From a virus (Duplodnaviria > Caudoviricetes), in IMG/VR virus record IMGVR_UViG_3300034160_000048, positions 1 to 59,561 of that record: DNA of 59,561 nucleotides, one strand, 5' to 3'. Positions 1 through 59,561 of the stretch are shown piece after piece. Numbering within the stretch: the stretch's first letter is position 1; each line of letters starts with the position of its first letter. The position numbers were made by a program, and so were the translations under genes. The notes below the pieces were generated by a model, which ran no database searches, was not told the origin of the DNA, and worked only from the letters and a program-made list of their open reading frames with translations.

Positions 1-2
1 GC

Positions 3-173
3 GATTCGCGAATCGAGAATGACATCTTCCAGCGAATCGAGGCGCGAAACCATGCGCTATGGGACGCGCTAGACACAACGAAGCCGGACGCCGAGCGGCG
101 GGCTGCGCTGGATCGCGCATTCAGCGATCAGCAGGAGCGCCCCACGTTCCACGTGGGAGAGGGGCGGAAGTGA
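3..173 (+). CDS. hypothetical early protein, 5'-truncated by window edge
   Basis: Open frame from position 3 (DSRIENDIFQRIEARNHALWDAL...) ending in TGA that overlaps the next GTG (GTGA coupling). Confidence 0.55.
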   Translation, partial: DSRIENDIFQRIEARNHALWDALDTTKPDAERRAALDRAFSDQQERPTFHVGEGRK

Positions 174-370
174 GCGAGTGGGGCGTGTTCAAAATCCTTG
201 ACTGCCACAGCGGCACGACATCGCTGCACATGATGCCGCGTGACGCGAAAGGTATGGTGCTGCGCCCGCATGTTGGCGCGGTAGATTGCTTCTGCAAACC
301 GACTCGCGACCCCGAGTGTCCCGAGAACTGGATTCACAACGACCGAGAACGCGGAGGAACAAACTCATGA
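170..370 (+). CDS. small hypothetical protein with His/Cys motif (HxxxxxCxCxP...WIHN)
   Basis: GTG at 170 after GGAGAGGGG; start/stop overlaps with both neighbours. Confidence 0.6.
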   Translation: MSEWGVFKILDCHSGTTSLHMMPRDAKGMVLRPHVGAVDCFCKPTRDPECPENWIHNDRERGGTNS

Positions 371-660
371 GATACTACCGATGCAAATGCGGGAATGCGA
401 CATCCTACGGCTCAATGCCCCCAAGCCCGTGCAGCGGCTGCGCAGTCTGCGGGAGCGACTTGGCAGAATCGCCCCAGTGGCATTCCGAGCCACGCCCTCA
501 CGATATGCAACCTACACAAGTATTGACGGACGATGGACTCGCGACGTTGCACCGTTGCTCGTGGTGCGGGAGAACTCAGGCTCAGATTGACGGTGATCGT
601 AGCGCAGACATCGCTAGAGCAGCAGGCCACGTATCTCCTGCTCTATCGGAGGGGAAATGA
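367..660 (+). CDS. Cys-rich putative zinc-binding protein
   Basis: ATG at 367 (ATGA overlap, GGAGG upstream); CxC, CxxCxxC and CxxC motifs. Confidence 0.65.
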   Translation: MRYYRCKCGNATSYGSMPPSPCSGCAVCGSDLAESPQWHSEPRPHDMQPTQVLTDDGLATLHRCSWCGRTQAQIDGDRSADIARAAGHVSPALSEGK

Positions 661-881
661 ACGCACCAGAAACGGCAGCCGAGATTCGCGCGACGCTAGA
701 TTGGAAGTTCGATCAGGTCAGACGCTTGCACGAGTACGAGCCGATGGGCGGGATTGGGTGGAAGGTTGTGAAGCTGGAAGCGTCGATGGACATCGCACTG
801 AGCGGCCTGCACATGGTGCTGGCGCTTCTGGAGAAGCGAGACGCAGGCCCCGCCTCCGATGCTCTACAGGAGAAGCCATGA
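657..881 (+). CDS. hypothetical protein
   Basis: GGAGG RBS, ATGA overlaps at both ends. Confidence 0.6.
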   Translation: MNAPETAAEIRATLDWKFDQVRRLHEYEPMGGIGWKVVKLEASMDIALSGLHMVLALLEKRDAGPASDALQEKP

Positions 882-1373
882 GCGACGTAGCAACGCGCCT
901 TCGCGCACTTGTGGCCACGATCCGTCGCACCCCGACGCCAATCAAGGACATCATCCCGCTGCTTGACGAGGCGGCGACGGAGGTCGAGCGGCTGGCGAGG
1001 GAGCGGGATGAGGCCCTGCACGGCGTGACGCAGCACATGCAGGCGTCGGGAATCATGGCGCAGCGGGATGCGGCACTGGCCGACAACGCGGCGCTGCGGG
1101 CCGACGCGGAGCGGTATCGGTGGCTGCGAAAGCGGTCCTGGGTAGACATGGTGTATCACGCCGATTTCGGTCGCGGGGAAGTGTCCGAGAGAAAGCAACT
1201 GGATCGCGACGCAGCCATTGATGCTGCGCGAGCATCTGGTCAGCAGGAGCCAAAGTCATGAGCGACGTAGCAACGCGCCTTCGCGCACTTGTGGCCACGA
1301 TCCGTCGCACCCCGACGCCAATCAAGGACATCATCCCGCTGCTTGACGAGGCGGCGACGGAGGTCGAGCGGCT
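877..1373 (+). repeat. perfect 117-bp direct repeat (877-993 and 1257-1373)
   Basis: Identical CATGAGCGACGTAGCAACG...GGTCGAGCGGCT at offset 380 bp. Confidence 0.95.
878..1261 (+). CDS. coiled-coil early protein (Ead/Ea22-like, ...DAERYRWLR...)
   Basis: AGGAG RBS, ATG 878; DAERYRWLR motif common in small phage early proteins; N-terminus identical to next gene. Confidence 0.65.
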   Translation: MSDVATRLRALVATIRRTPTPIKDIIPLLDEAATEVERLARERDEALHGVTQHMQASGIMAQRDAALADNAALRADAERYRWLRKRSWVDMVYHADFGRGEVSERKQLDRDAAIDAARASGQQEPKS

Positions 1374-1881
1374 TGCCGAACGCTACAACTCCGTGGTGCT
1401 AGCAGAAACCGAACATTGCAAGGATTGCTGCTGCGCCCGGTGCTGGAAGGCGCTAGGCATCACCGAGTACACCGGTAAGTCTATCCCAGAGCATATCGAC
1501 GCCCTGCGCGCCGAGGTCGAACACTGGCGCAAGGGGGCAAATGAGCATGTCTCACGCATGCTATACGACGCCCATACAGCGGAACTTCGCGCCGAGGTCG
1601 CGGCGCTGCACAACTCCCACGCATTGCACATAGACCTATCGACGGAACTGGCGCAGGAAAACGTGGCGCTGCGGGCGCGAGTCAAGCAGCTTGAGACGGG
1701 CTATGACGTTCTGCGAACAAGCAGCAACCGACAGATTGAGAGGCAGAGAGCGTCGTTAGAGGCGGCCCGCTGGCTGCTAGAACGCGCCGAACAGCTCGCG
1801 GTGAAGGATGCTCCACGGCTGGCTGAAGAAATTGCGGCATGGAGACTACCGTCTCAGAAGGACGCGAGTCTTCCGAAATGA
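1258..1881 (+). CDS. coiled-coil early protein with HCxxCCC motif
   Basis: AGGAG RBS, 207-aa ORF, ATGA coupling. Confidence 0.65.
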   Translation: MSDVATRLRALVATIRRTPTPIKDIIPLLDEAATEVERLAERYNSVVLAETEHCKDCCCARCWKALGITEYTGKSIPEHIDALRAEVEHWRKGANEHVSRMLYDAHTAELRAEVAALHNSHALHIDLSTELAQENVALRARVKQLETGYDVLRTSSNRQIERQRASLEAARWLLERAEQLAVKDAPRLAEEIAAWRLPSQKDASLPK

Positions 1882-2222
1882 CCGAGGGCTCATGGGTGAG
1901 GTTGAAGGGCGGCAAGCGCCTTGCCCAGGTCGTGGTCATGCGGGAGGAGCGCGGCGCTATTGCCGGCGTTCGTCTTGACCGCCAGTTGGGTGGCCGCAGC
2001 CTACACCCGCAGTCGGCGCTCGAGGAAGTTGATGCCGACACGGCAGCCACAGCCTACCACGGGGAAGCGGTGCGCTCCGCAAAATTGAACGGGGACAAGG
2101 TGCGCGCGATACGGGCACTGAAAGGAACGATGACAGCAAGGGCGCTGGGGGCGATATACGGGGTTAGTGCCCAGACGATCAGCTCTATTCACGAAAGAAA
2201 AAGATGGAGACACGTAAAATGA
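1878..2222 (+). CDS. protein with C-terminal HTH DNA-binding module (type found on phage HNH endonucleases)
   Basis: AKLNxxKVRAIR...ALGAIYGVSAQTISSIHERKRWRHV; ATG 1878 overlaps upstream stop. Confidence 0.65.
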   Translation: MTEGSWVRLKGGKRLAQVVVMREERGAIAGVRLDRQLGGRSLHPQSALEEVDADTAATAYHGEAVRSAKLNGDKVRAIRALKGTMTARALGAIYGVSAQTISSIHERKRWRHVK

Positions 2223-2419
2223 CGACGTTAGCATTTGTGCCCTATGAATTGACTGCCGAGGGCACGTGGCTGCCGCGACCCGACCTACCGCCGTTCAACA
2301 CGGCTGACGAGGTGATGAATTTCATCGGGAGCCACGAGGGGTGGAAGCTGGTGGGCAAGATGGTGGAGTGGCGCGAAGAGGTGGTCGTAACCGCCGAGGA
2401 GGAGAAATGCCCGCACTAG
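2219..2419 (+). CDS. hypothetical protein
   Basis: GGAG RBS, ATGA coupling. Confidence 0.55.
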   Translation: MTTLAFVPYELTAEGTWLPRPDLPPFNTADEVMNFIGSHEGWKLVGKMVEWREEVVVTAEEEKCPH

Positions 2420-2859
2420 AGGCGTGGAAGGATCCGCAGCATGAGAAGTATTTCCATCACAGCCTCGAGTTGCGCGAGCCGTTGATGCTCGACCCCGAGG
2501 CCACGCAGGCGATCTTGGACAGCTACCGGGCACGGACGGCAAAGAAGCATCTGTACGTGATGCTGACCCCCGAGGGGGGTCTTCGGCCCGAACCGGAGGT
2601 CGACCCGGGCCGCGAGGGCTGGTGGGTGGACTCTTGGCCCGATGCTCTGAGGATGGCCGCCGTCGAGCGGCTCCTGATCTACAATGCAAGGTCCAAGAAG
2701 TGCAGCCGCCCGGTGTGGAGTTCCCTCACGGCCATCGCTGACCGCACCTTGGAATCAGCCACTTTCGAGCAGATCCACTGTATTCCCGCCGGCAAGGTCA
2801 TGGACCGGTGGATGCGTGGCCACAACAGCCGTTCAAATGCGAGGATTTTTGAGTTATGA
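2407..2859 (+). CDS. hypothetical protein
   Basis: GAGGAGG RBS before ATG 2407; stop overlaps exonuclease start. Confidence 0.6.
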   Translation: MPALEAWKDPQHEKYFHHSLELREPLMLDPEATQAILDSYRARTAKKHLYVMLTPEGGLRPEPEVDPGREGWWVDSWPDALRMAAVERLLIYNARSKKCSRPVWSSLTAIADRTLESATFEQIHCIPAGKVMDRWMRGHNSRSNARIFEL

Positions 2860-3539
2860 AGGTATACCTGATCGACACCGAGACAACTGGCACCAAGGAG
2901 CCGGTGCCCGTGGAGTTGGCAATCCTGGAGTTGCCGGGGGAGTGCACGCTCAATGCCATGGCGGAGCCGCCGAAGGTGGTGTGCAATAGGCGATATAAGC
3001 CGGGCAAGCCCATCGATCTTGGGGCCCTGTGCACGCACCACATCCACGAAAAGGATCTGGTGGGCTGCTCCCCGTGGAGCCCGCCCCCGGAACTGGCCGA
3101 GGCCGATTATCTGATTGGCCACCAGATTGACTTCGATTGGGAGGCAGTGGGCCGCCCCGAGAAGCCGAAGCGTATCTGCACGCTGGCCCTGAGCCGGTAC
3201 TTATGGCCCGAGATCGACTCTCACAAGCTGGGGGCGATGACTTACATGGTCTGGGGCGAGGATTACGAGGAGGCCCGGACGAGGGCCCGGGGCGCACACG
3301 GGGCGTTGGCGGATGTGAATCTCACGCACACCCTCCTCGAAGTGATCCTCACCATGCTCCCGGAGGTAGACACGTGGGAGGCTCTCTGGGAGGCGTCGGA
3401 AGTGGCCCGTATCCCCCTGAAGATGACGTTCGGAAAGCACTTCGGGGAATACATCAAGGACATCCCGCCGAGCTATAAGCAGTGGCTTTTAAGGCAATCG
3501 GACGTAGATCCATATCTCCGCCGGGCTCTCGCTGACTAA
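2856..3539 (+). CDS. DEDDh 3'-5' exonuclease (exonuclease X-like) with C-terminal MTFGKH/DUF3820-like domain
   Basis: DTETTG, GHQIDFD, HGALADV catalytic motifs; MTFGKHxGxxIxDIPxSYxxWL tail. Confidence 0.9.
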   Translation: MKVYLIDTETTGTKEPVPVELAILELPGECTLNAMAEPPKVVCNRRYKPGKPIDLGALCTHHIHEKDLVGCSPWSPPPELAEADYLIGHQIDFDWEAVGRPEKPKRICTLALSRYLWPEIDSHKLGAMTYMVWGEDYEEARTRARGAHGALADVNLTHTLLEVILTMLPEVDTWEALWEASEVARIPLKMTFGKHFGEYIKDIPPSYKQWLLRQSDVDPYLRRALAD

Positions 3540-3543
3540 GCTC

Positions 3544-3573
3544 TTGACAGGGGGCATACGCCTGTGTTCAAAT
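3544..3573 (+). promoter_or_regulatory. possible sigma70-type promoter
   Basis: TTGACA-18 nt-TGn-TCAAAT; -10 is weak. Confidence 0.35.
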
Positions 3574-3579
3574 ACACAC

Positions 3580-3789
3580 ATGGCCACGAACCGCATAGCG
3601 TATCTGAGCGAGGAGGACCGAGCAGCCGCCGGGGCGATCCCGGGCCTGCGCCGGTACGCCATTTACTGGGTGGACGAGGATGCCGGCCCGCAGCACTACG
3701 TGGTGCTGGCCCGCAGCCAAGGGGAAGCCCGCGAGTTGGCGATAATGGCGACAGGCAGGTCCGACCTGCTGGTGTCGAACGCCGCTTAA
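3580..3789 (+). CDS. hypothetical protein (possibly leaderless)
   Basis: ATG 3580 without SD; TAATG coupling to next gene. Confidence 0.5.
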   Translation: MATNRIAYLSEEDRAAAGAIPGLRRYAIYWVDEDAGPQHYVVLARSQGEARELAIMATGRSDLLVSNAA

Positions 3790-4187
3790 TGGCTGAGTGG
3801 GACGACGAGACTAAATTCAATGCCAAACTGCGCAGGATCTTAAAGGCGCAGGGCTTTGGAGTCACCCACATCCGGGAGGCCGACGAGCAGGGGGTATTTG
3901 ACCTGCTGGTGTGGAAGGGACGGAGGATGGAAGCTTGGGTCGAGCTTAAGGTTCGATCCGAGCCCATGAGGGAGTCGCAGACGATCTGGGCACGCAAGCC
4001 CGAGTTGGCGGCGATTCCCTTGATGGTGGCCCGGGCCATTGGGCCGGAGCATCAGGTTGTAGTGCAGGTCGCCACGGATGGCGACTGGCACGAGTTGACG
4101 ATTGTGAAGGCCATCGACGACTATAGGACGGTCTGGTGGGCATCGGTGTTTGAAGAACAATGGGCCCGCATGGCGGGCTTTAAATAG
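3789..4187 (+). CDS. PD-(D/E)XK nuclease (VRR-NUC / Holliday junction resolvase-like)
   Basis: E...GVFDLLV...WVELK...Q motif pattern. Confidence 0.75.
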   Translation: MAEWDDETKFNAKLRRILKAQGFGVTHIREADEQGVFDLLVWKGRRMEAWVELKVRSEPMRESQTIWARKPELAAIPLMVARAIGPEHQVVVQVATDGDWHELTIVKAIDDYRTVWWASVFEEQWARMAGFK

Positions 4188-4199
4188 AGGAGAGATGAA

Positions 4200-4784
4200 G
4201 TGGAGTTGATCAAGCACATCAAGCGTAGCCAAATCGTGTCCGAGAACGATGATGGCACGGTGTCGTACATCACGGCAGCCGGGGAACTCGTGAGAGCGAA
4301 CCCGGACACGTTCGAAGTGATCGAGGATGCGGAGGAAGTGGAGGCACTCGGAGATGTTCCGACCCCCGACGTCCCCGCGAAGGCGAAGAGGGTCCGAGCC
4401 CCCCGCAAGGTGGCGAAGCCCAAGGAAGAGAAACCCAAGTCAGAGACAGGAGATAAGACGATGGCGAAGGCAAAGAAGAAGGCAGCGAAGAAGGCCGGAA
4501 ACGGCAGCGGCGCTGCGGTGCGGACGATCAGCGGCAAGACCGTTGATCTCAGCAAGTACGTGGCCGCGAAGGCCCCGGGCGGCGGCAAGTCGTTCAACAA
4601 CGGTGACGACGTCGCCACCAAGCTGGCGGGCAAGGACCTTGATTCGGTCTATTCGTACGCCGCGAAGACCCTCAAGGTCGAGGAGAAGGAACTCCGCTCG
4701 AAGTACAAGCACCTGAACCCGGGCATGCAGCGCATGAACCTGGGCAACCGGCTGCGCAAGGGCCTGAACGCCAAGGCGGCCTGA
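4200..4784 (+). CDS. basic Lys/Ala-rich putative DNA-binding protein (YxHLNxGMQRMNLGNR family); internal in-frame start at 4461
   Basis: GAGGAG before GTG 4200; second RBS AGGAG before ATG 4461; paralogous to 58709-59257. Confidence 0.7.
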   Translation: MELIKHIKRSQIVSENDDGTVSYITAAGELVRANPDTFEVIEDAEEVEALGDVPTPDVPAKAKRVRAPRKVAKPKEEKPKSETGDKTMAKAKKKAAKKAGNGSGAAVRTISGKTVDLSKYVAAKAPGGGKSFNNGDDVATKLAGKDLDSVYSYAAKTLKVEEKELRSKYKHLNPGMQRMNLGNRLRKGLNAKAA

Positions 4785-4803
4785 GCCGCGTGGCGTTTGA
4801 GCA

Positions 4804-4839
4804 GGGCCGGGGGTGCAATGCCCCCGGCCCCCGTTTTCT
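4804..4839 (+). terminator. Rho-independent terminator
   Basis: GGGCCGGGGG/CCCCCGGCCC 10-bp stem followed by CCGTTTTCT. Confidence 0.7.
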
Positions 4840-4857
4840 AATAGAGGAGATAAGGGC

Positions 4858-5043
4858 ATGAAAGAGACGATCTACACGCGCGAAGGGCAGAAGATCTGGG
4901 AGAAGGGTGCCAACGATTCTTGGTATCTGCTCGAGCACTTCAAGTCGATCAACGCCGCCAAGCGCAAGTCGCGTGAGCTGCAGGGCGGTGCCGCCGGGCT
5001 GGGCTCCGGGATCCTGAGGGTGGGTAAGCCGGGAGAAGCATAA
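4858..5043 (+). CDS. hypothetical protein
   Basis: GAGGAG RBS, TAATG coupling with primase. Confidence 0.65.
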   Translation: MKETIYTREGQKIWEKGANDSWYLLEHFKSINAAKRKSRELQGGAAGLGSGILRVGKPGEA

Positions 5044-6632
5044 TGGTGACCGAGGAGCAGGTCGAACAGTTCCTGTCCCTGTTCCAGGGCAACGGGCGCT
5101 CGTTCGGCCAGTGGAACCCCAATTCCAAGTCGAAGATGCTTACGGTCAAGTCTGAGTACACGACCGAGCACGCACGGGCGCACCTTGAGGGCGAAATCGG
5201 GCTGGGCATGGTGCCCATCCGCGACGACAATAAGTGCTTGTTTGCGGCTATCGACATCGACGTCCACGGCCCTAACGGCGGGCACGTGGACCTGATCGCA
5301 ATCGAGTCGCGGATTGCCAAGGCCGCGCTCCCCTTGATCGTGTGCCGTTCCAAGAGTGGCGGCGCACACTGCTACCTGTTCTTGAAGGAGCCCGAGGACG
5401 CGAACTCAGTACGGTTGATGCTGGGCCGCTGGGCTGCGGTCGTGGGGCACCCGACCGCCGAGATTTTCCCGAAGCAGGCCAAGCTGGACCCGCCCAAAGG
5501 CAGCACGGATCGCCCCCTTGGCAACTGGATCAACCTCCCGTACTTCATGGCCGAGGGCACGGATCGGTATGCGCTCGACGGCGGTAAGGAAGTCAACTTC
5601 GACTATTTCATAGAAATGGCCGAGGGCAAGCGTGCCTCGCTGTCCGACTATAGCACGGTCGCCTCTGAGGTGGACTATTCGAAGGGCCCGCCGTGCGTGG
5701 CCGAGATGGTGAGGAACAAGGTCGAGGAGGGCAACCGGAATCTGGCCGCCTTCCAGGCCGGCATCTTCCTGAAGCGCGCCTTCCCCGAGGACTGGCGCAC
5801 CCGGCTGGAGGAGTTCAATAAGCAGGCGTTCGTGTCGCCGCTCAACGTCCGCGAGATGCGCACCATCGGCGGCAGCATTTCGAAGAAGGACTACCAGTAC
5901 AAGTGCCGCGAGGAGCCTTGCAAGACGCTCTGCAATAAGGATCTATGCAAGACGCGTGAGTTCGGCATCAGCAAGGACGACAGCACCGCGAACGAGATCC
6001 CGATATTCGACGCCGTCGAGAAGGTGATCGCAACGCCAGTGCGCTGGGTGCTGCGGATCGGAAAGGACGAGATCGAGGTGACGACCCCGCAATTGTTCAA
6101 CTACGACATGGTGCGGCAGGCCGTGGGCGAGCGGCTGCACATCGTGCTGCCCCGGATCAAGAATCAAGAGTGGGACCAGTACCTGCGCGAGATCATGAGC
6201 AAGGTCCAGGTGCGGCGGGAAACCACCATCGAGGACATGATCTTCCAGAAGCTGTGCGAGTACCTGCGCCGGGTGCGAGTGGACAAGACGCGGCCCGAGG
6301 ACGACCGGCGCGAGGACCTGCGCCGGGGCCAGCCCGCCCTGATTTCGATCACCCGCATGACCTTCATCAACGGCAAGGCCGAGGCTGCCGGGGAATGCGA
6401 GTGGTACTTCGCGTTCCGTCTGTTTGATTTCGTGGACTACCTGACCCGCAAGAAGGCGCTGCCCGTGCCAGCGCACCAGATCGCAACGTGCCTGACCCGA
6501 GTGCTGGGCGAGGACGCGAAGCGGGACAAGATGCGCGTAGGGCCGCACCGTGTCACCAACGTGTGGTGTGTGCCCGAGAAGTCGGTCGAGGAAGAGAGCG
6601 TACCTGCGAAGACCTTTGAGCAGGAGTTCTAG
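5043..6632 (+). CDS. archaeo-eukaryotic-type primase / primase-polymerase with PriCT-like region
   Basis: DIDVH (DxD), CRSKSGGAHCYLF (SxH), GNWINLPY, EGNRN and Cys cluster. Confidence 0.85.
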   Translation: MVTEEQVEQFLSLFQGNGRSFGQWNPNSKSKMLTVKSEYTTEHARAHLEGEIGLGMVPIRDDNKCLFAAIDIDVHGPNGGHVDLIAIESRIAKAALPLIVCRSKSGGAHCYLFLKEPEDANSVRLMLGRWAAVVGHPTAEIFPKQAKLDPPKGSTDRPLGNWINLPYFMAEGTDRYALDGGKEVNFDYFIEMAEGKRASLSDYSTVASEVDYSKGPPCVAEMVRNKVEEGNRNLAAFQAGIFLKRAFPEDWRTRLEEFNKQAFVSPLNVREMRTIGGSISKKDYQYKCREEPCKTLCNKDLCKTREFGISKDDSTANEIPIFDAVEKVIATPVRWVLRIGKDEIEVTTPQLFNYDMVRQAVGERLHIVLPRIKNQEWDQYLREIMSKVQVRRETTIEDMIFQKLCEYLRRVRVDKTRPEDDRREDLRRGQPALISITRMTFINGKAEAAGECEWYFAFRLFDFVDYLTRKKALPVPAHQIATCLTRVLGEDAKRDKMRVGPHRVTNVWCVPEKSVEEESVPAKTFEQEF

Positions 6633-6634
6633 CT

Positions 6635-8347
6635 ATGGCCGACGTAAGAATCGACGAAGAGAAGCGCCGCTTCATTATCAAGGGCAACGGGCGCGACGAA
6701 ATGGGCGTGCTGTTCGGCCTGCCGTCCCGCAAGTGGATGCCGAGCATGGGCGTAATCATCGCCCCATTCACGCGGCTCAACGCCAAGCACCTCGCTGACA
6801 AGGCTTTCGCCGGCAAGGTGCAGCTGACCCCCGAAGTCCGCGACTATGTCGAGGCGCTGGCGGTGGCCCCGTCCTCCAACCGGACGTTCCCGTCATGGTA
6901 CGCCTACAAGACGCAGCCATTCTTCGACCAGCGGGCGGCGCTCAACAAGGTGTACGCTAACGACTTTGGCGCGCTCTTCATGAAGATGGGCGTTGGCAAG
7001 AGCAAAGTCGCCATCGACTTCATGTCGGCCAGCTACTACGAGCGCCGGATCGAGGCCGTGGTGCTGGTGTGCCCGCTGACGATCCACGCGGTGTGGGGCG
7101 GCCCAAACGGGGAGTTGGCGACCCACAGCCCCTGCCCGGTCAAGGTGGTGCAGGTGGACTCGAGTTTCGACGCCAGCTCGATAAAGCCGAGTCAGGACTA
7201 CCTGCTGTGGCTGCTGGTCGGGGTCGAGTCGCTGTCACAGGGGCGCACGTTCGACAAGTTGATGCCGTTCCTGCGCAACTACAAGTGCGGCGGGCTGGTG
7301 GACGAGGCCAGCCGGATCAAGAACCACGCGGCAATCCGGACCAAGCGAATGTTGGAGATGCGCAACCAGTTCAAGGTCCGGTTGATCTCGACCGGCACGC
7401 CCTCGACCCGCAGCCTGATGGACCTGTACTCGCAGTTCGAATTCCTGGACCCCAACATCATCGGGGTGGGCGACTACTACGCCTTCAGGAACCGGTACGC
7501 GGTGATGGGCGGATACAAGGGTAAGGAGATCGTAGGGTACCAGTACGTCGACGAATTGATGGGGCTGATCGAGCCCTATACGTACATCTGCGAGAAGCCG
7601 AAGGACCTGCCCCCGCAGCTCTTCACCAAGCGCACAGTGAAGATGACCGACGAGCAGCGCAAGATCTACGACGACATGCGCAAGGGCAAGATCGACGGCA
7701 ACGATGTCACCAACGTGCTGACCCGGGTCCTGCGGCTGCAGCAGGTGATCGGGGGGCACTATGCCTCCGACGACACCTTTGCCGTGGACCCGATATCGGG
7801 GCGCACCAAGCGAATCGCGGGCAAGGTGCACCGCATCCTGCCGCCCGACAAGAACCCAAAGATCAAGGCATTGCTTGAGGTAGTCGAGGAAGCAGGCGAC
7901 GAGCAAATCATCGTGTGGGCCAAGTTCCTGCCCGAGGTCGAGGACATCCGGTCGGTGCTGGCGGAGATTGGGCCAGTAGCGGTGTTCACCGGGGCGACAT
8001 CGGCAGCGGAGCGAATCGAACTCAAGGACGGCTTTCAGTCAGGCAAGTATCGGTTTTTCGTCGGCAACGCCCAGACGGGCGGGCTCGGGCTCACCCTGAC
8101 GGCAGGCAGTGTGATGGTATACTACTCAAACACGCACTCGCTGGAAGACCGGCTGCAGTCCGAGGACCGGGCGCACCGCCGGGGCCAAAAGGCGGACCGG
8201 GTGCTGTATGTGGACCTGTTCATGGAGAAGTCAGTAGATAAAATCATAGAGGAAAGCATCGTGGAGAAGAAAGACTTGGACGTTTACGTCCGCGAGAAGA
8301 TCAAGGCGGCGGGCAGCATGACCAAGGCATTCGGGGATGTACTGTGA
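6635..8347 (+). CDS. SNF2-family (SF2) helicase
   Basis: MGVGKS Walker A, DEAS Walker B, TGTP, GGLGLTLT, QSEDRAHRRGQ. Confidence 0.92.
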   Translation: MADVRIDEEKRRFIIKGNGRDEMGVLFGLPSRKWMPSMGVIIAPFTRLNAKHLADKAFAGKVQLTPEVRDYVEALAVAPSSNRTFPSWYAYKTQPFFDQRAALNKVYANDFGALFMKMGVGKSKVAIDFMSASYYERRIEAVVLVCPLTIHAVWGGPNGELATHSPCPVKVVQVDSSFDASSIKPSQDYLLWLLVGVESLSQGRTFDKLMPFLRNYKCGGLVDEASRIKNHAAIRTKRMLEMRNQFKVRLISTGTPSTRSLMDLYSQFEFLDPNIIGVGDYYAFRNRYAVMGGYKGKEIVGYQYVDELMGLIEPYTYICEKPKDLPPQLFTKRTVKMTDEQRKIYDDMRKGKIDGNDVTNVLTRVLRLQQVIGGHYASDDTFAVDPISGRTKRIAGKVHRILPPDKNPKIKALLEVVEEAGDEQIIVWAKFLPEVEDIRSVLAEIGPVAVFTGATSAAERIELKDGFQSGKYRFFVGNAQTGGLGLTLTAGSVMVYYSNTHSLEDRLQSEDRAHRRGQKADRVLYVDLFMEKSVDKIIEESIVEKKDLDVYVREKIKAAGSMTKAFGDVL

Positions 8348-8874
8348 GTGGCTTTATCGACCCCCGCTGCCCCCGCTGCGGCGGAAAAATTGGGGGGCCG
8401 CGAGAATTACATGAGCACCAAGACGGGTGCCCGCTGGACACGCACCCCGGGCAAAAATTCTATGGCAAGAAGCCTCCCGATTGCCCGCATTGTGGCGGCC
8501 CCTACCACGGAGTAGGGCTGGTTTGCCCCGTGGTCAAGGCTGTCCGAACTCTACCCCCGAAGGACGACGCGGACAAGCCGCAGATCTGGCGCGGGGCCCT
8601 CGATTACTTCCCGCTCGCCCTGATCGCCGTGGCCCGGGTCTCGGAGGTCGGTACGCGTGCCCCCGGGCACGAGTGGGGCGGCTGGCGTGACGTCCCGGAC
8701 GGCGCGAGGCGCTATACGGAGGCCATGGTGCGGCATCTGATGGCGGAGTCCACCGAGGGCCCGTACGACCTCACCGACAACCAACTCCACGCCGCTAAGG
8801 TTGCCTGGGGAGCGTTGTGTCGGCTCGAGCTGATGCTACGTGAGAAACGGGTGGACGCGGCCCCCGGCGCGTGA
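8344..8874 (+). CDS. dATP/dGTP diphosphohydrolase (DUF5664-like) with N-terminal Cys/His zinc-finger repeats
   Basis: KDDADKP...FPLALIAVARVSEVG...W...RYTEAMVRHL...LHAAKVAWGAL; CPxCGG x2. Confidence 0.75.
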   Translation: MSGFIDPRCPRCGGKIGGPRELHEHQDGCPLDTHPGQKFYGKKPPDCPHCGGPYHGVGLVCPVVKAVRTLPPKDDADKPQIWRGALDYFPLALIAVARVSEVGTRAPGHEWGGWRDVPDGARRYTEAMVRHLMAESTEGPYDLTDNQLHAAKVAWGALCRLELMLREKRVDAAPGA

Positions 8875-8880
8875 TACACT
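8852..8880 (+). promoter_or_regulatory. sigma70-type promoter, extended -10
   Basis: TGGACG-17 nt-TACACT with TGn. Confidence 0.55.
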
Positions 8881-8901
8881 AGAGGTCTAGAGGATACACA
8901 T

Positions 8902-9252
8902 ATGAGCACGGTCGAGCAGGAAATCGGGCACAAGCCCCGGGTCTACATCATCGAGCAGCAGGCTTTCGACTACAGCCCTGCTACGGTGTTTGGCATCCCA
9001 TTCTTCATGAACTTCCAGCCACTGGCCCCTGCGGGGGGCGGAGCGCCGGAGTCGTGGAACCAGATCTCGATGCACCAAGCCCGCAAGGAGTTGGCCGAGT
9101 ACGTGCCGGGAATGGACTACATCGTCCCTACCGGCAAGCCTGCCAAGATGCTCGCCGTGGGCATGCTGCTGGCGGAGAAGGGCAAGCGGCACAGGGTCCT
9201 CGGCTGGGACGCGAGGACGCAGCGCTACTTGGAATTCATCATCAACGTCTGA
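8902..9252 (+). CDS. hypothetical phage protein
   Basis: GAGGA RBS, 116-aa ORF in operon. Confidence 0.75.
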   Translation: MSTVEQEIGHKPRVYIIEQQAFDYSPATVFGIPFFMNFQPLAPAGGGAPESWNQISMHQARKELAEYVPGMDYIVPTGKPAKMLAVGMLLAEKGKRHRVLGWDARTQRYLEFIINV

Positions 9253-9266
9253 TAGAGGAGAACAGG

Positions 9267-9782
9267 ATGAATGAAAAGGCGAATGGCTATGGCCTCAAGG
9301 TCGGGCCGAAGCAGGTGGAAGCCGCACTGGCGACCCTCGAGGCTTACGTGGCGGAGCGGGCGGCGCTCGTCACCGACAAGGCCAAGATGGACTTGCTGGG
9401 ATCGATCAAGCTGATGGATGCCCTGTACAAGTTCAAGGACGAGGTCGCGGACCGGGTCAAGTCGCCCGCCGAGAAGGCTTATGACACACTCCGATTTGTC
9501 GTCGTCCCCGAGTGGATGGACGAAAAGGGCGTGCCGTCAATCACGGTCGAGGGCGTGGGGCGCTGCAACGTCACCGACGATGTGCAGGTGAAGGTCAACG
9601 CCAAGGGCGGGCTGTTCGAGTGGTTGACCAAGAACGAGTTCGAAGACATGATTCAGCAGAACGTCAACGCGCAAACGTTGGCGGCCTTTGTTCGCAAGCG
9701 GCTGAAGGCCGGGCTCCCTCTCCCTGACGCCGACGTCATGGAAGTGAAGCCCGTGACGCGGGCCGCAATTACACGTTCCTAA
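9267..9782 (+). CDS. conserved phage replication-module protein
   Basis: GAGGAG RBS before ATG 9267; VPEWMDEKGVxSITV and VNAQTLAAFVR pattern, located next to the SSB-like gene. Confidence 0.7.
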   Translation: MNEKANGYGLKVGPKQVEAALATLEAYVAERAALVTDKAKMDLLGSIKLMDALYKFKDEVADRVKSPAEKAYDTLRFVVVPEWMDEKGVPSITVEGVGRCNVTDDVQVKVNAKGGLFEWLTKNEFEDMIQQNVNAQTLAAFVRKRLKAGLPLPDADVMEVKPVTRAAITRS

Positions 9783-9798
9783 CAGGAGATCGACGATA

Positions 9799-10599
9799 AT
9801 GGCAACACAGCAGGCAAAGAAACCGCAGGCCCAGGCAGTTAAGCCCTCGGCCGCGAAGACGCCTACGCAGGCAGTGGCGGCGACGAAGCCGACCGCAGTA
9901 GCGACGGTGCCCGACTACATCAAGCAGGGGGCAGGCCGTGGTAATGAGAATGTGGAGATGTCGGATTACGTCATCCCCCGCATCGAGGTCGTGCAGGCGC
10001 TCTCCCCGTGCCTCAAATCCAACGACCCCTCGTACATCGAGGACGCGTCGCAGGGCGACCTCTACAACTCCGTCACCCGCGAGCTGTACGGCAACGCCGT
10101 TACGGTCATTCCGGTCGTCTTCCGCAAGGAATACCTCGTGTGGAAGGACCGCACCAAGGGCGGCGGGTTCCGGGGCGCGTACCCTTCGATGCAGGAGGCG
10201 CAGGCCCGGATCGACGGTGAGAAGGACGGAGCGGATCTCGTCACCAACGAAACCGCGCAGCAGTTCGTGCTTATCGTCCGCGAGGACGGCACGATGGACG
10301 AAGCCGTCGTGTCGATGTCCAAGACCAAGCTGAAGATCAGCCGTCAGTGGAACTCGCTGATCCGGATCAACGGCAACGACCGCTTCTCGCGTACCTACGT
10401 GTTGTCTTCGACCGAGGACAACAATGAGAAGGGCGACTTCTACAACTTCGCGGTGGCCAACGCCGGCTTCCCGACCGTTGAGCAGTACAAGCGGGCCGAG
10501 TCGCTGTTCGAAGCTATCGCTTCGGGCGCGCGTCGCGTGGTGGCGGACACCAGTGACGGTGACCTTGACGGGCAGGCGCAGGCCCGGGGCGAATACTGA
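9799..10599 (+). CDS. putative single-stranded DNA-binding protein
   Basis: GNENV..SD..IPRIxVVQALSP signature, acidic C-terminus, position between helicases. Confidence 0.65.
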   Translation: MATQQAKKPQAQAVKPSAAKTPTQAVAATKPTAVATVPDYIKQGAGRGNENVEMSDYVIPRIEVVQALSPCLKSNDPSYIEDASQGDLYNSVTRELYGNAVTVIPVVFRKEYLVWKDRTKGGGFRGAYPSMQEAQARIDGEKDGADLVTNETAQQFVLIVREDGTMDEAVVSMSKTKLKISRQWNSLIRINGNDRFSRTYVLSSTEDNNEKGDFYNFAVANAGFPTVEQYKRAESLFEAIASGARRVVADTSDGDLDGQAQARGEY

Positions 10600-10600
10600 G

Positions 10601-10750
10601 GGATCGTCAAAACCGCGCCGTGTTGCGGTAGAGATCGTGCTGCGATCGGCACAACGGCAGCAAGCGGCCCTCAGATAGGGTGAGTTGAAGTCACAGCCCC
10701 GCCGCAAGGCAACGGACCGTCACCCGGGTCCGGGGGCTCTGGCGCTGCAA
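10601..10750 (+). ncRNA. candidate structured RNA or ssDNA element
   Basis: Multiple nested hairpins, a GCAA tetraloop and a possible pseudoknot in a ~160-nt intergenic gap. Confidence 0.4.
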
Positions 10751-10762
10751 TAGAGGATTGGA

Positions 10763-12163
10763 ATGAAGACCACAGTATACTACGGCCCTCCGGGAACCGG
10801 CAAAACCCGCACACTCATGGAGCGTCTGACAGCGCATATCCAAGGGGGCGGCCGGAGGGCCCTTTTTTGCAGCCATACCAAGGCGGCTGCTCGCACCGCG
10901 TTTGAGCGGTGGGGCGGGGCCAGTGCGGGTGTAGACATCCAGACCCTGCACTCTTTCTGCTTTAAGGCCCTCAAGTTGACCCGGTCCCAGACGGTGGACG
11001 AGGCCAAGCTTGAAATCCTTCTTCATGAATTCGGGCTCGACATCGATGACGGCGGGGAGGGCAAGGCGTATGTTGAAGTTATGTCGGTGGCTCGAGCGAC
11101 TGGCGACGGCATGCTCGAAACGTACGACCGGCTTGGGCAGCCTGGAACTCGCTCACACTTCCAAGCCTTCGTGGCTACCTACGACCGCTGGAAGACCCAG
11201 TTCGGCTACCGGGACTTTAGCGACATGCTGGACGATTATTCCCGGAGCAACGATGCTGGGGGCTACGACCTGCTCGTGGTCGACGAAGCGCAAGACCTGA
11301 CCCCGCTCCATTGGAAGGCCCTGAGCCGCTTCATGGAGTTGAACCCTGACGCCGACGTCGTAATCGGCGGGGACGACGACCAGTGCATCTATAGTTATGC
11401 CGGGGCCGACGCCCACGGCATGGACACATTCATAAACCGCTACGGCGGCAACATCCGGACGCTGTCGCAGTCCTACCGTATTCCCCGCGTGGTGCACACC
11501 CTCGCCAAGTCGATCATCACCCGGGTCGAGAAGCGGGTGAAGAAGGTGTACAAGCCCACGAAGGAGCAGGGGACTTTCATGCTGTGGCCCGACCCCAGCT
11601 ACATGAAGCTGGACCCGGCCCGGGACACCCTTGTCCTGTTTAGTGACAAATTCGGCCGTCGCGACATCGAGGACCAGTTGCGCGATTCCGCCACACCCTA
11701 TGAGGCGGTGTCGGGGCTGCCGGGCCCGCTGCAGACGCGCGCCGGGCGGGCAATCCGGATGGCACACACCATAAAGGAGTGGACCGATGAAGATAAGGCT
11801 CTATTTAAAAAAGGACTCTCAGGGAGGGGTGTTGATTTGGCCGGATCAGTCGGTGTGGAAGCGGTCGCAGAAAAGATCCGCGCAGGATACTTCGACTACA
11901 CTACCGCCCGGATCGACGATGTGGACTATTTGGCCCGGGTCGACCACAGCCAGCCATGCAATATTCGGATTGCCACCATCCATGGGGCGAAAGGGATGGA
12001 GGCAGACGATGTCCATTTGTTTGACACCCGCTCCCAAGCCGCAATCTCCGAGTCCTTGGTCAACCCCGACCATGCGCACCGACTGGCATACGTCGCCGTG
12101 ACCCGGCCCCGCCACAACCTCTACATTTACGAGGGTGTCAACGGCTACGGTGGCTGGCAATGA
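10763..12163 (+). CDS. UvrD/Rep-like SF1 helicase
   Basis: GPPGTGKT, VDEAQD, GDDDQCIY, LSQSYRIP, TIHGAKGME, YVAVTR. Confidence 0.93.
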   Translation: MKTTVYYGPPGTGKTRTLMERLTAHIQGGGRRALFCSHTKAAARTAFERWGGASAGVDIQTLHSFCFKALKLTRSQTVDEAKLEILLHEFGLDIDDGGEGKAYVEVMSVARATGDGMLETYDRLGQPGTRSHFQAFVATYDRWKTQFGYRDFSDMLDDYSRSNDAGGYDLLVVDEAQDLTPLHWKALSRFMELNPDADVVIGGDDDQCIYSYAGADAHGMDTFINRYGGNIRTLSQSYRIPRVVHTLAKSIITRVEKRVKKVYKPTKEQGTFMLWPDPSYMKLDPARDTLVLFSDKFGRRDIEDQLRDSATPYEAVSGLPGPLQTRAGRAIRMAHTIKEWTDEDKALFKKGLSGRGVDLAGSVGVEAVAEKIRAGYFDYTTARIDDVDYLARVDHSQPCNIRIATIHGAKGMEADDVHLFDTRSQAAISESLVNPDHAHRLAYVAVTRPRHNLYIYEGVNGYGGWQ

Positions 12164-13995
12164 TGCCCTCGGTCGACTACCTGCTGTCGCTGCCCCGGCT
12201 GGCGCTCGACACGGAAACTACCGGCCTCGACTGGCAGCGCGACCGTGTATTTGGAATCGCGATGGCGTGGCGCGACACCGGGAAGATCGAGAGTATCTAC
12301 ATTGATCTGCGGGAAGGGCAGTGGCTGCGCTGGGCCCGGGACGTCCTGCCCCGGCTGCGGCATATCGTCAATCACAACATCAAGTTCGACTGGCACATGC
12401 TGCGGTCGATGAAGATCGAGCTGGCCCCCGGCGCGTGTGACTGCACGATGATCCGGGAGACGCTGATCGACGAGAACCAGTTCGAATACAACCTCGAGCG
12501 GGTGAGCCAGAAGTACCTGCACACCGGCAAGGTGAACATCTGGCAGGAACTTGCTGACCTATTCGGGGGAAAGCCGACCAAGGAGGCGCAGATAGGGAAC
12601 CTGTCGAAGGCCCCATCGGCACTCGTATCCAAGTACGCAACAGGGGACGCGGAGAATGCGCTACGCATCTGGGAACATCAGGAAGCACTACTTACAGCTG
12701 ACGATCTCGGAGTGGTTGCTGCCATGGAACGTAAGCTACTCCAGGTGGTTGCGGAGATGGAGCGGGGTGGCGTACGTGTTGATATGGACGCGGCTGAGCG
12801 AGCAGTATCCCTTATCGATGCGAACATGGCGACGGCTCAGAAAGCCTTGGATAGGGCCGCCGGTCGTCCCATCAACGCAAACTCCCCAGCGCAGGTTAAA
12901 GCGCTGCTCGGTGTGCATTGTGACGACAAAGGTGACTGGCGAACTCGTGACGGGTTACTTCTGGAGCCGACCGAGTCGGGCAAGAGCGGTGCGCTGCGTA
13001 CCGAAAAGCTCTATCAGTGCACCCTTCCTGAGGCGGCGCTTATCGCAGAACTACGAGGCGGCATTAAGGCGCGCGATGTCTTCCTGAAGAAGTACATCCT
13101 CCAGATGTCGGTCAATGGGTACGTGCACGCGAGCATCAACCAGACCAAGACCGAGGCGGGGGACGGCACCTACACCGGGCGGTTCTCGATCACGGAGCCC
13201 GCGCTGCAGCAGATCCACAAGCGCAATAAGAAGATGGCCGCAATCGTGCGGGCCTGTTTCCTGCCCGACGAGGGCTGCGAGTGGGGCTGCTGGGACTGGT
13301 CACAGAAGGACTTCCGGATCTTCGCGCACTATGTGAACGACCCCAAGATCAATTCCATCTACGAGAAAAACCCGCTCGCGGACTTTCACCGGGTGACCGC
13401 CGATTTGACCGGCCTGCCCCGGGACCCGGACCAGAAAACGGGCGGCGCGAACGCCAAGCAGATGAACCTTGGCCTCGTGTTCGGCATGGCCGCAGGGCGC
13501 ATGGCCAAGGAGATGAACCTGCCATTCACAACCGACGAGAGTGGGTACCTCAAGGCGGGCCCCGAGGCGGAGGCCCTGTTTGCCAAGTACCACAACAACA
13601 TCCCGGGCGTGCAGCAGCTCAAGAAGGCCGTGGGGTCCGTGGCCCGGAGCAGGGGACATATTGTAACCCAGCTTGGGCGGCGGCTTCACTTCCCGAACGG
13701 TGAGGGGGCATACAAGGCCGCCGGCATCCTGTTCCAGGCACAGGCGGCGGAGTCGATGAAGATCAAGATGTGCGAGATTTACGACATCATGCAGCAGCAG
13801 AAGGGGAGCCGGTTCCTGCTCCCGGTGCACGACGAGTTTGACTTTGCGCTGGGGCCCAACCGGGCCCCGACGTTTGACGCTGATATGACTGCGCTTTTGC
13901 AGAGGTTTGACGGGGACATCACCCCGCTCAAGTATCGAATTCCGATCCGCGCCGATTATGGCACGGGTCCTAACTGGTGGGAGGCGAGCAAGTGA
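12160..13995 (+). CDS. dpoZ: family A DNA polymerase with 3'-5' exonuclease, DpoZ-like
   Basis: DTETTG/HNIKFD exo motifs, TGRFS, motif A DWSQKDFR, motif B AKQMNLGLVFG, motif C VHDE; directly upstream of purZ. Confidence 0.85.
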   Translation: MMPSVDYLLSLPRLALDTETTGLDWQRDRVFGIAMAWRDTGKIESIYIDLREGQWLRWARDVLPRLRHIVNHNIKFDWHMLRSMKIELAPGACDCTMIRETLIDENQFEYNLERVSQKYLHTGKVNIWQELADLFGGKPTKEAQIGNLSKAPSALVSKYATGDAENALRIWEHQEALLTADDLGVVAAMERKLLQVVAEMERGGVRVDMDAAERAVSLIDANMATAQKALDRAAGRPINANSPAQVKALLGVHCDDKGDWRTRDGLLLEPTESGKSGALRTEKLYQCTLPEAALIAELRGGIKARDVFLKKYILQMSVNGYVHASINQTKTEAGDGTYTGRFSITEPALQQIHKRNKKMAAIVRACFLPDEGCEWGCWDWSQKDFRIFAHYVNDPKINSIYEKNPLADFHRVTADLTGLPRDPDQKTGGANAKQMNLGLVFGMAAGRMAKEMNLPFTTDESGYLKAGPEAEALFAKYHNNIPGVQQLKKAVGSVARSRGHIVTQLGRRLHFPNGEGAYKAAGILFQAQAAESMKIKMCEIYDIMQQQKGSRFLLPVHDEFDFALGPNRAPTFDADMTALLQRFDGDITPLKYRIPIRADYGTGPNWWEASK

Positions 13996-15098
13996 GAAGC
14001 AAGACAATTGTAACGGTACAGGACCTGCAGTTCGGCAGCACAGGAAAAGGGCTGATTGCGGGCAGTGTTGCGTGCGCATGGGAACCGGACACTGTAGTTA
14101 CGGCGTGGGGCCCGAACGCGGGGCACACTTTCCGCGACGGCGAGCTTAACATGATCACGACCATGTTGGCCAGCTCCTCGGTCGCCCCCAGCGTGCAGAA
14201 CATCCTCATTGGCCCCGGGTCGGTGGTCAACCTCGAGAATCTAGCGGCCGAGATCCGCGCCGTCGGGCCGTTGCTGTCGGGCAAGTGGTTGATTCTACAC
14301 CCACAGGCGGCGATCCTGCGGCCCGAGCACGCAATGGCGGAGAAGGCGTTGATCACCATCGGGTCCACCATGAAGGGGACTGCCGAAGCCGCGATCTCCA
14401 AGATGCGGCGCGGGACCAGTGCCACGGCGAAGCAGCTACAGCTCATGGTGCGCGAGCACTTGGAAGGCGTGCTCGATGAATTCGACGTCATGTTCAGCAT
14501 GGAAGAAAAGATGTATGACAAGTCCATCGACGTCAGCAGCCGTATGATTGTCGAGGGCGCGCAGGGCTTCTCGCTGGGCATCCACGGGCCGTTCTACCCT
14601 TATGGCACCAGCCGGGACATCAGCACCGCGCAGCTGTTTGCGGATTGCCGGATCCCGTTCCCGACGCAGGGCGAGAGGGTGGTCAATATTGGGTGCTGCC
14701 GCACTTACCCTATCCGCGTAGCTAACCGGTTCAACGACAAGGGCGAGATGGTCGGGACCAGCGGCGGGCACTACCCCGACCAAGACGAGCTTACATGGGA
14801 AGCCATCGGTCGCCCGGTGGAACTCACCACAGTTACGAAGCTCCCGCGCCGCGTGTTCAGCTTTTCAAATCTGCAGGTGGCGGAGGCGGCCCGGGTGATG
14901 GGCACGACCGAAATCGCGCTGACCTTCTGCGACTACATCGCGCCGAGGCCGGGCGAGGATCAGGGGTTGCCAAGGGCCGTCACGGCCTTCTCGGAGCGCA
15001 TCCGTCGAGCGACCGGCATCATGCCCTCCCTGTTCAGCTTCGGGCCCGACCGCGCCGACGTCATCGCCCGGACGGGCTCCGTGGCGCTGGGGGACTGA
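13992..15098 (+). CDS. purZ: PurZ, 2-amino-deoxyadenylosuccinate synthase (PurA paralogue)
   Basis: QFGSTGKG (Ser in place of PurA Asp), PNAGHT, EGAQGFSL, YPYGTSRD, PIRV, ELTTVTKLPRR; GTG 13992 overlaps pol stop. Confidence 0.93.
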   Translation: MRSKTIVTVQDLQFGSTGKGLIAGSVACAWEPDTVVTAWGPNAGHTFRDGELNMITTMLASSSVAPSVQNILIGPGSVVNLENLAAEIRAVGPLLSGKWLILHPQAAILRPEHAMAEKALITIGSTMKGTAEAAISKMRRGTSATAKQLQLMVREHLEGVLDEFDVMFSMEEKMYDKSIDVSSRMIVEGAQGFSLGIHGPFYPYGTSRDISTAQLFADCRIPFPTQGERVVNIGCCRTYPIRVANRFNDKGEMVGTSGGHYPDQDELTWEAIGRPVELTTVTKLPRRVFSFSNLQVAEAARVMGTTEIALTFCDYIAPRPGEDQGLPRAVTAFSERIRRATGIMPSLFSFGPDRADVIARTGSVALGD

Positions 15099-15099
15099 C

Positions 15100-15510
15100 A
15101 TGACGAGATTCTACGATCTTGACTGGAACAACATGCGCCGGGTGCAGCAGGCGATCACCGATTGGGCGGACTCGCAGTTCCCGGGCCGCACCGCCCAGCA
15201 CGCCCTGTCGAAACTGGTTCTCGAGGAAGTCCCGGAGCTGCTGCAGCACAAGAAGTTGCACGGCACCAAGGGGATCGACACGGAACTGGCCGACTGCTTC
15301 GTGTTGCTCATGGATCTGGCGTCGCTGTGGGGCGTGGATCTGCCCGCCGCGATCCGGGCCAAGATGATCATCAACGAGAAACGCGTCTGGAAGGTTGACC
15401 CCGACACAGGGCTCATGAACCACACCGACGGGGTGAAACCGCTGACGCGGGAAGAAATCCAGGAAGCGATTGTGCTGATCGAAGAAACTGAAGGAGGTTC
15501 CCATGACTAG
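15100..15510 (+). CDS. mazZ: MazG-like dNTP pyrophosphohydrolase (MazZ/DUF550-like)
   Basis: WADSQFP...LEEVPEL...ELADCFVLLMD...AKMIINEKRVW; between purZ and datZ. Confidence 0.8.
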   Translation: MTRFYDLDWNNMRRVQQAITDWADSQFPGRTAQHALSKLVLEEVPELLQHKKLHGTKGIDTELADCFVLLMDLASLWGVDLPAAIRAKMIINEKRVWKVDPDTGLMNHTDGVKPLTREEIQEAIVLIEETEGGSHD

Positions 15511-16099
15511 TCCCGAACTTAAGGCCCTGCTCAAACTGTCCACCGTCCCCCGCTGGGCGATTGTGGACATGAGCCGGCAGCAATCCGTGGCTGAGCACAG
15601 CTACCGGGTCTGGGCTATCGCCGCCGAGCTGTACAAGGTGTTGTACCCGGCGCCCCACAATCAGGTGGACGAAATGGCCACGGCCCGCTGGGCGCTGGTG
15701 CACGACGTCGAGGAGGCTTTCATGGGCGATACGCCCTCGACAGCCAAGGAAATCCTCGAAAGGGTGGCCCCCGGCGTGGGGCAGAAGTGGGTTGATGCGA
15801 TAATCCAAAAGGAGGTTCCAGGGGTCGCAGCGTTTGCCCGTGGCGTGAAAGGTTCGCCCCCGGGCCACGTGGTCAAGATCGCGGACATTCTGGAGGCCAT
15901 CCTGTTCACCTTTGACTACGCGGTGAACGCCGGGGAAAAGGTCCGGGTGCTCAATTTCCTGTACGCGCAGTTGGGCGCGGCCTGGAGAAAGGCGCAGGCC
16001 GACATGATTACAGCCGACTGGCTAGGGGCGGTCGATTTCCGAAACCAGCTGCTTGCGGCGGAGCCCGCCGTGGCTCGCATTGAGGTGGACTACCCATGA
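15503..16099 (+). CDS. datZ: HD-domain dATP triphosphohydrolase DatZ
   Basis: VPRW...QSVAEHSYRV...HDVEEAFMGD.P...VKIADILEA (YfbR-like HD fold) inside the purZ cluster. Confidence 0.85.
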   Translation: MTSPELKALLKLSTVPRWAIVDMSRQQSVAEHSYRVWAIAAELYKVLYPAPHNQVDEMATARWALVHDVEEAFMGDTPSTAKEILERVAPGVGQKWVDAIIQKEVPGVAAFARGVKGSPPGHVVKIADILEAILFTFDYAVNAGEKVRVLNFLYAQLGAAWRKAQADMITADWLGAVDFRNQLLAAEPAVARIEVDYP

Positions 16100-16368
16100 T
16101 CGACCTGTCCAAAGTGCCGCCAAAGTTGATTCACAACCTAATCAACGAGATGGCGGAGTTCAGGGCCTCCGGATTTAGGCAACCGATGCGTATTGACTAT
16201 GCCCTTGAAATGGTGCTGGCCATAGCGGAGCCCGAATTTTTTACCGAGTGGCGGCCTGCGCCCCGTTTTCACCCAACAGCCCGCCTTGAGAAAACGCCCG
16301 ATCTTTCCTCCACGGAAGACGTTTGGGGTTTCCTAAGGTCGAGCGGAGTTTATGACTCTCAGGTATGA
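16096..16368 (+). CDS. hypothetical protein
   Basis: GAGGTGG RBS, ATGA coupling; overlaps convergent gene by 128 bp. Confidence 0.5.
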   Translation: MIDLSKVPPKLIHNLINEMAEFRASGFRQPMRIDYALEMVLAIAEPEFFTEWRPAPRFHPTARLEKTPDLSSTEDVWGFLRSSGVYDSQV

Positions 16369-18361
16369 CTTCGTCCACGCCCTTAAGCTTGTCGAGCATC
16401 GCCTGCAGGAACTCCTCGTGGTCGAGTCCGAAGTAAGGTGAGTTAGGGTGCGGGTCAAGATTGTAGCTGGGCTCGAAAGGGGCCCCGGCCTCGTCGATGA
16501 TATGAGTAGGTGTTTTGACAATGTCGTCCAGTAAGAATCCCAAAGCCCCCGACCGGTGCCGGCCATTGTGACCCACCACGCGCACATCAGTGGGCAAGTC
16601 ACCGAGGCTGGGATCACCGAAGGACATGTGGAGGAAGGGTGGTTCACGGAGCCCCCTGCCGTGCGCCCCCATACTCGTAGCGAGGTCGAGCATGCTCGTC
16701 ATGTCTTCGGATGGCGAATCAAGAACTTGAAATGGCCGTTTTTGCTTGAGCCACGGACCAAGACCGTCGTTGTTGTTGATGTTGTGATACGTGACGCCTT
16801 GCTGCTTGGGGAAAGGGTTCGCTAGGTCGTTAAACTCGCCCTGGTCAAGCAGCGCTATTGGATATTCGGTGCCCGCCAGCTTGTACAGACCCTCGTCGGA
16901 TAGGTATTTACGAAACAACGGCTCTTCATCAAGCAGCCGTACCCCCCGGTCCGCGAACCTCTTACCTTTTTCATTCTTGATACGCAGCAAGGTGCCGACC
17001 TTGCCGCCGTTGGCCTTCTTGGCAAAGGTGCCCCGGGCAGAGCCAAGTAACTGTTCGTACGAGTCGGGGATGGTGTAGCCCGAAGAGGGTAGTAGCAATT
17101 CGTCCTGTCCCGACAGCAAATTAGGAAGCGCCCGCATGAGTTTGTCGCGGTTGATCGTGAAGGACACACCGCCCGGAACCTCCGTAGGCCGGTGCTTCGC
17201 CAAGTACGGGGCGCTCTGGGCAAAGTCGTCGGCCTGCCCCCGGGAGGTGCTGGCCGAGGACAACGCGTGCGGGCCAATCGTTACGTTGCCCCGGTCGGGG
17301 AACAGCTTGTACAGGTCCTCGACCGTATCTCCGTAGTAAATCCCCCGGTGCAGCGGGGTGGAGGGCTTGACATCGATAGCGTATTTCGAAAAAAGCTTGT
17401 TAAGGTCGTTGTCGCTAACGTGGTCTACCCACTCTGACATGTCGGCCAGTCTCTCGAAGTCATCCGTTCCCACGGCCGGGTACACAAACCCGGGGTGATC
17501 AATGGCGTCGAGATACGAGGAGCTGTTATCGCCGTAGTCGCCTTTGAACCCCTCGTCGTCCAACATTTTCAGGACGTTCTTGAGGCCGCGGACCTTTGAT
17601 ATTTTCCCGCCGCCGGCCATCGCCGGGACATGGGGATTAAGCCGCTGAGGGTCGCTGGCTGAGTAACGGCGGACTAATTCCCGGAAACTAAGTTCGTCGT
17701 CGGGCGAGGGGGCACGAGGCTCCTCCCCGTCGCCCAGCGTTCCGAGCGCGCCGCCTGCAACGGCCCCTGTGAGGTAGCTAGAGGCTTTGCCGTCCACAGT
17801 CGGGCCCAGGTATTCCGCAATTGCCCGCACGGGGTTGGCCTTGATCAACTCCGACGCAGTCTTCACGCCCTTAGCCGGGAGCAGCGGGATCTGGCCCAGC
17901 ATCGTCCCGCCCGCTTCCTCCAGGTTTTGCAGGAACCCCTCGGGCTCCGACAACCCGGCGTCCGCATTGATCTTTGCGCCGAGGGCCTCCTGCCGCGCAG
18001 ACGCTTCCTCCGCGAACTGCGGGGTGTCCATGGTGCCAACCCTTTCGGCAAGGCCCGGGGACACGTAGCGGTCGGCCAACTCCACGAGCCCGTTCGACAG
18101 GGCGGGTACCAGCGCCGGCAGCGCCAGCGCCTCATTGATTACGCCGGGCAACCGCATCCGGGGCCCCCGGTCGCTGTCCTCAATTGCGAAAGGCGCGGCA
18201 ACATTGCCTTCCTTGTCGAGCGACAGAAGCTGTGACATCAGGGCGGAAGCTACGCGGGCCCGGTCCTCGCTCCACGACGGGATTCCTGCGGCCCGAGCCA
18301 GATTTGCGCCCCACGCGGCAATCGAGGTGGGGTCACCCTTTGGCTTACTATCGTCCGGCAC
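16241..18361 (-). CDS. multidomain internal virion/ejection protein with putative ADP-ribosyltransferase and ParB/Srx-like domains
   Basis: GTG 18361 with GGAGG RBS; LHRG...SSASTS...QDELLLP; VVGHNGRHR; domains bounded by MAGGG, KANGG, FSQGG. Confidence 0.7.
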   Translation of the reverse strand: MPDDSKPKGDPTSIAAWGANLARAAGIPSWSEDRARVASALMSQLLSLDKEGNVAAPFAIEDSDRGPRMRLPGVINEALALPALVPALSNGLVELADRYVSPGLAERVGTMDTPQFAEEASARQEALGAKINADAGLSEPEGFLQNLEEAGGTMLGQIPLLPAKGVKTASELIKANPVRAIAEYLGPTVDGKASSYLTGAVAGGALGTLGDGEEPRAPSPDDELSFRELVRRYSASDPQRLNPHVPAMAGGGKISKVRGLKNVLKMLDDEGFKGDYGDNSSSYLDAIDHPGFVYPAVGTDDFERLADMSEWVDHVSDNDLNKLFSKYAIDVKPSTPLHRGIYYGDTVEDLYKLFPDRGNVTIGPHALSSASTSRGQADDFAQSAPYLAKHRPTEVPGGVSFTINRDKLMRALPNLLSGQDELLLPSSGYTIPDSYEQLLGSARGTFAKKANGGKVGTLLRIKNEKGKRFADRGVRLLDEEPLFRKYLSDEGLYKLAGTEYPIALLDQGEFNDLANPFPKQQGVTYHNINNNDGLGPWLKQKRPFQVLDSPSEDMTSMLDLATSMGAHGRGLREPPFLHMSFGDPSLGDLPTDVRVVGHNGRHRSGALGFLLDDIVKTPTHIIDEAGAPFEPSYNLDPHPNSPYFGLDHEEFLQAMLDKLKGVDEVIPESHKLRSTLGNPKRLPWRKDRAFSQGGLLGENGAQAATR

Positions 18362-21300
18362 TTGCTGCCTCCATGATGGTCTGCTTGTTGTCCTCCAACA
18401 TGCGTTCCAACTCCTGATCCTCGATTGCGCCCCGGGGCGCGGGCTGCTGGGCAACCGCCGTCGCCCGGGTCCCGTGCTTCGCGATGGCCTGCCCCTGCCG
18501 CATGCGCTGCTCCACGCGCGCCGCTTCACTCCGCAGCCGGTTCACAGCGCCTGCTGCGGTTCCCGGGTCCCCGATCATGAGGTTGAGGGCCGCCTCGTCC
18601 GCCGTCTTGGTGGACATCGGGACGTAATCCTTGATCGCCCGCAACGTGTTCGCCAGCGCCCAATTACTGCTGCCCTCGCCGGGGTTGCCCATGAGCACGG
18701 CCTGCGAGGCGGCGTTGAGCCCGGCTTTCGCGGCCCGGGTCGCGGGGCTGCCGCCGAGAGCCTCGTTGGCGGAGTCCGCCCGTGCCGCGCCCGCCCGGGT
18801 GAGGACCTTGCGCGACTTCTCGAAGTTGACGAACTCCGTCTCCAGATTATGCACGAACGCCTCGTATTCCTTCGGCTTGTCAAACAGGGCCCGCAGCTTC
18901 TCCTGCCCCGCCGAATTCCCTATGAGGTTCTTCAGGGGATTCGCGCCCCGGGGCGCTTTCGACATCTGCGTGTAGAGGTACTCCGCGACGCCCGACCGCA
19001 ACGCGTCTTTCTCCGCGAACGACATTGTGTCGACGGCCCGCTGCAGCTCCTTCGGGCTCAGGCGGCTGTACTCTTCGCGGCCCATCTTGAGCGCGTCGCG
19101 CACTTCAAGGTCGCCTGCGAATTGGGCACGGGCCGTCTTGTACTCCGGGGCCGCAGCATCCAGTTCATCCCGTAGCCGGTTACGGACGCCCCGGATCACC
19201 TTACCGTAGCTGTTGGTGCCCGTGCGCTCCATCTTGGAAATGGTGTCGTCAAGGGCCCGCTTGATGGCGTCCGCTCCTTCCAGAGTGACATGACCCAACG
19301 ACCCGTCGGGACGGATTTTGCCAATAGTCCTGCCCTCGTGCTTCAGCATCTCCGAGGCGCGCTTGATGGCTTGCTTCCCGACCTTGGTGCCGGCCATCTC
19401 GTCGATGGCCGTGATCTTGAGTTTCGGGTACTTGGCGTATGCCTGCTCATACAACGGCTTCGCGTTCGCGTACAACGCGTCGGTGAGGTCGTCCATCTTC
19501 GTGTAATACTCGTCGGGCTTCAGCGCTTTGTTGATCGCACTGCCAACCCGATCGCCTGCCTGCCCCTGCCGCTGCTCCAGCAGGTCGGACAAGGCAATAG
19601 GACCCTTCCCGGGTTTCCCGGCCACAGCCCCGGCAAGAGCGTCGGTGTGCGACCCGCCGACGTCGGCCAGCACAGACGGAACTCCTGCGCGGTTGTCCTT
19701 CTGCAGGCGCTGCAGGATCTGGCCCAGATCAAGCCCGTCCCGGGACAGGGCTTCGAGGACTTTCCTGTCGCCGCCTGAGATCGCGTTGTTCGACATCCGG
19801 TCCCCGACGTAACGCACGAGCCCGGTGCCGTACTTGGCCGCGAGCCCGCCCAACGGAGCAAGCGTCCCGCCCAACAGGCCACCCTGCACGATGTCGGACG
19901 GCATTTCGCCCGGTTCCTGCGACGCGCCCGCGCCGCCGATAGCACCGGAGATCGCGCCCGCGCCGATAAGCTTGCCCGAGTTTGACTTCGGGATGGCCTT
20001 GCCGACCAGCGCCGCCACCTTACCCGCCTTTCCACCCTTCCGGCTCAGGGCCTTGAGGGCGGCTTCCGCTGCATACGTTCCCCCGATGCTAACGGGAAGA
20101 GCGCCCGCCGCCTGGGTAGCGAAATTGGAGATAGGGTAGTTGTTGGCCATCTGCTCGAGCGATGCGCGCTCGTCAGTCAGATTGTCTTTATAGGGCCCGG
20201 GCCTCGCTTTTGCCAACATTTCGTCGCTGAAGTTGAAGCTTGCCCCCTGCGCTGCGGCCCGGGCGAGATCCGCCATGTTCACCCTGTACGAGTCGTCCTT
20301 CTGGTTCTCGTCCTCGTCGTACAGTGCGTTGAGATCGATGCCCTTGACCGGGCCGCCCTCGGCCTTCTTTATTGGCGGCAGTCCTGCTGGGGGCCCCGGA
20401 TTCAAGTTCTCGCTGGTAACGGGCTTTGTGTTGCGGGCTCCCGGAGCTGAATAGATAGAGTTTAATTCGCTGTTGAGCCGCTTGACAGCTTGAGTATAGT
20501 CGCTGCCGCTGATGTTGCCCATTTCCAAGGCGCTATCAAGATAATCTCTTGCGTCCGAAGCCGAATCAGACCTGAGTGCCTCTTTTACAAGCCGGGCTAC
20601 TTTTCCGACCTTCCCGCCCTCGGCATAGCCCTCAACGACACCGCCGTTGGCCTTCGCCGGGACGTAGTCGTTGGGGTTATAGTTCGGGTCTTTCGTGTCC
20701 GGGGGCGCGGGCTCCGCGTCCGCTGCAGGCACATCCTCGGCGGGGGCCATCTGCGATCGGAAGTACTCCTCGGGAGTGATGAAATTCTCGTTGAGTTTGA
20801 TGCGCTCCTTCGCCGTGTCGGTGCTCTTGTCGAAGATCGGCACCGCGTCCACGTACTCGCGCCAGTAACGTTCAGAACCGTTGAGGTGGCCGTAGGTCGC
20901 CTTGTAGTTCTCAAGGTACCGCAGGTAATCGCGGTTGCGCTGGATACGGGCCCGCTGCGCCTTGGCAATTTTGGCGTTGGTGTCGTACCGCTTGTCGGTA
21001 GAAACCGTCGCCAGCCGGAACTGCTGGGCGTCGAAGTTCGACACGCTGCCCTCGCCCGTGCGCTTCTCGTCGCGGGCTTGGTGCGCTGTGATCGCTTCCA
21101 TCGTCTGCGCCGGCACACCCATCGACAGGAAGTCTTTGAGCACCGGGATCTTGTACAGGATGTTGGTCCCCAATTTCCGGTTGGCCTGCATGAAGGTCTG
21201 GTAATCCTGGTCGATCCGGTCCTGATCCGCCACCACGGTGCGGAGGGTCGACAGCTTGGCCTCCGCCGCCTTGTCCCAAGTCTGCAGCGTATTCTGGCGC

Positions 21301-22133
21301 TCCTTCACACTCTGGTGCTTCAGGATCGGATTGAACGGCACGAACGGCACGCCGTTCTCCTGCGCCATGATCATGTTGTCCTTGTCAGCCACATCATCGG
21401 GGGTGACATCGGTTCCAGACTTGGCGCGGTCGTCGGCGCGGTTGCGCTTGGAGGCAAAGGCAACGTAGTCCGAGAACTCTTTGGTCCCCGGGGTGAAGCC
21501 CCTGTCGGCAGCTTCCTTGCCCTCAGGACTCATGGGCTTACCGCCCTCGCCCGCAGTGCCCGTCGAACCTCTTGTTTCCTTACCGATGATCCCCAGCGTG
21601 TCCGACATCAGGCGGCTGCGTGAGGTGCGGCGCGACTTGTATAGGTCCATCTTGTTGCGGGCAAGATCCCTGTCGATCTGGCCAATCAACCCCGCGTACT
21701 CCAGGCCCTGCTTCTCGTCGCCCGCCTGCTCCATCCGCTTGTTGCGCAGTGGCGCGATCATCGAGCCGGTCACATTGCCGATGGTTTCGCCAAACCCACC
21801 CGTACGGGTCGGGGACGCGAACGCCGACGACATCGCCAACAGCATCTCGGCGTTGTTGTAGCGCTTATTCATCAGCTTCTCGCGGGCGGCCACCAGTGCG
21901 GCACGGGCCTCCTGTGTGCTCTTGGCAATGTCCCCGAGCGCACTATCCTCTTCCCCCTCGATCTGCGGGGACTTGTCGTACTGCTCGTTGAAGATCCGCG
22001 TTGCCAGCTTCTTAGCCTCCGGCGACGTATAGCTGCCCATCATCGCAAGGAGCGCGCCCTGCGGCGACTGCGACGAGTAGGGGGACTGCGGCTCGGGCGG
22101 CAGGATGTCATCACCTTCGTAATCGTTAGCCAT
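18348..22133 (-). CDS. large internal virion / DNA ejection protein
   Basis: ~1260-aa helical Ala/Gly-rich ORF, GGAGGTG RBS before ATG 22133, GSVSNFD motif, typical position after tail genes. Confidence 0.75.
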   Translation of the reverse strand: MANDYEGDDILPPEPQSPYSSQSPQGALLAMMGSYTSPEAKKLATRIFNEQYDKSPQIEGEEDSALGDIAKSTQEARAALVAAREKLMNKRYNNAEMLLAMSSAFASPTRTGGFGETIGNVTGSMIAPLRNKRMEQAGDEKQGLEYAGLIGQIDRDLARNKMDLYKSRRTSRSRLMSDTLGIIGKETRGSTGTAGEGGKPMSPEGKEAADRGFTPGTKEFSDYVAFASKRNRADDRAKSGTDVTPDDVADKDNMIMAQENGVPFVPFNPILKHQSVKERQNTLQTWDKAAEAKLSTLRTVVADQDRIDQDYQTFMQANRKLGTNILYKIPVLKDFLSMGVPAQTMEAITAHQARDEKRTGEGSVSNFDAQQFRLATVSTDKRYDTNAKIAKAQRARIQRNRDYLRYLENYKATYGHLNGSERYWREYVDAVPIFDKSTDTAKERIKLNENFITPEEYFRSQMAPAEDVPAADAEPAPPDTKDPNYNPNDYVPAKANGGVVEGYAEGGKVGKVARLVKEALRSDSASDARDYLDSALEMGNISGSDYTQAVKRLNSELNSIYSAPGARNTKPVTSENLNPGPPAGLPPIKKAEGGPVKGIDLNALYDEDENQKDDSYRVNMADLARAAAQGASFNFSDEMLAKARPGPYKDNLTDERASLEQMANNYPISNFATQAAGALPVSIGGTYAAEAALKALSRKGGKAGKVAALVGKAIPKSNSGKLIGAGAISGAIGGAGASQEPGEMPSDIVQGGLLGGTLAPLGGLAAKYGTGLVRYVGDRMSNNAISGGDRKVLEALSRDGLDLGQILQRLQKDNRAGVPSVLADVGGSHTDALAGAVAGKPGKGPIALSDLLEQRQGQAGDRVGSAINKALKPDEYYTKMDDLTDALYANAKPLYEQAYAKYPKLKITAIDEMAGTKVGKQAIKRASEMLKHEGRTIGKIRPDGSLGHVTLEGADAIKRALDDTISKMERTGTNSYGKVIRGVRNRLRDELDAAAPEYKTARAQFAGDLEVRDALKMGREEYSRLSPKELQRAVDTMSFAEKDALRSGVAEYLYTQMSKAPRGANPLKNLIGNSAGQEKLRALFDKPKEYEAFVHNLETEFVNFEKSRKVLTRAGAARADSANEALGGSPATRAAKAGLNAASQAVLMGNPGEGSSNWALANTLRAIKDYVPMSTKTADEAALNLMIGDPGTAAGAVNRLRSEAARVEQRMRQGQAIAKHGTRATAVAQQPAPRGAIEDQELERMLEDNKQTIMEAASAGR

Positions 22134-22135
22134 TA

Positions 22136-23638
22136 TCAACCACCTCCCGTGCCGGTTCCGCCGCTCATCGCCTGTTGCCATCCCGCCATGCCCGTACCCA
22201 TCGCCGCCAGCGTCGCCAGCGGCGACGGCTGGTAAACGTTCGAGGGCCCGGTGGCCGTGGTAGTAGTCGCCTGCCCGACTGCGCTATTCGGGACGCCCCG
22301 GATGATGTTCGACAGCCAGTCAACCTGCTGCTGCGGGAAGGCCCGCTGGGCGAGGAAGTCCTGATAGGCCATCGTAAGGTTCTGCTGATCGAGGTTCTGT
22401 TGCCGGGTGCCGATGGCGTCGAGCGCCGCCGCATCGCGGGTGTTGGCCGAGCTGATGTTGGTGCCGACGTTGGCCAGCGTCTGCGCAGCATCGAGCCCGG
22501 TTTGCGTCTGCTGGTTCGCCGCGTTGCCCGCGTACTGCCCGAGGGCCCCGAGCTGCTGCGACCCCTGCAGGCGGTTGCCGGTATCGAGGTTCGCGAAGTT
22601 GCCCATCGTCGTGCCCATGTCCGCGAACTGACGGCCCGCGTTGATGATGTTCTGCACGTTCTGGTTGGCAAGATTGCCGGAGTACTGCCCCAGCGCCCCC
22701 ATTGCCGCGCCCGCGTCCACCGCGTTGCGCTGGGCGGCCACCTGATTGCTCTGGTCGGTACCCGCCGCATTGGCCGCCGTCGCGCCGATCCCCGCAATGC
22801 GGTTCATGTCGGCACCGAACTGCGTGCCGGCTGTATTCCAGGCGTCGGACAGGGCGGCATTGGCGTTGGTCTGCAGCCCCTCGGTGATGTCCCGGACTCC
22901 CTTATTCATGACCTCGGCCATACGCGACGAGCCGAACTGCCCCGCGTTGGTGAAGGTGTCGGTCATGCTAGGCATCAGCGACTCGTCGTAGAAGCGTCGC
23001 GCTTCCAGCTTCGACTTGTCGATGACGTTCTGCGTGTAGGGATTCAGGTAATCGCTGATGTTCCCCGGCAGTGTCTTGCTAGCCGAGGTCAGGTAGGGGG
23101 AGGCCGAGGCGAGGGCCCCGGGGCCCGACACGCCGCCACTTACACCACCGAGTGTGCCCGCCGCCTTGGTGAAGTAGTTAGATGCGGCGGCAGACCCCGA
23201 CAGCGCCGGATTGAGCGCCGAGCCCGTGACGTCGAAGCCGCTCTGCACATACGGGTTGGCAGCGGATGCCGCCGAGCGCCCGGGGGCCAGCGCGTCCATC
23301 ACACCGGCAGCGGAGGTGTTGAAGTACGGCTGCGAGGCGGTCAGGGCCCCGGGCCCGTTGGCTGCGTTTGTTGCAGCGGTCCCGGCTTGCTGGAGCCACG
23401 GCAAGGAGGAACCCGCATTGGAACGCACCATGTCGTTCGCGGTGTTGGTGTCCCCGGTCATGCCGGCAATGCGCGGCCCGCCGTAAGTCTCGTAGGGCTG
23501 TGCGGCTACCGCGTTGGCCCGCCCGAGCAGGCCCTGCGTGTAGTCGGACATCCACTGCGGGACGTTGGTTACTGTGGATCCGTACGTGGTGACGGACGCC
23601 GGAGGTTTACCCTCGAAAAGGAAATCAAGTAGCGAGAT
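22136..23638 (-). CDS. Gln/Ala/Gly-rich DNA ejection (pilot) protein; first ATG at 23551, frame open from ATC 23638
   Basis: PxW..DY...A..PY..YxGPRIA pattern, QQ-rich body, C-terminal amphipathic helix. Confidence 0.7.
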   Translation of the reverse strand: MSLLDFLFEGKPPASVTTYGSTVTNVPQWMSDYTQGLLGRANAVAAQPYETYGGPRIAGMTGDTNTANDMVRSNAGSSLPWLQQAGTAATNAANGPGALTASQPYFNTSAAGVMDALAPGRSAASAANPYVQSGFDVTGSALNPALSGSAAASNYFTKAAGTLGGVSGGVSGPGALASASPYLTSASKTLPGNISDYLNPYTQNVIDKSKLEARRFYDESLMPSMTDTFTNAGQFGSSRMAEVMNKGVRDITEGLQTNANAALSDAWNTAGTQFGADMNRIAGIGATAANAAGTDQSNQVAAQRNAVDAGAAMGALGQYSGNLANQNVQNIINAGRQFADMGTTMGNFANLDTGNRLQGSQQLGALGQYAGNAANQQTQTGLDAAQTLANVGTNISSANTRDAAALDAIGTRQQNLDQQNLTMAYQDFLAQRAFPQQQVDWLSNIIRGVPNSAVGQATTTTATGPSNVYQPSPLATLAAMGTGMAGWQQAMSGGTGTGGG

Positions 23639-23641
23639 AAA

Positions 23642-24172
23642 TCACCCGATATGCCGATTGCCCTTCGCCACATTTGCAGCTAGGGAAATGGTCCTAAGGT
23701 TATAAGGTACATGGAGTCCGGACACGTTTTTACCTTTTAAAGGTACTATGTGGTCTACAGTAAGACCGAGTTCGCGAGCACGTAAATATATCGAAACAAG
23801 TTTCCCACGGTCGGCCCAAGCGGGAGTAGCTTGCCTCTGGCGGGCGCGACGAGCCGCTCCCCGAGAAGCACGAGCTGCTTTAAACTCGGGGCGTTCTCTA
23901 AACAACTTCCTTGCTTCCTTGTACCCGGGTCGTGCCGACCGCTCAGCCTGCTTGGCGCGTTCCGTGGCCTTGAAAGCTTCGGACTCGAGCCGCTTGCGGG
24001 CCCTCTTGGCGATCATCTTTTCGCGATGGCAGCCAATACAGCGGCCGTTGGCAATATAGCGGACGCCCTTTTCCTTGGGGTGGTCGGCACAGACGTGGCC
24101 TTCGTACTTGCTAGTATCGCCAATGCGAGTTTTAGCGCGGTACTTCTTACCCGCTTCGGACTTTTTAGTCAC
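23642..24172 (-). CDS. HNH homing endonuclease
   Basis: ATPAWAD...VDHIVPL....VSGLHVPYNL......N..K.N; visibly more AT-rich than flanks. Confidence 0.9.
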   Translation of the reverse strand: MTKKSEAGKKYRAKTRIGDTSKYEGHVCADHPKEKGVRYIANGRCIGCHREKMIAKRARKRLESEAFKATERAKQAERSARPGYKEARKLFRERPEFKAARASRGAARRARQRQATPAWADRGKLVSIYLRARELGLTVDHIVPLKGKNVSGLHVPYNLRTISLAANVAKGNRHIG

Positions 24173-25755
24173 CGGGCGGCCTTCTTCATGTAGCTTTCGA
24201 CCGAAGGCTTTGCATTAGGACTGATCTTACCGCGTGCCAGCGCAGACCCCTTATGCTTACGCACGTTCGCACGGAAGGCGTCCAGTTTCTTTGCCCCCGC
24301 CTCGGGGCTGCCATCCCCCAGCAGTGCAAGGGTTTCGGCATCGACCACATACTCGTTTTCGGACAGTAGTGCAGGAATGTCATCTTTGCGACCCCCCGAG
24401 CCCGCGCCCGAACTTACGAAGTGTGCCGAGCGCCCGAGGCCCCCCGACGCGAAACCTGGGACCCCCTGCATGATAGTGCTGAGGTCGGGCGTAGGCGTCG
24501 TCGGCTGCTGGTTCTGGAACGGCGTATAGGTGGTGGGTCCGTAGAACGCGTGCTCCCCCTGCGGGCTCATGCCGTACGTGTAATAGTTGGTGGGATTCGC
24601 CAGCCGCTGGCGCTGGAGCTGCAGTTGCTGTAGCGGCGTGGTGAAGTTGCTGGGCAACTCAGGCGGGGCACCCGACTGCGAGGAGCCCGCGCCACCGCTT
24701 CCGGCCAGCGCTGCGAGGCCCCCGGCCACGAGCAGCGGATTCAGGCCGCTGCCCGAGGAGGCCGCCGGAGCCTCCGGGGCCGCGACGACGGGGGCTCCGT
24801 TCTGAGTATACGGCACCGAGGACGACGCCGAAGCGGGAGCCGACGAGGCCCCCGAGCCGTTGAGGATGGAAGACAGGCTCGCCCCGCCCATGACGTCGCT
24901 CATGCTGCCGGAACTCGTCGGGGCGGTAAGGCCGCTCAGGCCGCTATACCCGGACGGAGTGCTATTATGAGTATAGGGGACCGAAGAAGTTGTCGTATCG
25001 TAGTTGCTGAAACCGGTGTCCATGCCGAAGCTGGGCACGTTCATCGAGCCCGTGTTGCCGCCACCCGCCGCGCCGTCCCCAAGCCCCATGCGCTCGATGG
25101 AACCAGCGACGGCCTTGTTGATGTACGGCATCACGAGACTGTCGGCAGCGGAGCCTAGCGCGCCCTGCGCAAAGTCACCACCGGTCGCAGCATTAGCACC
25201 ACCAGCAATCACGGCGTTGCCTACCATGTCGGCGGTCTTGCCCGACAGGCCAACGGCGCTGCCAAGCTTGCCGCCAGCACCCGTCGCCCCAAGCCCGCCT
25301 GTCACCGCACCGATAAGTGCCCCCTTGCTGCCGCCGCTCATGGCGCCAGACAAAGCGCCCTTCACCGCCGCTGTCACGGCGGGAAGGGCCGAAGCGCCGA
25401 CGCCCATGGCGGAGAGACCCGCCGATAGCGCGGTGCCCACACCGGGGATGAAGTTCAGGGCAATGGGCAGCACGACCTTGGCCACCTTCTTGATCTTCTT
25501 CCAGAGTTTGGAGAAGAAGCCGTACTCCGGGAGCCCGGTGTGCGGGTTGATCGTGGGCTCGCCCCACAGCTCCTGCATCTGCTTGAATTCGTCCGGGTTT
25601 ACGTGGATCAGGATGTCGTCGCCCATCCGGCCCCGGCCCCGCACGGCTTCCGCCGCCTGGGCAAGGCCGCCAGTAGCGAAAGCCGGGAGTTCGGCCCGCT
25701 CGTACAGGCGGATCGTGATCTTACCGTCCGGGTTCGTCTTGTAAGTCGTGCTCAT
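24169..25755 (-). CDS. internal virion/ejection protein with two related FAxGG...DDI...E modules
   Basis: FATGGL..GRGRMGDDILIHVNPDE..INPHTGLPEY and FASGGL..GGRKDDIPALLSENEYVV; Gly-rich hydrophobic helices. Confidence 0.75.
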   Translation of the reverse strand: MSTTYKTNPDGKITIRLYERAELPAFATGGLAQAAEAVRGRGRMGDDILIHVNPDEFKQMQELWGEPTINPHTGLPEYGFFSKLWKKIKKVAKVVLPIALNFIPGVGTALSAGLSAMGVGASALPAVTAAVKGALSGAMSGGSKGALIGAVTGGLGATGAGGKLGSAVGLSGKTADMVGNAVIAGGANAATGGDFAQGALGSAADSLVMPYINKAVAGSIERMGLGDGAAGGGNTGSMNVPSFGMDTGFSNYDTTTSSVPYTHNSTPSGYSGLSGLTAPTSSGSMSDVMGGASLSSILNGSGASSAPASASSSVPYTQNGAPVVAAPEAPAASSGSGLNPLLVAGGLAALAGSGGAGSSQSGAPPELPSNFTTPLQQLQLQRQRLANPTNYYTYGMSPQGEHAFYGPTTYTPFQNQQPTTPTPDLSTIMQGVPGFASGGLGRSAHFVSSGAGSGGRKDDIPALLSENEYVVDAETLALLGDGSPEAGAKKLDAFRANVRKHKGSALARGKISPNAKPSVESYMKKAAR

Positions 25756-25759
25756 AAGG

Positions 25760-25996
25760 TCAGGCTCCCGTGGTGACCGCGTCAGTAAAGTACGTGGCCC
25801 ACTCCTCGAAGTTTTCGAATTGGTCAGGATTGGGCGGCTGCTGATCGGCCACCCCCGGAAGAGTCAGAACGGCTCGCGCCCACTCCTTCCAATCTTCATC
25901 GCGGCTCATGCGGGGAACCGGCCCAAACTGCCACAGGCCGAGGGCCATACGGTCGGCCCACTCAGTTGGGCGCATGCGGGTCGGGTTGATGATCAC
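25760..25996 (-). CDS. small Trp-rich virion-associated protein
   Basis: GTGA coupling, EWA...WKEWA...PNP..F..F.EWA. Confidence 0.7.
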   Translation of the reverse strand: MIINPTRMRPTEWADRMALGLWQFGPVPRMSRDEDWKEWARAVLTLPGVADQQPPNPDQFENFEEWATYFTDAVTTGA

Positions 25997-27507
25997 GACG
26001 TAACCCTTCCATCCGCCGGCTCAACATGTGCAATCGTCTGCCCCATCTGGTAATCGCCACCAACGGTGTTGGAATCGAACCGGAAACTCATGAGGCGGCG
26101 CACCGCCTTGAGGGGCACGGTTTCATTCTCCGGGCCCGTCGCGGTGTCCGGGATCGTAAACGCCTCGCTGCTCACCTCGGTCGAGCGCGCGTTGGGACGG
26201 CCCAACACAACTACTTGCAGGTCCCCGGACTGTACGAAGTCGGGCTCGAGCCGCGCCACCCGCAGCGACTTGTCAGCGCTTTCCTGTTGGGTGAGCATCG
26301 AGATCTCGGCGGTCTGGAACCACGACCGCACCGGCTGCGTGTCAGTGCCGGTGGCCTGATCGACTCCATTTTCGTGATCCCACATCGTATAACCGGAGGT
26401 GGTCAGCGTCGCGTCGATCATCAAGTCCAGGTCCGCGATGCCGTTGTGGACTCCGACCGTGCGGGTAGTCGGGAGTTCGGTATCGTACCAGATGTTTTCA
26501 CGAACGTTGTAAATGATGGCATGAGAGCATTCGGTGTTGGAGCCCCGGGGGTAACACCACCAGATCTCGCCCCACCGGGGGAACTTCATCGCAAACACTT
26601 TCTGGCGGTACGCCATGTTGATGTTGTCGAAGAAGTCGTTGAAGTTCATCTGGTTGTCGATCTCACGAACGATACCATTAAACATCAGGAACCGGTCGGT
26701 GCCGATCCAGTAATAGATCGAGTCGTGCTCGATGATGCATTGTGAGGACATCACGGAGCTGTTGGTGGAAACAGTGTCGAAGGCCCAGATCGCGGTGCCG
26801 CCTACGTAGTTGGCGCGCAGCAGGGAGTCGAGCGACCACAACAGGGCCGCTGCGCCCGAGCCGCCGCCCCGCATCGGGATACCCCTCACGATCTTCTGGC
26901 CAGTAATATAAGCGTCTCCGGACCCGGCATTGGTGAAATCCGCAGGCTTATTCGCGACCGACCACGCGACGTGCCCGTTACTCCCGAATTTTAGCAGATA
27001 CGGAGCCGCGACGCAAATCCCCCCACTTTCCTCGGCCACGGCGGTATCGGTCAGGACCGCCCCGGCGGTCGTGACCCCGTAGAAGATCTTCCCGGTGGTC
27101 GTGTTGTCGATATTGGTCAGGTTAGGTGGCCCGTGGGCGATCAGTCGGCTCGAAGCACTAACTGAATCATACATCACCTCAAATTGCCACAGGTTATCGG
27201 TCGAGGACACGATGGCGGCAGGGGTGCGGTCGGTAAGCGCCGACAGGGAGGTGCCCGATAGGGTGTACTGCGTGATCTTGTTCTCGCTGCCGGTATGGAC
27301 GTAAGTCATACCGTTGGCGGTCATACAATTGATGCCCCGGGCCAATTGGGGCACCTCATCCGTGATCGACCGGAAGCCGCCCATCTTGCGGGGCAGGCCC
27401 CGTTGAAACCGGCACCACTGAGAGTCGATGTAAAATTCGCCCTCGAACACCGTGCCGTCACGCTTGACGCCCGGGCCCGACCGGATCAGGATAGGCTTAG
27501 TTGCCAT
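25993..27507 (-). CDS. tail nozzle / tail tubular protein B (P22 gp10-like)
   Basis: 504-aa beta-rich ORF, RFQRGLPRKMGG N-terminus, EIWWCYP; podovirus position. Confidence 0.7.
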   Translation of the reverse strand: MATKPILIRSGPGVKRDGTVFEGEFYIDSQWCRFQRGLPRKMGGFRSITDEVPQLARGINCMTANGMTYVHTGSENKITQYTLSGTSLSALTDRTPAAIVSSTDNLWQFEVMYDSVSASSRLIAHGPPNLTNIDNTTTGKIFYGVTTAGAVLTDTAVAEESGGICVAAPYLLKFGSNGHVAWSVANKPADFTNAGSGDAYITGQKIVRGIPMRGGGSGAAALLWSLDSLLRANYVGGTAIWAFDTVSTNSSVMSSQCIIEHDSIYYWIGTDRFLMFNGIVREIDNQMNFNDFFDNINMAYRQKVFAMKFPRWGEIWWCYPRGSNTECSHAIIYNVRENIWYDTELPTTRTVGVHNGIADLDLMIDATLTTSGYTMWDHENGVDQATGTDTQPVRSWFQTAEISMLTQQESADKSLRVARLEPDFVQSGDLQVVVLGRPNARSTEVSSEAFTIPDTATGPENETVPLKAVRRLMSFRFDSNTVGGDYQMGQTIAHVEPADGRVTS

Positions 27508-27991
27508 CGGTCGGCTTCCCGTACTTCTTCATGTAGGCTTCCCACACGGCCCGCTGCTGCCGGAAGTGCGCAACTAGCGCGTCGGCGCGGTCGGCTTCGG
27601 AGTAGAGGTCTGGTCCAATATCTCGTCCAGCCTTTTGCGGAAGCTCCCCGGCGGGGGTAGGGGGGCCTTCAGGATCTCCGGCATTTCGGGGGGCGGCGGG
27701 CACCGGGTCGGCTGGGACGCACACCCGCACAATACGCACAGGCAGAGCGAGGCTAGCAATACGGAGATTTTCGAGTTCATTTGCGAGTCCTTTCTGGGCT
27801 TCAGCACTGGTTGACTTCTGAAATTCGTAGTCCGCGATCTTGTCGTTGTATTCCTTGGCCCTGTTCGCGAAGTCATTCTTGGCAGCCTCAAGGGCCCGCG
27901 AGTCCTCTCGCCAGCTCTGGACCGTGTAGAACAGCCCGCCGACGAGGGCCACAAAGGCTACGACCGCCGCGATTCGAAAGTACGTGATCAC
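27497..27991 (-). CDS. i-spanin (Rz-like)
   Basis: N-terminal TM helix plus coiled coil, downstream of endolysin/holin. Confidence 0.8.
   Translation of the reverse strand: MITYFRIAAVVAFVALVGGLFYTVQSWREDSRALEAAKNDFANRAKEYNDKIADYEFQKSTSAEAQKGLANELENLRIASLALPVRIVRVCVPADPVPAAPRNAGDPEGPPTPAGELPQKAGRDIGPDLYSEADRADALVAHFRQQRAVWEAYMKKYGKPTDGN
27574..27780 (-). CDS. o-spanin (Rz1-like lipoprotein) embedded in Rz
   Basis: MNSKISVLLASLCLCVLCGC lipobox followed by Pro-rich segment, alternate frame inside i-spanin, AAGGA RBS. Confidence 0.8.
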   Translation of the reverse strand: MNSKISVLLASLCLCVLCGCASQPTRCPPPPEMPEILKAPLPPPGSFRKRLDEILDQTSTPKPTAPTR

Positions 27992-28329
27992 TGCTCGACC
28001 TTACGGACCAGATTGGCGATCTTGTACATCATGGAGTCCGCCATGTAACCGATCGTGAGTGCGCCAAGATTGGCAACAGCGGTGGCGGTGGCCCCCGGGA
28101 GGGTCGCCATGTTGAGGCCAATCAGGGGCAGGAGCCCGGGGCCGACCACGTACAGGGCAGCGGTGGCGATCACAGAGAACCAGAACGCCGGAACGTTGCT
28201 ATAATAATAGTCCTTGAGGCTGGCCTTGTTCAGCCGCCACTGCTCGCCCCACGACGAGAGCCAGTGGGTAGCCCACCCGGCGAAGCACAGGAAAAGAGTG
28301 ACGTAGCTCCACGACAGTTCGTTAGTCAT
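27988..28329 (-). CDS. holin (three predicted TM helices)
   Basis: Hydrophobic segments, between endolysin and spanins. Confidence 0.65.
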   Translation of the reverse strand: MTNELSWSYVTLFLCFAGWATHWLSSWGEQWRLNKASLKDYYYSNVPAFWFSVIATAALYVVGPGLLPLIGLNMATLPGATATAVANLGALTIGYMADSMMYKIANLVRKVEQ

Positions 28330-28796
28330 TTGGTTGCCTCCAGAGCGGTTCGGATCAGACGGCGCATCCAGCCGCGCCCGTTACGTTTGAACGTCTTCGC
28401 CTCGACATACAGAAGCGCGCGCTCCGCCTGGAAAGCCACGAGGAAGGGCTGGGAGCTGGTAGACACCTTATCTAAAATGCTCAGGGCCGCCCCAACGCCC
28501 TGATTAACTGCACAATCGAAGAGACAAATAGCAGCACCATAGGGACGAACGTCAAGACGGATACGATCCCAATAATCACGCTTGTAAATTTCCTTAGCTT
28601 GGGCGAGAGTGAGGTTTCGGATGTCGAGGGTCGGGTACGATTTTGCGCTGATCCCATACTTGGTCCCCTTGAATTCGCCTTGCCCCACCCCGTCGACGAT
28701 ACCTCCCGTCCAGTTGCCGGGGTCGGTAGGGTCGTCCGAATAGACCCCCTCCGCCCCGACGACGTAATTAAAGGCCCTGTCAAAGTTGTCGCTCAT
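28326..28796 (-). CDS. endolysin, glycoside hydrolase family 108
   Basis: EGVYSDDPTDPGNWTGG...GTKYGISAKSYP...IYKRDYW...FDCAVNQG. Confidence 0.92.
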   Translation of the reverse strand: MSDNFDRAFNYVVGAEGVYSDDPTDPGNWTGGIVDGVGQGEFKGTKYGISAKSYPTLDIRNLTLAQAKEIYKRDYWDRIRLDVRPYGAAICLFDCAVNQGVGAALSILDKVSTSSQPFLVAFQAERALLYVEAKTFKRNGRGWMRRLIRTALEATK

Positions 28797-29047
28797 TAAT
28801 TGCCCTTGAACACGAAGGGCAGGGCCTTAAGAGCGAGAGTGGCTACGGCGGCCCCTATCGCACCTGCTGACATCAAGGCGCGGACTCCGCCCTTGGTTGT
28901 GGCCAACAGCAGCTTGATATCCGCTACGTCCTTCTTGACATCACGGAAGTCTTCTTTCAAATCCTGTACATCGGACTTGATGCTTTCTATCGCCGCATCA
29001 TGAACGCCCAACGTGTACCTCCCAGAATCTCCTGTGTCTGTCATCAT
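28796..29047 (-). CDS. small coiled-coil plus C-terminal TM protein (holin/antiholin-like)
   Basis: Heptad region then hydrophobic helix, directly upstream of endolysin. Confidence 0.6.
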   Translation of the reverse strand: MMTDTGDSGRYTLGVHDAAIESIKSDVQDLKEDFRDVKKDVADIKLLLATTKGGVRALMSAGAIGAAVATLALKALPFVFKGN

Positions 29048-29052
29048 CTCTC

Positions 29053-30030
29053 CTACCGAATAACATTGCGAGTACGGTCCGTCGCGATGTTATACTTCGC
29101 GAACAATCCGGGGCCGAACTCGTCGTCCTCGGATATGAAGTTCGTGGTACCGTTGATAGCAATGGCACCCTTGGGGATTGTTGAGTCGAGTTTGTCGGGG
29201 ATTCGCTCGTAGTAGTTACGGCGCGACACAACAAGACCGGCGGAGGCGGAGTAGATGCCGCAAGAGCGGGCACCCAGCACCTCAGAATCCTCGACGACCA
29301 ACGTGGGCCACACCGGCCCACTTACGGGCTCGTTGTAGGCCAAGAAGGCATAAGCCCCGGCATCCCACCCGACCAGCGGGCTCATGCCGACGTTGCGCGC
29401 AGTCGTCCTGCGCACCACTCCATTGCAGCCCGACCACACAGACACCATCTGCTTAGCGTGGGTAAGCTCCCCATCGCTGTCCTCGACGGTCAAGCGACCC
29501 GAGCCATACAGGGAGAAGATAGTGCTGACATATTGCGTGAGCCCTTCACCCTGCGGACCGCACAAGTTTCCCTCGCGCGTGATCACTTGGCAGAACCTCG
29601 CGTAGACATCGCCGTCGTTGGCGTTGACCCAGTACGAGGCGCAGAAATCATCGAGGGTAACCCTCTCGAGCAGAGCGTCGCCCCGCCCCGTGAGTGCCAT
29701 GCCGGTAGCGTAAGGGATACCGTTAGCGTTGGCACCAAGAAGGGTCAGGTCGGACAGGGTGATGGGCCCGTCGTAGCGAATGAGGTTGGCCAGCGGGTCC
29801 TGCAGCACAAGGAACGTCTTCCCCCGCCCCGCGCCCCGGATGGTCGTGCCGGGGGCCGCATAGTCATTCTTTAAGTACCACGTGCCCTCGGGCAGCGTGA
29901 TCGTGCCGCCGGCCCGCATGACTTCCACAAGCTTAGGCAGTGGGTTGGGCAAAACCGTGGGGCGCGCGTTGTCACAGGCAGCAACCACCACAGAAGCACC
30001 GACGAGAGCAAGGGCAACACGACGACGCAT
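29053..30030 (-). CDS. putative lipoprotein with pectin-lyase-like beta-helix
   Basis: MRRRVALALVGASVVVAAC signal/lipobox; GGTITLPEGTW, TIRGAGRGKT beta-helix entry motifs; TGATG coupling at 30030. Confidence 0.65.
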   Translation of the reverse strand: MRRRVALALVGASVVVAACDNARPTVLPNPLPKLVEVMRAGGTITLPEGTWYLKNDYAAPGTTIRGAGRGKTFLVLQDPLANLIRYDGPITLSDLTLLGANANGIPYATGMALTGRGDALLERVTLDDFCASYWVNANDGDVYARFCQVITREGNLCGPQGEGLTQYVSTIFSLYGSGRLTVEDSDGELTHAKQMVSVWSGCNGVVRRTTARNVGMSPLVGWDAGAYAFLAYNEPVSGPVWPTLVVEDSEVLGARSCGIYSASAGLVVSRRNYYERIPDKLDSTIPKGAIAINGTTNFISEDDEFGPGLFAKYNIATDRTRNVIR

Positions 30031-30839
30031 CAGCCAGTCCTCGTGCCATAGCGATTGCCGGCGGCAATCCAGGTAACGTTGCTGTCGCCCTGAACACAAA
30101 TGCCGGCTGACCCGCCAGTCCCACCCGAGCCCGTCTGGCCCCACACACCATTTTGTCCAGTGTCGCCCGCCGTGCCCAAGCCGCCACCGTTCCCGCCGCT
30201 GCCGGCTTGGCAAACTCCAGGGGAGGCGTTTCCGCCCGCCCCGCCATTACCGTTAGCAGTAGCAGAACCCGCCACACCTTGGGTTCCGTTGGCCAAAGTT
30301 CCAGAGCCGCTGCACGAGCCGCCCGTGCCAAAAGTGCTATTATACCCCGCGCCACCGCCGCCGCCACCGCCACCGGATGCAAGAGGGCCCGTCGCCCACC
30401 GGGAGCCACCGCCGCCACCGCCACCGCCACCGCCACCGCCAATGGTGCCACTACCATTGTTAATTGAAGTAGCGCGTTGGATCAGCATGGCGGGCCCGCC
30501 GGAAGAACCGTTTCCTCCCGACCCCGACAATATTGCTCCTGAGTCAACATTCTGGCCATTGGCCCCGTCACCAGCCTTACCAACAATGCTGCCATTGTTA
30601 ATAATAGTAACGGTGTCGGCAGCGTTGAACGAGCTAGAGACGGTGAAGGCATAGGCCCCAGACGAGGTAGCCCCTACTACGATTCCCGCGTTGATGGTGA
30701 CCGTAATATCCGACTTGCCAGCTACATATGTCCCGCCCTTGTTGGCATAAACATCATATTCCGTAGTGCCGGCGGAAATAGTCAGAGCGATGGCGATACG
30801 GTCGGTGCCGGCGCTCTGGCGCATGCGGTTAGCCAACAT
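30030..30839 (-). CDS. glycine-rich tail adhesin (gp38-like polyglycine tip)
   Basis: IINNGSIVGKAGDG, INNGSGTIGGGGGGG, several poly-Gly runs. Confidence 0.75.
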   Translation of the reverse strand: MLANRMRQSAGTDRIAIALTISAGTTEYDVYANKGGTYVAGKSDITVTINAGIVVGATSSGAYAFTVSSSFNAADTVTIINNGSIVGKAGDGANGQNVDSGAILSGSGGNGSSGGPAMLIQRATSINNGSGTIGGGGGGGGGGGGSRWATGPLASGGGGGGGGAGYNSTFGTGGSCSGSGTLANGTQGVAGSATANGNGGAGGNASPGVCQAGSGGNGGGLGTAGDTGQNGVWGQTGSGGTGGSAGICVQGDSNVTWIAAGNRYGTRTG

Positions 30840-32365
30840 CAGAAGTTCTTCCCTGACGTGAAGCCGTACCAATTGGTACCGGCATCGACCGTCATGAAGC
30901 TGAAGATGTCCTTCTTACCGTTGGTACTAGTGAGCGTCGGAGTCGTACCGCCCGCCCACTTGACCGCGCCGGGCCAAGCCACCGTGCGCCCGGTGCCATC
31001 GGCAGTAAAGATCAAGGTGAAGCTGCAAGCTTTACCGGTCGGGGAGGGGTTATTAAAGTTGAGCGTCGTGATGTTGGCGTTGAGGGCCACTTCAAAAACG
31101 TTACCGTTCGTCAGGTCGAGAGTCAGGACGCCAGCAGCAATCGTGGGCGCTGTCTTCGTTTCGCTGTAGTCCTTCAGCTCGGGGCGCTGCACAACATAAT
31201 CGGCGTGGTTCACATCGCCGGACATCGTGCCACCCGCGAAGGGCAGGTACTTGGCATCCGCGCCAAGATTGGTAAGCGCCCCGGGCGCAGTCGAGGACCC
31301 CGTGCCGCCGAGCGACACCGCCACCGGGTAAGTGGCCGCCGAGGTGTCAGCCGCCTTGACGTCGGTACCGTCGCAGTACAGAATGGCCCGCTGGCTCTGC
31401 GTGACCTCGATGCCGGGGGCCGCCTGTGCCACCGTCTTCAAGTACAGCGAGAATGCGCCCGTGGTGCTGTTGTCAACCCAGTACTCGTTAAGGGTAGCGG
31501 GCACGATAATCGTGCGGGTGCCGGTCAGAATGCCGGTGAACTTGTAGGAAATCCGGCTGAGTTCGGCACCCGCCAGCGTGTAGTTACCAGTACCGGCGAC
31601 CGCAATGGCGAGGTAGTCGAAAGAGCTGGACGACGCCGTCAGGCCATAGCCGATGGTAAAGTAGTTAGTGCCATCCGAAGCCACAATAGCAGAACTGGTC
31701 GTAGCCATGTTCTTGGTGGCCGACCCGTCGATAGTGCCCGAAGGTGGCACAACGCTGAGGGTGCCAGTACCGCCGTTGCGAATCACAATAAACCAGTCGG
31801 AGCCCACGGTAGCAGCGGACGGCAGGTTGAAGGTGCCCGCGCCGCCGGTCCAGACGATAAGCTTGCCGCGATCCGCATCAACAAACGTCGAGGGGGTCGT
31901 TGAGGTCGACGTTACCGGCATGCTCTGGTTGAGCGTCGTCGAGATAGCCTTGATGCCATACCCAGCAAGCGCTGCGGCGTTGGCGGTCGAGGTACCCGCG
32001 CCATATTGGAAGGTCTTCCAAGTGCCGGCTGCAGTGCTGTTGTCCGACAGGTACAGCTGCCATGCCGTACCGTTGGTCAGTGATACTAACACGGTGCCGG
32101 TGCTATTCTTGATGCTGACCGTATTCGAGCCGACGTTGTTGAAAAGGGCGGTAAAGCCGGTGGACACCTGCCGAGCATCCGGCAGGGTGATCGAAAGGCT
32201 GCCAGCCGAAGCGTTGACCTCGATGATGTCCGCTACGACGTTACCGCTAACTTGCTGCTCGATGGGCCACACCAGAGTCTGGTCTGTGGACATCGCGAGG
32301 GATAAGAAAGTCTGCTTCGACGGGTAGATCGTCGTGCTGCCGAAAACCTGGGTATAGCCGGTCAT
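30839..32365 (-). CDS. tail fibre protein
   Basis: ITLP/FNLPSAA repeats, VAVSLGGTG, C-terminal WPGAVKWAGGTTPTL...DIFSF domain. Confidence 0.8.
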   Translation of the reverse strand: MTGYTQVFGSTTIYPSKQTFLSLAMSTDQTLVWPIEQQVSGNVVADIIEVNASAGSLSITLPDARQVSTGFTALFNNVGSNTVSIKNSTGTVLVSLTNGTAWQLYLSDNSTAAGTWKTFQYGAGTSTANAAALAGYGIKAISTTLNQSMPVTSTSTTPSTFVDADRGKLIVWTGGAGTFNLPSAATVGSDWFIVIRNGGTGTLSVVPPSGTIDGSATKNMATTSSAIVASDGTNYFTIGYGLTASSSSFDYLAIAVAGTGNYTLAGAELSRISYKFTGILTGTRTIIVPATLNEYWVDNSTTGAFSLYLKTVAQAAPGIEVTQSQRAILYCDGTDVKAADTSAATYPVAVSLGGTGSSTAPGALTNLGADAKYLPFAGGTMSGDVNHADYVVQRPELKDYSETKTAPTIAAGVLTLDLTNGNVFEVALNANITTLNFNNPSPTGKACSFTLIFTADGTGRTVAWPGAVKWAGGTTPTLTSTNGKKDIFSFMTVDAGTNWYGFTSGKNF

Positions 32366-32368
32366 GTC

Positions 32369-33007
32369 TTATGCCCCCTGCCGAGTGGAACTGCGGTCGA
32401 CCATCTTCTTGATGTCCTCGGTGTTGGCGGAAGCTACGGCTTCTTGGTATAGATTTTGCCACACCCCCATCCGGCTGTCATCCTTAAGGAAGGGCGAAGC
32501 TTCGAGCAGGGTGCGGTACAGGAGGGCCTGCGGCAGATAGTCAGTGAGCCAGTTGGTCTGGTTCGTCGTGTCGAGGAACGGCGGCTGCTCGTAGTACATG
32601 ACCTCGAAATGGTACACCGCGTCCGGGGTCGGCGCGATTAGCCAGTAATCGTAGTTGTAGTCCGCGTAAAACTGCGGAGTGCCGGTGAGCGACGAGTCGG
32701 GCCAGAACGACCGGCAATACTCGTACGAACGGGCAAACAGCGGCAAACGGTAGTTGGTCGTCGCAAAGTTGATGCTGATCGTCTGCCGCCAACGGTCCGG
32801 CTTCTGGTACACCGAGGTGCCCGACGCAAAGTCGGCGGTAACAGTATTAATGAAGCCCTGGATCTTGAGAGCCTTCGCAATCGAGCGCTCCGCAAGGTTA
32901 ATAAGCCTCGGGATCTGGTCGTACACTGTGGTGTCGACCGCAGCACCACGCTCCAGATACGCGACGACGTCGGATTGAAGGGAGGTAAAGGTGGTTGCTG
33001 TGGGCAT
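32369..33007 (-). CDS. head-tail adaptor / tail tubular protein A-like
   Basis: QIPRLINLAE, GTPQFYA, APTPDAVY, NWL...P.ALLY pattern. Confidence 0.75.
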   Translation of the reverse strand: MPTATTFTSLQSDVVAYLERGAAVDTTVYDQIPRLINLAERSIAKALKIQGFINTVTADFASGTSVYQKPDRWRQTISINFATTNYRLPLFARSYEYCRSFWPDSSLTGTPQFYADYNYDYWLIAPTPDAVYHFEVMYYEQPPFLDTTNQTNWLTDYLPQALLYRTLLEASPFLKDDSRMGVWQNLYQEAVASANTEDIKKMVDRSSTRQGA

Positions 33008-33008
33008 C

Positions 33009-33236
33009 TTATACCTCTACCGATTCGTCGGGACGGACGAAGGGAAGGTGAATGTTGTCAGCACGACGGACGGGCAGGCGATATGGGTCGTACAGGTCGG
33101 AGTCGTCCTTGCAGACACGGAGCCCGGGCAAATTACCGTCTGGGATAAGCTGAGCCAGCGGGAACTTGCGACGGCAACGGTCGCAAATGCCAATGCCTAA
33201 GGTAGGCTCGCCGGTCGTGTCGAGGAAGATACTCAT
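33009..33236 (-). CDS. small Zn-ribbon protein
   Basis: ICDRC...LRVC...D..DP...VRPD; ATGA coupling. Confidence 0.7.
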   Translation of the reverse strand: MSIFLDTTGEPTLGIGICDRCRRKFPLAQLIPDGNLPGLRVCKDDSDLYDPYRLPVRRADNIHLPFVRPDESVEV

Positions 33237-34291
33237 CGCGTGTACATCGAAATGTTGGGGCTGAGCATCGTCGGGGACTTGTCGCGCTCTTCCGCCCAAG
33301 CTTCTGCGAGGGCTTCCTTAGCATCGGCACGGATGCTGGGAAGCAAGTCGGCATTAGCCTCCGGGGTGACGCGGATAAGATCGGCAGCGAGCCCCAGCAC
33401 CACGGCGCGATACCAGCGCTGCGGAATCTCGAGCGACTGACCCAGCGTACCTACGTCCATGATGTGGCGGTGCGTCAGGACGATCAATTGCTTGAAAGTC
33501 GAGGAGCTGTCAGGCGCGGGCCAGATGTTGAGGTTGATGACGTTGTACTGACGGTCGAGCCAGTATTGAACGGGCGATCCCTGCAAGGTCTTGTTGGGCA
33601 GGTAAAAATAGTCGTCCTTGTTCAGACGCGCAATCGGGATCTCCGTTGGATTATACCCAATCACGAACTCGCGGACGCTAAGCGTGGTCGCAGCCCCCGC
33701 CTGGATTTTCCAGTACACTGCGGAGGGCAAGGAAGCGACGTCAACCCAAAACCACTCCGAATCCACGGCCGCCAGAGTAGTGTTGGCATACGCGGTCGTG
33801 TAAGTGATATCGTCGTCCGAGTACTGGATTGCGATGTCCCAAGTACCGGTCGCTCCGGGGAGGATACCAAACGACGTTGGCTGGACGCCATCGACAAAGA
33901 CCCCCTTAATGTAGCCCGCTACACCGCTGTTGGTCGTGGCGGTCGACAAGTCACCATCGAAAGCGTAGTCAGCGTCGTTACCCGACGAGAACGTGTAGAC
34001 ACCACTAGCCCGCTGCAACGTACGAATGTTGGCGTTGAGGACATCAACCGCGCCGACATCACACGGGATGACCGGGTTGCCCTGATACAACGGCAGGATG
34101 TCCCGGGTCTGGCACCACAGCGGGGCACCCTTGTTGGCCAGCGACGACAGGAGCAAGTACAACTTGTCCTTCGCTACGTCGATCATCTCCGCCCCGAGCG
34201 ACTGCGGGGGCATCCGGCACTCACGATAAGCGTGATCAATCACCTTCATCGTGTTGAAAGCGGTCGCCCCAACTGTGCCCGAGACAGCCAC
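33233..34291 (-). CDS. head-tail connector protein with inserted beta-sandwich (discoidin-like) domain
   Basis: MAVSGT..F, LPNKT.QG.PVQYW.DRQ, IWPAPD, PQRWY..V..GLA; YAFDGD insert. Confidence 0.7.
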   Translation of the reverse strand: MAVSGTVGATAFNTMKVIDHAYRECRMPPQSLGAEMIDVAKDKLYLLLSSLANKGAPLWCQTRDILPLYQGNPVIPCDVGAVDVLNANIRTLQRASGVYTFSSGNDADYAFDGDLSTATTNSGVAGYIKGVFVDGVQPTSFGILPGATGTWDIAIQYSDDDITYTTAYANTTLAAVDSEWFWVDVASLPSAVYWKIQAGAATTLSVREFVIGYNPTEIPIARLNKDDYFYLPNKTLQGSPVQYWLDRQYNVINLNIWPAPDSSSTFKQLIVLTHRHIMDVGTLGQSLEIPQRWYRAVVLGLAADLIRVTPEANADLLPSIRADAKEALAEAWAEERDKSPTMLSPNISMYTR

Positions 34292-34648
34292 TTAGCAGTC
34301 CTTCTTGCCAAACATCGGAGCCTTGCTGAAGGCCCGGCCGCCCTTTTTCATCGTGGTGCTGGCCATCATCGGAAGGTTGGGACCACGGCGGGGAGCCATC
34401 CGAGCCATGGCAGCCAGCGGCGAAGCCGCAGCCGCGTTTGGCATCGCCGGGGGCGGCATCGAGTCCACAATCTGGTCAACAACCCTCTTGAGGGGGACCC
34501 GGGGACGGCGGGCCATACCCCCCGCGCCCTTCTTGATAGGCAACCCCCGGGTATGCGCCGTCACGCTCGTGACCTTGCCGGTACTGCCGGTAAAGCCAAA
34601 CTCAGGCGGAAAAGTGTGGCTGGGACGAGCGTGGTAGGGTTTCTTCAT
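34292..34648 (-). CDS. small basic Pro/Met-rich protein (MKKGG motif)
   Basis: 118-aa ORF coupled to neighbours. Confidence 0.6.
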   Translation of the reverse strand: MKKPYHARPSHTFPPEFGFTGSTGKVTSVTAHTRGLPIKKGAGGMARRPRVPLKRVVDQIVDSMPPPAMPNAAAASPLAAMARMAPRRGPNLPMMASTTMKKGGRAFSKAPMFGKKDC

Positions 34649-35163
34649 GCCGGAGCCCTCTTGATTAATGCCGCGTGAATGTCCTGCGTCACATTCATGT
34701 AGTGAGTGGAGGCGAACACCTGCGCATCGTAAGCCCGCTGCGCCCAGCCGCCGCCGATGGTGCCCGTGACCTGATGGTCAAAGTCACACTTCAGGGCGTA
34801 ATGGCCGTGCGTCAGCTTGTTAACCTCGCGCCAAGCCTTGTTGAAGTACCAGAACGAGTCGGCGCACACCGGGGGAAACACGTGCGTGAAGTCCTGGACA
34901 GCACGAGAGGAATTATAGGCGGGGACGATAAACGTGGCCTTCGCCCCGACCGCCATCACGCGGTAGACCTCGTCCATGAACTTTCCGCGCTCGAGCCCCG
35001 GGATGTGCTCCAGCACGTGGGAGCAATGCAGCTCCTCTACCTCGCCATCCTTGATAGGCCACGGAAAAACCATGAGGTCGTGAACGATGTCCGAGCCTTC
35101 AAACAGGTCCATCCCCGTGAAGCCCTCGCGCTTGTTCTGGCCAGCACCTACGTCGAGCTTCAT
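34645..35163 (-). CDS. class I SAM-dependent methyltransferase
   Basis: KLDVGAG, HDL..FPWP, SHVLEHI, DE.YRVM..G. Confidence 0.88.
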   Translation of the reverse strand: MKLDVGAGQNKREGFTGMDLFEGSDIVHDLMVFPWPIKDGEVEELHCSHVLEHIPGLERGKFMDEVYRVMAVGAKATFIVPAYNSSRAVQDFTHVFPPVCADSFWYFNKAWREVNKLTHGHYALKCDFDHQVTGTIGGGWAQRAYDAQVFASTHYMNVTQDIHAALIKRAPA

Positions 35164-36170
35164 GACACCAACCTCAGTTCACGATTCAGCAGCCAATGGG
35201 GGTTCCCGAGCGTCCATTTTACCACGGAGGCGATATCGTCTTCAATGGTAGCGCCATGAGTGTACCCCATCTTCTTCAACTTCTCTCCCGACAGCGCGTA
35301 GCGCAGATCGTGCCCGGGCCGCGACGAGTGGAAGTCGACCATTTCATAGAACAGGGGCTTACCGACGCTGGCGGCAATCAACTGCGCCAGCTGAAGGTTG
35401 TCAAGCTCGCGCTCGCCCACAACGTTGTATTTCTCCCCGAACCGCCCGTGTTCCATCACGAACGTGACCGCCTCGGCTACCCGCCGCGCGTGGATGTAGA
35501 ACCGGGAGCCCGCCTTGGTCTTCGAGGCGTTGGCGTGGATCGTGACGACGTCACCCCGGTTGACCTTGTCGATGGTCATCGGTACGAACTTCTCAGGATG
35601 CTGGCGCTCCCCGATTACGTTCATCGTGTGCGTAATCATGATCGGCATCTTGTAAGTGTTGGCGAAGGCCACCGCGAGTTCCTCGCCACCTGCCTTGGCG
35701 GCAGCGTAGGGGTTGCCGCTGTTGTAGCGCGCGTTCTCGTCGTACGCGACGCCTTCGGGGGCAGGGCCGAACACCTCGTCGGTCGAGAAGTACAGGAACT
35801 TGCCGCACCCGACATGGCGGGCATAATTAAGCAAGTTGCAGGACGCCACGACGTTTTCCTGGACTGCGAGCATCGGGTCCTCGATGCTGCGGTCGACATG
35901 GGTGAGCGCCGCAAGATGGTAAATCTCGTCGAACTCCCCAAGCTGGGCCGCGAGCTGCCCATTGATCTCGGCGCGCAGGTCGTGAAAGATCACCTTGATG
36001 CGGTTGTTGACCGGAAGGACGTCCATGACTTCGTGCAGCCGGTTAAGGTTGCCTGAGGTATCCAGACGGTCGATCAGCGTCAGGTGGCTGTCGGTCGTGC
36101 GCAGCAGGTGGTCGACAAGGTGGTGCCCGATAAATCCTGCACCGCCGGTAATTAGAACTCTCTTCTTCAT
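35160..36170 (-). CDS. rmlB: NDP-sugar 4,6-dehydratase (dTDP-glucose 4,6-dehydratase, RmlB-like)
   Basis: ITGGAGFIG, HLAALTHVDRSI, STDEVFG, YAAAK, QHPEKFVP, RPGHDLRY. Confidence 0.9.
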   Translation of the reverse strand: MKKRVLITGGAGFIGHHLVDHLLRTTDSHLTLIDRLDTSGNLNRLHEVMDVLPVNNRIKVIFHDLRAEINGQLAAQLGEFDEIYHLAALTHVDRSIEDPMLAVQENVVASCNLLNYARHVGCGKFLYFSTDEVFGPAPEGVAYDENARYNSGNPYAAAKAGGEELAVAFANTYKMPIMITHTMNVIGERQHPEKFVPMTIDKVNRGDVVTIHANASKTKAGSRFYIHARRVAEAVTFVMEHGRFGEKYNVVGERELDNLQLAQLIAASVGKPLFYEMVDFHSSRPGHDLRYALSGEKLKKMGYTHGATIEDDIASVVKWTLGNPHWLLNRELRLVS

Positions 36171-36198
36171 ACATCCTCTCTAAGTTTACGGCACGCCG

Positions 36199-36921
36199 CT
36201 ACCACAGGATATCCGTGGTGTGGTCGTAGTGCCCGGCTTTGACGCGAGTATCGCAACAAAACTTGAATCCTTCCTTGCCGGCCCTCTCGTAGAAATAGAG
36301 GTCCTGCGTGTAGACTTTGGAGCCGCTCGCCGGGTCCCAGCGCTGTTCGGTGACGAACCACGGCTTGGCAACCTTCTTGAACATCTCCATCTTGAAGAGG
36401 TTGAACCCCATCCCGAGCCCGTACGTCGGATGGAAAGTGTTATCCATCGGGGGCTGCGGGCGGAAGTTAACGACCTTGTCGTTGATGTCGCCGTAGATCA
36501 TCGGCTGACCCAATTCACCCTTGGTCCAGTATAGGGCCCCGGCGACATCATACTGCCCCATTGCCTCGTACAGCTTCAGCAGGCCGTCGGGCGGGGGGAT
36601 AACGTCGTCCTCCCATGTGAGCATGTACTTGTAGTCGGGGAGGTTGGTGAGGATCCAGTCGACTGCCCAATTGTAGGCCGCCCCTACTTCCATGCCCGCC
36701 GCGAAAATCGGGCCCACCACCCGGTTGTTCATCGGGCGAATCACGGACTGCAGCGAGTTGACGAAGCGGGGAGTCAGGCACGGCCCGCCCCGGGTTGGCA
36801 CCACGATCACAGTGGACAGATCTTTGTAGATCTGCCCCGCTTCCAGCCTCGCGACCGAGGCCGCGATGTTGGAGTTGTTGCGCCCTTCGACGTTTTCAGG
36901 GAAAAGAACTTGGGGATTCAC
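36199..36921 (-). CDS. GT-A fold glycosyltransferase (GT2-like)
   Basis: IVVPTRG, WEDDVIPP (DxD-like), GMGFNLFKMEMF, QDLYF, D..VKAGH. Confidence 0.8.
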   Translation of the reverse strand: MNPQVLFPENVEGRNNSNIAASVARLEAGQIYKDLSTVIVVPTRGGPCLTPRFVNSLQSVIRPMNNRVVGPIFAAGMEVGAAYNWAVDWILTNLPDYKYMLTWEDDVIPPPDGLLKLYEAMGQYDVAGALYWTKGELGQPMIYGDINDKVVNFRPQPPMDNTFHPTYGLGMGFNLFKMEMFKKVAKPWFVTEQRWDPASGSKVYTQDLYFYERAGKEGFKFCCDTRVKAGHYDHTTDILW

Positions 36922-36933
36922 AAAATACCTCTT

Positions 36934-37638
36934 TTAAGCTTGTATCCAGGCAATTGAAATGCCGCTGCTACTAGGACCTTCTAGCACCAATATCGCGCCA
37001 ATTGTGTCGTGAATCGCAGGATCATTTACTACCCACGTAGCCGTGAACGCCCCACCAGACCCTAATAGTCGATGGCATGCCTGCGTCGGCAGGTTGACCG
37101 AGCCGTTCGTGTACTGGCCGTCATCAGTAAACCCTGATGGTACTGTCGAGAAGATAGTCGTTGAGCCAACTGTGTTCTCATGCGAACGAATTGCAAATGC
37201 TGCATCGCCAGAAACAGGGGCAGACGGAGAAGTACCAGACGACAACGAAAGAGTGGTTGACGAAGAGATCTGCTGGACTTTCGCAGTTGTCCTTGTAGCT
37301 GGAGTAGCAGGACCGCCCGAGTACTTCCAGATGTACAGAAGCCCGTCTGTTCCACCCGTGACAGTCGGGGGCGTAATGACATGGGACCCACCAGCGCAAT
37401 TCTTCTGCACATAGAAGCCGCCATAGCAGCTACTGCTATCTGAATACGCTACAAACGAGTTTGTTTCTTTGGTGAACGTACCTGCCGAGTCTGTCATCGC
37501 GCTGAGATCGGAGAAATTGATTCCCGTGAACGCAGCTATCAACGTGTCCCCAGCGGCAATTGTATTCGTTAGGGACCCAGTGATCGTGTTCCACGATCCG
37601 GTGCTTTCACCGAAGTACAGCAGTGTGACGGTCGCCAC
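36934..37638 (-). CDS. Ser/Thr-rich beta-sandwich virion protein
   Basis: AAGDTLIAA repeat-like domains, S/T rich, in structural operon. Confidence 0.6.
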   Translation of the reverse strand: MATVTLLYFGESTGSWNTITGSLTNTIAAGDTLIAAFTGINFSDLSAMTDSAGTFTKETNSFVAYSDSSSCYGGFYVQKNCAGGSHVITPPTVTGGTDGLLYIWKYSGGPATPATRTTAKVQQISSSTTLSLSSGTSPSAPVSGDAAFAIRSHENTVGSTTIFSTVPSGFTDDGQYTNGSVNLPTQACHRLLGSGGAFTATWVVNDPAIHDTIGAILVLEGPSSSGISIAWIQA

Positions 37639-39518
37639 TACGTTGTCCTCTCGTATGCGCCGCGATCATGGGTTGAGTTCACGGGCGCTGCATTCAGCGC
37701 GAACCCGTAGCTACGCGTGACGCCTGACGGGCTGCTGCCCGTATCCACGCAGGGACTGGCAAGCTGCAACGTGAAGTCGCCGGTTGCGGCATTCGTGAAC
37801 AGCGGATTGCCGTAGGCGCCCGCGCTGTCGCCTGCGGGCTTCGTGGTCAACCGACCGTCGGGGTCGTACCACTGGTTATCGTTAAGGACTTCGCCACCAG
37901 CGAGTGAATCGAAGTCGTAGCCGTTGGCCGAGTGAGACGGCGTTTGCATGAAGATGTTGTTTTCGATGCGGACGCGGCCACTCGTGACCGTCGCCTCGTT
38001 GCGGACAGCGAATTGCCCACTCACCCGGCCCCACCCGTAGATGGTGTTGTTCGTCACCGTGATTTCATTCGCCACTGTAGGCGCAATGCTCTGCATGTGA
38101 ATGCCGTCAACGCCCGCGTCCTCGATGACGTTGTTGTACGCCACGACGCCTTGCGTGTTGTTCGAGATATTCAGCCCGTGCTTGCTTGTCGTCTTGATCC
38201 AGTTATAGGCCACGGTGTTGTTGCGCATCCCGGCACCGTTCGCGCCGTCGTAGAACTGGATGCCGTTGCCGAAGGTCATGTTGTAGATGTAGTTGAACGC
38301 GAGAATGTTCCCGTTCGCGACGTTCCCGCTGCCGGTATCGAACCCATCCATGTAGAACCCGTGCTGGGTGTCAGCCTCTGACCCCGCGCCGTAGATGTCG
38401 TGGATGTAGTTGCCGTAGAAACGGCCATTGACGGGGCTTCCTTCAATCCCCGCCGAACGTCCCTGACTCGTGGTGCTGACCGTACTCGGCCAAGTCGCCT
38501 CGCAATTGATGATGCGCCAATACTGCCCGTGGTTCTGCGTGTTGAACGGCGCTCGGTCGCTGCCCGCAGCCGCCGCAGGGTTCACTTTCAGATTGCTGAT
38601 CTGAATGTACTGGCACCATCCAATAGTCCCGCCGCCGCCATAGGCGGTAACCGACGCTGTCGCGTTGTTGCCGTCGTTGCCGTTGAACCCGCCGTTGTCA
38701 CCAGACCCGACCCACGCCACAACCTCGGGGGAGTTCGCGCCCGCTGCGCCGGGGTAGCTCGTGACGACAATCGGCCCACGATCTGTTGCGCCGGTCGCGG
38801 GCCTGCCGGTGATCTTGTAAAGATCCACCCACCGATTGTTCAGCCCGGTCGCGCTGTAGGTGCCGGCGCGCAAGATGACATGCGTGCCCGGCTTCGCGCC
38901 ATCCTCGCCCGCATTGTCGCTGACATTTGCGCCATTCCACGGCAACGCGCCGCTCTTGCCGCCGCTGTTCTGGAGTTCCAGCTTCGGAGAAGTGATCGTA
39001 CCCGCGTTCGCGTTATTCGCCGTGCCGCCGATGCTGTCCTTGTCCACGAAGATGATGCTGCCGGGCTGCGGCGTGAACGTGATCACCTCTGCGAACAGAT
39101 CCACGTACTTGCCGCTACTGGTGCTGTTACCCGGACTCGTTCCGCCGACCGTCACGCTGACTGCGTAGGCAGTGCCAGCGCTCAGTCCAGTAAGCGCACC
39201 GACCTGCACGGTCAGCCTCTTGACGCCCAAGGCATTGAGCTTCGCGTTGACCGTATTCGTCAAGCAGCGATAGTTATCAACGTTCACACCGCCGATGGTC
39301 ACGAAGTTCGTCGTGCCGTAGTCGCTGAAGTTGCCGAAGTTGGTGCCGTAGATCGAGAGATAACAGCCCTTGCTGTTCTCGCCCCCGGTCACCGGGCCGG
39401 CTGTGATGTCGGTGTACAGGATGAACGGCGCAGATCCGCCGCCCCCACCGCTCGCGCTCGACCACACCCCGCCGCCGGCCTTGCCGAGCACGTTGCCGCC
39501 TAATAGGTAAATACCCAT
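37638..39518 (-). CDS. IPT/Ig-like plus parallel beta-helix (pectin-lyase-like) protein, possible depolymerase or spike
   Basis: LSIYGTNFG, GNYIHDI, NNTIY, NNIF, NPLFTN....DFTLQ..SPCVD.G. Confidence 0.75.
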   Translation of the reverse strand: MGIYLLGGNVLGKAGGGVWSSASGGGGGSAPFILYTDITAGPVTGGENSKGCYLSIYGTNFGNFSDYGTTNFVTIGGVNVDNYRCLTNTVNAKLNALGVKRLTVQVGALTGLSAGTAYAVSVTVGGTSPGNSTSSGKYVDLFAEVITFTPQPGSIIFVDKDSIGGTANNANAGTITSPKLELQNSGGKSGALPWNGANVSDNAGEDGAKPGTHVILRAGTYSATGLNNRWVDLYKITGRPATGATDRGPIVVTSYPGAAGANSPEVVAWVGSGDNGGFNGNDGNNATASVTAYGGGGTIGWCQYIQISNLKVNPAAAAGSDRAPFNTQNHGQYWRIINCEATWPSTVSTTSQGRSAGIEGSPVNGRFYGNYIHDIYGAGSEADTQHGFYMDGFDTGSGNVANGNILAFNYIYNMTFGNGIQFYDGANGAGMRNNTVAYNWIKTTSKHGLNISNNTQGVVAYNNVIEDAGVDGIHMQSIAPTVANEITVTNNTIYGWGRVSGQFAVRNEATVTSGRVRIENNIFMQTPSHSANGYDFDSLAGGEVLNDNQWYDPDGRLTTKPAGDSAGAYGNPLFTNAATGDFTLQLASPCVDTGSSPSGVTRSYGFALNAAPVNSTHDRGAYERTT

Positions 39519-39524
39519 CGTCGA

Positions 39525-39644
39525 TCAGCCGAACGCGACGACGGCCATCAGGACCACGACGAGGACGAGGATGGCAATGGCGGCCTCGCGGACATGCGCT
39601 CCGACGTAGGTGGCGACCTTGTCGATGATTTCTCTACCGGTCAT
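39525..39644 (-). CDS. 39-aa single-TM membrane peptide (below ORF-track cutoff)
   Basis: GAGGAG RBS; MTGREIIDKVATYVGAHVREAAIAILVLVVVLMAVVAFG. Confidence 0.6.
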   Translation of the reverse strand: MTGREIIDKVATYVGAHVREAAIAILVLVVVLMAVVAFG

Positions 39645-39656
39645 TTTACATCTCCT

Positions 39657-42600
39657 CTAGTAATCAAAATTAAGCCAAGGGCGAGCGCGGCTGACCTGCA
39701 GCGACGCCTGGGAAACTGCATAACTTGCCATCATGCCGCCAGTGGTGGCCGAGTAGTAGCGGGCATCCTGATCCTCGATGACCGAAACGTTAGACGCAAA
39801 AATTGTGCTTACAAAAACACGACCCCATGACAGATTTGACTGGTTGGTCATCACAAGGAAAGACTGCCTGAACGCACCAGTATTGCCAACCGAAGCGGTG
39901 CTGACCCTGAAGCCAACGTGGTATTTGGAGCCGGCATGTAGAGTGGTCGCGAAGGGCAAATAAAAGTGCTTCTGACCCGTCAGGGACGAGATGAAGCCAG
40001 TGCCGGCGGAACTCACTGTGTAGCTGCCAGTGCCCTGCGAGATCGTAAGACCTCCGCTAAGGTTACTCGAAAACGAAGCCTGTATGACCATCTGCGAAGT
40101 TGAAATAGACTCGTACTGCGTACTGCTCGCGCCTGCGCCTGCCTTATATAGGCCATACTGGATTGTCTGACCAACTGAATGACTAACGCTGGACGACGCG
40201 TTGTTGAAGCTGCAAGCCATTTCGATAGCTGACACGGCCGCGTTGTCCGGGGGGAACACGGGGAAGTAATACATCGTGTTATGGCCGTAGCTAGAGTAAG
40301 CAGTATTATTGCCTAGCGGCCACGGCTCCCACACACTAGCGACGGGCTCGGCGTATCCAATACTAATGGTGGAGCCATTAGTACTAATCGAAAGATCGCC
40401 CGTGGCCGACAAGGAGGAAGAAGCTGGGGCGCTAAAATTAATGACGCTGCCATTCGTGCCTGACAAGGTGACGTTGATGCCACTATAGCCGATGGTCGAA
40501 CCGCTGGCCGTTGTGTTGCCGGCAGTGTTGGCCCCAAGGAGGTTAATCCAGTTGTTTTCGGCAGCAGCACCGGGGGCCGCGACCGACGCCGTGATTATGC
40601 CACCAACGCTGGTTCCGAATGTGACATTATTGGCGTTGCTGAATCCAAGGGTTGTGAAACTGAAAGAACCGTTGGATGCCGACGCTACTGGGGTTACACC
40701 GCCCCCGCCGGCCCCAGCGCTGATATCAATCCGAATACCGGCAGTGTTGTGGGTGATCGACCCCGACACGTTCGTGCCGTTGAAGGTCGTCGCCGTATTG
40801 CTGAAATACTGCGTAACGGTCGGGACGGTGTAGGACAGGCCCACGCTGCCTGCGGTGTTCGTGAACGTCGCACCGTTGCCGTTATTGAACGCCAGCGTCT
40901 GGAAGGCGCTCGAGCCTCCCGACGCGCTAAACGCCTGATTACTTTGGGTGGCCGACAGGAGGAGCGAGCCGCCCGACAGGCCAACCGACACAATGCCCTG
41001 ACCAACAACCGACATCGACCGGATGTCGTAACTGCTAGACGAAGACTGCCCCGTGGTCTGGCTACTTGCATACAGGCCACCCGGCTGGACCCCCATCGAA
41101 ATTGTTGAGCCGTTGGCGCTGATCGAAAGAGCACCCGTGACCGACAAAGATGAAGTCGCAGGGGCCCCGATTGAAAGCGTCATTGACCCCGCATTGGTCG
41201 AGCCTGATAGGGTGATATTAGCACCGCCCGCCAGAATGAGGCGACCAGTGACAGCACCAGTATCACCAGAAGTATTGCCGCCGGTCGAGACACCCGCTGT
41301 ATAACCCGCGCCGCCGCCCGCGCCGCCTGAAATGATGTAGGTGCCGCCACTGAGGCCGACCGACACTCCGCCCGCGCCCGAGAAAGTGATCGACCGGGCG
41401 TCAACCGTGGACGACGAGGATTGGCCGGTCGTATTACCGACACCATACAGACCTACGGTCTGGACTGTCTGCGGCGTGGTGGTCTGGCCACTAATAAGGT
41501 ACGAGCCGCCCGACAAGCCGACAGAAACACCACCGGAGCCCACAAAAGTGAGCGATCGGGCGTCAATGGTGGAACTGGACGACTGGCCATAAGTTTGGGA
41601 AGAGCCGTACAAGCCCAGCGACTGCGCCGACTGTGCAGGCACTGTATACGACGCCGTGATCTGATTTGATCCCGACATGCCGAAGCTGATGCCGTTGGAG
41701 TTGGCAAAAGCTACGGTGCCGGTTGACACACTCTGCGTGCCCGCCGAAAGTCCGACCCCACCGCCAGCTCCCGGGGCGGCGACACTGATCGCAAGACCAT
41801 TGCTATTGAGAGTGATACTCGCATTGGTGGCACTAGTGCCAACGCCTGCGTAATTTCGGGCATCGAGACTGATGCCAGCACTATTGACGGTCCAAGTAAC
41901 GTTTGACTGCGCGGTAGCAAGACCAACCGCATCCGTCGAGGCGCGGGCCGTGGTCAGTCCGTTATGGCTCGCCGTAATGACCGAACTGTTGGACATCCCG
42001 AACGTGATGCCGTTCGCATTGTTGAATAGGACTGTACCAGTCGTCGCCGCAGTTTGTGTGCCCGCCGCAAGAATATTGTACCCATCCGCCCCACCGCCAC
42101 TGGGGGCGACCGACAACGACAACGACAGACCCTGCGAATTATGGGTCATCGAGCCAGATACGTTGGCCCCTGTGAAACCCGTAGCGGTGCCCGCATAACC
42201 GCGTGCATCGATGCTGATTCCGGAACTATTGGCGGTCCAAGTGACGTTCGACTGAGCCGTGTTCAGGCCGATAGCGTCAGTGGAAGCACGTGCCGTCGTG
42301 ATCCCGTTGTGCGAGGCCGTGATGATGCCCGCACTTGCACCCGTGCCCAACCCGAAGCTGATCCCGTTAGAATTACTAAAAGTAACCGTCTGGAAGGTGT
42401 TAGAGACGGTACCCGCTGAAATCCCGATCGGAGCTGCCGCAACCGAAGCACCGATAATGCTAATTGTGCTGCCAGCGGTCGATACCGTAATGTTTGCGCC
42501 CGCCACAAGACTCGAAGTCGCGGGGGCGTTAATCGAAATGGTGGCGTTGCTACCACTACTCGACTGGCTCAGGCTGATCGGACCACTGCCGACCAGCACC

Positions 42601-45167
42601 ACATTACCGGTAGACACCATGCCGGTCGTACCAGCGGTGTTGCCCATCGTGGAGAGGCCAATCCCAACTCCGCCACCCCCGCCGCCAACGACAGACGCCG
42701 TGATCGTTGAACCGTTGAGGCCGAACGACACGCCGTTAGAATTGCTGAGTACCAGCGACCCGAGCGACGCCGAGTTGGCGCCAGCAGAGAACACCGGGTT
42801 GCCCGCACCTGCGCCGCCACTGACCGTGATGGTCATGCTGTTGCCGTTGGTGCTACCACTCAAGGTGATGTTTGCGCCGCCCGCTAACACGAACTGGCCC
42901 GTGGCAAGCCCGGTATTGCCCGCCGTGTTGCCGTTGGTCGACATACCGACCGATAACTGCGTGAACACGGTGGGGTCGGGCGTACTGAGCAGCAAGGAGC
43001 CGTTCGATGTTCCGATCGAAAGAATGCCGTAACCACGCATCTGGACCGATGATAGCGGGAAAGTACCGCTGCTATTTACAGTCGTGTTGCCTGCTGCGTA
43101 AATTGTCTCAGTAGCTACTCCGCCACCGGCTCCGACCGACATCGAGAGAGCGAGGCCAGCGGTGTTGTGTGTGATCGAGGCGCTGATGTTTGCGCCAGTA
43201 AAACCGCTGGTCGTACCCGCGTACCCGGCGGCATTGAAGCTCAACCCGGCGCTATTCACCGTCCAGGTAACGTTTGTCTGGGCCGTGTTGAGTCCGATCG
43301 CGTCGGTCGAGGCCCGCGCCGTCGTGATGCCGTTGTGCGAGCCCGTGATAATACCAGCACTCGCGCCCGTGCCCAGCCCGAAGCTAATGCCGTTGGAGTT
43401 GCTGAACGTAACGGTCTGGAACGTGTTGGAGACGGTACCCGCCGAGATACCAACAGGCGCGGCGGCAACCGACGCACCAATGATCGAGATGGTGCTGCCG
43501 GCGGTTGAAACCGTGATGTTTGCGCCCGCGACAAGACTCGACGTAGCGGGAGCGTTAATCGAAATCGTGGCGTTGCTACCGCTGCTCGACTGGCTGAGGC
43601 TGATGGGGCCAGTGCCTACAAACACCACGTTACCGGTACTAACCGTGCCGGTTGTGCCTGCCGTGTTGCCCATAGAGGACACACCAACACCGACGCCGCC
43701 GCCTCCGCCACCCGCACCGCCGACAACCGAAATCGTCATCGACCCCGCGTTGGTACTGCCGCTCAGGGTAATGTTTGCGCCGCCCGCCAGCACCAATTGA
43801 CCAGTAGCAAGACCAGTGGTACCCGCCGTGTTGCCACCAGTGGACATACCGACCGACAGCTGCGTAAACACAGTCGGGTCGGGAGTAGACAAGAGCAGGG
43901 AGCCGTTGGAGGTGCCCAGCGACAGAATGCCATACCCGCGCATGACCACCGACGACAGCGGGATAGTGCCGCTGCTGTTGACCGTCGTATTGCCGGTCGC
44001 GTAGATAGTCTCGGTCGCCGCGCCCGGGGCCCCCACGCTGATGGCCAGCCCGGCACTATTCAGGGTAATGCTGGCATTGGTCGCACTAGTGCCGGTACCC
44101 GCGTAGCCAGCGGCATTGAGGCTCAGTCCCGAACTGTTAACCGTCCAGGTAACATTCGTCTGCGCGGTGTTGAGCCCAACTGCATCAGTCGAAGCACGAG
44201 CCGTAGTCAGGGCGTTGTGGCTCGCCGTCATGATCGAGCCATTGACGGCATCTAGTCCGAAGCTGACTCCGTTGAGGTTCGAAAATAAGACAACACTATT
44301 ACTGCCCGCTGTCCTTGTGCCAGCTGCAAGCGTATTGCCGCCATCGCCAGCTCCGCCCCCGGAGGGTACGGAGATAATAACTTCTCCGGCACTAAGCCCG
44401 ACGGAAGCCACGCCCATGCCACGGAAAGTAAGCGACCGTGCGTCGACAGTAGACGAAGAAGATTGGCCGGTGGTGTTGCTGGATCCATAAATGCCAACGG
44501 TCTGAGCCGACTGAGTGGGGACCGTATAGCTGGCAGTTATCGTCGAAGCGTTGCCACCGAAGGTGATGCCGTTGCTGTTGGCAAAACTTATGGCGCCCGT
44601 GCTGCCCTGCACGGACACGGTGTTTTGAGTCTGCACGGACTGAGCGGGATACGAGGCAGAACCCGTAACAACACCCGCAGCGAGCCCGAAGCTAACGTTG
44701 TTCGAATTCGAAAATGTGACGGCGGATAGGGCCGCAGTGGTCGTGCCCGCCGACAGGGCGATGGCTGAGATCAGGCCAACAATAGAAGGAACTGTGTAGC
44801 TTGCGGTAACTTGCGAGCTGCCCGACATGCCGAAGCTGATGCCGTTGGAGTCCGCAAACTTGACCGTACCGGTCGAAACACTCTGCGTGCCCGCCGACAT
44901 CGCGACGCCGCCCGCGCCGGCTGCGGCGCTGGCAGTAATGGTGTTGCCGGCTATGCCGAACGACACCCCGTTGGAATTCGAGAAAACGATCTGCGGGCCG
45001 GTAGCTGTACCCGCGCCCGCACTAAGCGATACGATGCCACCGCCCGCTCCACCGGGGGGCGACCACGAAGCCGCGTAATCATCCGTGGCGGTTTTCGCCA
45101 GCACGTAGCCGACGTCGCCACCCGGAGGAAGGAAAACCTCAACGATTCCGCCGGAGCCGATTGCCAT
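39657..45167 (-). CDS. giant (1836 aa) Ser/Thr/Gly-rich repetitive fibre protein
   Basis: About ten FSNSNG(I/V)SFG-type repeats, AGANITLSGST repeats, very few charged residues. Confidence 0.8.
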   Translation of the reverse strand: MAIGSGGIVEVFLPPGGDVGYVLAKTATDDYAASWSPPGGAGGGIVSLSAGAGTATGPQIVFSNSNGVSFGIAGNTITASAAAGAGGVAMSAGTQSVSTGTVKFADSNGISFGMSGSSQVTASYTVPSIVGLISAIALSAGTTTAALSAVTFSNSNNVSFGLAAGVVTGSASYPAQSVQTQNTVSVQGSTGAISFANSNGITFGGNASTITASYTVPTQSAQTVGIYGSSNTTGQSSSSTVDARSLTFRGMGVASVGLSAGEVIISVPSGGGAGDGGNTLAAGTRTAGSNSVVLFSNLNGVSFGLDAVNGSIMTASHNALTTARASTDAVGLNTAQTNVTWTVNSSGLSLNAAGYAGTGTSATNASITLNSAGLAISVGAPGAATETIYATGNTTVNSSGTIPLSSVVMRGYGILSLGTSNGSLLLSTPDPTVFTQLSVGMSTGGNTAGTTGLATGQLVLAGGANITLSGSTNAGSMTISVVGGAGGGGGGVGVGVSSMGNTAGTTGTVSTGNVVFVGTGPISLSQSSSGSNATISINAPATSSLVAGANITVSTAGSTISIIGASVAAAPVGISAGTVSNTFQTVTFSNSNGISFGLGTGASAGIITGSHNGITTARASTDAIGLNTAQTNVTWTVNSAGLSFNAAGYAGTTSGFTGANISASITHNTAGLALSMSVGAGGGVATETIYAAGNTTVNSSGTFPLSSVQMRGYGILSIGTSNGSLLLSTPDPTVFTQLSVGMSTNGNTAGNTGLATGQFVLAGGANITLSGSTNGNSMTITVSGGAGAGNPVFSAGANSASLGSLVLSNSNGVSFGLNGSTITASVVGGGGGGVGIGLSTMGNTAGTTGMVSTGNVVLVGSGPISLSQSSSGSNATISINAPATSSLVAGANITVSTAGSTISIIGASVAAAPIGISAGTVSNTFQTVTFSNSNGISFGLGTGASAGIITASHNGITTARASTDAIGLNTAQSNVTWTANSSGISIDARGYAGTATGFTGANVSGSMTHNSQGLSLSLSVAPSGGGADGYNILAAGTQTAATTGTVLFNNANGITFGMSNSSVITASHNGLTTARASTDAVGLATAQSNVTWTVNSAGISLDARNYAGVGTSATNASITLNSNGLAISVAAPGAGGGVGLSAGTQSVSTGTVAFANSNGISFGMSGSNQITASYTVPAQSAQSLGLYGSSQTYGQSSSSTIDARSLTFVGSGGVSVGLSGGSYLISGQTTTPQTVQTVGLYGVGNTTGQSSSSTVDARSITFSGAGGVSVGLSGGTYIISGGAGGGAGYTAGVSTGGNTSGDTGAVTGRLILAGGANITLSGSTNAGSMTLSIGAPATSSLSVTGALSISANGSTISMGVQPGGLYASSQTTGQSSSSSYDIRSMSVVGQGIVSVGLSGGSLLLSATQSNQAFSASGGSSAFQTLAFNNGNGATFTNTAGSVGLSYTVPTVTQYFSNTATTFNGTNVSGSITHNTAGIRIDISAGAGGGGVTPVASASNGSFSFTTLGFSNANNVTFGTSVGGIITASVAAPGAAAENNWINLLGANTAGNTTASGSTIGYSGINVTLSGTNGSVINFSAPASSSLSATGDLSISTNGSTISIGYAEPVASVWEPWPLGNNTAYSSYGHNTMYYFPVFPPDNAAVSAIEMACSFNNASSSVSHSVGQTIQYGLYKAGAGASSTQYESISTSQMVIQASFSSNLSGGLTISQGTGSYTVSSAGTGFISSLTGQKHFYLPFATTLHAGSKYHVGFRVSTASVGNTGAFRQSFLVMTNQSNLSWGRVFVSTIFASNVSVIEDQDARYYSATTGGMMASYAVSQASLQVSRARPWLNFDY
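42220..44250 (-). repeat. internal tandem duplication in the giant fibre gene (offset 1026 bp in the best-conserved part)
   Basis: 42481-42590 matches 43507-43616 with mostly third-position differences; outer boundaries approximate. Confidence 0.8.
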
Positions 45168-45173
45168 AGCGGG

Positions 45174-45731
45174 TTAACCTAGGACTGCGCGGAACTGTTC
45201 CTCGGCAGCGCGAAGTGCAGCAACGCGCTCGTTGAGAATTGACTGCTGGGCCAGCAAGTCGGCCAACTGGCCTTTAAGCTTGTCTTCCCAGACCCTAAGG
45301 TTGACTTCCTGATTGGCCACCTCAGCCAACCGCTTGTCAGCACCATCCTTTACCGCCGACGCCGCCGCCAGCCTGCGGTCAGCTTCCGCAAGGATGGCTG
45401 CTGCATCGACACGAGCCGAATTCGAGCGCTGGGCAGCGTTCTCGGTAGTTTGAGCAGCTTGCGCAAGAGCGGAAGCTACGATTGAGTCGCGCTCCTCCTT
45501 GGCCTTGCGATGCTCAGCCTTAGCCGACTCCAACTCGGAATCGATTGACGCCCGGATCTGAAGGATCTCGGACGCGGGGCCGGCGAGAGCGATGACGGCC
45601 TGAGCCTGCGCCTTCTTGTCCTCAAGCTCCTTGTACAAGGCCTGGAGGCGGCCGGAATCGGCCAACAAAGCGGCAACGGCGAGGAAATCGCCGGAACCGC
45701 CACCCGAACCATCTGGACCGACGAGGCTCAT
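45174..45731 (-). CDS. coiled-coil protein
   Basis: Ala/Glu/Lys heptads, ATGA coupling. Confidence 0.7.
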   Translation of the reverse strand: MSLVGPDGSGGGSGDFLAVAALLADSGRLQALYKELEDKKAQAQAVIALAGPASEILQIRASIDSELESAKAEHRKAKEERDSIVASALAQAAQTTENAAQRSNSARVDAAAILAEADRRLAAASAVKDGADKRLAEVANQEVNLRVWEDKLKGQLADLLAQQSILNERVAALRAAEEQFRAVLG

Positions 45732-46054
45732 ACAATGCCCGCCTGATTCACGGTGAGTGAAACGTTGCCACCCGAGCTGATGCTGACATTAAGTCGGCAG
45801 GCACGGGGCGGATACGCATAGTTGCTGTCCGAATTAACCACCTTGCCCACGAGGGTGGGGTGATCAAACCAGACGGCAGTGGCGGGGTTGAAGGTCGGGG
45901 CGAAGACGTCGTCGAAAGTGTGCTCCACTTTGTAAGTCGCAGTCCCGCTGTCGATGGTCGCGCCAAGGGCAGCAGTGGACGGCGACTGGTAATGGTCAAA
46001 AGGAATAGGGGCGCTAACCCCCACTCCCGTTACGGTGACCTTCACCGGGCGCAT
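45728..46054 (-). CDS. small beta-sandwich virion protein
   Basis: YKVEHTFDD...WF.H...NYAYP..A.RL. Confidence 0.7.
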   Translation of the reverse strand: MRPVKVTVTGVGVSAPIPFDHYQSPSTAALGATIDSGTATYKVEHTFDDVFAPTFNPATAVWFDHPTLVGKVVNSDSNYAYPPRACRLNVSISSGGNVSLTVNQAGIV

Positions 46055-46058
46055 GGTC

Positions 46059-46757
46059 TTACCGCGCCTTCGCTACGAGGATGTAATCGACCGTGAGGGT
46101 ACGGGCGGCAGCAGTGCCGTTCGCAACCGACAGGGTGATGGTCAGATCCTCGTCGTCGCACAGGTTGGTGCTGGGCGTGATGTAGCCCACGACCGCGTCG
46201 CCAAACATGTACCAGATGCGGTCGATGCCGTCGAAGTACAGGCCGACCGTCGTGTACGTGTCGCTCGCCATCGTACCGGCAACAGCCGACGTCGAGGTGT
46301 TGTTCTTCTCAGCAAACACCGAGATGGAGGTGGTGGCAGCGGCCTTGTAGAAGTACAGGCCATCAGTGACGTCGAGCGGGGTGGTGTCGGTGATGCACAG
46401 GCCCACGACCACAGCGGCGTTGGTGGCATCGTCCACCTTGAAACGAGCCTTCATGAAAGTACGCTTGCCCAGCTCCAGCCGGAAGCCTTCAAACGCCTTC
46501 TGAATCGAGTTGAGGTCGTTGTTGGCGGCCGAGTTGACCAGCGCCAGCACGCCGCCATCGCCGTCGATCAGGGCCTGGGTTGCGCCAGCCTGCGTCTCCG
46601 TGACCGTCCAGTCACCGGCAGTGTACAAGTCGAAATCGTTGAAATAGGTATGGTATTTCGTCGGGTCGGGCATGCCGAACGACGAAAAGATGTTGTTGAC
46701 GTTCTGCGTCGAGAGGCCGCCCGGCAGGCGGGTTACGTCGAGTTCATTCAGGGGCAT
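46059..46757 (-). CDS. capsid-associated (decoration) protein
   Basis: YFNDFD..AGDWTVT...DYILVAKAR; follows MCP; GGAG RBS. Confidence 0.7.
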   Translation of the reverse strand: MPLNELDVTRLPGGLSTQNVNNIFSSFGMPDPTKYHTYFNDFDLYTAGDWTVTETQAGATQALIDGDGGVLALVNSAANNDLNSIQKAFEGFRLELGKRTFMKARFKVDDATNAAVVVGLCITDTTPLDVTDGLYFYKAAATTSISVFAEKNNTSTSAVAGTMASDTYTTVGLYFDGIDRIWYMFGDAVVGYITPSTNLCDDEDLTITLSVANGTAAARTLTVDYILVAKAR

Positions 46758-46787
46758 TGTCGTTGTCTCCGTTTAGTTTCGGGGAAG

Positions 46788-46817
46788 AGGGCGACCCGTT
46801 TAGGTCCGGGCCGCCCT
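46788..46817 (-). terminator. stem-loop downstream of major capsid gene (weak terminator or processing site)
   Basis: AGGGCGGCCCG/CGGGTCGCCCT 11-bp stem; no long U tract. Confidence 0.45.
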
Positions 46818-46841
46818 TTGCTCTACTGTACGAGCAGTACC

Positions 46842-47756
46842 TTACAGGCCGGCGGTGCCGAACAGGGCGCGCGGATCGGTCCAGCCCGGAATGTAACGTT
46901 CCGTGGCCTTGTAGCGCATGCTGTCCGTATCGAAGTCACCTTCCATCGAGCGGTCGAGAGCCCGGCGCGTCAACAGCTTGAGGCCGTTGGGCGTGTCGGT
47001 CTGCACAAACCACGCAGTGGTGGAGGTGATACGCGAGATGTTCGCCTGACCCTTCGACAGCATCCCCATCGACTTGACGGGGTTGATGTCGTTGTTCGCC
47101 GTGCCCGTGCGCAGGGTGCTCTTGAGGAGAACCTCCGCCTGGAACACATTCGACGGGCCGGTAACGATCTGCGTCGGGGTGAGCCGGATACGCTTGTTGT
47201 TGTTGTCAACAGCATTGCGGATCTGGATCAGGATCTGCTCCAGCGACGTCTGCGACAGGGCCGCAGCAGTCGTCAGCGTGTTGCTGAACGTGCTACCCAC
47301 GATCGGATGGGAAGCGGAGCAGAGCGAAACGCCATCGCCACCGAGGTACGAACCGTTGAAAGCACGGTTCAGGATGTTGGCGGTCAGCGTCTCCTTCGTT
47401 TCGATCAGCGACTGAGCGAGGTGCTCAGCGTAGGTCGACCCGATCTTGATGTGGTCGCCATCCTCCACGAGGACCTTGGTGAGCGCGAACGCAAGGCCGA
47501 AGACCTTGTAGACGTAGCGCTGGATGAACAGAACACCACCTGACTGGTAGGTGACTGCAGTGCCGTCCGGGAGTTCCGGAGCCGCACCAAACCCGTAGAG
47601 AACGGGCTCTTCCTGATAGGAACGAGCGATGCCCTTGGACTGCTTGAAGACCTGCTTCCACTCGTCCGCACGCTGGTCGTAGACGCCATCGAAGACTTCG
47701 TTCAGGATCGGCTCGACAACCGATCGGAAGTCTGTACTGCGCATTGGATTTGCCAT
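46842..47756 (-). CDS. major capsid protein (HK97 fold, Mu gpT-like)
   Basis: EEPVLYGFGAAP, GGDGVSLCSASHP, AWFVQTD, GDFDTDSMRYKATERY..GW.DPR. Confidence 0.9.
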   Translation of the reverse strand: MANPMRSTDFRSVVEPILNEVFDGVYDQRADEWKQVFKQSKGIARSYQEEPVLYGFGAAPELPDGTAVTYQSGGVLFIQRYVYKVFGLAFALTKVLVEDGDHIKIGSTYAEHLAQSLIETKETLTANILNRAFNGSYLGGDGVSLCSASHPIVGSTFSNTLTTAAALSQTSLEQILIQIRNAVDNNNKRIRLTPTQIVTGPSNVFQAEVLLKSTLRTGTANNDINPVKSMGMLSKGQANISRITSTTAWFVQTDTPNGLKLLTRRALDRSMEGDFDTDSMRYKATERYIPGWTDPRALFGTAGL

Positions 47757-47770
47757 TTCTAGTTACTCCC

Positions 47771-48343
47771 TTAGATCTGCGCGATGGTCGCGACGTACTG
47801 GTGCTCGCTCAACTGGACATAGACGTTGACGTAGGTGTCACCCCACGCATTGTCGATATCCGGGACGAGGCCCAGCACGCGGAGGCCCGCGTTGGCGGCG
47901 TTGGAGGCCGCATTGAGGGAGACGTTCGAAAGGCCGGTCGTGGTGCTGCCCGCACTGGTGTCGTTGGTCGACCAGTCATACTGCGCGCCCACCGCCGTCT
48001 GCGCCATCGTGGCCGACGTCTGGACCGCATACACGATTGCCGGGTCGCTGGTGATGTAGGCAACGATTTCGGTTGCCGACGTCGAGGCAGGCCAGTAGTT
48101 CGACACGCGACGGCGACCATCGGTGCCGGTGTACTCGACACCCTGGAATGCACCAACCGCTCCGGTGACACCCGTGCCGCCGGCGGCAGACAGGGCAATG
48201 GAGCCGTCAGCAATGAAGCCGACAGGCGAACCCTGATAGATGTTCGAACCGTAGGCGGTCGTGATTGTGGAAGCCACCGGGCGAATGTTGCCCGACGGAT
48301 GGTATGCGGGCCGGAGCCCGAAAGGCGAAGCCACTGAGGGCAT
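47771..48343 (-). CDS. capsid cement/decoration protein
   Basis: PFGLRP...IYQGSPV...GAFQGVEY...DP; immediately upstream of MCP. Confidence 0.75.
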   Translation of the reverse strand: MPSVASPFGLRPAYHPSGNIRPVASTITTAYGSNIYQGSPVGFIADGSIALSAAGGTGVTGAVGAFQGVEYTGTDGRRRVSNYWPASTSATEIVAYITSDPAIVYAVQTSATMAQTAVGAQYDWSTNDTSAGSTTTGLSNVSLNAASNAANAGLRVLGLVPDIDNAWGDTYVNVYVQLSEHQYVATIAQI

Positions 48344-48403
48344 TGTTACTACTCCTTAAAGAGGGTTGAGAATCAGTTGGTTAACCCCCACGCACCGGCA
48401 GCC

Positions 48404-48961
48404 TCAGGCGTCAACGCCTTCGAACTTGCCAACACGCGGGCCTCGACCCAGCTCTGCGGAACCATCACCCACTTCCACATCAGCGCCCTTGGACTTCGCC
48501 TCGTTGGCGATAACCTCGAGTACTGATCGCAGCTTGCCTTCTTCCTCATTCGGCTGTACATGATGTGCTTCATTCATGTACATCTGGTAGAGGTGAATCG
48601 GCAGCTTGAAGGCCACCATCTCGTTGACGCCGATATAACCACTCCAGTCGCCACCCTTGAGAGCTGCGTGATCCCAGCCTTGGATTTCCGTAGCCTTGAT
48701 CGGCTCGTATCCGAGGCGCACACGCGCGTGAATCGGGTCGCGGGGGTTGGTCGTTGTCAGCCAACAGACATGGTACCCGGGAATCGGGGGAAGGTCGGGC
48801 AGGGCCGACGAGAAAAACGAGTTTCTGAATGCATCCAGACGACTCTGATCATTGGCTACCCGATTCTCAGTTGCAGGGCGATCAGTCGCCTCCCTGCCCT
48901 GTTTGCTATCGGACTGGCCACGGTTGCTGAGTCTGTCATCACGATCATTCGGGGTTGCCAT
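48404..48961 (-). CDS. conserved head-module protein
   Basis: LP.LP.IPGYH.CW...GYEPIK; GGAGTGAG RBS. Confidence 0.7.
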   Translation of the reverse strand: MATPNDRDDRLSNRGQSDSKQGREATDRPATENRVANDQSRLDAFRNSFFSSALPDLPPIPGYHVCWLTTTNPRDPIHARVRLGYEPIKATEIQGWDHAALKGGDWSGYIGVNEMVAFKLPIHLYQMYMNEAHHVQPNEEEGKLRSVLEVIANEAKSKGADVEVGDGSAELGRGPRVGKFEGVDA

Positions 48962-48967
48962 AACTGC

Positions 48968-49456
48968 TCACTCCACTTTAATGCGAGCTGTTGAATCTGC
49001 GTGCGCTACGACGGCACGCGCCATTTCGATCATCTGTTCATCAGATCCGGTCAATTTGAAGGAATTAACTGCCCAACAAAGAAGCCGGACGTTGTCCTTC
49101 GTGTACCCTTTCTTGGGGTTGATGCGGTCGACAGAAATGTTAGTCGGGCCGGAGCCTACCCAGGTCATGGGGAGCCCGGACAGAGCGCATTTGCCTTCTT
49201 GCCTGTGCCACAAAGTCAATAAGAAGGAAGCATCGATGTTTGACCCTACTTTGCTTCCGGATATACGCTTCATTTTCAGCTTGAACGAGCTGTAAGGGGT
49301 CTTGGCCCTTACAGCAGTTATTCTAATCTTATCACAAGTCTTGCAGCAGTACCGCGACCTTTTCAGGCGCGAGGGGTAGAAACCCTTATGCGGAAGCATC
49401 TTGTCGCATTTGATGCAACGGATCAACGGCCTATCCTTTATGGTGGCGTACGTCAC
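48968..49456 (-). CDS. putative homing endonuclease (Zn-finger plus HNH-like)
   Basis: CxxC..CKTC, Q.GKCALSG, SVDRINPKKGYTKDNVRLLCWAVN; AT-richer than flanks. Confidence 0.85.
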   Translation of the reverse strand: MTYATIKDRPLIRCIKCDKMLPHKGFYPSRLKRSRYCCKTCDKIRITAVRAKTPYSSFKLKMKRISGSKVGSNIDASFLLTLWHRQEGKCALSGLPMTWVGSGPTNISVDRINPKKGYTKDNVRLLCWAVNSFKLTGSDEQMIEMARAVVAHADSTARIKVE

Positions 49457-50481
49457 TGCCTGCGACTCCGCCCCGCATTGTCAGCATCCCACTGGGCGTA
49501 CTTGCTGATATACTTTTTCCGAAGCACGGGGTCATCCCACACTCCAGCGTCCACCAGAGCCTGCTTGCGCTCCGGCGAAATGTAAAACTTGGTGCCGCCG
49601 TTGACGCCACCAGTGCCGTTGCCGCCAGTCGGAAGCCGGGGGCCGCCATTGCGACGCGGAGCGGGAGTTACCTCCTCCTCTTCCTCGTCGTCATCGTCGT
49701 CCTCGGTTTCCCGGTCGGACTGAGTATCGGCGGCCTTGAAGCGATCGGGCAGCCGCTTGGCGGCGCGCTTGCGCAACTCGTCCCAGTATTCGTCGGACGT
49801 CGGGTTGTAACCGTCCCGGGCCAAGCCAGCGTCGATTGCGAGAACCACGGCGGACTCTTCGTTACGCCCGTACGGGTCGTACCAGTCCTTGTTCTCTTCC
49901 GCGAACTGCTGGGCCCGGGCGACGATTGCCGCATCGACCTTGGGGGCCTGCTGCTGGGGCTGCGCCTCTTTCTGCTTGGTGTTCTTGAAATTCTTGAGCT
50001 GGTCCAGGTTACTTCTGAGATTGTCGCGGATCTTCTGCGCCTTGACGACATCCGCGCCGTTATTGGCCGTAACGGCGGCGGCGATTACTTCGTCTGCGAG
50101 TTCGATCTGCTGCTCGACCTGCCCGATGCGCGAATCGACCGTCGCGATCTCGGTTCCTTGGGTCCGCTGCTCGACCGCCATCAGGCGGCGCTCCAGCGCC
50201 TCATTCTGAGTGCGCAGGTAGTTGAGTTCAACTTTGTCGCGCCCGATTGCTTTCTTCTGACGGTCCCGCTTCAGGCGGCGCTCGGCTCGGCGGCGCTCCC
50301 GGATCTCCTCCCGTTCAGGCGAGTCGTCGTCGCCGGCCTCGTCGTCGCCCTCCGGGGCGGCCTCACGGGCACCGACGCGCTCGTCATCACCATCCTCTGC
50401 CGCCGGGGCCTTCTCGCCCGGCTTGAGTTCCACAACTTCGACGTCTTGGTCGAGGTCCTTATCTTTCTCTTCGAGTGCCAC
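49453..50481 (-). CDS. capsid scaffolding protein
   Basis: Acidic coiled coil, N.DWY, G.NPTSDEYWDEL, between portal and capsid. Confidence 0.75.
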   Translation of the reverse strand: MALEEKDKDLDQDVEVVELKPGEKAPAAEDGDDERVGAREAAPEGDDEAGDDDSPEREEIRERRRAERRLKRDRQKKAIGRDKVELNYLRTQNEALERRLMAVEQRTQGTEIATVDSRIGQVEQQIELADEVIAAAVTANNGADVVKAQKIRDNLRSNLDQLKNFKNTKQKEAQPQQQAPKVDAAIVARAQQFAEENKDWYDPYGRNEESAVVLAIDAGLARDGYNPTSDEYWDELRKRAAKRLPDRFKAADTQSDRETEDDDDDEEEEEVTPAPRRNGGPRLPTGGNGTGGVNGGTKFYISPERKQALVDAGVWDDPVLRKKYISKYAQWDADNAGRSRRQ

Positions 50482-50498
50482 TGTCTAGCTCCTTGCAG

Positions 50499-50936
50499 TT
50501 AGACGAAAGCGATGACTTCCAGCGGATCGCAGGTTACTGCACCGAGGATGTCAAGGTCATTGAACAGCGCAAAAAGCGCCACCGCGCCCTCAGCCTTCGG
50601 GCCATGAGGGACTTCGAACTTGTCGCCACCGAATTTCGGGATACGAACGTAGTCGCCTTCCTTGCACCATGCGCCCTCGGGCCATGGGGTCATCTTCTCG
50701 CGGTTGTGGAAAGCCAGCGGCCCCAGCCCTACGACCTTGGCCACCTGCGTATTCCATGCCACGGTTTCCTGTGTCTCGGACGACAGGATGATGCCACCCT
50801 TAGTCTTTTTCTTGGCGCTGCGAATCTGGACCAGAACCCTCGAGCCGTAAGGCCGGAGTCCGGGATCGACAGCGGGGAACGCCTCTTCGAGGCTCATATC
50901 AAACTTTACAGCCGGTGCGAAGTTAACTGAACTCAT
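50499..50936 (-). CDS. groES: GroES-like co-chaperonin
   Basis: PYGSRVLV, KTKGGIIL mobile loop, VVGLGP, KEGDYV, NDLDILG. Confidence 0.85.
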   Translation of the reverse strand: MSSVNFAPAVKFDMSLEEAFPAVDPGLRPYGSRVLVQIRSAKKKTKGGIILSSETQETVAWNTQVAKVVGLGPLAFHNREKMTPWPEGAWCKEGDYVRIPKFGGDKFEVPHGPKAEGAVALFALFNDLDILGAVTCDPLEVIAFV

Positions 50937-51145
50937 TCTTCATCCTGCTTCTCGCGTACATCCTGGGCTTCAAGTAAAGCAGCGATTTCACGCGCCACCA
51001 GATCTATACCCCCGTATACGCCGCAAGCCCTCCCGTAGTGGAATCCATCCTGCCCCGCCGGCCGGGTCAACGCATTAATTGCGTATTCATCCCGCATGGC
51101 AAGGACCCTTCGGAGTATGTCTTCGGCGCTCAGCCTTCGCATCAT
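50933..51145 (-). CDS. hypothetical protein
   Basis: F.YG...G.Y.G motif typical of the small gene following the portal in podoviruses. Confidence 0.65.
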   Translation of the reverse strand: MMRRLSAEDILRRVLAMRDEYAINALTRPAGQDGFHYGRACGVYGGIDLVAREIAALLEAQDVREKQDEE

Positions 51146-51166
51146 GCCTCAGATACTCCCGTCCGA

Positions 51167-51195
51167 AGTGTACCACATCTGCGGTCTTCCCACAA
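51167..51195 (-). promoter_or_regulatory. sigma70-type promoter for head genes
   Basis: TTGTGG-17 nt-TACACT with TGn, in intergenic gap after portal. Confidence 0.6.
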
Positions 51196-51199
51196 GATA

Positions 51200-53869
51200 C
51201 TAGCTCCCGGGGTTGAGGCCAGTCCCCTTACTCACAGCCACCTTCTCGCCGCTCTCGATTTCCGCCGAGGCGATCTCCATCGCCGTCGTGTTGTCCTGCG
51301 TGTTGATCCGCTCCTTGGACTCGATCTGGGCTTGTGCAAGCACCGCTTCCTGCTGTAGGGCCTGCTGGTCATGCTGCAGCCGGGCGGCGGATTCCATACC
51401 CTTGTCGGCGGCCCGCTTGTCCTCGGCCCGCTGCCGGATCGCCTCGAGCTGCATTTCGTCCTGCGACTTCTTGCCACCCTCGACCAGCCGCAGCTGCATC
51501 TCGGATTCCTTCTCTTGCCTCCGCATCTGCGCTTCCTGATTGCGCTGAGCGAGTTCCGCCTGCTTGAGCTGCCCCTGCTGCTCGATGCTCTTCTGACGCA
51601 CCTGCATGTCGCCCTGATTCCGCTCGCGCTGGACCTGTGCCATGATCTCGGTGGACTTGGTCTGCGGGTCCTGACCCTGCGGCTGGTACTGCTGGACGAT
51701 CTGGATCGCGCTCTGGATGATGGGCGGCAGCTTGCCGAACATCTTGCCCGCCGACGCCACGATGTCGGTGGACGCCGTCGCGATCAACCTCTCGATCTCG
51801 TTCTTCGTATCCTTGTCCTCGATCTCCATGTATTTCTCGAGCGGCTTGCCCACAGCCTCCGAAGTGACACGATACACCTCGGTAACGTACCACATTACCA
51901 TGTGTTCCTTCAGGTGGTCGAGCGCCCGGGGCAGGAACGTCGGCGCGATGATGGGCAACTGACCCAGCATCGGGCTCGTTACGAAGTCAAGCAACGTCTG
52001 GATGTGCGCCAGATGGTCCTGCTCGGGGAATGCCGTTACCGGGCGGCCCAGCGCCATGGCGGCGTTTTCGTTCGCCGCGTTCATCTCCTTGGGCTCCGGG
52101 ACCGGGATCAACAGATCCTCAGGGTTTGCAACCCGCATCCGCTCGAGGAACATCTTCTCGACCTTGCGCAGATCGTAAATCTGCGGCAGCAGCGTTGAAC
52201 GCTGCAGGATGCTCTGCGTCTGCGCGAAGCGATGGGCATCGGACGGGATGCTTGGGTCGGACACCGGGATAACGTCGAGCGGCCCTTCCAGGTCCGACCG
52301 CTTGATCAGCAACTCGCCGGCTTCATCAAGGATTTCCTGTTCCTCGATGTACATCCGGTCAATGCGGTGCAGCACTCGCAGCGTCTGTGCCATGCTGTGA
52401 TGCATGCGGCCCATGATGTTCGAAATCACGGTCAGGCCCTGCTCGATCAGCGCCATCGTGGTGCCCACGGGCTGTGCCGGGTTACTGCCATCGGTGGCCA
52501 TGCTGTCGAAGGTGGTGCGTACCACATCGTCGGCTTCCCCGATCAGGAAGCCCATCAACTGGTACAGGACCGGGGACGGCGGATTGTACGGGAGCTGCAT
52601 CACAAGCTTCCGGATGTCGTCCGCCCCGACGCCGCCGTCCAGTTCCACGATCTCGGTCGGATTGAGCGTCTTGCTCTGGCCGCCGCTCGCCGCACCTTTC
52701 AGCTTCACCGCAGTGGGGAAGTTGTTGATGTGCGCGGAGTCCAACAGCGCCCGCAGCGACCCTGTGGTGCCCGCCGACAGGCCTCCGATCAACTGCACGA
52801 ACCCGAGGCGCGTTGCACCTTCCCACGGGACGAACGGCCATTCGATCAACCAGTGCATGCGCTCCTGCTTCTCGTCGATCTCCTCCCAATTGCGGATCAC
52901 CGACATGACTGAGTGGCTGGCCTCGTCAATACAGACGATGAACGGCAGCGGGCCTTCCTGCCCCTTCTCAACCTTGTCCAGATAGGTGTTAATCTCGTAC
53001 GTGCGCCGCAGCCCGTCCTCATTATACTGGTTCGAGGTCTTACCCGACACCTTATCCATCTGCTCGCCGGTCTTCGACTGCTCCGGGACCATCGACGGGG
53101 CCTGCAGGTCGACGTCGAGGTACAACCCGGACACGACGCGCTCGCGGTATTCGAACTCCGTGATGTCGTCGAGGAACGTGATGCGCTCGGCGGTGTAAAA
53201 ACTCGTGCAGGCATGGGGCAGCAACACCCGGTCCTCGGTGATCGAGCGACACGACGGACGCTTGAACCGGCCATTCCACACAATGCGCAGGTACGCAGCA
53301 CCGGCCAGTGATGTCTGCGTCAACACCTGTTCCAGCTCGTCGCGGAATTCCTGGATCTGATGCGTCAACTGCCAGTTGAAGAATCGTGCCTTGCGCTCGG
53401 ACTTTTCCAGTCGTGCCTTGGTGACACGACCCGGTATGAATGACTTCGCGGGCCCCATAGCCGGGAACACTTCCTTCATCGCCCGGGACTCGAAATCAAT
53501 AGCCGCCTTGGACAACATCGGGTGCACGACCTTGGAGGACCCGGTAAACGATGCGCCGCCGGGGGCGTCGTCCGACAGCCCGGTGCGCCGGATGCCTTCC
53601 GCGTAGCGCTCGTCACGCTTCTTGCGCGCCGCTTCGTCAAACTTCACTTTCTCGATCAGGTCGTTGGCGATCTTGTCCAACTTGGCCTGATCGAGCGTCA
53701 TAGCGAGGTTGTCGTAAAACCCCGAGTCCGCTGCGTTGGGCTCGCTGCCCTCCTCCGCCTCGTCCAGATCCACGACCGCGCCGCCGTCCTCTGTGTCCTC
53801 GGGCTCCGCTGCTGCCGGATTTTCGAGATCTTCCATGTTCTCGTCCAGATCGTCTTCCTTACGCGGCAT
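51200..53869 (-). CDS. portal protein (P22-like with C-terminal coiled-coil barrel)
   Basis: 889 aa, VHPML, LRALLDSAH..N, PVGTTMALIEQG, PVSDP; follows TerL. Confidence 0.88.
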   Translation of the reverse strand: MPRKEDDLDENMEDLENPAAAEPEDTEDGGAVVDLDEAEEGSEPNAADSGFYDNLAMTLDQAKLDKIANDLIEKVKFDEAARKKRDERYAEGIRRTGLSDDAPGGASFTGSSKVVHPMLSKAAIDFESRAMKEVFPAMGPAKSFIPGRVTKARLEKSERKARFFNWQLTHQIQEFRDELEQVLTQTSLAGAAYLRIVWNGRFKRPSCRSITEDRVLLPHACTSFYTAERITFLDDITEFEYRERVVSGLYLDVDLQAPSMVPEQSKTGEQMDKVSGKTSNQYNEDGLRRTYEINTYLDKVEKGQEGPLPFIVCIDEASHSVMSVIRNWEEIDEKQERMHWLIEWPFVPWEGATRLGFVQLIGGLSAGTTGSLRALLDSAHINNFPTAVKLKGAASGGQSKTLNPTEIVELDGGVGADDIRKLVMQLPYNPPSPVLYQLMGFLIGEADDVVRTTFDSMATDGSNPAQPVGTTMALIEQGLTVISNIMGRMHHSMAQTLRVLHRIDRMYIEEQEILDEAGELLIKRSDLEGPLDVIPVSDPSIPSDAHRFAQTQSILQRSTLLPQIYDLRKVEKMFLERMRVANPEDLLIPVPEPKEMNAANENAAMALGRPVTAFPEQDHLAHIQTLLDFVTSPMLGQLPIIAPTFLPRALDHLKEHMVMWYVTEVYRVTSEAVGKPLEKYMEIEDKDTKNEIERLIATASTDIVASAGKMFGKLPPIIQSAIQIVQQYQPQGQDPQTKSTEIMAQVQRERNQGDMQVRQKSIEQQGQLKQAELAQRNQEAQMRRQEKESEMQLRLVEGGKKSQDEMQLEAIRQRAEDKRAADKGMESAARLQHDQQALQQEAVLAQAQIESKERINTQDNTTAMEIASAEIESGEKVAVSKGTGLNPGS

Positions 53870-55349
53870 ACGGATTTCCTCTCGGTCTTAATGTTTCTTC
53901 CTCGCGCCCCTTGAGATCGAGTTCGATCTGCTCGTCCTCAGTCGGCTTCGAGAATGTGGTGATGAATCGGCGCATGAAATAGTTGAGTGCCTGCGAGCAC
54001 GTATCAACGTAGTCGTCGTTCTCGGTCGTACCGGGGCCGAAGAAGGAGCAGATCTGGCCGATTGCCTTGTCTGCCCATGACCGGAACTCGCCCGGTCGCT
54101 TGTCCGACTCGACTGCCCAAACCCGGCCGTGGGAGAACATCGGTGTTATAGCGTGTAAACGTGCGAGTTTGTCCGCACGGCCGGGGTTGTACTTTTCCAT
54201 CAGGACGTTTTCCATCTGCATCATCTGGCGCAAGCTGATGCCGGAACCCTTGTCCTCGACCAGAATCAAATCGATTGCCTTGCCTGTCTGCACCCCGTAC
54301 TCCGCTGAGCTGTACGGGCTCGGGATCAGGGCAGAATTGATCAGGGGGCGGTCCGCTTCGCCGTAGGTTACGACCCGCTCCTCTCGCACCCGTTTCATCA
54401 GGGCGGGCAGGGCCAAATAGTCGTCCCACGCGTCGAGCATCATCACGTGAAGCTGCTTGCCAACCTGGAACAGCCCCCACACCTCACACGCCGTGGGGTC
54501 CGCTTCATGCGTCTTCTTGTCGAACGTCTTCTCGGTGTACGCGGTGTCCAGCGACATAATAATGTGGATAAACCGGGGCAACGGCTTCTTCGCCGGCCAC
54601 AGTTTCCACTGCGAGCGCTTGACAATTCCACCTTCCTCGGGGTCGATCAGGATTCCCTCGAGTTCCTGCCGCCCGATCTTGGTACCTTCGTACTTGGCTA
54701 TATCGTCGTAGAAGCTCTGTGCGAGGTTCGCCTTATTCTCGTACGTAGTTCCGTACGTAACAAGTGTCTTCTTGCCGTCCGCTGCGTCCACCAGTTCCCG
54801 GATCAGCGGCAACGGCTTCGGGGTCGTGGTCCACACGAATTGGGGGTTGGGCCCGAGGCGCAGGCCGAATTTCATCATGTCGTAGGTCATACGCATGTTT
54901 TGCCATGCTGCGACCTCGTCGCCCCACACCCGCGAATGCTGCGGACCGCGCAGCCGCTCGGGGCGCTCGGAACCGAACCCGCGAATCACCGCGCCGTTGG
55001 TCAAGTATATGATCAGCGCCGACTTGTTGTAGTCAGCAACCAGATTGTCTGGGAGGTATGCCAGCAGCCCGGTGGTGCCCTCAAAGCACGTGTAACGGAC
55101 GTCATCCAGCGTGGGGGCAATAACTGCGTTGAATGACCCGGGATCCGAGGCCGCCGCTATGCCCAGCCAGTTGGAGCCCGTGACGGTCTTGCCGAATCCT
55201 CGGCCTGCCATAATGCCCCAAGTCGACCAGCTGCCGACCGGGGCCTTCTGCTTGGGCCTCGCAGTCTTGTTCCAGGCAAGCTTCCAACGCAGCAGCGCCA
55301 GCTCTTCGGGCGAGAGCTGCGCTAACTGCTCTGCGAGTTCAGCGGTCAT
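53859..55349 (-). CDS. terL: terminase large subunit
   Basis: AGRGFGKT, WGDEVAAW, TTTPK, SLDTAY, VEDKGSG, DDYVDTCSQAL. Confidence 0.95.
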   Translation of the reverse strand: MTAELAEQLAQLSPEELALLRWKLAWNKTARPKQKAPVGSWSTWGIMAGRGFGKTVTGSNWLGIAAASDPGSFNAVIAPTLDDVRYTCFEGTTGLLAYLPDNLVADYNKSALIIYLTNGAVIRGFGSERPERLRGPQHSRVWGDEVAAWQNMRMTYDMMKFGLRLGPNPQFVWTTTPKPLPLIRELVDAADGKKTLVTYGTTYENKANLAQSFYDDIAKYEGTKIGRQELEGILIDPEEGGIVKRSQWKLWPAKKPLPRFIHIIMSLDTAYTEKTFDKKTHEADPTACEVWGLFQVGKQLHVMMLDAWDDYLALPALMKRVREERVVTYGEADRPLINSALIPSPYSSAEYGVQTGKAIDLILVEDKGSGISLRQMMQMENVLMEKYNPGRADKLARLHAITPMFSHGRVWAVESDKRPGEFRSWADKAIGQICSFFGPGTTENDDYVDTCSQALNYFMRRFITTFSKPTEDEQIELDLKGREEETLRPRGNPYAA

Positions 55350-56215
55350 GCCCGGAAGTAATAAGCTGCGATGGGGAAAGTCGTTGTGAAGCTACCAGTC
55401 AAAACGCCCGAATTGCCGCCGCTGCGATGGACAATTGCATATCCGTAAGTCGCCCCCGAAGAAAGGCCGGTTGCGGAAACTGAGGGCGAGGTTGTGCTGA
55501 CCGCATTGTTGAAGTTGAACGCCGCCGCCGCGCCGCTCGCTTTCAGTCCAGCGACCACTTGCAGGTCGGTGACACCAGAGAGGTTGGCGACCGTATCAAC
55601 GACAACATAAATCGTGCCGGTGTTCTGGCCCGTCGTGCAGCCAATGGTTGCAGCGGAGGCCGTGATGCCCGTGACCGTGCCGGCGCTAGCGGTGGGGAAG
55701 CTGCCGGTCTCGAAGTCGTCAAATACCGCTGTTGTGCCGGTACTCGACATCCCGGAAACTTGTGAGACGTTGTAGGTCGCATCCGTAACGGAGGCGCGCA
55801 CGACGCCGTTGACAAGGGCGCGGAAAGAAGTCCCGCGTACCTCCAGCCGCAGCGTGTCGCCCGCAGCGACCGCCGACGACAGAGTGGCAATAACCGTGCT
55901 CGCTCCTGCGTCGAGGCGCAGAATTCGCGTATTGCCGGATGGAGCGTTGTGTCCGACCCCGTACCCGTTCAGTGTCCCCGTGTTAACGCGAAGTAGGATT
56001 CCCGCCTCATCCGAGCCTGTCGGCAGCGTGACGACTTTTACTTCGGCATAACAATCAGCGGGAGGCGGGCCTCCGTTCCAGACCGAAGCATTGCTTGCTG
56101 AGGCAGGGACAGCCTGATTGCTTGCGACCGACCAGCCCGCAACTACATCGGTCCAACTGGCTCCGAGCGTCCCGGAATTAGCGCGGTTGAAGTTGTCTGT
56201 GAATAAAACGGACAT
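55346..56215 (-). CDS. beta-sandwich (ConA/lectin-like plus Fn3-like) virion protein
   Basis: FTDNFNRAN, GDTLRLEV.G, FDDFE, ATGLSSGATY. Confidence 0.65.
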   Translation of the reverse strand: MSVLFTDNFNRANSGTLGASWTDVVAGWSVASNQAVPASASNASVWNGGPPPADCYAEVKVVTLPTGSDEAGILLRVNTGTLNGYGVGHNAPSGNTRILRLDAGASTVIATLSSAVAAGDTLRLEVRGTSFRALVNGVVRASVTDATYNVSQVSGMSSTGTTAVFDDFETGSFPTASAGTVTGITASAATIGCTTGQNTGTIYVVVDTVANLSGVTDLQVVAGLKASGAAAAFNFNNAVSTTSPSVSATGLSSGATYGYAIVHRSGGNSGVLTGSFTTTFPIAAYYFRA

Positions 56216-56228
56216 GCCCTATCAGCTC

Positions 56229-56651
56229 TTAATTGACTGAAGTGCTGCCCGGGGCCTGCATCGGAGGCTTCTCACCCGTGGCCACCATTTCCAGGATCTC
56301 GTTGATGACCTTCTGCTTCTCTGCCATCTCGATCGGACCACCGTTCTTGCCGGTGACTTCGATATTCTGGGCAGGGACCCACTTGGCACGGGCCTGTAGC
56401 CAGAACTTGGCCGCGTTCACATCACCCTTGAGGGCCTGCTTGAGCAGGGACCCACCGACCTTGGCGTTGGTCAGGGCGAGCCCATGCTTCAGTTCATTGA
56501 CATACGTCATCTTCACCGTGCCGGGGTCGGTCTTGAGTACGTACGCAATCTCCACTTCATCCAGCCCACAGGCGGCCATGCCTTCCACCATGTGCCGCGT
56601 CTTTGAAGTCGGTACGTGCGGGGCCACTTCGATGATTTCATGGCGGGACAT
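56229..56651 (-). CDS. terS: terminase small subunit
   Basis: HTH-like N-terminus, AAKFWLQARAKW, EVTGKNGGPIE; upstream of terL. Confidence 0.85.
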   Translation of the reverse strand: MSRHEIIEVAPHVPTSKTRHMVEGMAACGLDEVEIAYVLKTDPGTVKMTYVNELKHGLALTNAKVGGSLLKQALKGDVNAAKFWLQARAKWVPAQNIEVTGKNGGPIEMAEKQKVINEILEMVATGEKPPMQAPGSTSVN

Positions 56652-56652
56652 A

Positions 56653-57018
56653 CTATGCCTCGTACGGGGTGAGGGGGACGGAATCGGCGGGGGCGCAATT
56701 CACGGAAGCATTGTAAAAGGGGCTCGGGGCGAGGGAAGTGTGAAACCCGACCCCAGACGGGTTGGACATCGACATCACCACAGTGGGAACATCCAGACGA
56801 CCCGTGGCACACGTGAACGGACTCACCCAAGGGGCTACAGGGGAGATGGGGGCAGCCGGGGGATAGGGCCAGTTCGGAACAAGGGGCGGGATGACCGGCT
56901 CTGTCTGCATGCTGCGGGCGCGCTCCAAAATCGCGGCGGCGTGCTGCTTGGTGATCGGCTGCTGACCGATGCCCTCGATTAACCCCTCGAGCCATGCGAC
57001 GTATTGCAGTGGAGTCAT
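56653..57018 (-). CDS. hypothetical Pro-rich protein
   Basis: MTP.QYV.WL.G..E N-terminus; coupled to neighbours. Confidence 0.6.
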   Translation of the reverse strand: MTPLQYVAWLEGLIEGIGQQPITKQHAAAILERARSMQTEPVIPPLVPNWPYPPAAPISPVAPWVSPFTCATGRLDVPTVVMSMSNPSGVGFHTSLAPSPFYNASVNCAPADSVPLTPYEA

Positions 57019-57194
57019 GGCGTGGGACCCAAGTCGGTGTACGGCTGCTCGATGACAATACGCGAGGAACAGACGTCACACGTAAAGATTGTGGAGATGG
57101 AGGTGGGGGGACCCGGGGCAACTTCGGCTGAAGTTGGCTTCATGTCGAAAGCCCCGTCCCAGCCATGGGAGATGATGCACGTGGGACACTTCAT
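57015..57194 (-). CDS. small Zn-ribbon protein
   Basis: GAGG RBS, MKCPTC...CDVC, ATGA coupling. Confidence 0.55.
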   Translation of the reverse strand: MKCPTCIISHGWDGAFDMKPTSAEVAPGPPTSISTIFTCDVCSSRIVIEQPYTDLGPTP

Positions 57195-57354
57195 GTCAAA
57201 TTCCTCAAAGCGACATGTGCCGGGGGACCCAAGAAGGACCGCGAAAGCCAAGGTTACAGGTCGAATACTCATGGCCCTCGGTAGCCCCCCCAGCGATGGG
57301 ACCCGGCGGTCGTCGCTCGTTTTCGGTTGTGCAGTTTCTTTAACGCTCCTCGGC

Positions 57355-57383
57355 ATCTTACCACAGCGTGGCCCTCGGCACAA
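57355..57383 (-). promoter_or_regulatory. leftward promoter for packaging/structural operon
   Basis: TTGTGC-17 nt-TAAGAT with TGn. Confidence 0.6.
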
Positions 57384-57399
57384 GTCCTTCCTCCCCCGA

Positions 57400-58620
57400 T
57401 GACCGACCTGTGGTTACTCCCCTCCATCGGGCAACCCCCGTGCCAAATCGTCGATTGTGCAACGCACAACCCACGACCACGGCCACGGGTCGGTTGTTGC
57501 CGGGTTACCACAAGGGTTGTGGTAAGAGGGCAACGCAACCACGACCACAGGGCGGGCGTTGCTTGGCACGCGTCTTGCCCCCCACGACCGACGTACACGA
57601 CCGAAGGACGGACGCCCCGGGGCACGGGCCTTGCCGCCCCCTCCCCACGTGCCTTGCCGCAGGACGGACAACCCTTGGCACGGGGCTTGCCACAACCGAC
57701 CGGGGGCAGGGAGAGGGCTCTTGGTGCACCGCAACACGGACCGAGGGCCGGGCGTTGCACAGGAACGAGGGGGTACGAGGGGGAACACGGGGCACTTGGC
57801 ACGTAGCTTGCCGGGTTGTGAGTGTCTCGTGGTGCCTCCCGTACCCCCACGGGGGGGGGGTCGCCACCTGCAGGGGAGGTCGTGAAGGAGACTCTCCCCC
57901 CCAGCAGCCAGCGTGTCTTCGTCCCCTCCCCCCCTCCCGGGGGTGTCCGGGGTACCCGTCGTGTCTCACACCGGTCCCCGTCGTGTCGCACGTGTTCCCC
58001 TGCTCGTCCCACTCGGCAGGGGGGGTCCGGCACGTGTGCCCCCTCGTACCTCGCGTTCCCCTCGGACGACTCTGCAGGGGAGGGTGGAGTACAGCCGGAG
58101 GGGAACGAGGGGGTACGGGCCGGGAACGGCTGGGGGTGAGTACACCGCGACCCCTCCACGCGTTCCCTCACAACCTACTTGACACCGGGCCCTCGGCGTG
58201 CCTCCCCCTCTCGGGCCTCTCCTCGAATACTTGACGCCGCCCTCAGGTTGTGCGTACCCCTCTCGGACGACCGCAGGATGGTCGTTCTCCCGTGCCTCCG
58301 GTTGTCACGGGCGGACTGGCCCGCTACTACTGTGGGGATCCCCCTGCAGCCCTCTCCCGCGGCCTCCGGTTGTCTTCGAGAACCTGATGACCGCACGATG
58401 GTCGTTCCCGCATCCTACACTTGACAACCGCAGGACGGTTGTACGCACCGCACACAGCTCGGCCTGTGCCCGCTGGCACGCTGTGTGCCAAGCCTACCGC
58501 TCGTCGGCTGGCGCTTGACAGCCTGTACAGTCTGTGCTACGCGTGCGCGCGCTCCTTCTCTGTGCGCGTCCCCGGGCCCTGTCCGCAGGACGGTTGTGCC
58601 CGCTGCCACCGCCCGAAACT
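57400..58620. repeat. repeat-rich non-coding region between divergent operons (possible genome end / packaging / control region)
   Basis: ACRACC-N7-GGTYGT palindromes, TTACCACAA-GGG-TTGTGGTAA, GGAACGAGGGGGTACG x2, CTTGAC x5, G10 run. Confidence 0.7.
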
Positions 58621-58622
58621 AC

Positions 58623-58651
58623 TTGACCCCCACCCCAGCCCGTGGTACAAT
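58623..58651 (+). promoter_or_regulatory. strong early sigma70-type promoter
   Basis: TTGACC-17 nt-TACAAT with TGn. Confidence 0.8.
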
Positions 58652-58708
58652 GGTCGTGTTGGGGGGCGCAGTGCTCCCCGTGCCGACCAACCAATAGAGG
58701 ATAGCCAA

Positions 58709-59257
58709 GTGAACGCAACCCAGACCCAGACCACGCCCGTTGCGACCCCGGCTGCAGCCGTCGTCGCTGCCGCCCTCAACGCCAAGCCCGCTGCCCGCGC
58801 CGCGCAGTCCCCGGCCGAGCGCAAGATCGCGAAGGCCGCGAAGGCCCTTGAGCGCGCCGAGGCCAAGGCCCGCATCTCGGCCCGCAAGGCCGCCGACAAG
58901 GCCGCCCGTGCCGCCCGGAAGGCCGCCGCGAAGGCCGCGAAGCCTGCCCATGCCCCCAAGGCCAAGCGCGACCCCAACGCGCCACTGATCAAGCGGATCG
59001 GGGACACGCGCCACGACCTCAGCCGCTACCAGTCAGCCAAGTCGGCCTCCGGCAACGCGTCGCTCGACTGCGGCGACAGCCTCGCGGTCAAGCTGCGCGG
59101 CCTCAGCCTCGACGACGTCTACAAGCTGGCGTCCAAGGAACTGCGCGAGCCGCAGACCGCCCTGCGTGCCAAGTACGCCCACCTGAACGTGGGAATGCAG
59201 CGCATGAACCTCGGCAACCGCATCCGTGGCGCGATGGCCGAGGGCACCGAGGAGTAA
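58709..59257 (+). CDS. histone H1-like Ala/Lys-rich putative DNA-binding protein, paralogue of 4200-4784
   Basis: GAGGA RBS before GTG 58709; KAAKA repeats; YAHLNVGMQRMNLGNRIR. Confidence 0.8.
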   Translation: MNATQTQTTPVATPAAAVVAAALNAKPAARAAQSPAERKIAKAAKALERAEAKARISARKAADKAARAARKAAAKAAKPAHAPKAKRDPNAPLIKRIGDTRHDLSRYQSAKSASGNASLDCGDSLAVKLRGLSLDDVYKLASKELREPQTALRAKYAHLNVGMQRMNLGNRIRGAMAEGTEE

Positions 59258-59266
59258 GCACCAGCA

Positions 59267-59330
59267 GGCCGAAACTCCCGCCCGCCCTCGGGGCGGGAGT
59301 CCGCAGGTGAGTTCCTGCGCTGACGAGGAC
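59267..59330 (+). ncRNA. type II hammerhead ribozyme
   Basis: C-GAAA (59270-74), stem III ACTCCCGCCC/GGGCGGGAGT, cleavage triplet GTC (C59301), stem I CGCAGG/CCTGCG, CTGACGA-G core (59320-27). Confidence 0.8.
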
Positions 59331-59366
59331 AGCGAAGAGCTGTTCGCCTCTTACTAGGAGCAAGAC

Positions 59367-59561
59367 ATGACCCCCATCAACAAGCAATACACGCAGGAGT
59401 TCCTCGATGCCCTGCGCCGCGTCTGCCACCAGTACGGGCACACCGAGCACGAGGTGCGCTTCATTCTCGGTGCCGAGGCGCTGATCGAGGAGAACGCAGC
59501 AGTAAACGAGGAGGACGACGACCCCGAGTCGCTGGCCTGCTCGACTTTCACGCAGATGGAC
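59367..59561 (+). CDS. hypothetical early protein, 3'-truncated
   Basis: AGGAG RBS, ATG 59367, open to window end (MTPINKQYTQEFLDAL...). Confidence 0.65.
   Translation, partial: MTPINKQYTQEFLDALRRVCHQYGHTEHEVRFILGAEALIEENAAVNEEDDDPESLACSTFTQMD

What the first reader, a model, noticed from the sequence alone, without database searches (positions are those of the whole stretch)
12160..16099. Complete 2-aminoadenine (Z-genome) cassette: dpoZ-purZ-mazZ-datZ
Seen: four abutting or overlapping genes encoding PolA, a PurA paralogue with GSTGKG, a MazG-like hydrolase and an HD hydrolase. Established: this set makes dZTP, removes dATP and incorporates Z in phages such as S-2L and phiVC8. Inference: this ~60 kb podovirus-like phage replaces A with Z. 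Its structural module (GroES, xAxGG ejection proteins, glycosylation genes) looks unlike what I recall of the small phiVC8-type Z podoviruses, so it may be a separate lineage.
Basis: partly seen in the sequence, partly recalled or inferred. Interest (0 to 1): 0.8.

Follow-up and report, generated by a model that had tools for sequence, protein, structure and literature searches.

The report
Z-DNA gene cassette in uncultured phage
This complete 60-kb uncultured phage genome carries the well-known gene set that replaces the DNA base adenine with 2-aminoadenine; the cassette is ordinary, but its key enzyme belongs to an uncharacterised branch that may use a different energy donor.

Summary
Four co-directional, abutting or overlapping genes at 12160-16099 encode a phiVC8-type DpoZ polymerase, a PurZ synthase, an S-2L-type MazZ pyrophosphohydrolase and a DatZ HD hydrolase. 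Each gives its best or joint-best solved-structure match to the characterised Z-phage enzyme and keeps nearly all published catalytic and specificity residues.

A fifth pathway-associated gene, a stand-alone DUF5664/PF18909 protein, lies upstream at 8344-8874.

The gene order is the known one. It is seen in SH-Ab 15497, PMBT28, PSA28, Bm1, phiVC8 and S-2L, and in most of 80 IMG/VR loci.

The "separate lineage" idea holds. No virion gene is shared with phiVC8, while 16 late-module genes match the non-Z Caulobacter Riverwalk phages, with the capsid protein 78% identical. The lineage is common in metagenomes: 12 of 22 Z-module records tested carry the same capsid.

This PurZ clade has the PurA-like triad T316/D319/S354 in its NTP-base pocket and falls below NCBIfam's PurZ cut-off. 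It may therefore use GTP.

No chemistry was measured. The scan has already flagged this cassette type on other DNA.

Verdict: a new member of a known kind.

The parts
12160..13995 (+). dpoZ: family A DNA polymerase with 3'-5' exonuclease, phiVC8-like DpoZ
   Evidence: Best PDB match is 7PBK (phiVC8 DpoZ), E 7.6e-114, against Klenow at 4.7e-32. NCBIfam NF038380 phage_DpoZ_1 scores 664.9 bits, above the cut-off of 500. Identity is 40-41% to the SH-Ab 15497 and phiVC8 DpoZ, with no similarity to the RW PolA. Signature residues were read from the alignment.
13977..15098 (+). purZ: succino-amino-deoxyadenylate synthase (likely true start GTG 13992)
   Evidence: PDB matches: 6FM1 phiVC8 PurZ 1.5e-60, 7ODX S-2L PurZ 5.7e-53, 7VF6 PurZ0 1.6e-17, PurA no better than 9e-16. 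Tree. The dGMP-pocket residues are kept, including S21 and T284. NF038379 is the best family at 264.8 bits but below its cut-off of 300.
15100..15510 (+). mazZ: S-2L-type (PF04447-related) MazG-like (d)GTP pyrophosphohydrolase
   Evidence: PDB 7ODY (S-2L MazZ) 1.3e-11. Identity is 47.6% over 103 aa to the PF04447 region of SH-Ab 15497 MazZ and 39% to S-2L MazZ. Of 13 S-2L residues checked, 11 are identical, with I56 to V and N20 to F.
15503..16099 (+). datZ: HD dATP triphosphohydrolase
   Evidence: phrog_7076 2.5e-19 and PF12917 1.4e-13. PDB 6ZPA (S-2L DatZ) scores 5e-8, level with the generic HD proteins 1XX7 and 2CQZ. Of 13 S-2L residues, 12 are kept, including R-W-x-I (W18, I20) and the metal ligands H32, H67, D68, D128; P79 is T.
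8344..8874 (+). Stand-alone DUF5664 (PF18909, 'dATP/dGTP diphosphohydrolase, N-terminal') protein with an N-terminal double CxxC segment; lies outside the finding's coordinates
   Evidence: PF18909 8e-14 over residues 84-172. phrog_801 3.7e-11. Translation. The same domain forms the N-terminus of SH-Ab 15497 MazZ.
5043..12163 (+). Upstream replication module that travels with the cassette: primase (5043-6632), SF2 helicase (6635-8347), Pam3 gp32/gp33/gp34-like genes (8902-10599) and a UvrD/PcrA-like helicase (10763-12163)
   Evidence: PHROG and Pfam hits. The same order is seen across the 80 IMG/VR loci and in SH-Ab 15497, PMBT28 and PSA28.

Best explanation
This is a working 2-aminoadenine (Z) DNA module of the known phiVC8 / SH-Ab 15497 / S-2L kind, carried by an uncultured ~60-kb phage. 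The inferred mechanism, taken from the characterised homologues, runs as follows. MazZ, and probably the separate DUF5664 protein, hydrolyse dGTP (and possibly dATP) to the monophosphate, which supplies dGMP. PurZ condenses dGMP with aspartate, using an NTP as phosphoryl donor, to give dSMP. Host PurB and host kinases convert dSMP to dZTP. DatZ destroys dATP. DpoZ replicates the genome and prefers dZTP opposite T. The five genes sit in one tightly coupled early operon, together with the primase, two helicases and an SSB-like block. Shown here: homology, tree placement, residue conservation, synteny and co-occurrence. Inferred: every enzymatic activity and the presence of Z in the virion DNA.
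For: Each protein gives its best or joint-best solved-structure match to the characterised Z enzyme. DpoZ passes NCBIfam's curated DpoZ cut-off (664.9 against 500). PurZ lies inside the PurZ clade (97/91), away from PurZ0 and PurA. It keeps S21 (PurA has Asp) and T284 (PurA has Gly), and 19 of the 21 other S-2L pocket residues are identical or, for Y21 to F, match phiVC8 (residue roles from PMC8342488, and the bioRxiv preprint). MazZ keeps E34, E35, E38, E50, D53, D60, K76, N80, R83 and W85. DatZ keeps the W-x-I pair, which the metagenome association preprint saw only on dZ-enriched contigs, and all metal ligands (roles). DpoZ keeps the exonuclease residues D/E; has K and I at R161/M165, which are allowed variants; has L, F and G at L455/F459/G548; and carries insertions 1 and 2 (my reading of the alignment against PMC8599892). 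Co-occurrence in IMG/VR: DatZ is present in 70 of 70 loci with at least 4 kb downstream of purZ, MazZ in 59 of 70, and DpoZ in 67 of 70 with at least 3 kb upstream. The gene order is identical in experimentally studied Z phages.
Against: No nucleoside chemistry or enzyme assay exists for this phage or its PurZ clade. PurZ scores 264.8 bits on NF038379, below the curated 300. Six cultured-phage PurZ/PurZ0 sequences, the characterised ones among them, scored 320-421.5, and clade-mates scored 269, 286.3 and 317.2. Its NTP-base pocket (T316, D319, S354) differs from every characterised ATP-using PurZ (N, N/Q, G). The MazZ is not picked up by PF04447 at E <= 0.01. DatZ has P79 to T, and by PDB search alone it cannot be told apart from generic HD proteins. 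DpoZ has the canonical E at S583 and an insertion 3 shorter by 8 residues. The DpoZ paper itself says that no single sequence feature explains Z-over-A preference and that a related PolA exists in a non-Z phage.
Confidence: 0.85

Rival explanations
1. The cassette is expressed, but adenine is only partly replaced, or the pathway is tuned differently. One route to this would be PurZ using GTP/dGTP as donor, so that it does not help deplete dATP.
For: The NTP pocket triad T/D/S equals that of both bacterial PurA sequences in my alignment. S-2L PurZ doubles as a dATPase (PMC8342488), a role that a GTP-type pocket would lose. The preprint abstract and PMC8342488 report partial substitution when clusters are expressed in E. 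coli.
Against: DatZ, DUF5664 and DpoZ are all present, and in characterised phages they act together to exclude A. Nothing in the sequence argues for leakiness.
Confidence: 0.08
2. The genes are ordinary nucleotide-metabolism auxiliaries: a PurA-like AMP synthase, a house-cleaning MazG, an HD 5'-nucleotidase and a normal PolA. No base is replaced.
For: Pfam alone names only generic families. PDB hits for the HD protein are level with non-DatZ HD proteins. PurZ is below NCBIfam's PurZ cut-off.
Against: Ser replaces the PurA catalytic Asp, and T284 replaces Gly. The tree places the protein away from PurA with 100/100 support. PurA models score 112.9 bits or less, against cut-offs of 368 or more. 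DatZ has the W-x-I pair, and the DpoZ model is passed.
Confidence: 0.03
3. The divergent PurZ clade makes a related but different purine nucleotide, for example by acting on another 6-oxopurine (deoxy)nucleotide, so the DNA carries a modification other than Z.
For: The clade is uncharacterised, contains no characterised or cultured-phage member in the tree (support 99/99), and lies at the edge of the family model.
Against: The dGMP pocket is essentially that of S-2L and phiVC8. The partner enzymes are the dGTP- and dATP-specific types, with their specificity residues D72 (D60 in S-2L) and I20 (I22 in S-2L) kept.
Confidence: 0.04

Closest known systems
Z-cluster plus DpoZ of Acinetobacter phage SH-Ab 15497, Salmonella phage PMBT28 and Pseudomonas phage PSA28
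   Same: Same order: helicase, gp32-34-like genes, UvrD/PcrA, DpoZ, PurZ, MazZ, DatZ. DpoZ is 40-41% identical, and the MazZ core is 38-48% identical.
   Different: Those phages have a small SSB gene between dpoZ and purZ, and their MazZ is a fusion of PF18909 and PF04447. Here the two domains are separate genes 6 kb apart. Their PurZ pocket is N/N/G, here it is T/D/S. Their genomes are 43-48 kb.
Cyanophage S-2L Z-cluster (purZ-mazZ-datZ; PDB 7ODX, 7ODY, 6ZPA)
   Same: Same purZ-mazZ-datZ order with overlapping genes. A short stand-alone MazZ of the same type, with the MazZ and DatZ key residues kept.
   Different: S-2L has no DpoZ and uses a PrimPol instead. PurZ identity is only 38%. S-2L PurZ uses ATP or dATP, with Q308 where this protein has D319.
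Vibrio phage phiVC8 (Enhodamvirus; PDB 6FM1, 7PBK)
   Same: The order dpoZ ... purZ, small gene, datZ, followed by a convergent virion module. The DpoZ insertions and signature residues match.
   Different: The phiVC8 small gene (p26) shows no detectable similarity to this MazZ. A 2.3-kb gene separates dpoZ from purZ in phiVC8. No virion gene is shared: the 8 of 66 ORFs that match are all early genes. The phiVC8 genome is 39 kb.
Caulobacter phages RW, RLK, KcrB and GB2A (proposed Riverwalkvirus, about 62 kb)
   Same: Closest cultured virion and packaging module: capsid 78%, TerL 51%, portal 44%, Cpn10 53%. 16 late-module ORFs are shared.
   Different: These phages have no PurZ, MazZ, DatZ or DpoZ (no Caulobacter record among the PurZ hits tallied). 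Their replication module is unrelated: DUF2800, DUF2815 and a 960-aa PolA.
PurZ0 of actinophages (Gordonia phage Archimedes, PDB 7VF6; Wayne-like)
   Same: Ser in the P-loop, and an Asp at the position of D319 in the NTP pocket.
   Different: PurZ0 is a separate clade (100/99) and only 27-30% identical. It travels with DutZ, DmtZ and DpoZ-1 rather than DatZ, MazZ and DpoZ-2 (PMC12884076).

Membership tests
PurZ (succino-amino-deoxyadenylate synthase) | Ser in place of the PurA catalytic Asp in the P-loop (G-S-x-x-K-G) | tested here: met
   GSTGKG, with S21 aligned to phiVC8 S14, S-2L S23 and Salmonella PurA D14.
PurZ (succino-amino-deoxyadenylate synthase) | Branches with characterised PurZ, not with PurA or PurZ0 | tested here: met
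   Careful ML tree of 36 rows. The PurZ clade of 27 rows has 97/91 support, PurZ0 100/99 and PurA 100/100. The window sits in a 12-row uncultured subclade with 99/99 support.
PurZ (succino-amino-deoxyadenylate synthase) | dGMP-pocket residues (S-2L Y21-S23, N49, A50, G130-T132, R146, Q190, Y203-T205, R240, V241, T273, R280) | tested here: met
   All are identical except Y21 to F (as in phiVC8) and C204 to G.
PurZ (succino-amino-deoxyadenylate synthase) | Adenine-type NTP pocket (phiVC8 N294/N297; S-2L N305/Q308) | tested here: not met
   T316 and D319, with S354 where ATP-type PurZ has Gly. This is the same triad as bacterial PurA. F317, Y320, G356 and P357 are kept.
PurZ (succino-amino-deoxyadenylate synthase) | NCBIfam NF038379 curated cut-off (300 bits) | tested here: not met
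   264.8 bits. It is the best family by 152 bits over any PurA model. Controls: S-2L 349.8, phiVC8 397.2, SH-Ab 421.5, PMBT28 407.6, Bm1 320 and Archimedes PurZ0 325. Clade-mates score 317.2, 286.3 and 269.
PurZ (succino-amino-deoxyadenylate synthase) | Makes dSMP from dGMP plus Asp | not testable with these tools
   This needs an enzyme assay.
phiVC8-like DpoZ (DpoZ-2) | NCBIfam NF038380 cut-off (500 bits) | tested here: met
   664.9 bits.
phiVC8-like DpoZ (DpoZ-2) | Signature residues L455, F459, G548 and S583; helix E2 R161/M165; insertions 1-3 (PMC8599892) | tested here: met
   L, F and G are kept. S583 is E. R161 is K and M165 is I, both variants listed in the paper. Insertions 1 and 2 are present, and insertion 3 is present but 8 residues shorter. 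This is my reading of the alignment.
phiVC8-like DpoZ (DpoZ-2) | Prefers dZTP over dATP | not testable with these tools
   The paper states that the preference cannot be read from any single residue.
DatZ (dATP triphosphohydrolase) | HD metal ligands (H34, H66, D67, D119) and phosphate contacts (R19, K81, K116) | tested here: met
   H32, H67, D68, D128, R17, K82 and K125.
DatZ (dATP triphosphohydrolase) | Specificity pair W20 (deoxyribose) and I22 (excludes the 2-amino group) | tested here: met
   W18 and I20. 70 of 76 DatZ homologues in the IMG/VR loci also read W-x-I. P79 is T.
MazZ, S-2L type (PF04447 / DUF550) | Metal-binding acidic residues E35, E38, E50, D53; guanine 2-amino contact D60; R83 | tested here: met
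   E43, E46, E62, D65, D72 and R95. I56 is V.
MazZ, S-2L type (PF04447 / DUF550) | Match to Pfam PF04447 | tested here: not met
   PF04447 was not reported at E <= 0.01; only PF03819 MazG appeared, at 0.0052. S-2L MazZ and SH-Ab MazZ do match PF04447, and the window protein is 39% and 47.6% identical to them.
Z-cluster (datZ-mazZ-purZ synteny, Czernecki 2021) | mazZ lies between purZ and datZ, and the genes are co-conserved | tested here: met
   Order purZ-mazZ-datZ with a 1-nt gap and an 8-nt overlap.

The most novel reading that the evidence does not exclude
This PurZ and its large uncultured clade form a third biochemical class. By descent and by their dGMP pocket they are PurZ, but they keep the guanine-recognising NTP pocket of PurA (Thr, Asp, Ser) and therefore use GTP or dGTP, not ATP or dATP, as phosphoryl donor. 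Of the 120 nearest database homologues, 110 read T-F-x-D-Y. If true, the switch to ATP happened, or was reversed, inside the DatZ/MazZ/DpoZ-2 type of Z phage, not at the PurZ0/PurZ split. These phages would then have to remove dATP without help from PurZ.
Probability: 0.45. Interest if true: 0.55.

Novelty: new member of a known kind. Interest (0 to 1): 0.35.

Why it matters
The window adds a complete, well-preserved Z-DNA module in a phage type whose cultured relatives use ordinary DNA: a Riverwalk-like virion of about 60 kb. This shows that the whole Z replisome block, from primase to DatZ, moves between unrelated virion chassis. The published picture already holds at least seven Z-phage groups, many of them next to canonical-DNA relatives (PMC12884076), so this extends that picture rather than changing it. 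The part worth an experiment is the PurZ clade with a PurA-like NTP pocket. A single enzyme assay would show whether donor choice varies within PurZ proper.

Tried and rejected
The search for related loci with the single PurZ protein found no relative in viral contigs. Repeating it with an alignment found 356.

Context therefore comes from IMG/VR loci only.

The genome-contig scan gave 14 loci of at most 44% identity, mostly short MAG contigs, and no host clue. No tRNA was found.

The promoter and terminator scans over 8000-17000 were not above shuffles: 3 found against 2.4 expected, and 8 against 7.6. I make no operon-boundary claim from them.

blastn of the cassette against cultured phages found only 4 short, weak matches.

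The branching order inside the PurZ clade is unresolved, so I do not claim that the T/D/S clade is basal or ancestral. The T/D/S versus N/N/G covariation is largely one clade against the rest. It counts sequences, not independent events.

Morphology (podovirus or not), the xAxGG motifs and the glycosylation genes were not examined beyond three Pfam/PHROG hits: Cpn10, a nucleotide-sugar epimerase, and a weak methyltransferase match.

My ORF picker is crude. It dropped the 762-aa ORF at 16241-18529 in favour of four short ORFs, so the figure of 66 ORFs is approximate.

I did not open any supplementary file. Supplementary Fig. S9 and Table S3 of PMC12884076, and the supplements of the bioRxiv preprint, may already list this lineage or this PurZ pocket type.

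I found no paper on a T-F-x-D PurZ with two searches. The paper that defined PurZ0 is not in the library.

PMC12884076 says that PurZ0 and PurZ prefer 'ATP and GTP, respectively'. This contradicts its own introduction and my recollection that PurZ0 uses GTP, so I treat it as a slip.

Recalled and not seen in any call: the three 2021 Science papers (Zhou, Sleiman, Pezo); the PurZ0 paper (Tong et al.); the E. coli PurA D333N GTP-to-XTP switch; and the role of PurA Ser414 at the guanine.

Full report
WHAT IS THERE. The window is an entire IMG/VR virus record of 59,561 b, rated 100% complete by CheckV, with no terminal repeats. G+C is about 61% throughout. Plus-strand early and replication genes run from about 58.2 kb, across the record's ends, to 16.4 kb. 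The late genes lie on the minus strand.

At the reported place, one search lists four plus-strand ORFs:
- 12160-13995 (611 aa)
- 13977-15098 (373 aa)
- 15100-15510 (136 aa)
- 15503-16099 (198 aa)

The second gene probably starts at GTG 13992. A GGAGG sits 7 nt upstream, the start forms a GTGA overlap with the polymerase stop, and the resulting N-terminus matches the homologues. The P-loop is included with either start.

IDENTITY OF THE FOUR GENES.

Polymerase. The best solved-structure match is phiVC8 DpoZ (7PBK, E 7.6e-114), against 4.7e-32 for Klenow. The protein passes NCBIfam's curated DpoZ model (664.9 bits, cut-off 500). It is 40-41% identical to the SH-Ab 15497 and phiVC8 enzymes. I read the alignment against the features listed in PMC8599892 (passages):
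- The exonuclease Asp and Glu are kept.
- The helix-E2 pair R161/M165 is K/I, both named there as allowed variants.
- L455, F459 and G548 are L, F and G.
- S583 is the canonical E.
- Insertions 1 and 2 are present, and insertion 3 is present but 8 residues shorter.

Synthase. The match to phiVC8 PurZ is 1.5e-60 and to S-2L PurZ 5.7e-53. PurZ0 (7VF6) scores 1.6e-17, and PurA scores no better than 9e-16. In a careful maximum-likelihood tree (36 rows, 364 columns) it falls in a 27-row PurZ clade with phiVC8, S-2L, SH-Ab 15497, PMBT28, PSA28 and Bm1 (UFboot 97 / SH-aLRT 91). PurZ0 (100/99) and two bacterial PurA sequences (100/100) lie outside. The branching order within the PurZ clade is unresolved.

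The residues that PMC8342488 (passages, section 8) and the metagenome association preprint (section 8) tie to dGMP binding are kept. These include S21, where PurA has Asp, and T284, where PurA has Gly.

MazG-like gene. Its only good solved-structure match is S-2L MazZ (7ODY, 1.3e-11). It is 47.6% identical to the PF04447 part of the SH-Ab 15497 MazZ and 39% to S-2L MazZ, and it shows no similarity to the small phiVC8 gene p26. Of 13 S-2L residues I checked, 11 are identical, including the metal ligands, D60 (which contacts the guanine 2-amino group) and R83. I56 is V and N20 is F; the paper calls N20 unique to S-2L. Pfam's PF04447 model does not report the protein at E <= 0.01.

HD gene. It matches phrog_7076 'dATP triphosphohydrolase' (2.5e-19) and PF12917. 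In the PDB search, S-2L DatZ (5e-8) is level with two generic HD proteins, so that search alone does not settle it. Three things do:
- It is 27-35% identical to the DatZ of Bm1, phiVC8, PMBT28, S-2L and SH-Ab 15497.
- 12 of 13 S-2L residues are kept, including the metal ligands and the W-x-I pair that excludes ribose and the 2-amino group (PMC8065100, passages). Only P79 differs, as T.
- It occupies the expected position after mazZ.

The preprint reports the W/I pair only on dZ-enriched contigs (section 10).

A FIFTH GENE. The ORF at 8344-8874, which overlaps the helicase stop, carries PF18909 (the former DUF5664, 'dATP/dGTP diphosphohydrolase, N-terminal'; 8e-14). This domain follows an N-terminal stretch with two CxxC pairs. 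In SH-Ab 15497 the same domain is fused to the PF04447 domain within MazZ. PMC12884076 (abstract; passages) reports that a stand-alone DUF5664 protein hydrolyses dATP and dGTP.

HOW ORDINARY IS THE ARRANGEMENT? Very.
- SH-Ab 15497, PMBT28 and PSA28 have helicase, three small genes, UvrD/PcrA, PolA, (SSB), PurZ, MazZ and DatZ in that order.
- Bm1 and phiVC8 have PolA ... PurZ, a small gene, then DatZ.
- S-2L has purZ-mazZ-datZ.

IMG/VR holds 356 PurZ relatives found with my alignment, and I examined the best 80. Among the 70 with at least 4 kb downstream of purZ, DatZ is present in 70 and this MazZ type in 59. Among the 70 with at least 3 kb upstream, DpoZ is present in 67. The primase, helicase, gp32-34-like and UvrD block precedes the cassette in most of them. 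The scan's own index holds 154 earlier notes on this gene set, in at least 130 genomes. These include the same four-gene block on other DNA.

WHICH PHAGE? No cultured phage resembles the cassette DNA beyond 4 short matches. PurZ is at most 46% identical to any of 203 cultured-phage records and at most 57% identical to any database protein.

The virion side tells another story. TerL (51%) and portal (43.5%) match best to Caulobacter phages RW, RLK, KcrB and GB2A. These form the proposed Riverwalkvirus genus of about 62 kb (PMC11053796, passages and section 13).

I compared 66 crudely picked window ORFs with whole genomes:
- RW shares 17. Sixteen are late-module genes, including the capsid at 78% and a Cpn10 gene. 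The seventeenth is a 22% helicase match. RW shares none of the Z genes.
- phiVC8 shares 8, all early or replication genes and none from the virion module.
- IMG/VR records G001 (65 kb) and G003 (57 kb) share 31 and 23, from both modules.

RW's own replication module is unrelated. The phage is thus a mosaic of a Riverwalk-like virion and the Z replisome block.

The lineage is not rare. I picked 22 of the 80 loci for their long contigs (46-89 kb). Twelve of those records carry this capsid protein at 74-81% identity, and 10 of the 18 records that are at least 90% complete do so. The portal was found in 3 of 5 records.

THE ONE UNUSUAL FEATURE. In characterised ATP-using PurZ, the adenine pocket reads N-F-x-(N/Q)-Y, plus a Gly two residues before the G-P stacking pair. 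PMC8342488 says that the amide at S-2L Q308 (phiVC8 N297) would clash with a 2-amino group.

Here the three positions are T316, D319 and S354, the same triad as in both bacterial PurA sequences in my alignment. The PurZ0 sequences have S/T, D and G/A.

Counts across the 219 aligned sequences:
- 107 read T/D/S.
- 81 read N/N/G.
- The rest are mixed.

Of the 120 best database homologues, 110 read T-F-x-D-Y, 3 read N-F-x-D-Y, 1 reads S-F-x-D-Y, and 6 could not be read. Of the 80 IMG/VR loci, only 3 are T..D, and those are the three nearest to the window. Seventy are N..N, 2 are S..D, 1 is T..N, and 4 could not be read.

The clade also sits at the edge of NCBIfam's PurZ model. The window scores 264.8 bits against a cut-off of 300, and three clade-mates score 269, 286.3 and 317.2. 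Six cultured-phage PurZ/PurZ0 sequences, the characterised ones among them, score 320-421.5. From memory, not from any call: in PurA this Asp reads the guanine of GTP, and PurZ0 is reported to use GTP.

A guanine-nucleotide donor is therefore a reasonable prediction for this clade, and I put it at about 45%. It would not change what the cassette is for. It would change how dATP is removed, because S-2L PurZ also burns dATP, and it would change where in PurZ evolution the switch of donor lies. The counts above are sequences in essentially one clade, not independent events.

VERDICT. The cassette is a canonical Z-DNA module with one extra gene upstream, in a common but uncultured phage lineage whose cultured virion relatives have ordinary DNA. 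It is a new member of a known kind.

Nothing here measures Z. The activities are inferred from homologues and conserved residues.

Noticed in passing
window 14922-14936 and 15036-15038 (PurZ residues 316-320 and 354): The PurZ NTP-base pocket has the PurA-like triad T316/D319/S354 instead of the N/N(Q)/G of characterised ATP-using PurZ. The three positions co-vary across 219 sequences (107 T/D/S, 81 N/N/G). The first two positions were already flagged by note e1-6241090; the Ser and the counts are new here.
   Followed up: partly
L112:7323-9014 (Terriglobus MAG, 4.38-Mb contig); also L113 and L114: Chromosomal bacterial genes in Acidobacteriota and Planctomycetota encode a fusion of 540-564 aa: a P-loop kinase-like domain (AAA_18) joined to a PurA-family domain. 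The PurA-family domain has Ser in the P-loop (GSEGKG) and an L-T-F-V-D-Y loop. They branch between PurZ0 and PurZ (100/99 as a group). They may be cellular relatives of PurZ.
   Followed up: partly
window 46842-47756 (-) and L085:4830-5744 (RW_GP086c): This 304-aa protein hits major-head-protein PHROGs (1.3e-10) and is 78% identical to RW_GP086c, which is annotated as hypothetical. The Riverwalk paper says the capsid gene of that cluster had not been identified, so RW_GP086c is probably that gene.
   Followed up: partly
window 8344-8600: The DUF5664 protein has an N-terminal extension of about 80 aa with two CxxC pairs, like a zinc ribbon. In G001 only the C-terminal 85 aa are matched.
   Followed up: no
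window 4200-4784 and 58421-59257: Two paralogous early proteins, which another note calls histone-like, each match phiVC8 p36 at 46-53% over about 77 aa, and also match genes in G001 and G003. This small domain therefore travels with the Z replication module.
   Followed up: no
window 50499-50936 (-): A Cpn10/GroES homologue (PF00166, 7.8e-9) lies inside the head module. It is 53% identical to the annotated GroES of phage RW.
   Followed up: partly
window 8902-9252 and 9054-9782: The Pam3 gp32-like and gp33-like ORFs overlap by 199 nt as called. The gp33-like Pfam match covers only residues 118-241, so the real start of the second gene is probably further downstream.
   Followed up: no
PMC12884076, section 24: The paper states that PurZ0 and PurZ prefer 'ATP and GTP, respectively'. 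This conflicts with its own introduction, where PurZ uses ATP. The order is probably swapped.
   Followed up: no

What the first reader, a model, noticed from the sequence alone, without database searches (positions are those of the whole stretch)
14910..14940. PurZ with a GTP-type specificity loop (T-F-C-D instead of N-F-x-N)
Seen: the C-terminal nucleotide-binding loop reads ALTFCDY (14922-14936). From my recollection of characterised enzymes, ATP-using PurZ has N-F-x-N here (phiVC8 LNFCNY, S-2L LNFANY), while GTP-using PurA has T-K-x-D and the GTP-using PurZ0 variant keeps the Asp. The rest of the protein (TVVTAWxxNAGHT, PIRVANR, TTVTKLPRR) looks like canonical PurZ. Inference: this is a hybrid, intermediate or revertant enzyme that may use GTP/dGTP as phosphate donor, i.e. 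a variant Z pathway paired with DpoZ, DatZ and MazZ.
Basis: partly seen in the sequence, partly recalled or inferred. Interest (0 to 1): 0.8.

Follow-up and report, generated by a model that had tools for sequence, protein, structure and literature searches.

The report
PurZ with guanine-type donor pocket
This phage enzyme, which starts synthesis of the unusual DNA base 2-aminoadenine, carries the base-reading residues of GTP-using relatives instead of those of the tested ATP-using phage enzymes, and it belongs to a sizeable class that nobody appears to have assayed.

Summary
The purZ gene (13977/13992-15098, +) encodes A-L-T-F-C-D-Y at 14916-14936. This is the loop that reads the base of the phosphate donor in solved PurZ structures.

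All 15 cultured PurZ-clade phages I read have N-F-x-N/Q there. GTP-using relatives (E. coli PurA, P. horikoshii PurA, six PurZ0 phages) have T/S-x-x-D.

The enzyme is otherwise a PurZ. It falls inside the PurZ clade and carries the Ser P-loop, PIRVANR and TTVTK. Its neighbours are DpoZ, a DUF550-type MazZ and DatZ, with no dUTPase or NDT gene.

The variant is not unique. All 119 nearest metagenomic homologues have the Asp, as do 35 of 154 PurZ-clade rows. It changes together with four other positions (26, 314, 316, 354). At least nine switches are forced on supported branches.

A basal position for the window's clade is rejected (AU p about 0.0003), so it looks like a revertant rather than an intermediate.

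GTP or dGTP use is inferred, not shown (about 55%). I found no description of this class in the papers I could search. Three key papers (Tong 2023, Zhou 2021, Sleiman 2021) were not held. The scan had noted the Z-cassette on this window, but not this pocket class.

The parts
13977..15098 (+). purZ. The longest ORF is 373 aa from GTG 13977. The more likely start is GTG 13992 (368 aa), which has GGAGG at 13980-13984 seven bases upstream and overlaps the dpoZ stop as GTGA (13992-13995). The collection's own gene call (P0001, 315 aa, from M59) would lack the P-loop.
   Evidence: sequence; phiVC8 PurZ 6fm1 E 1.5e-60, S-2L PurZ 7odx 5.7e-53, PurZ0 7vf6 1.6e-17; phrog_1211, 8.9e-65; NCBIfam NF038379 is the best hit at 264.8 bits, under its 300-bit cut-off; P0001.
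14034..14051 (+). P-loop G20-S21-T22-G23-K24-G25. Ser replaces the catalytic Asp13 of PurA, which is the PurZ hallmark.
   Evidence: S21 is invariant in 119 of 119 nearest homologues. E. coli PurA reads GDEGKG.
14922..14936 (+). Donor-base loop T316-F317-C318-D319-Y320. It aligns with S-2L N305-F306-A307-Q308-Y, phiVC8 N294-F295-C296-N297-Y298 and E. coli PurA T330-K331-L332-D333.
   Evidence: PMC8342488 passages.
15036..15047 (+). Second wall of the base pocket, S354-F355-G356-P357. It aligns with S-2L G333-F334-G335-P336 and E. coli S414-T415-G416-P417.
   Evidence: In the PurZ clade this position is G in 109 of 119 N/Q-class rows and is not G in 30 of 35 D-class rows.
12160..13995 (+). Family A DNA polymerase with a 3'-5' exonuclease domain (DpoZ-type position in the cassette).
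   Evidence: PF00476 4.9e-45, PF01612 2.3e-09; phrog_17.
15100..15510 (+). MazZ-like pyrophosphohydrolase, 136 aa, of the DUF550 / MazZ-2 type.
   Evidence: phrog_801 'dATP / dGTP pyrophosphohydrolase', 4.7e-09; no Pfam or NCBIfam hit. Orthologues in related loci hit both this ORF and the SH-Ab 15497 DUF550 protein.
15503..16099 (+). DatZ-like HD-domain dATP triphosphohydrolase.
   Evidence: PF12917 1.4e-13, PF13023; phrog_7076 'dATP triphosphohydrolase', 2.5e-19.
10763..12163 (+). UvrD/PcrA-like helicase, upstream of dpoZ as in SH-Ab 15497.
   Evidence: PF00580 4.4e-18; same gene order in SH-Ab 15497.
8344..8874 (+). Stand-alone DUF5664 domain protein (PF18909, the N-terminal domain of the dATP/dGTP diphosphohydrolase). 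Here it is a separate gene rather than fused to DUF550.
   Evidence: PF18909, 8e-14.

Best explanation
The gene encodes a working PurZ: it condenses dGMP with aspartate as the first step toward dZTP for a 2-aminoadenine genome. Its pocket for the base of the phosphate-donor nucleotide is in the guanine-reading state of PurA and PurZ0, not in the adenine-reading state of the tested PurZ enzymes.

Proposed mechanism (inferred). The carboxylate of D319 accepts hydrogen bonds from N1-H and the 2-NH2 of guanine, as the corresponding Asp333 does in E. coli PurA. T316 and S354 replace the Asn and Gly that frame adenine N6 in S-2L and phiVC8. F317, Y320 and P357 keep stacking on the purine. The enzyme should therefore prefer GTP or dGTP, or at least accept it as well as ATP.

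Shown: the residues, their alignment to the solved pockets, their coordinated variation, and the gene context. Inferred: the donor itself.

In evolution this state looks regained within ATP-type PurZ by single-base codon changes (Asn AAY to Thr ACY, Asn AAY to Asp GAY), and the same flip has happened many times.
For: 1. Pocket identity. [quoted passage not shown] The window has T, D and S at the aligned places.

2. GTP users carry T/S-x-x-D: E. coli PurA TKLD, P. horikoshii PurA TMLD and 6 of 6 PurZ0 phages read. The title of Kang et al. 1994, seen in a reference list, says that D333N turns E. coli PurA from GTP to XTP.

3. All 15 of 15 cultured PurZ-clade phages read have N-F-x-N/Q.

4. The state is selected: D319 is kept in 119 of 119 nearest homologues and S/T354 in 111 of 119.

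5. The pocket changes as a unit. Of 154 PurZ-clade rows, 109 are N-N/Q-G, 29 are T/S-D-nonG, and only 8 carry one change without the other (T..N 3, N..D 2, G..N 1, M..D 1...). On independent pairs across starred branches, D goes with non-Gly in 5.7 pairs against 0.1 and with T/S in 6.4 against 0.1 (median p 0.031 each). The columns sharing most information with D319 are 316, 314, 26 (the residue after the P-loop) and 354.

6. Base composition does not explain it: D-class loci have 45-62% G+C and N-class loci 28-70%.
Against: - No member of the class has been assayed, so donor use is untested.
- An Asp carboxylate and a Thr hydroxyl could also accept hydrogen bonds from adenine N6, so ATP use is not excluded.
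- F317 and Y320, described as stabilising the adenine ring of ATP (preprint 10.1101/2025.10.22.683976, section 8), are kept.
- The window's residue 26 is Leu, the N-class state, unlike 118 of its 119 nearest relatives.
- Ser at the 354 position is not general among GTP users: P. horikoshii PurA has Lys and Archimedes PurZ0 has Gly.
- The accessory genes are the same in both classes, so context gives no independent sign of a different donor.
- Frequent flipping could also mean that the change costs little.
- A fourth PurZ said to have been characterised (from a Sinobacteraceae bacterium) could not be read. If it is D-type and works with ATP, the inference falls.
Confidence: 0.55

Rival explanations
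1. Still an ATP/dATP enzyme. T-F-x-D is a tolerated alternative way of holding adenine: the Asp and Thr oxygens accept hydrogen bonds from N6 just as the Asn and Gln oxygens do. On this reading the class differs in sequence, not in donor.
For: S-2L binds adenine N6 through side-chain oxygens, which Asp and Thr also offer. The stacking residues F317, Y320 and P357 are kept. The accessory set is identical in D-class and N-class loci: all 5 D-class IMG/VR loci have DpoZ, a DUF550-like MazZ, DatZ and a helicase. The state flips often (17 changes on the best tree) and mixed states exist. L26 in the window is the N-class state.
Against: The change is coordinated over three to five pocket positions and is rarely partial. 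The resulting state is exactly that of GTP-using relatives. The aligned Asp is the guanine determinant in PurA (title of Kang 1994; AdSS is listed under the N-K-x-D guanine pattern in PMC11594714). An Asp facing N1 of adenine has no hydrogen to accept.
Confidence: 0.25
2. Relaxed, dual-donor enzyme. Removing the Asn/Gln amide that clashes with the guanine 2-NH2 opens the pocket to both purine triphosphates without excluding ATP.
For: PMC8342488 names the amide of Q308/N297 as the element that conflicts with G. Replacing it with Asp removes that conflict. The purine-stacking residues are unchanged.
Against: Nothing direct. The covariation at 314, 26 and 354 suggests a remodelled pocket rather than merely a loosened one.
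Confidence: 0.15
3. Surviving evolutionary intermediate. The window's clade branched off before PurZ switched to ATP and simply kept the ancestral PurA/PurZ0 pocket.
For: All outgroups (PurZ0 and the cellular Ser-type PurA-like enzymes) carry the Asp. The ancestral-looking P-loop GSE[GA]KG is enriched in the D class (13 of 35 rows against 4 of 119; 25 of 119 near relatives).
Against: The clade is nested inside N-type PurZ behind branches with 97, 97, 97, 91 and 98% SH-aLRT. Two-state reconstruction gives P(D)=0.00 along the backbone, with D appearing only at the roughly 11-row clade, and Fitch parsimony agrees. Trees that force the D group (18 rows) or the window's 10-row clade to the base are worse by 209 and 195 log-likelihood units (AU p 0.0004 and 0.0003). 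Caveats: the constrained trees come from fast searches under LG+F+G4.
Confidence: 0.1

Closest known systems
PurZ (succino-amino-deoxyadenylate synthase) of Vibrio phage phiVC8 (PDB 6FM1/6FKO/6TNH), cyanophage S-2L (7ODX), Acinetobacter phage SH-Ab 15497 and Salmonella phage PMBT28
   Same: It is the best sequence match (E 1.5e-60 and 5.7e-53) and lies in the same clade (99% SH-aLRT). It shares the Ser P-loop, the TTVTK loop, PIRVANR with the insertion that follows it, and the F and Y stacking residues. It sits in the same cassette of helicase, PolA, PurZ, DUF550-type MazZ and DatZ.
   Different: The residues that hydrogen-bond the donor base differ: T316, D319 and S354 stand in place of N, N/Q and G. 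Identity to any cultured phage PurZ is only 38-46%. The score falls under the NCBIfam PurZ cut-off (264.8 against 300 bits).
PurZ0 of actinophages (Gordonia phage Archimedes, PDB 7VF6; Frizzle, Korra, Sucha, Galactica, Olihed), reported to use GTP (Tong et al. 2023; recalled, paper not held)
   Same: The Asp and the Thr/Ser of the base loop are kept in 6 of 6 PurZ0 phages read. It also has the Ser P-loop.
   Different: It is a far weaker match (E 1.6e-17, 27-32% identity) and a separate clade (100% support). PurZ0 reads S/T-M/F-x-D-Q/T with P-loop GSEAKG and lacks the ANR insertion. PurZ0 phages carry DutZ and DmtZ (PMC12884076, passages), whereas the window has no dUTPase or NDT match.
Adenylosuccinate synthetase PurA (E. 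coli, PDB 1ADE and others; P. horikoshii 2D7U/5K7X)
   Same: Same fold family (PF00709). It shares the T-x-x-D donor loop, and with E. coli the S-x-G-P-D-R stretch.
   Different: PurA has the catalytic Asp in the P-loop (GDEGKG) and acts on IMP. The window has Ser and the PurZ-type deoxyguanylate features.
Cellular Ser-type PurA-like enzymes on bacterial and archaeal chromosomes (Sphingomonas, Terriglobus, Dehalococcoidia, Sorangium, Cenarchaeum and others)
   Same: They carry the same L-T-F-x-D-Y loop and a Ser P-loop (GSEGKG).
   Different: Identity is 28-35%. They lie outside the PurZ clade. They read I-S-T-[GR]-F instead of S-x-G-P, and their function is untested. Earlier notes of this scan place some in non-phage cassettes.

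Membership tests
PurZ (ATP/dATP-dependent succino-amino-deoxyadenylate synthase) | Ser in place of the catalytic Asp13 of PurA in the P-loop | tested here: met
   G20-S21-T22-G23-K24-G25; S21 is kept in 119 of 119 near homologues.
PurZ (ATP/dATP-dependent succino-amino-deoxyadenylate synthase) | Placement inside the PurZ clade, apart from PurZ0 and cellular relatives | tested here: met
   The PurZ clade has 99% support in FastTree (188 rows) and in IQ-TREE LG+C20 (110 rows). The window lies in a 5-row clade (97-99%).
PurZ (ATP/dATP-dependent succino-amino-deoxyadenylate synthase) | Conserved aspartate-loop tip TTVT and the PIRVANR region with the insertion near the 2'-position of the substrate | tested here: met
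   TTVTK at 284 and PIRVANR at 245; the alignment shows the insertion shared with S-2L-like PurZ and absent from PurZ0.
PurZ (ATP/dATP-dependent succino-amino-deoxyadenylate synthase) | Adenine-reading donor loop N-F-x-N/Q with G-x-G-P | tested here: not met
   The window has T-F-C-D and S-F-G-P. All 15 cultured PurZ-clade phages read have N-F-x-N/Q.
PurZ (ATP/dATP-dependent succino-amino-deoxyadenylate synthase) | Score over the curated cut-off of NCBIfam NF038379 | tested here: not met
   264.8 bits against a cut-off of 300. It is still much the best family; the next is 112.9 bits. The model ends before the donor loop.
PurZ (ATP/dATP-dependent succino-amino-deoxyadenylate synthase) | Z-cluster neighbours (DatZ, MazZ, usually DpoZ) | tested here: met
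   PolA at 12160-13995, DUF550-like MazZ at 15100-15510 and an HD-domain DatZ at 15503-16099.
PurZ (ATP/dATP-dependent succino-amino-deoxyadenylate synthase) | Catalysis: dGMP + Asp + ATP/dATP gives dSMP | not testable with these tools
   This needs an enzyme assay.
PurZ0 (GTP-type) | Membership of the PurZ0 clade, with P-loop GSEAKG and loop S/T-M/F-x-D-Q/T | tested here: not met
   PurZ0 is a separate clade (100% support). The window has GSTGKG and T-F-C-D-Y. Only the T and the D are shared.
PurZ0 (GTP-type) | DutZ (dUTPase-like) and DmtZ (NDT-like) accessory genes | tested here: not met
   There is no PF00692 or PF05014 match in the 59,561-base record, which CheckV rates 100% complete.
PurZ0 (GTP-type) | Use of GTP as phosphate donor | not testable with these tools
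   Inferred from the pocket only.

The most novel reading that the evidence does not exclude
Donor choice in PurZ is an evolutionary toggle. Z-genome phages have flipped repeatedly (nine or more times) between an adenine-reading pocket (N-F-x-N/Q, G) and a guanine-reading pocket (T/S-F-x-D, S/T) through two or three single-base codon changes. A whole uncultured class, including this phage, would then run the Z pathway on GTP or dGTP while keeping the DatZ/MazZ/DpoZ set. That would break the current equation of PurZ with ATP and PurZ0 with GTP. It would also suggest that the host's nucleotide pools, or defences that deplete nucleotides, select the donor.
Probability: 0.4. Interest if true: 0.75.

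Novelty: new variant of a known kind. Interest (0 to 1): 0.6.

Why it matters
In the papers I could read, the Z-genome pathway is described as two lineages: PurZ0 with one accessory gene set and PurZ with another. ATP/dATP use is presented as an adaptation of PurZ (preprint 10.1101/2025.10.22.683976, introduction; PMC12884076).

A PurZ-clade class with a guanine-type pocket would show that donor specificity is not fixed by lineage. It makes up 35 of the 154 PurZ-clade rows examined (a set ranked by likeness to this window), has arisen repeatedly, and is absent from the 15 cultured phages read.

It also offers natural pairs of near relatives that differ at two or three residues (for example P0148 and P0141, or P0122 and P0151), which are ready-made material for specificity studies. 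And it is relevant to engineering dZTP supply in cells, where draining ATP or GTP pools has different costs.

If the class still uses ATP, the finding is a sequence variant of modest interest.

Tried and rejected
- **Base composition.** I tested G+C content as the cause of Asn giving way to Thr and Asp, and rejected it: D-class loci have 45-62% G+C and N-class loci 28-70%.
- **Exchange of a C-terminal module between phages.** Not supported. A tree of the C-terminal columns alone needs 26 changes of state and the N-terminal tree needs 17. The C-terminal tree has only 53 columns, so this test is weak.
- **Basal 'intermediate' position.** Rejected by the AU test, with the caveats given in the report.
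- **Coupling of the P-loop Glu (position 22) to the Asp state.** Independent pairs show none: 1.1 pairs go the same way, 0 the other way and 5.8 show no difference. The raw enrichment is left unexplained.
- **Difference in accessory genes between the classes.** None seen. All 5 D-class and most N-class IMG/VR loci have DpoZ, a DUF550-like MazZ and DatZ. No locus matched the short MazG of Ochrobactrum phage OH.
- **Scan of viral contigs with the single protein.** It found nothing, so I repeated it with alignment A2.
- **Names for four NCBI-sourced relatives.** None were on record.
- **Literature.** Searches for PurZ0/PurZ, Z-genome/PurZ/GTP/archaeal PurA, PurZ + Sinobacteraceae (no papers) and PurZ + GTP (9 papers) found no description of a T-F-x-D PurZ. 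Tong 2023, Zhou 2021 and Sleiman 2021 are not held and supplements are closed. The supplementary alignments of PMC8342488 and PMC12884076 may show such sequences.
- **Not run.** I did not run structure prediction, fold search or complex prediction, because none of them reports ligand preference.
Full report
**What is there.** The window is a whole IMG/VR virus record of 59,561 bases. It is classed as linear, and CheckV rates it 100% complete. Its G+C content is 61%.

The plus strand from about 300 to 16,400 carries the replication genes:
- an AEP-type primase (5043-6632)
- an SNF2 helicase (6635-8347)
- a stand-alone DUF5664 protein (8344-8874, PF18909)
- a Pam3 gp34-like protein (9799-10599)
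- a UvrD-like helicase (10763-12163)
- a family A polymerase with proofreading exonuclease (12160-13995)
- the adenylosuccinate-synthetase homologue in question (13977-15098)
- a 136-aa pyrophosphohydrolase of the DUF550/MazZ-2 kind (15100-15510)
- an HD-domain DatZ-like hydrolase (15503-16099)

These assignments rest. The minus strand carries the structural genes and a terminase. This is the helicase-DpoZ-PurZ-MazZ-DatZ order of Acinetobacter phage SH-Ab 15497.

The ORF opens at GTG 13977. A better start is GTG 13992. It is preceded by GGAGG at a spacing of seven bases and overlaps the polymerase stop as GTGA. The N-termini of the homologues align there. The gene call on record (P0001, 315 aa) starts at Met59 and would cut off the P-loop. 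I use the numbering of the 373-aa ORF throughout: T316, F317, C318, D319, Y320, and further on S354, F355, G356, P357.

**What the loop is.** The protein's best solved relatives are:

| Solved relative | E-value |
|---|---|
| phiVC8 PurZ | 1.5e-60 |
| S-2L PurZ | 5.7e-53 |
| PurZ0 of Gordonia phage Archimedes (7VF6) | 1.6e-17 |
| P. horikoshii PurA | 9e-16 |

HMMER aligns T-F-C-D-Y with N-F-C-N-Y of phiVC8 and N-F-A-Q-Y of S-2L.

The S-2L structure paper (PMC8342488, passages read) states the following. The base of dATP stacks on F306 and P336. The side-chain oxygens of N305 and Q308 and the backbone of G335 hydrogen-bond adenine's 6-amino group. [quoted passage not shown] My residue counts reproduce that numbering.

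The window's T316 and D319 replace the two residues that read adenine. S354 replaces the Gly two places before the Gly-Pro of the other pocket wall.

**What relatives have there.**
- E. coli PurA reads L-T-K-L-D-V and I-S-T-G-P-D-R. In the usual numbering without Met1 these are T330, K331, L332, D333 and S414 to P417.
- P. horikoshii PurA reads T-M-L-D and K-T-G-P.
- Six of six PurZ0 phages read have S/T-M/F-x-D.
- That D333 sets guanine specificity in PurA rests on the title of Kang et al. 1994, seen in a reference list, and on PMC11594714, which lists adenylosuccinate synthetase under the N-K-x-D guanine pattern (figure legend and table).
- That PurZ0 uses GTP I recall from Tong et al. 2023, which is not held.
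- A preprint's introduction says the move to ATP/dATP came with PurZ. PMC12884076 says the two subgroups differ in ATP/GTP preference, though it names them in the opposite order.
- All 15 cultured PurZ-clade phages whose gene I read have F-L-N-F-x-N/Q-Y: SH-Ab 15497, PSA28, PMBT28, phiVC8, S-2L, BCSR129, vB_OspP_OH, BUCT555, Kokobel2, VLCpiS6a, ZP6, K300, Bm1, phage 53 and Barton. INPHARED holds more PurZ records that I did not read (203 matching records in all, most of them PurZ0 actinophages).

**It is a class, not a one-off.**
- Of the 119 nearest proteins in the 5.8-billion-protein collection (45-57% identical, all from metagenomes or MAGs), D319, F317 and Y320 are each kept in 119. T316 is kept in 114 (N 3, S 2). 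S354 is kept in 103 (T 8, G 6, A 1, H 1).
- In the library of 50%-identity representatives the query has 224 relatives at E up to 1e-30, and I received the best 150.
- For the trees I kept 127 of those 150 (lengths 300-479 aa; 23 fragments or fusions dropped). I added 15 phage reference rows, E. coli PurA and 45 of the 80 genome-contig loci (35 dropped by hand, mostly near-duplicates). That gave 188 rows.
- In the 154-row PurZ clade the states at positions 316/319/354 are: N-N-G 101, N-Q-G 8, T/S-D-nonG 29, T/S-D-G 3, N-N-S 4, N-D-G 2, and ten other rows.
- So 35 of 154 rows carry the Asp. That share is inflated, because the list is ranked by likeness to this window.
- Among the 80 IMG/VR loci most like the window, 5 are D-type.

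**The pocket changes as a unit.**
- On the FastTree of 188 rows, independent pairs across well-supported branches (8 pairs) show D going with a non-Gly at 354 in 5.7 pairs against 0.1. D goes with T/S at 316 in 6.4 pairs against 0.1. The median p is 0.031 for each.
- A scan of all columns puts 316, 314 (Phe in 105 of 119 N-class rows; Ala, Tyr, Val or Ile in the D class), 26 (the residue after G-K-G; Leu in 93 N-class rows) and 354 at the top for information shared with 319.
- The window itself has the D-class state at 314, 316, 319 and 354 but Leu at 26. In this it differs from 118 of its 119 near relatives.

**Where it sits in the tree.**
- IQ-TREE (LG+C20 PMSF, short search, SH-aLRT) was run on 110 rows: all 35 D rows, 58 of 119 N rows and 17 of 34 outgroup rows.
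- It separates the PurZ clade (93 rows, 99%) from PurZ0 plus the cellular Ser-type enzymes.
- With the two motif stretches removed from the alignment, the D state still needs 17 changes on the best tree. At least 9 of them are forced by starred branches.
- The window lies in a 5-row D clade (97%) inside a 13-row clade (95%). That clade sits deep within N-type lineages behind branches of 97, 97, 97, 91 and 98%.
- A two-state likelihood reconstruction gives P(Asp)=0.00 for the PurZ ancestor and along the backbone. P(Asp) rises to 0.89 only at the 11-row clade. Fitch parsimony agrees.
- The deepest PurZ branches are long and might be drawn to the outgroup, so I tested the alternative directly. 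I used 78 rows, 331 columns and LG+F+G4.
- Trees that force all other PurZ rows to be one clade, leaving the 18-row D group or the window's 10-row clade at the base, are worse by 209 and 195 log-likelihood units (AU p 0.0004 and 0.0003).
- Limits of that test: the constrained trees come from fast searches, the model is simple, and the treekit AU test under the mixture model did not finish.
- On this evidence the window's pocket is a reversion within ATP-type PurZ, not a surviving intermediate.
- One thing fits badly with that. The ancestral-looking P-loop G-S-E-[GA]-K-G is enriched in the D class (13 of 35 rows against 4 of 119).

**Rivals to the switch reading.** G+C content does not separate the classes. 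A tree of the C-terminal part alone does not gather the D rows (26 changes against 17 for the N-terminal part), though with 53 columns it has little power. Asn to Thr and Asn to Asp are each one base change (AAY to ACY or GAY), so the path is short. The rarity of half-changed pockets argues that the two full states are the fit ones.

**How it most likely works.** The enzyme has every feature needed for the PurZ reaction:
- the Ser P-loop
- N-A-G-H-T with the catalytic His
- G-S-T-M-K-G
- E-G-A-Q-G
- T-S-R-D
- P-I-R-V-A-N-R with the insertion that follows it
- T-T-V-T-K-L-P-R-R

All the invariant columns of alignments A1 and A2 are present. I take it to make N6-succino-2-amino-2'-deoxyadenylate from dGMP and aspartate.

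For the donor I infer GTP or dGTP. Asp319 would take the two hydrogen bonds from N1-H and N2-H2 of guanine, Thr316 and Ser354 would line the O6 side, and Phe317, Tyr320 and Pro357 would stack. I put this at about 55%, a relaxed dual-donor enzyme at about 15% and unchanged ATP use at about 25%.

The neighbours are the PurZ set, not the PurZ0 set. DatZ and a DUF550-type MazZ are present, and no dUTPase or nucleoside deoxyribosyltransferase match exists in the record. All five D-type IMG/VR loci have the same set. So if the donor differs, the rest of the pathway does not.

**Membership.** It is a member of the PurZ clade by tree, hallmark residues and context. It fails two tests: the adenine-type loop, and the curated NCBIfam cut-off (264.8 against 300 bits). 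It is not a PurZ0. I file it as a new variant within PurZ.

**Novelty.** In the searchable library no paper that mentions PurZ with GTP describes such a class. Three central papers and all supplements could not be read, so prior description cannot be excluded. In particular, the motif of a fourth PurZ said to have been characterised (from a Sinobacteraceae bacterium) is unknown to me.

Earlier notes of this scan recorded the Z-cassette on this window and many cellular PurZ-like genes. None recorded this pocket class.

Noticed in passing
window 8344-8874 (+): A stand-alone 176-aa protein matches PF18909 (DUF5664), the N-terminal domain of the dATP/dGTP diphosphohydrolase (8e-14). In SH-Ab 15497-like phages this domain is fused to DUF550. 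Here it lies 6 kb upstream of the short DUF550-like MazZ (15100-15510).
   Followed up: no
L047-L097 (for example L049, L052, L054, L070, L078), match at about 3001-4010 of each locus: Many bacterial and archaeal chromosomes (Sphingomonas, Terriglobus, Dehalococcoidia, Sorangium, Cenarchaeum and others) encode short PurA-like proteins. They have a Ser P-loop (GSEGKG), the same L-T-F-x-D-Y loop as the window, and I-S-T-[GR]-F in place of S-x-G-P. Some ORFs run on upstream, as if fused to another domain. They branch outside PurZ.
   Followed up: partly
window 13977-14151; protein P0001: The gene call on record for this contig starts purZ at Met59 (315 aa) and so omits the P-loop. The homologues and a GGAGG-N7-GTG site at 13980-13994 point to a start at 13992, overlapping the dpoZ stop as GTGA.
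   Followed up: yes
PurZ position 22 (window 14040-14042) across the PurZ clade: Glu at the P-loop position after Ser (G-S-E-[GA]-K-G, as in PurZ0 and the cellular relatives) occurs in 13 of 35 Asp-type rows but in only 4 of 119 Asn/Gln-type rows. It is concentrated in two clades near the window. This sits awkwardly with a simple reversion history.
   Followed up: partly
window 5043-6632 (+): The primase candidate's only Pfam match is PF22548 (AEP-TOTE, the archaeo-eukaryotic primase domain named after a conflict system), at 2.9e-12.
   Followed up: no
PMC12884076, section 24: [quoted passage not shown] That is the reverse of what its own introduction and the cited Tong et al. title imply, and is probably a slip in the text.
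   Followed up: no
proteins P0205, P0206, P0166; L026:406-1578: Half-changed pockets exist in a few PurZ-clade sequences: I-N-F-C-D-Y, I-N-F-T-D-Y, L-T-F-C-N-Y and L-T-F-M-N-Y. These are possible natural intermediates between the two states.
   Followed up: no
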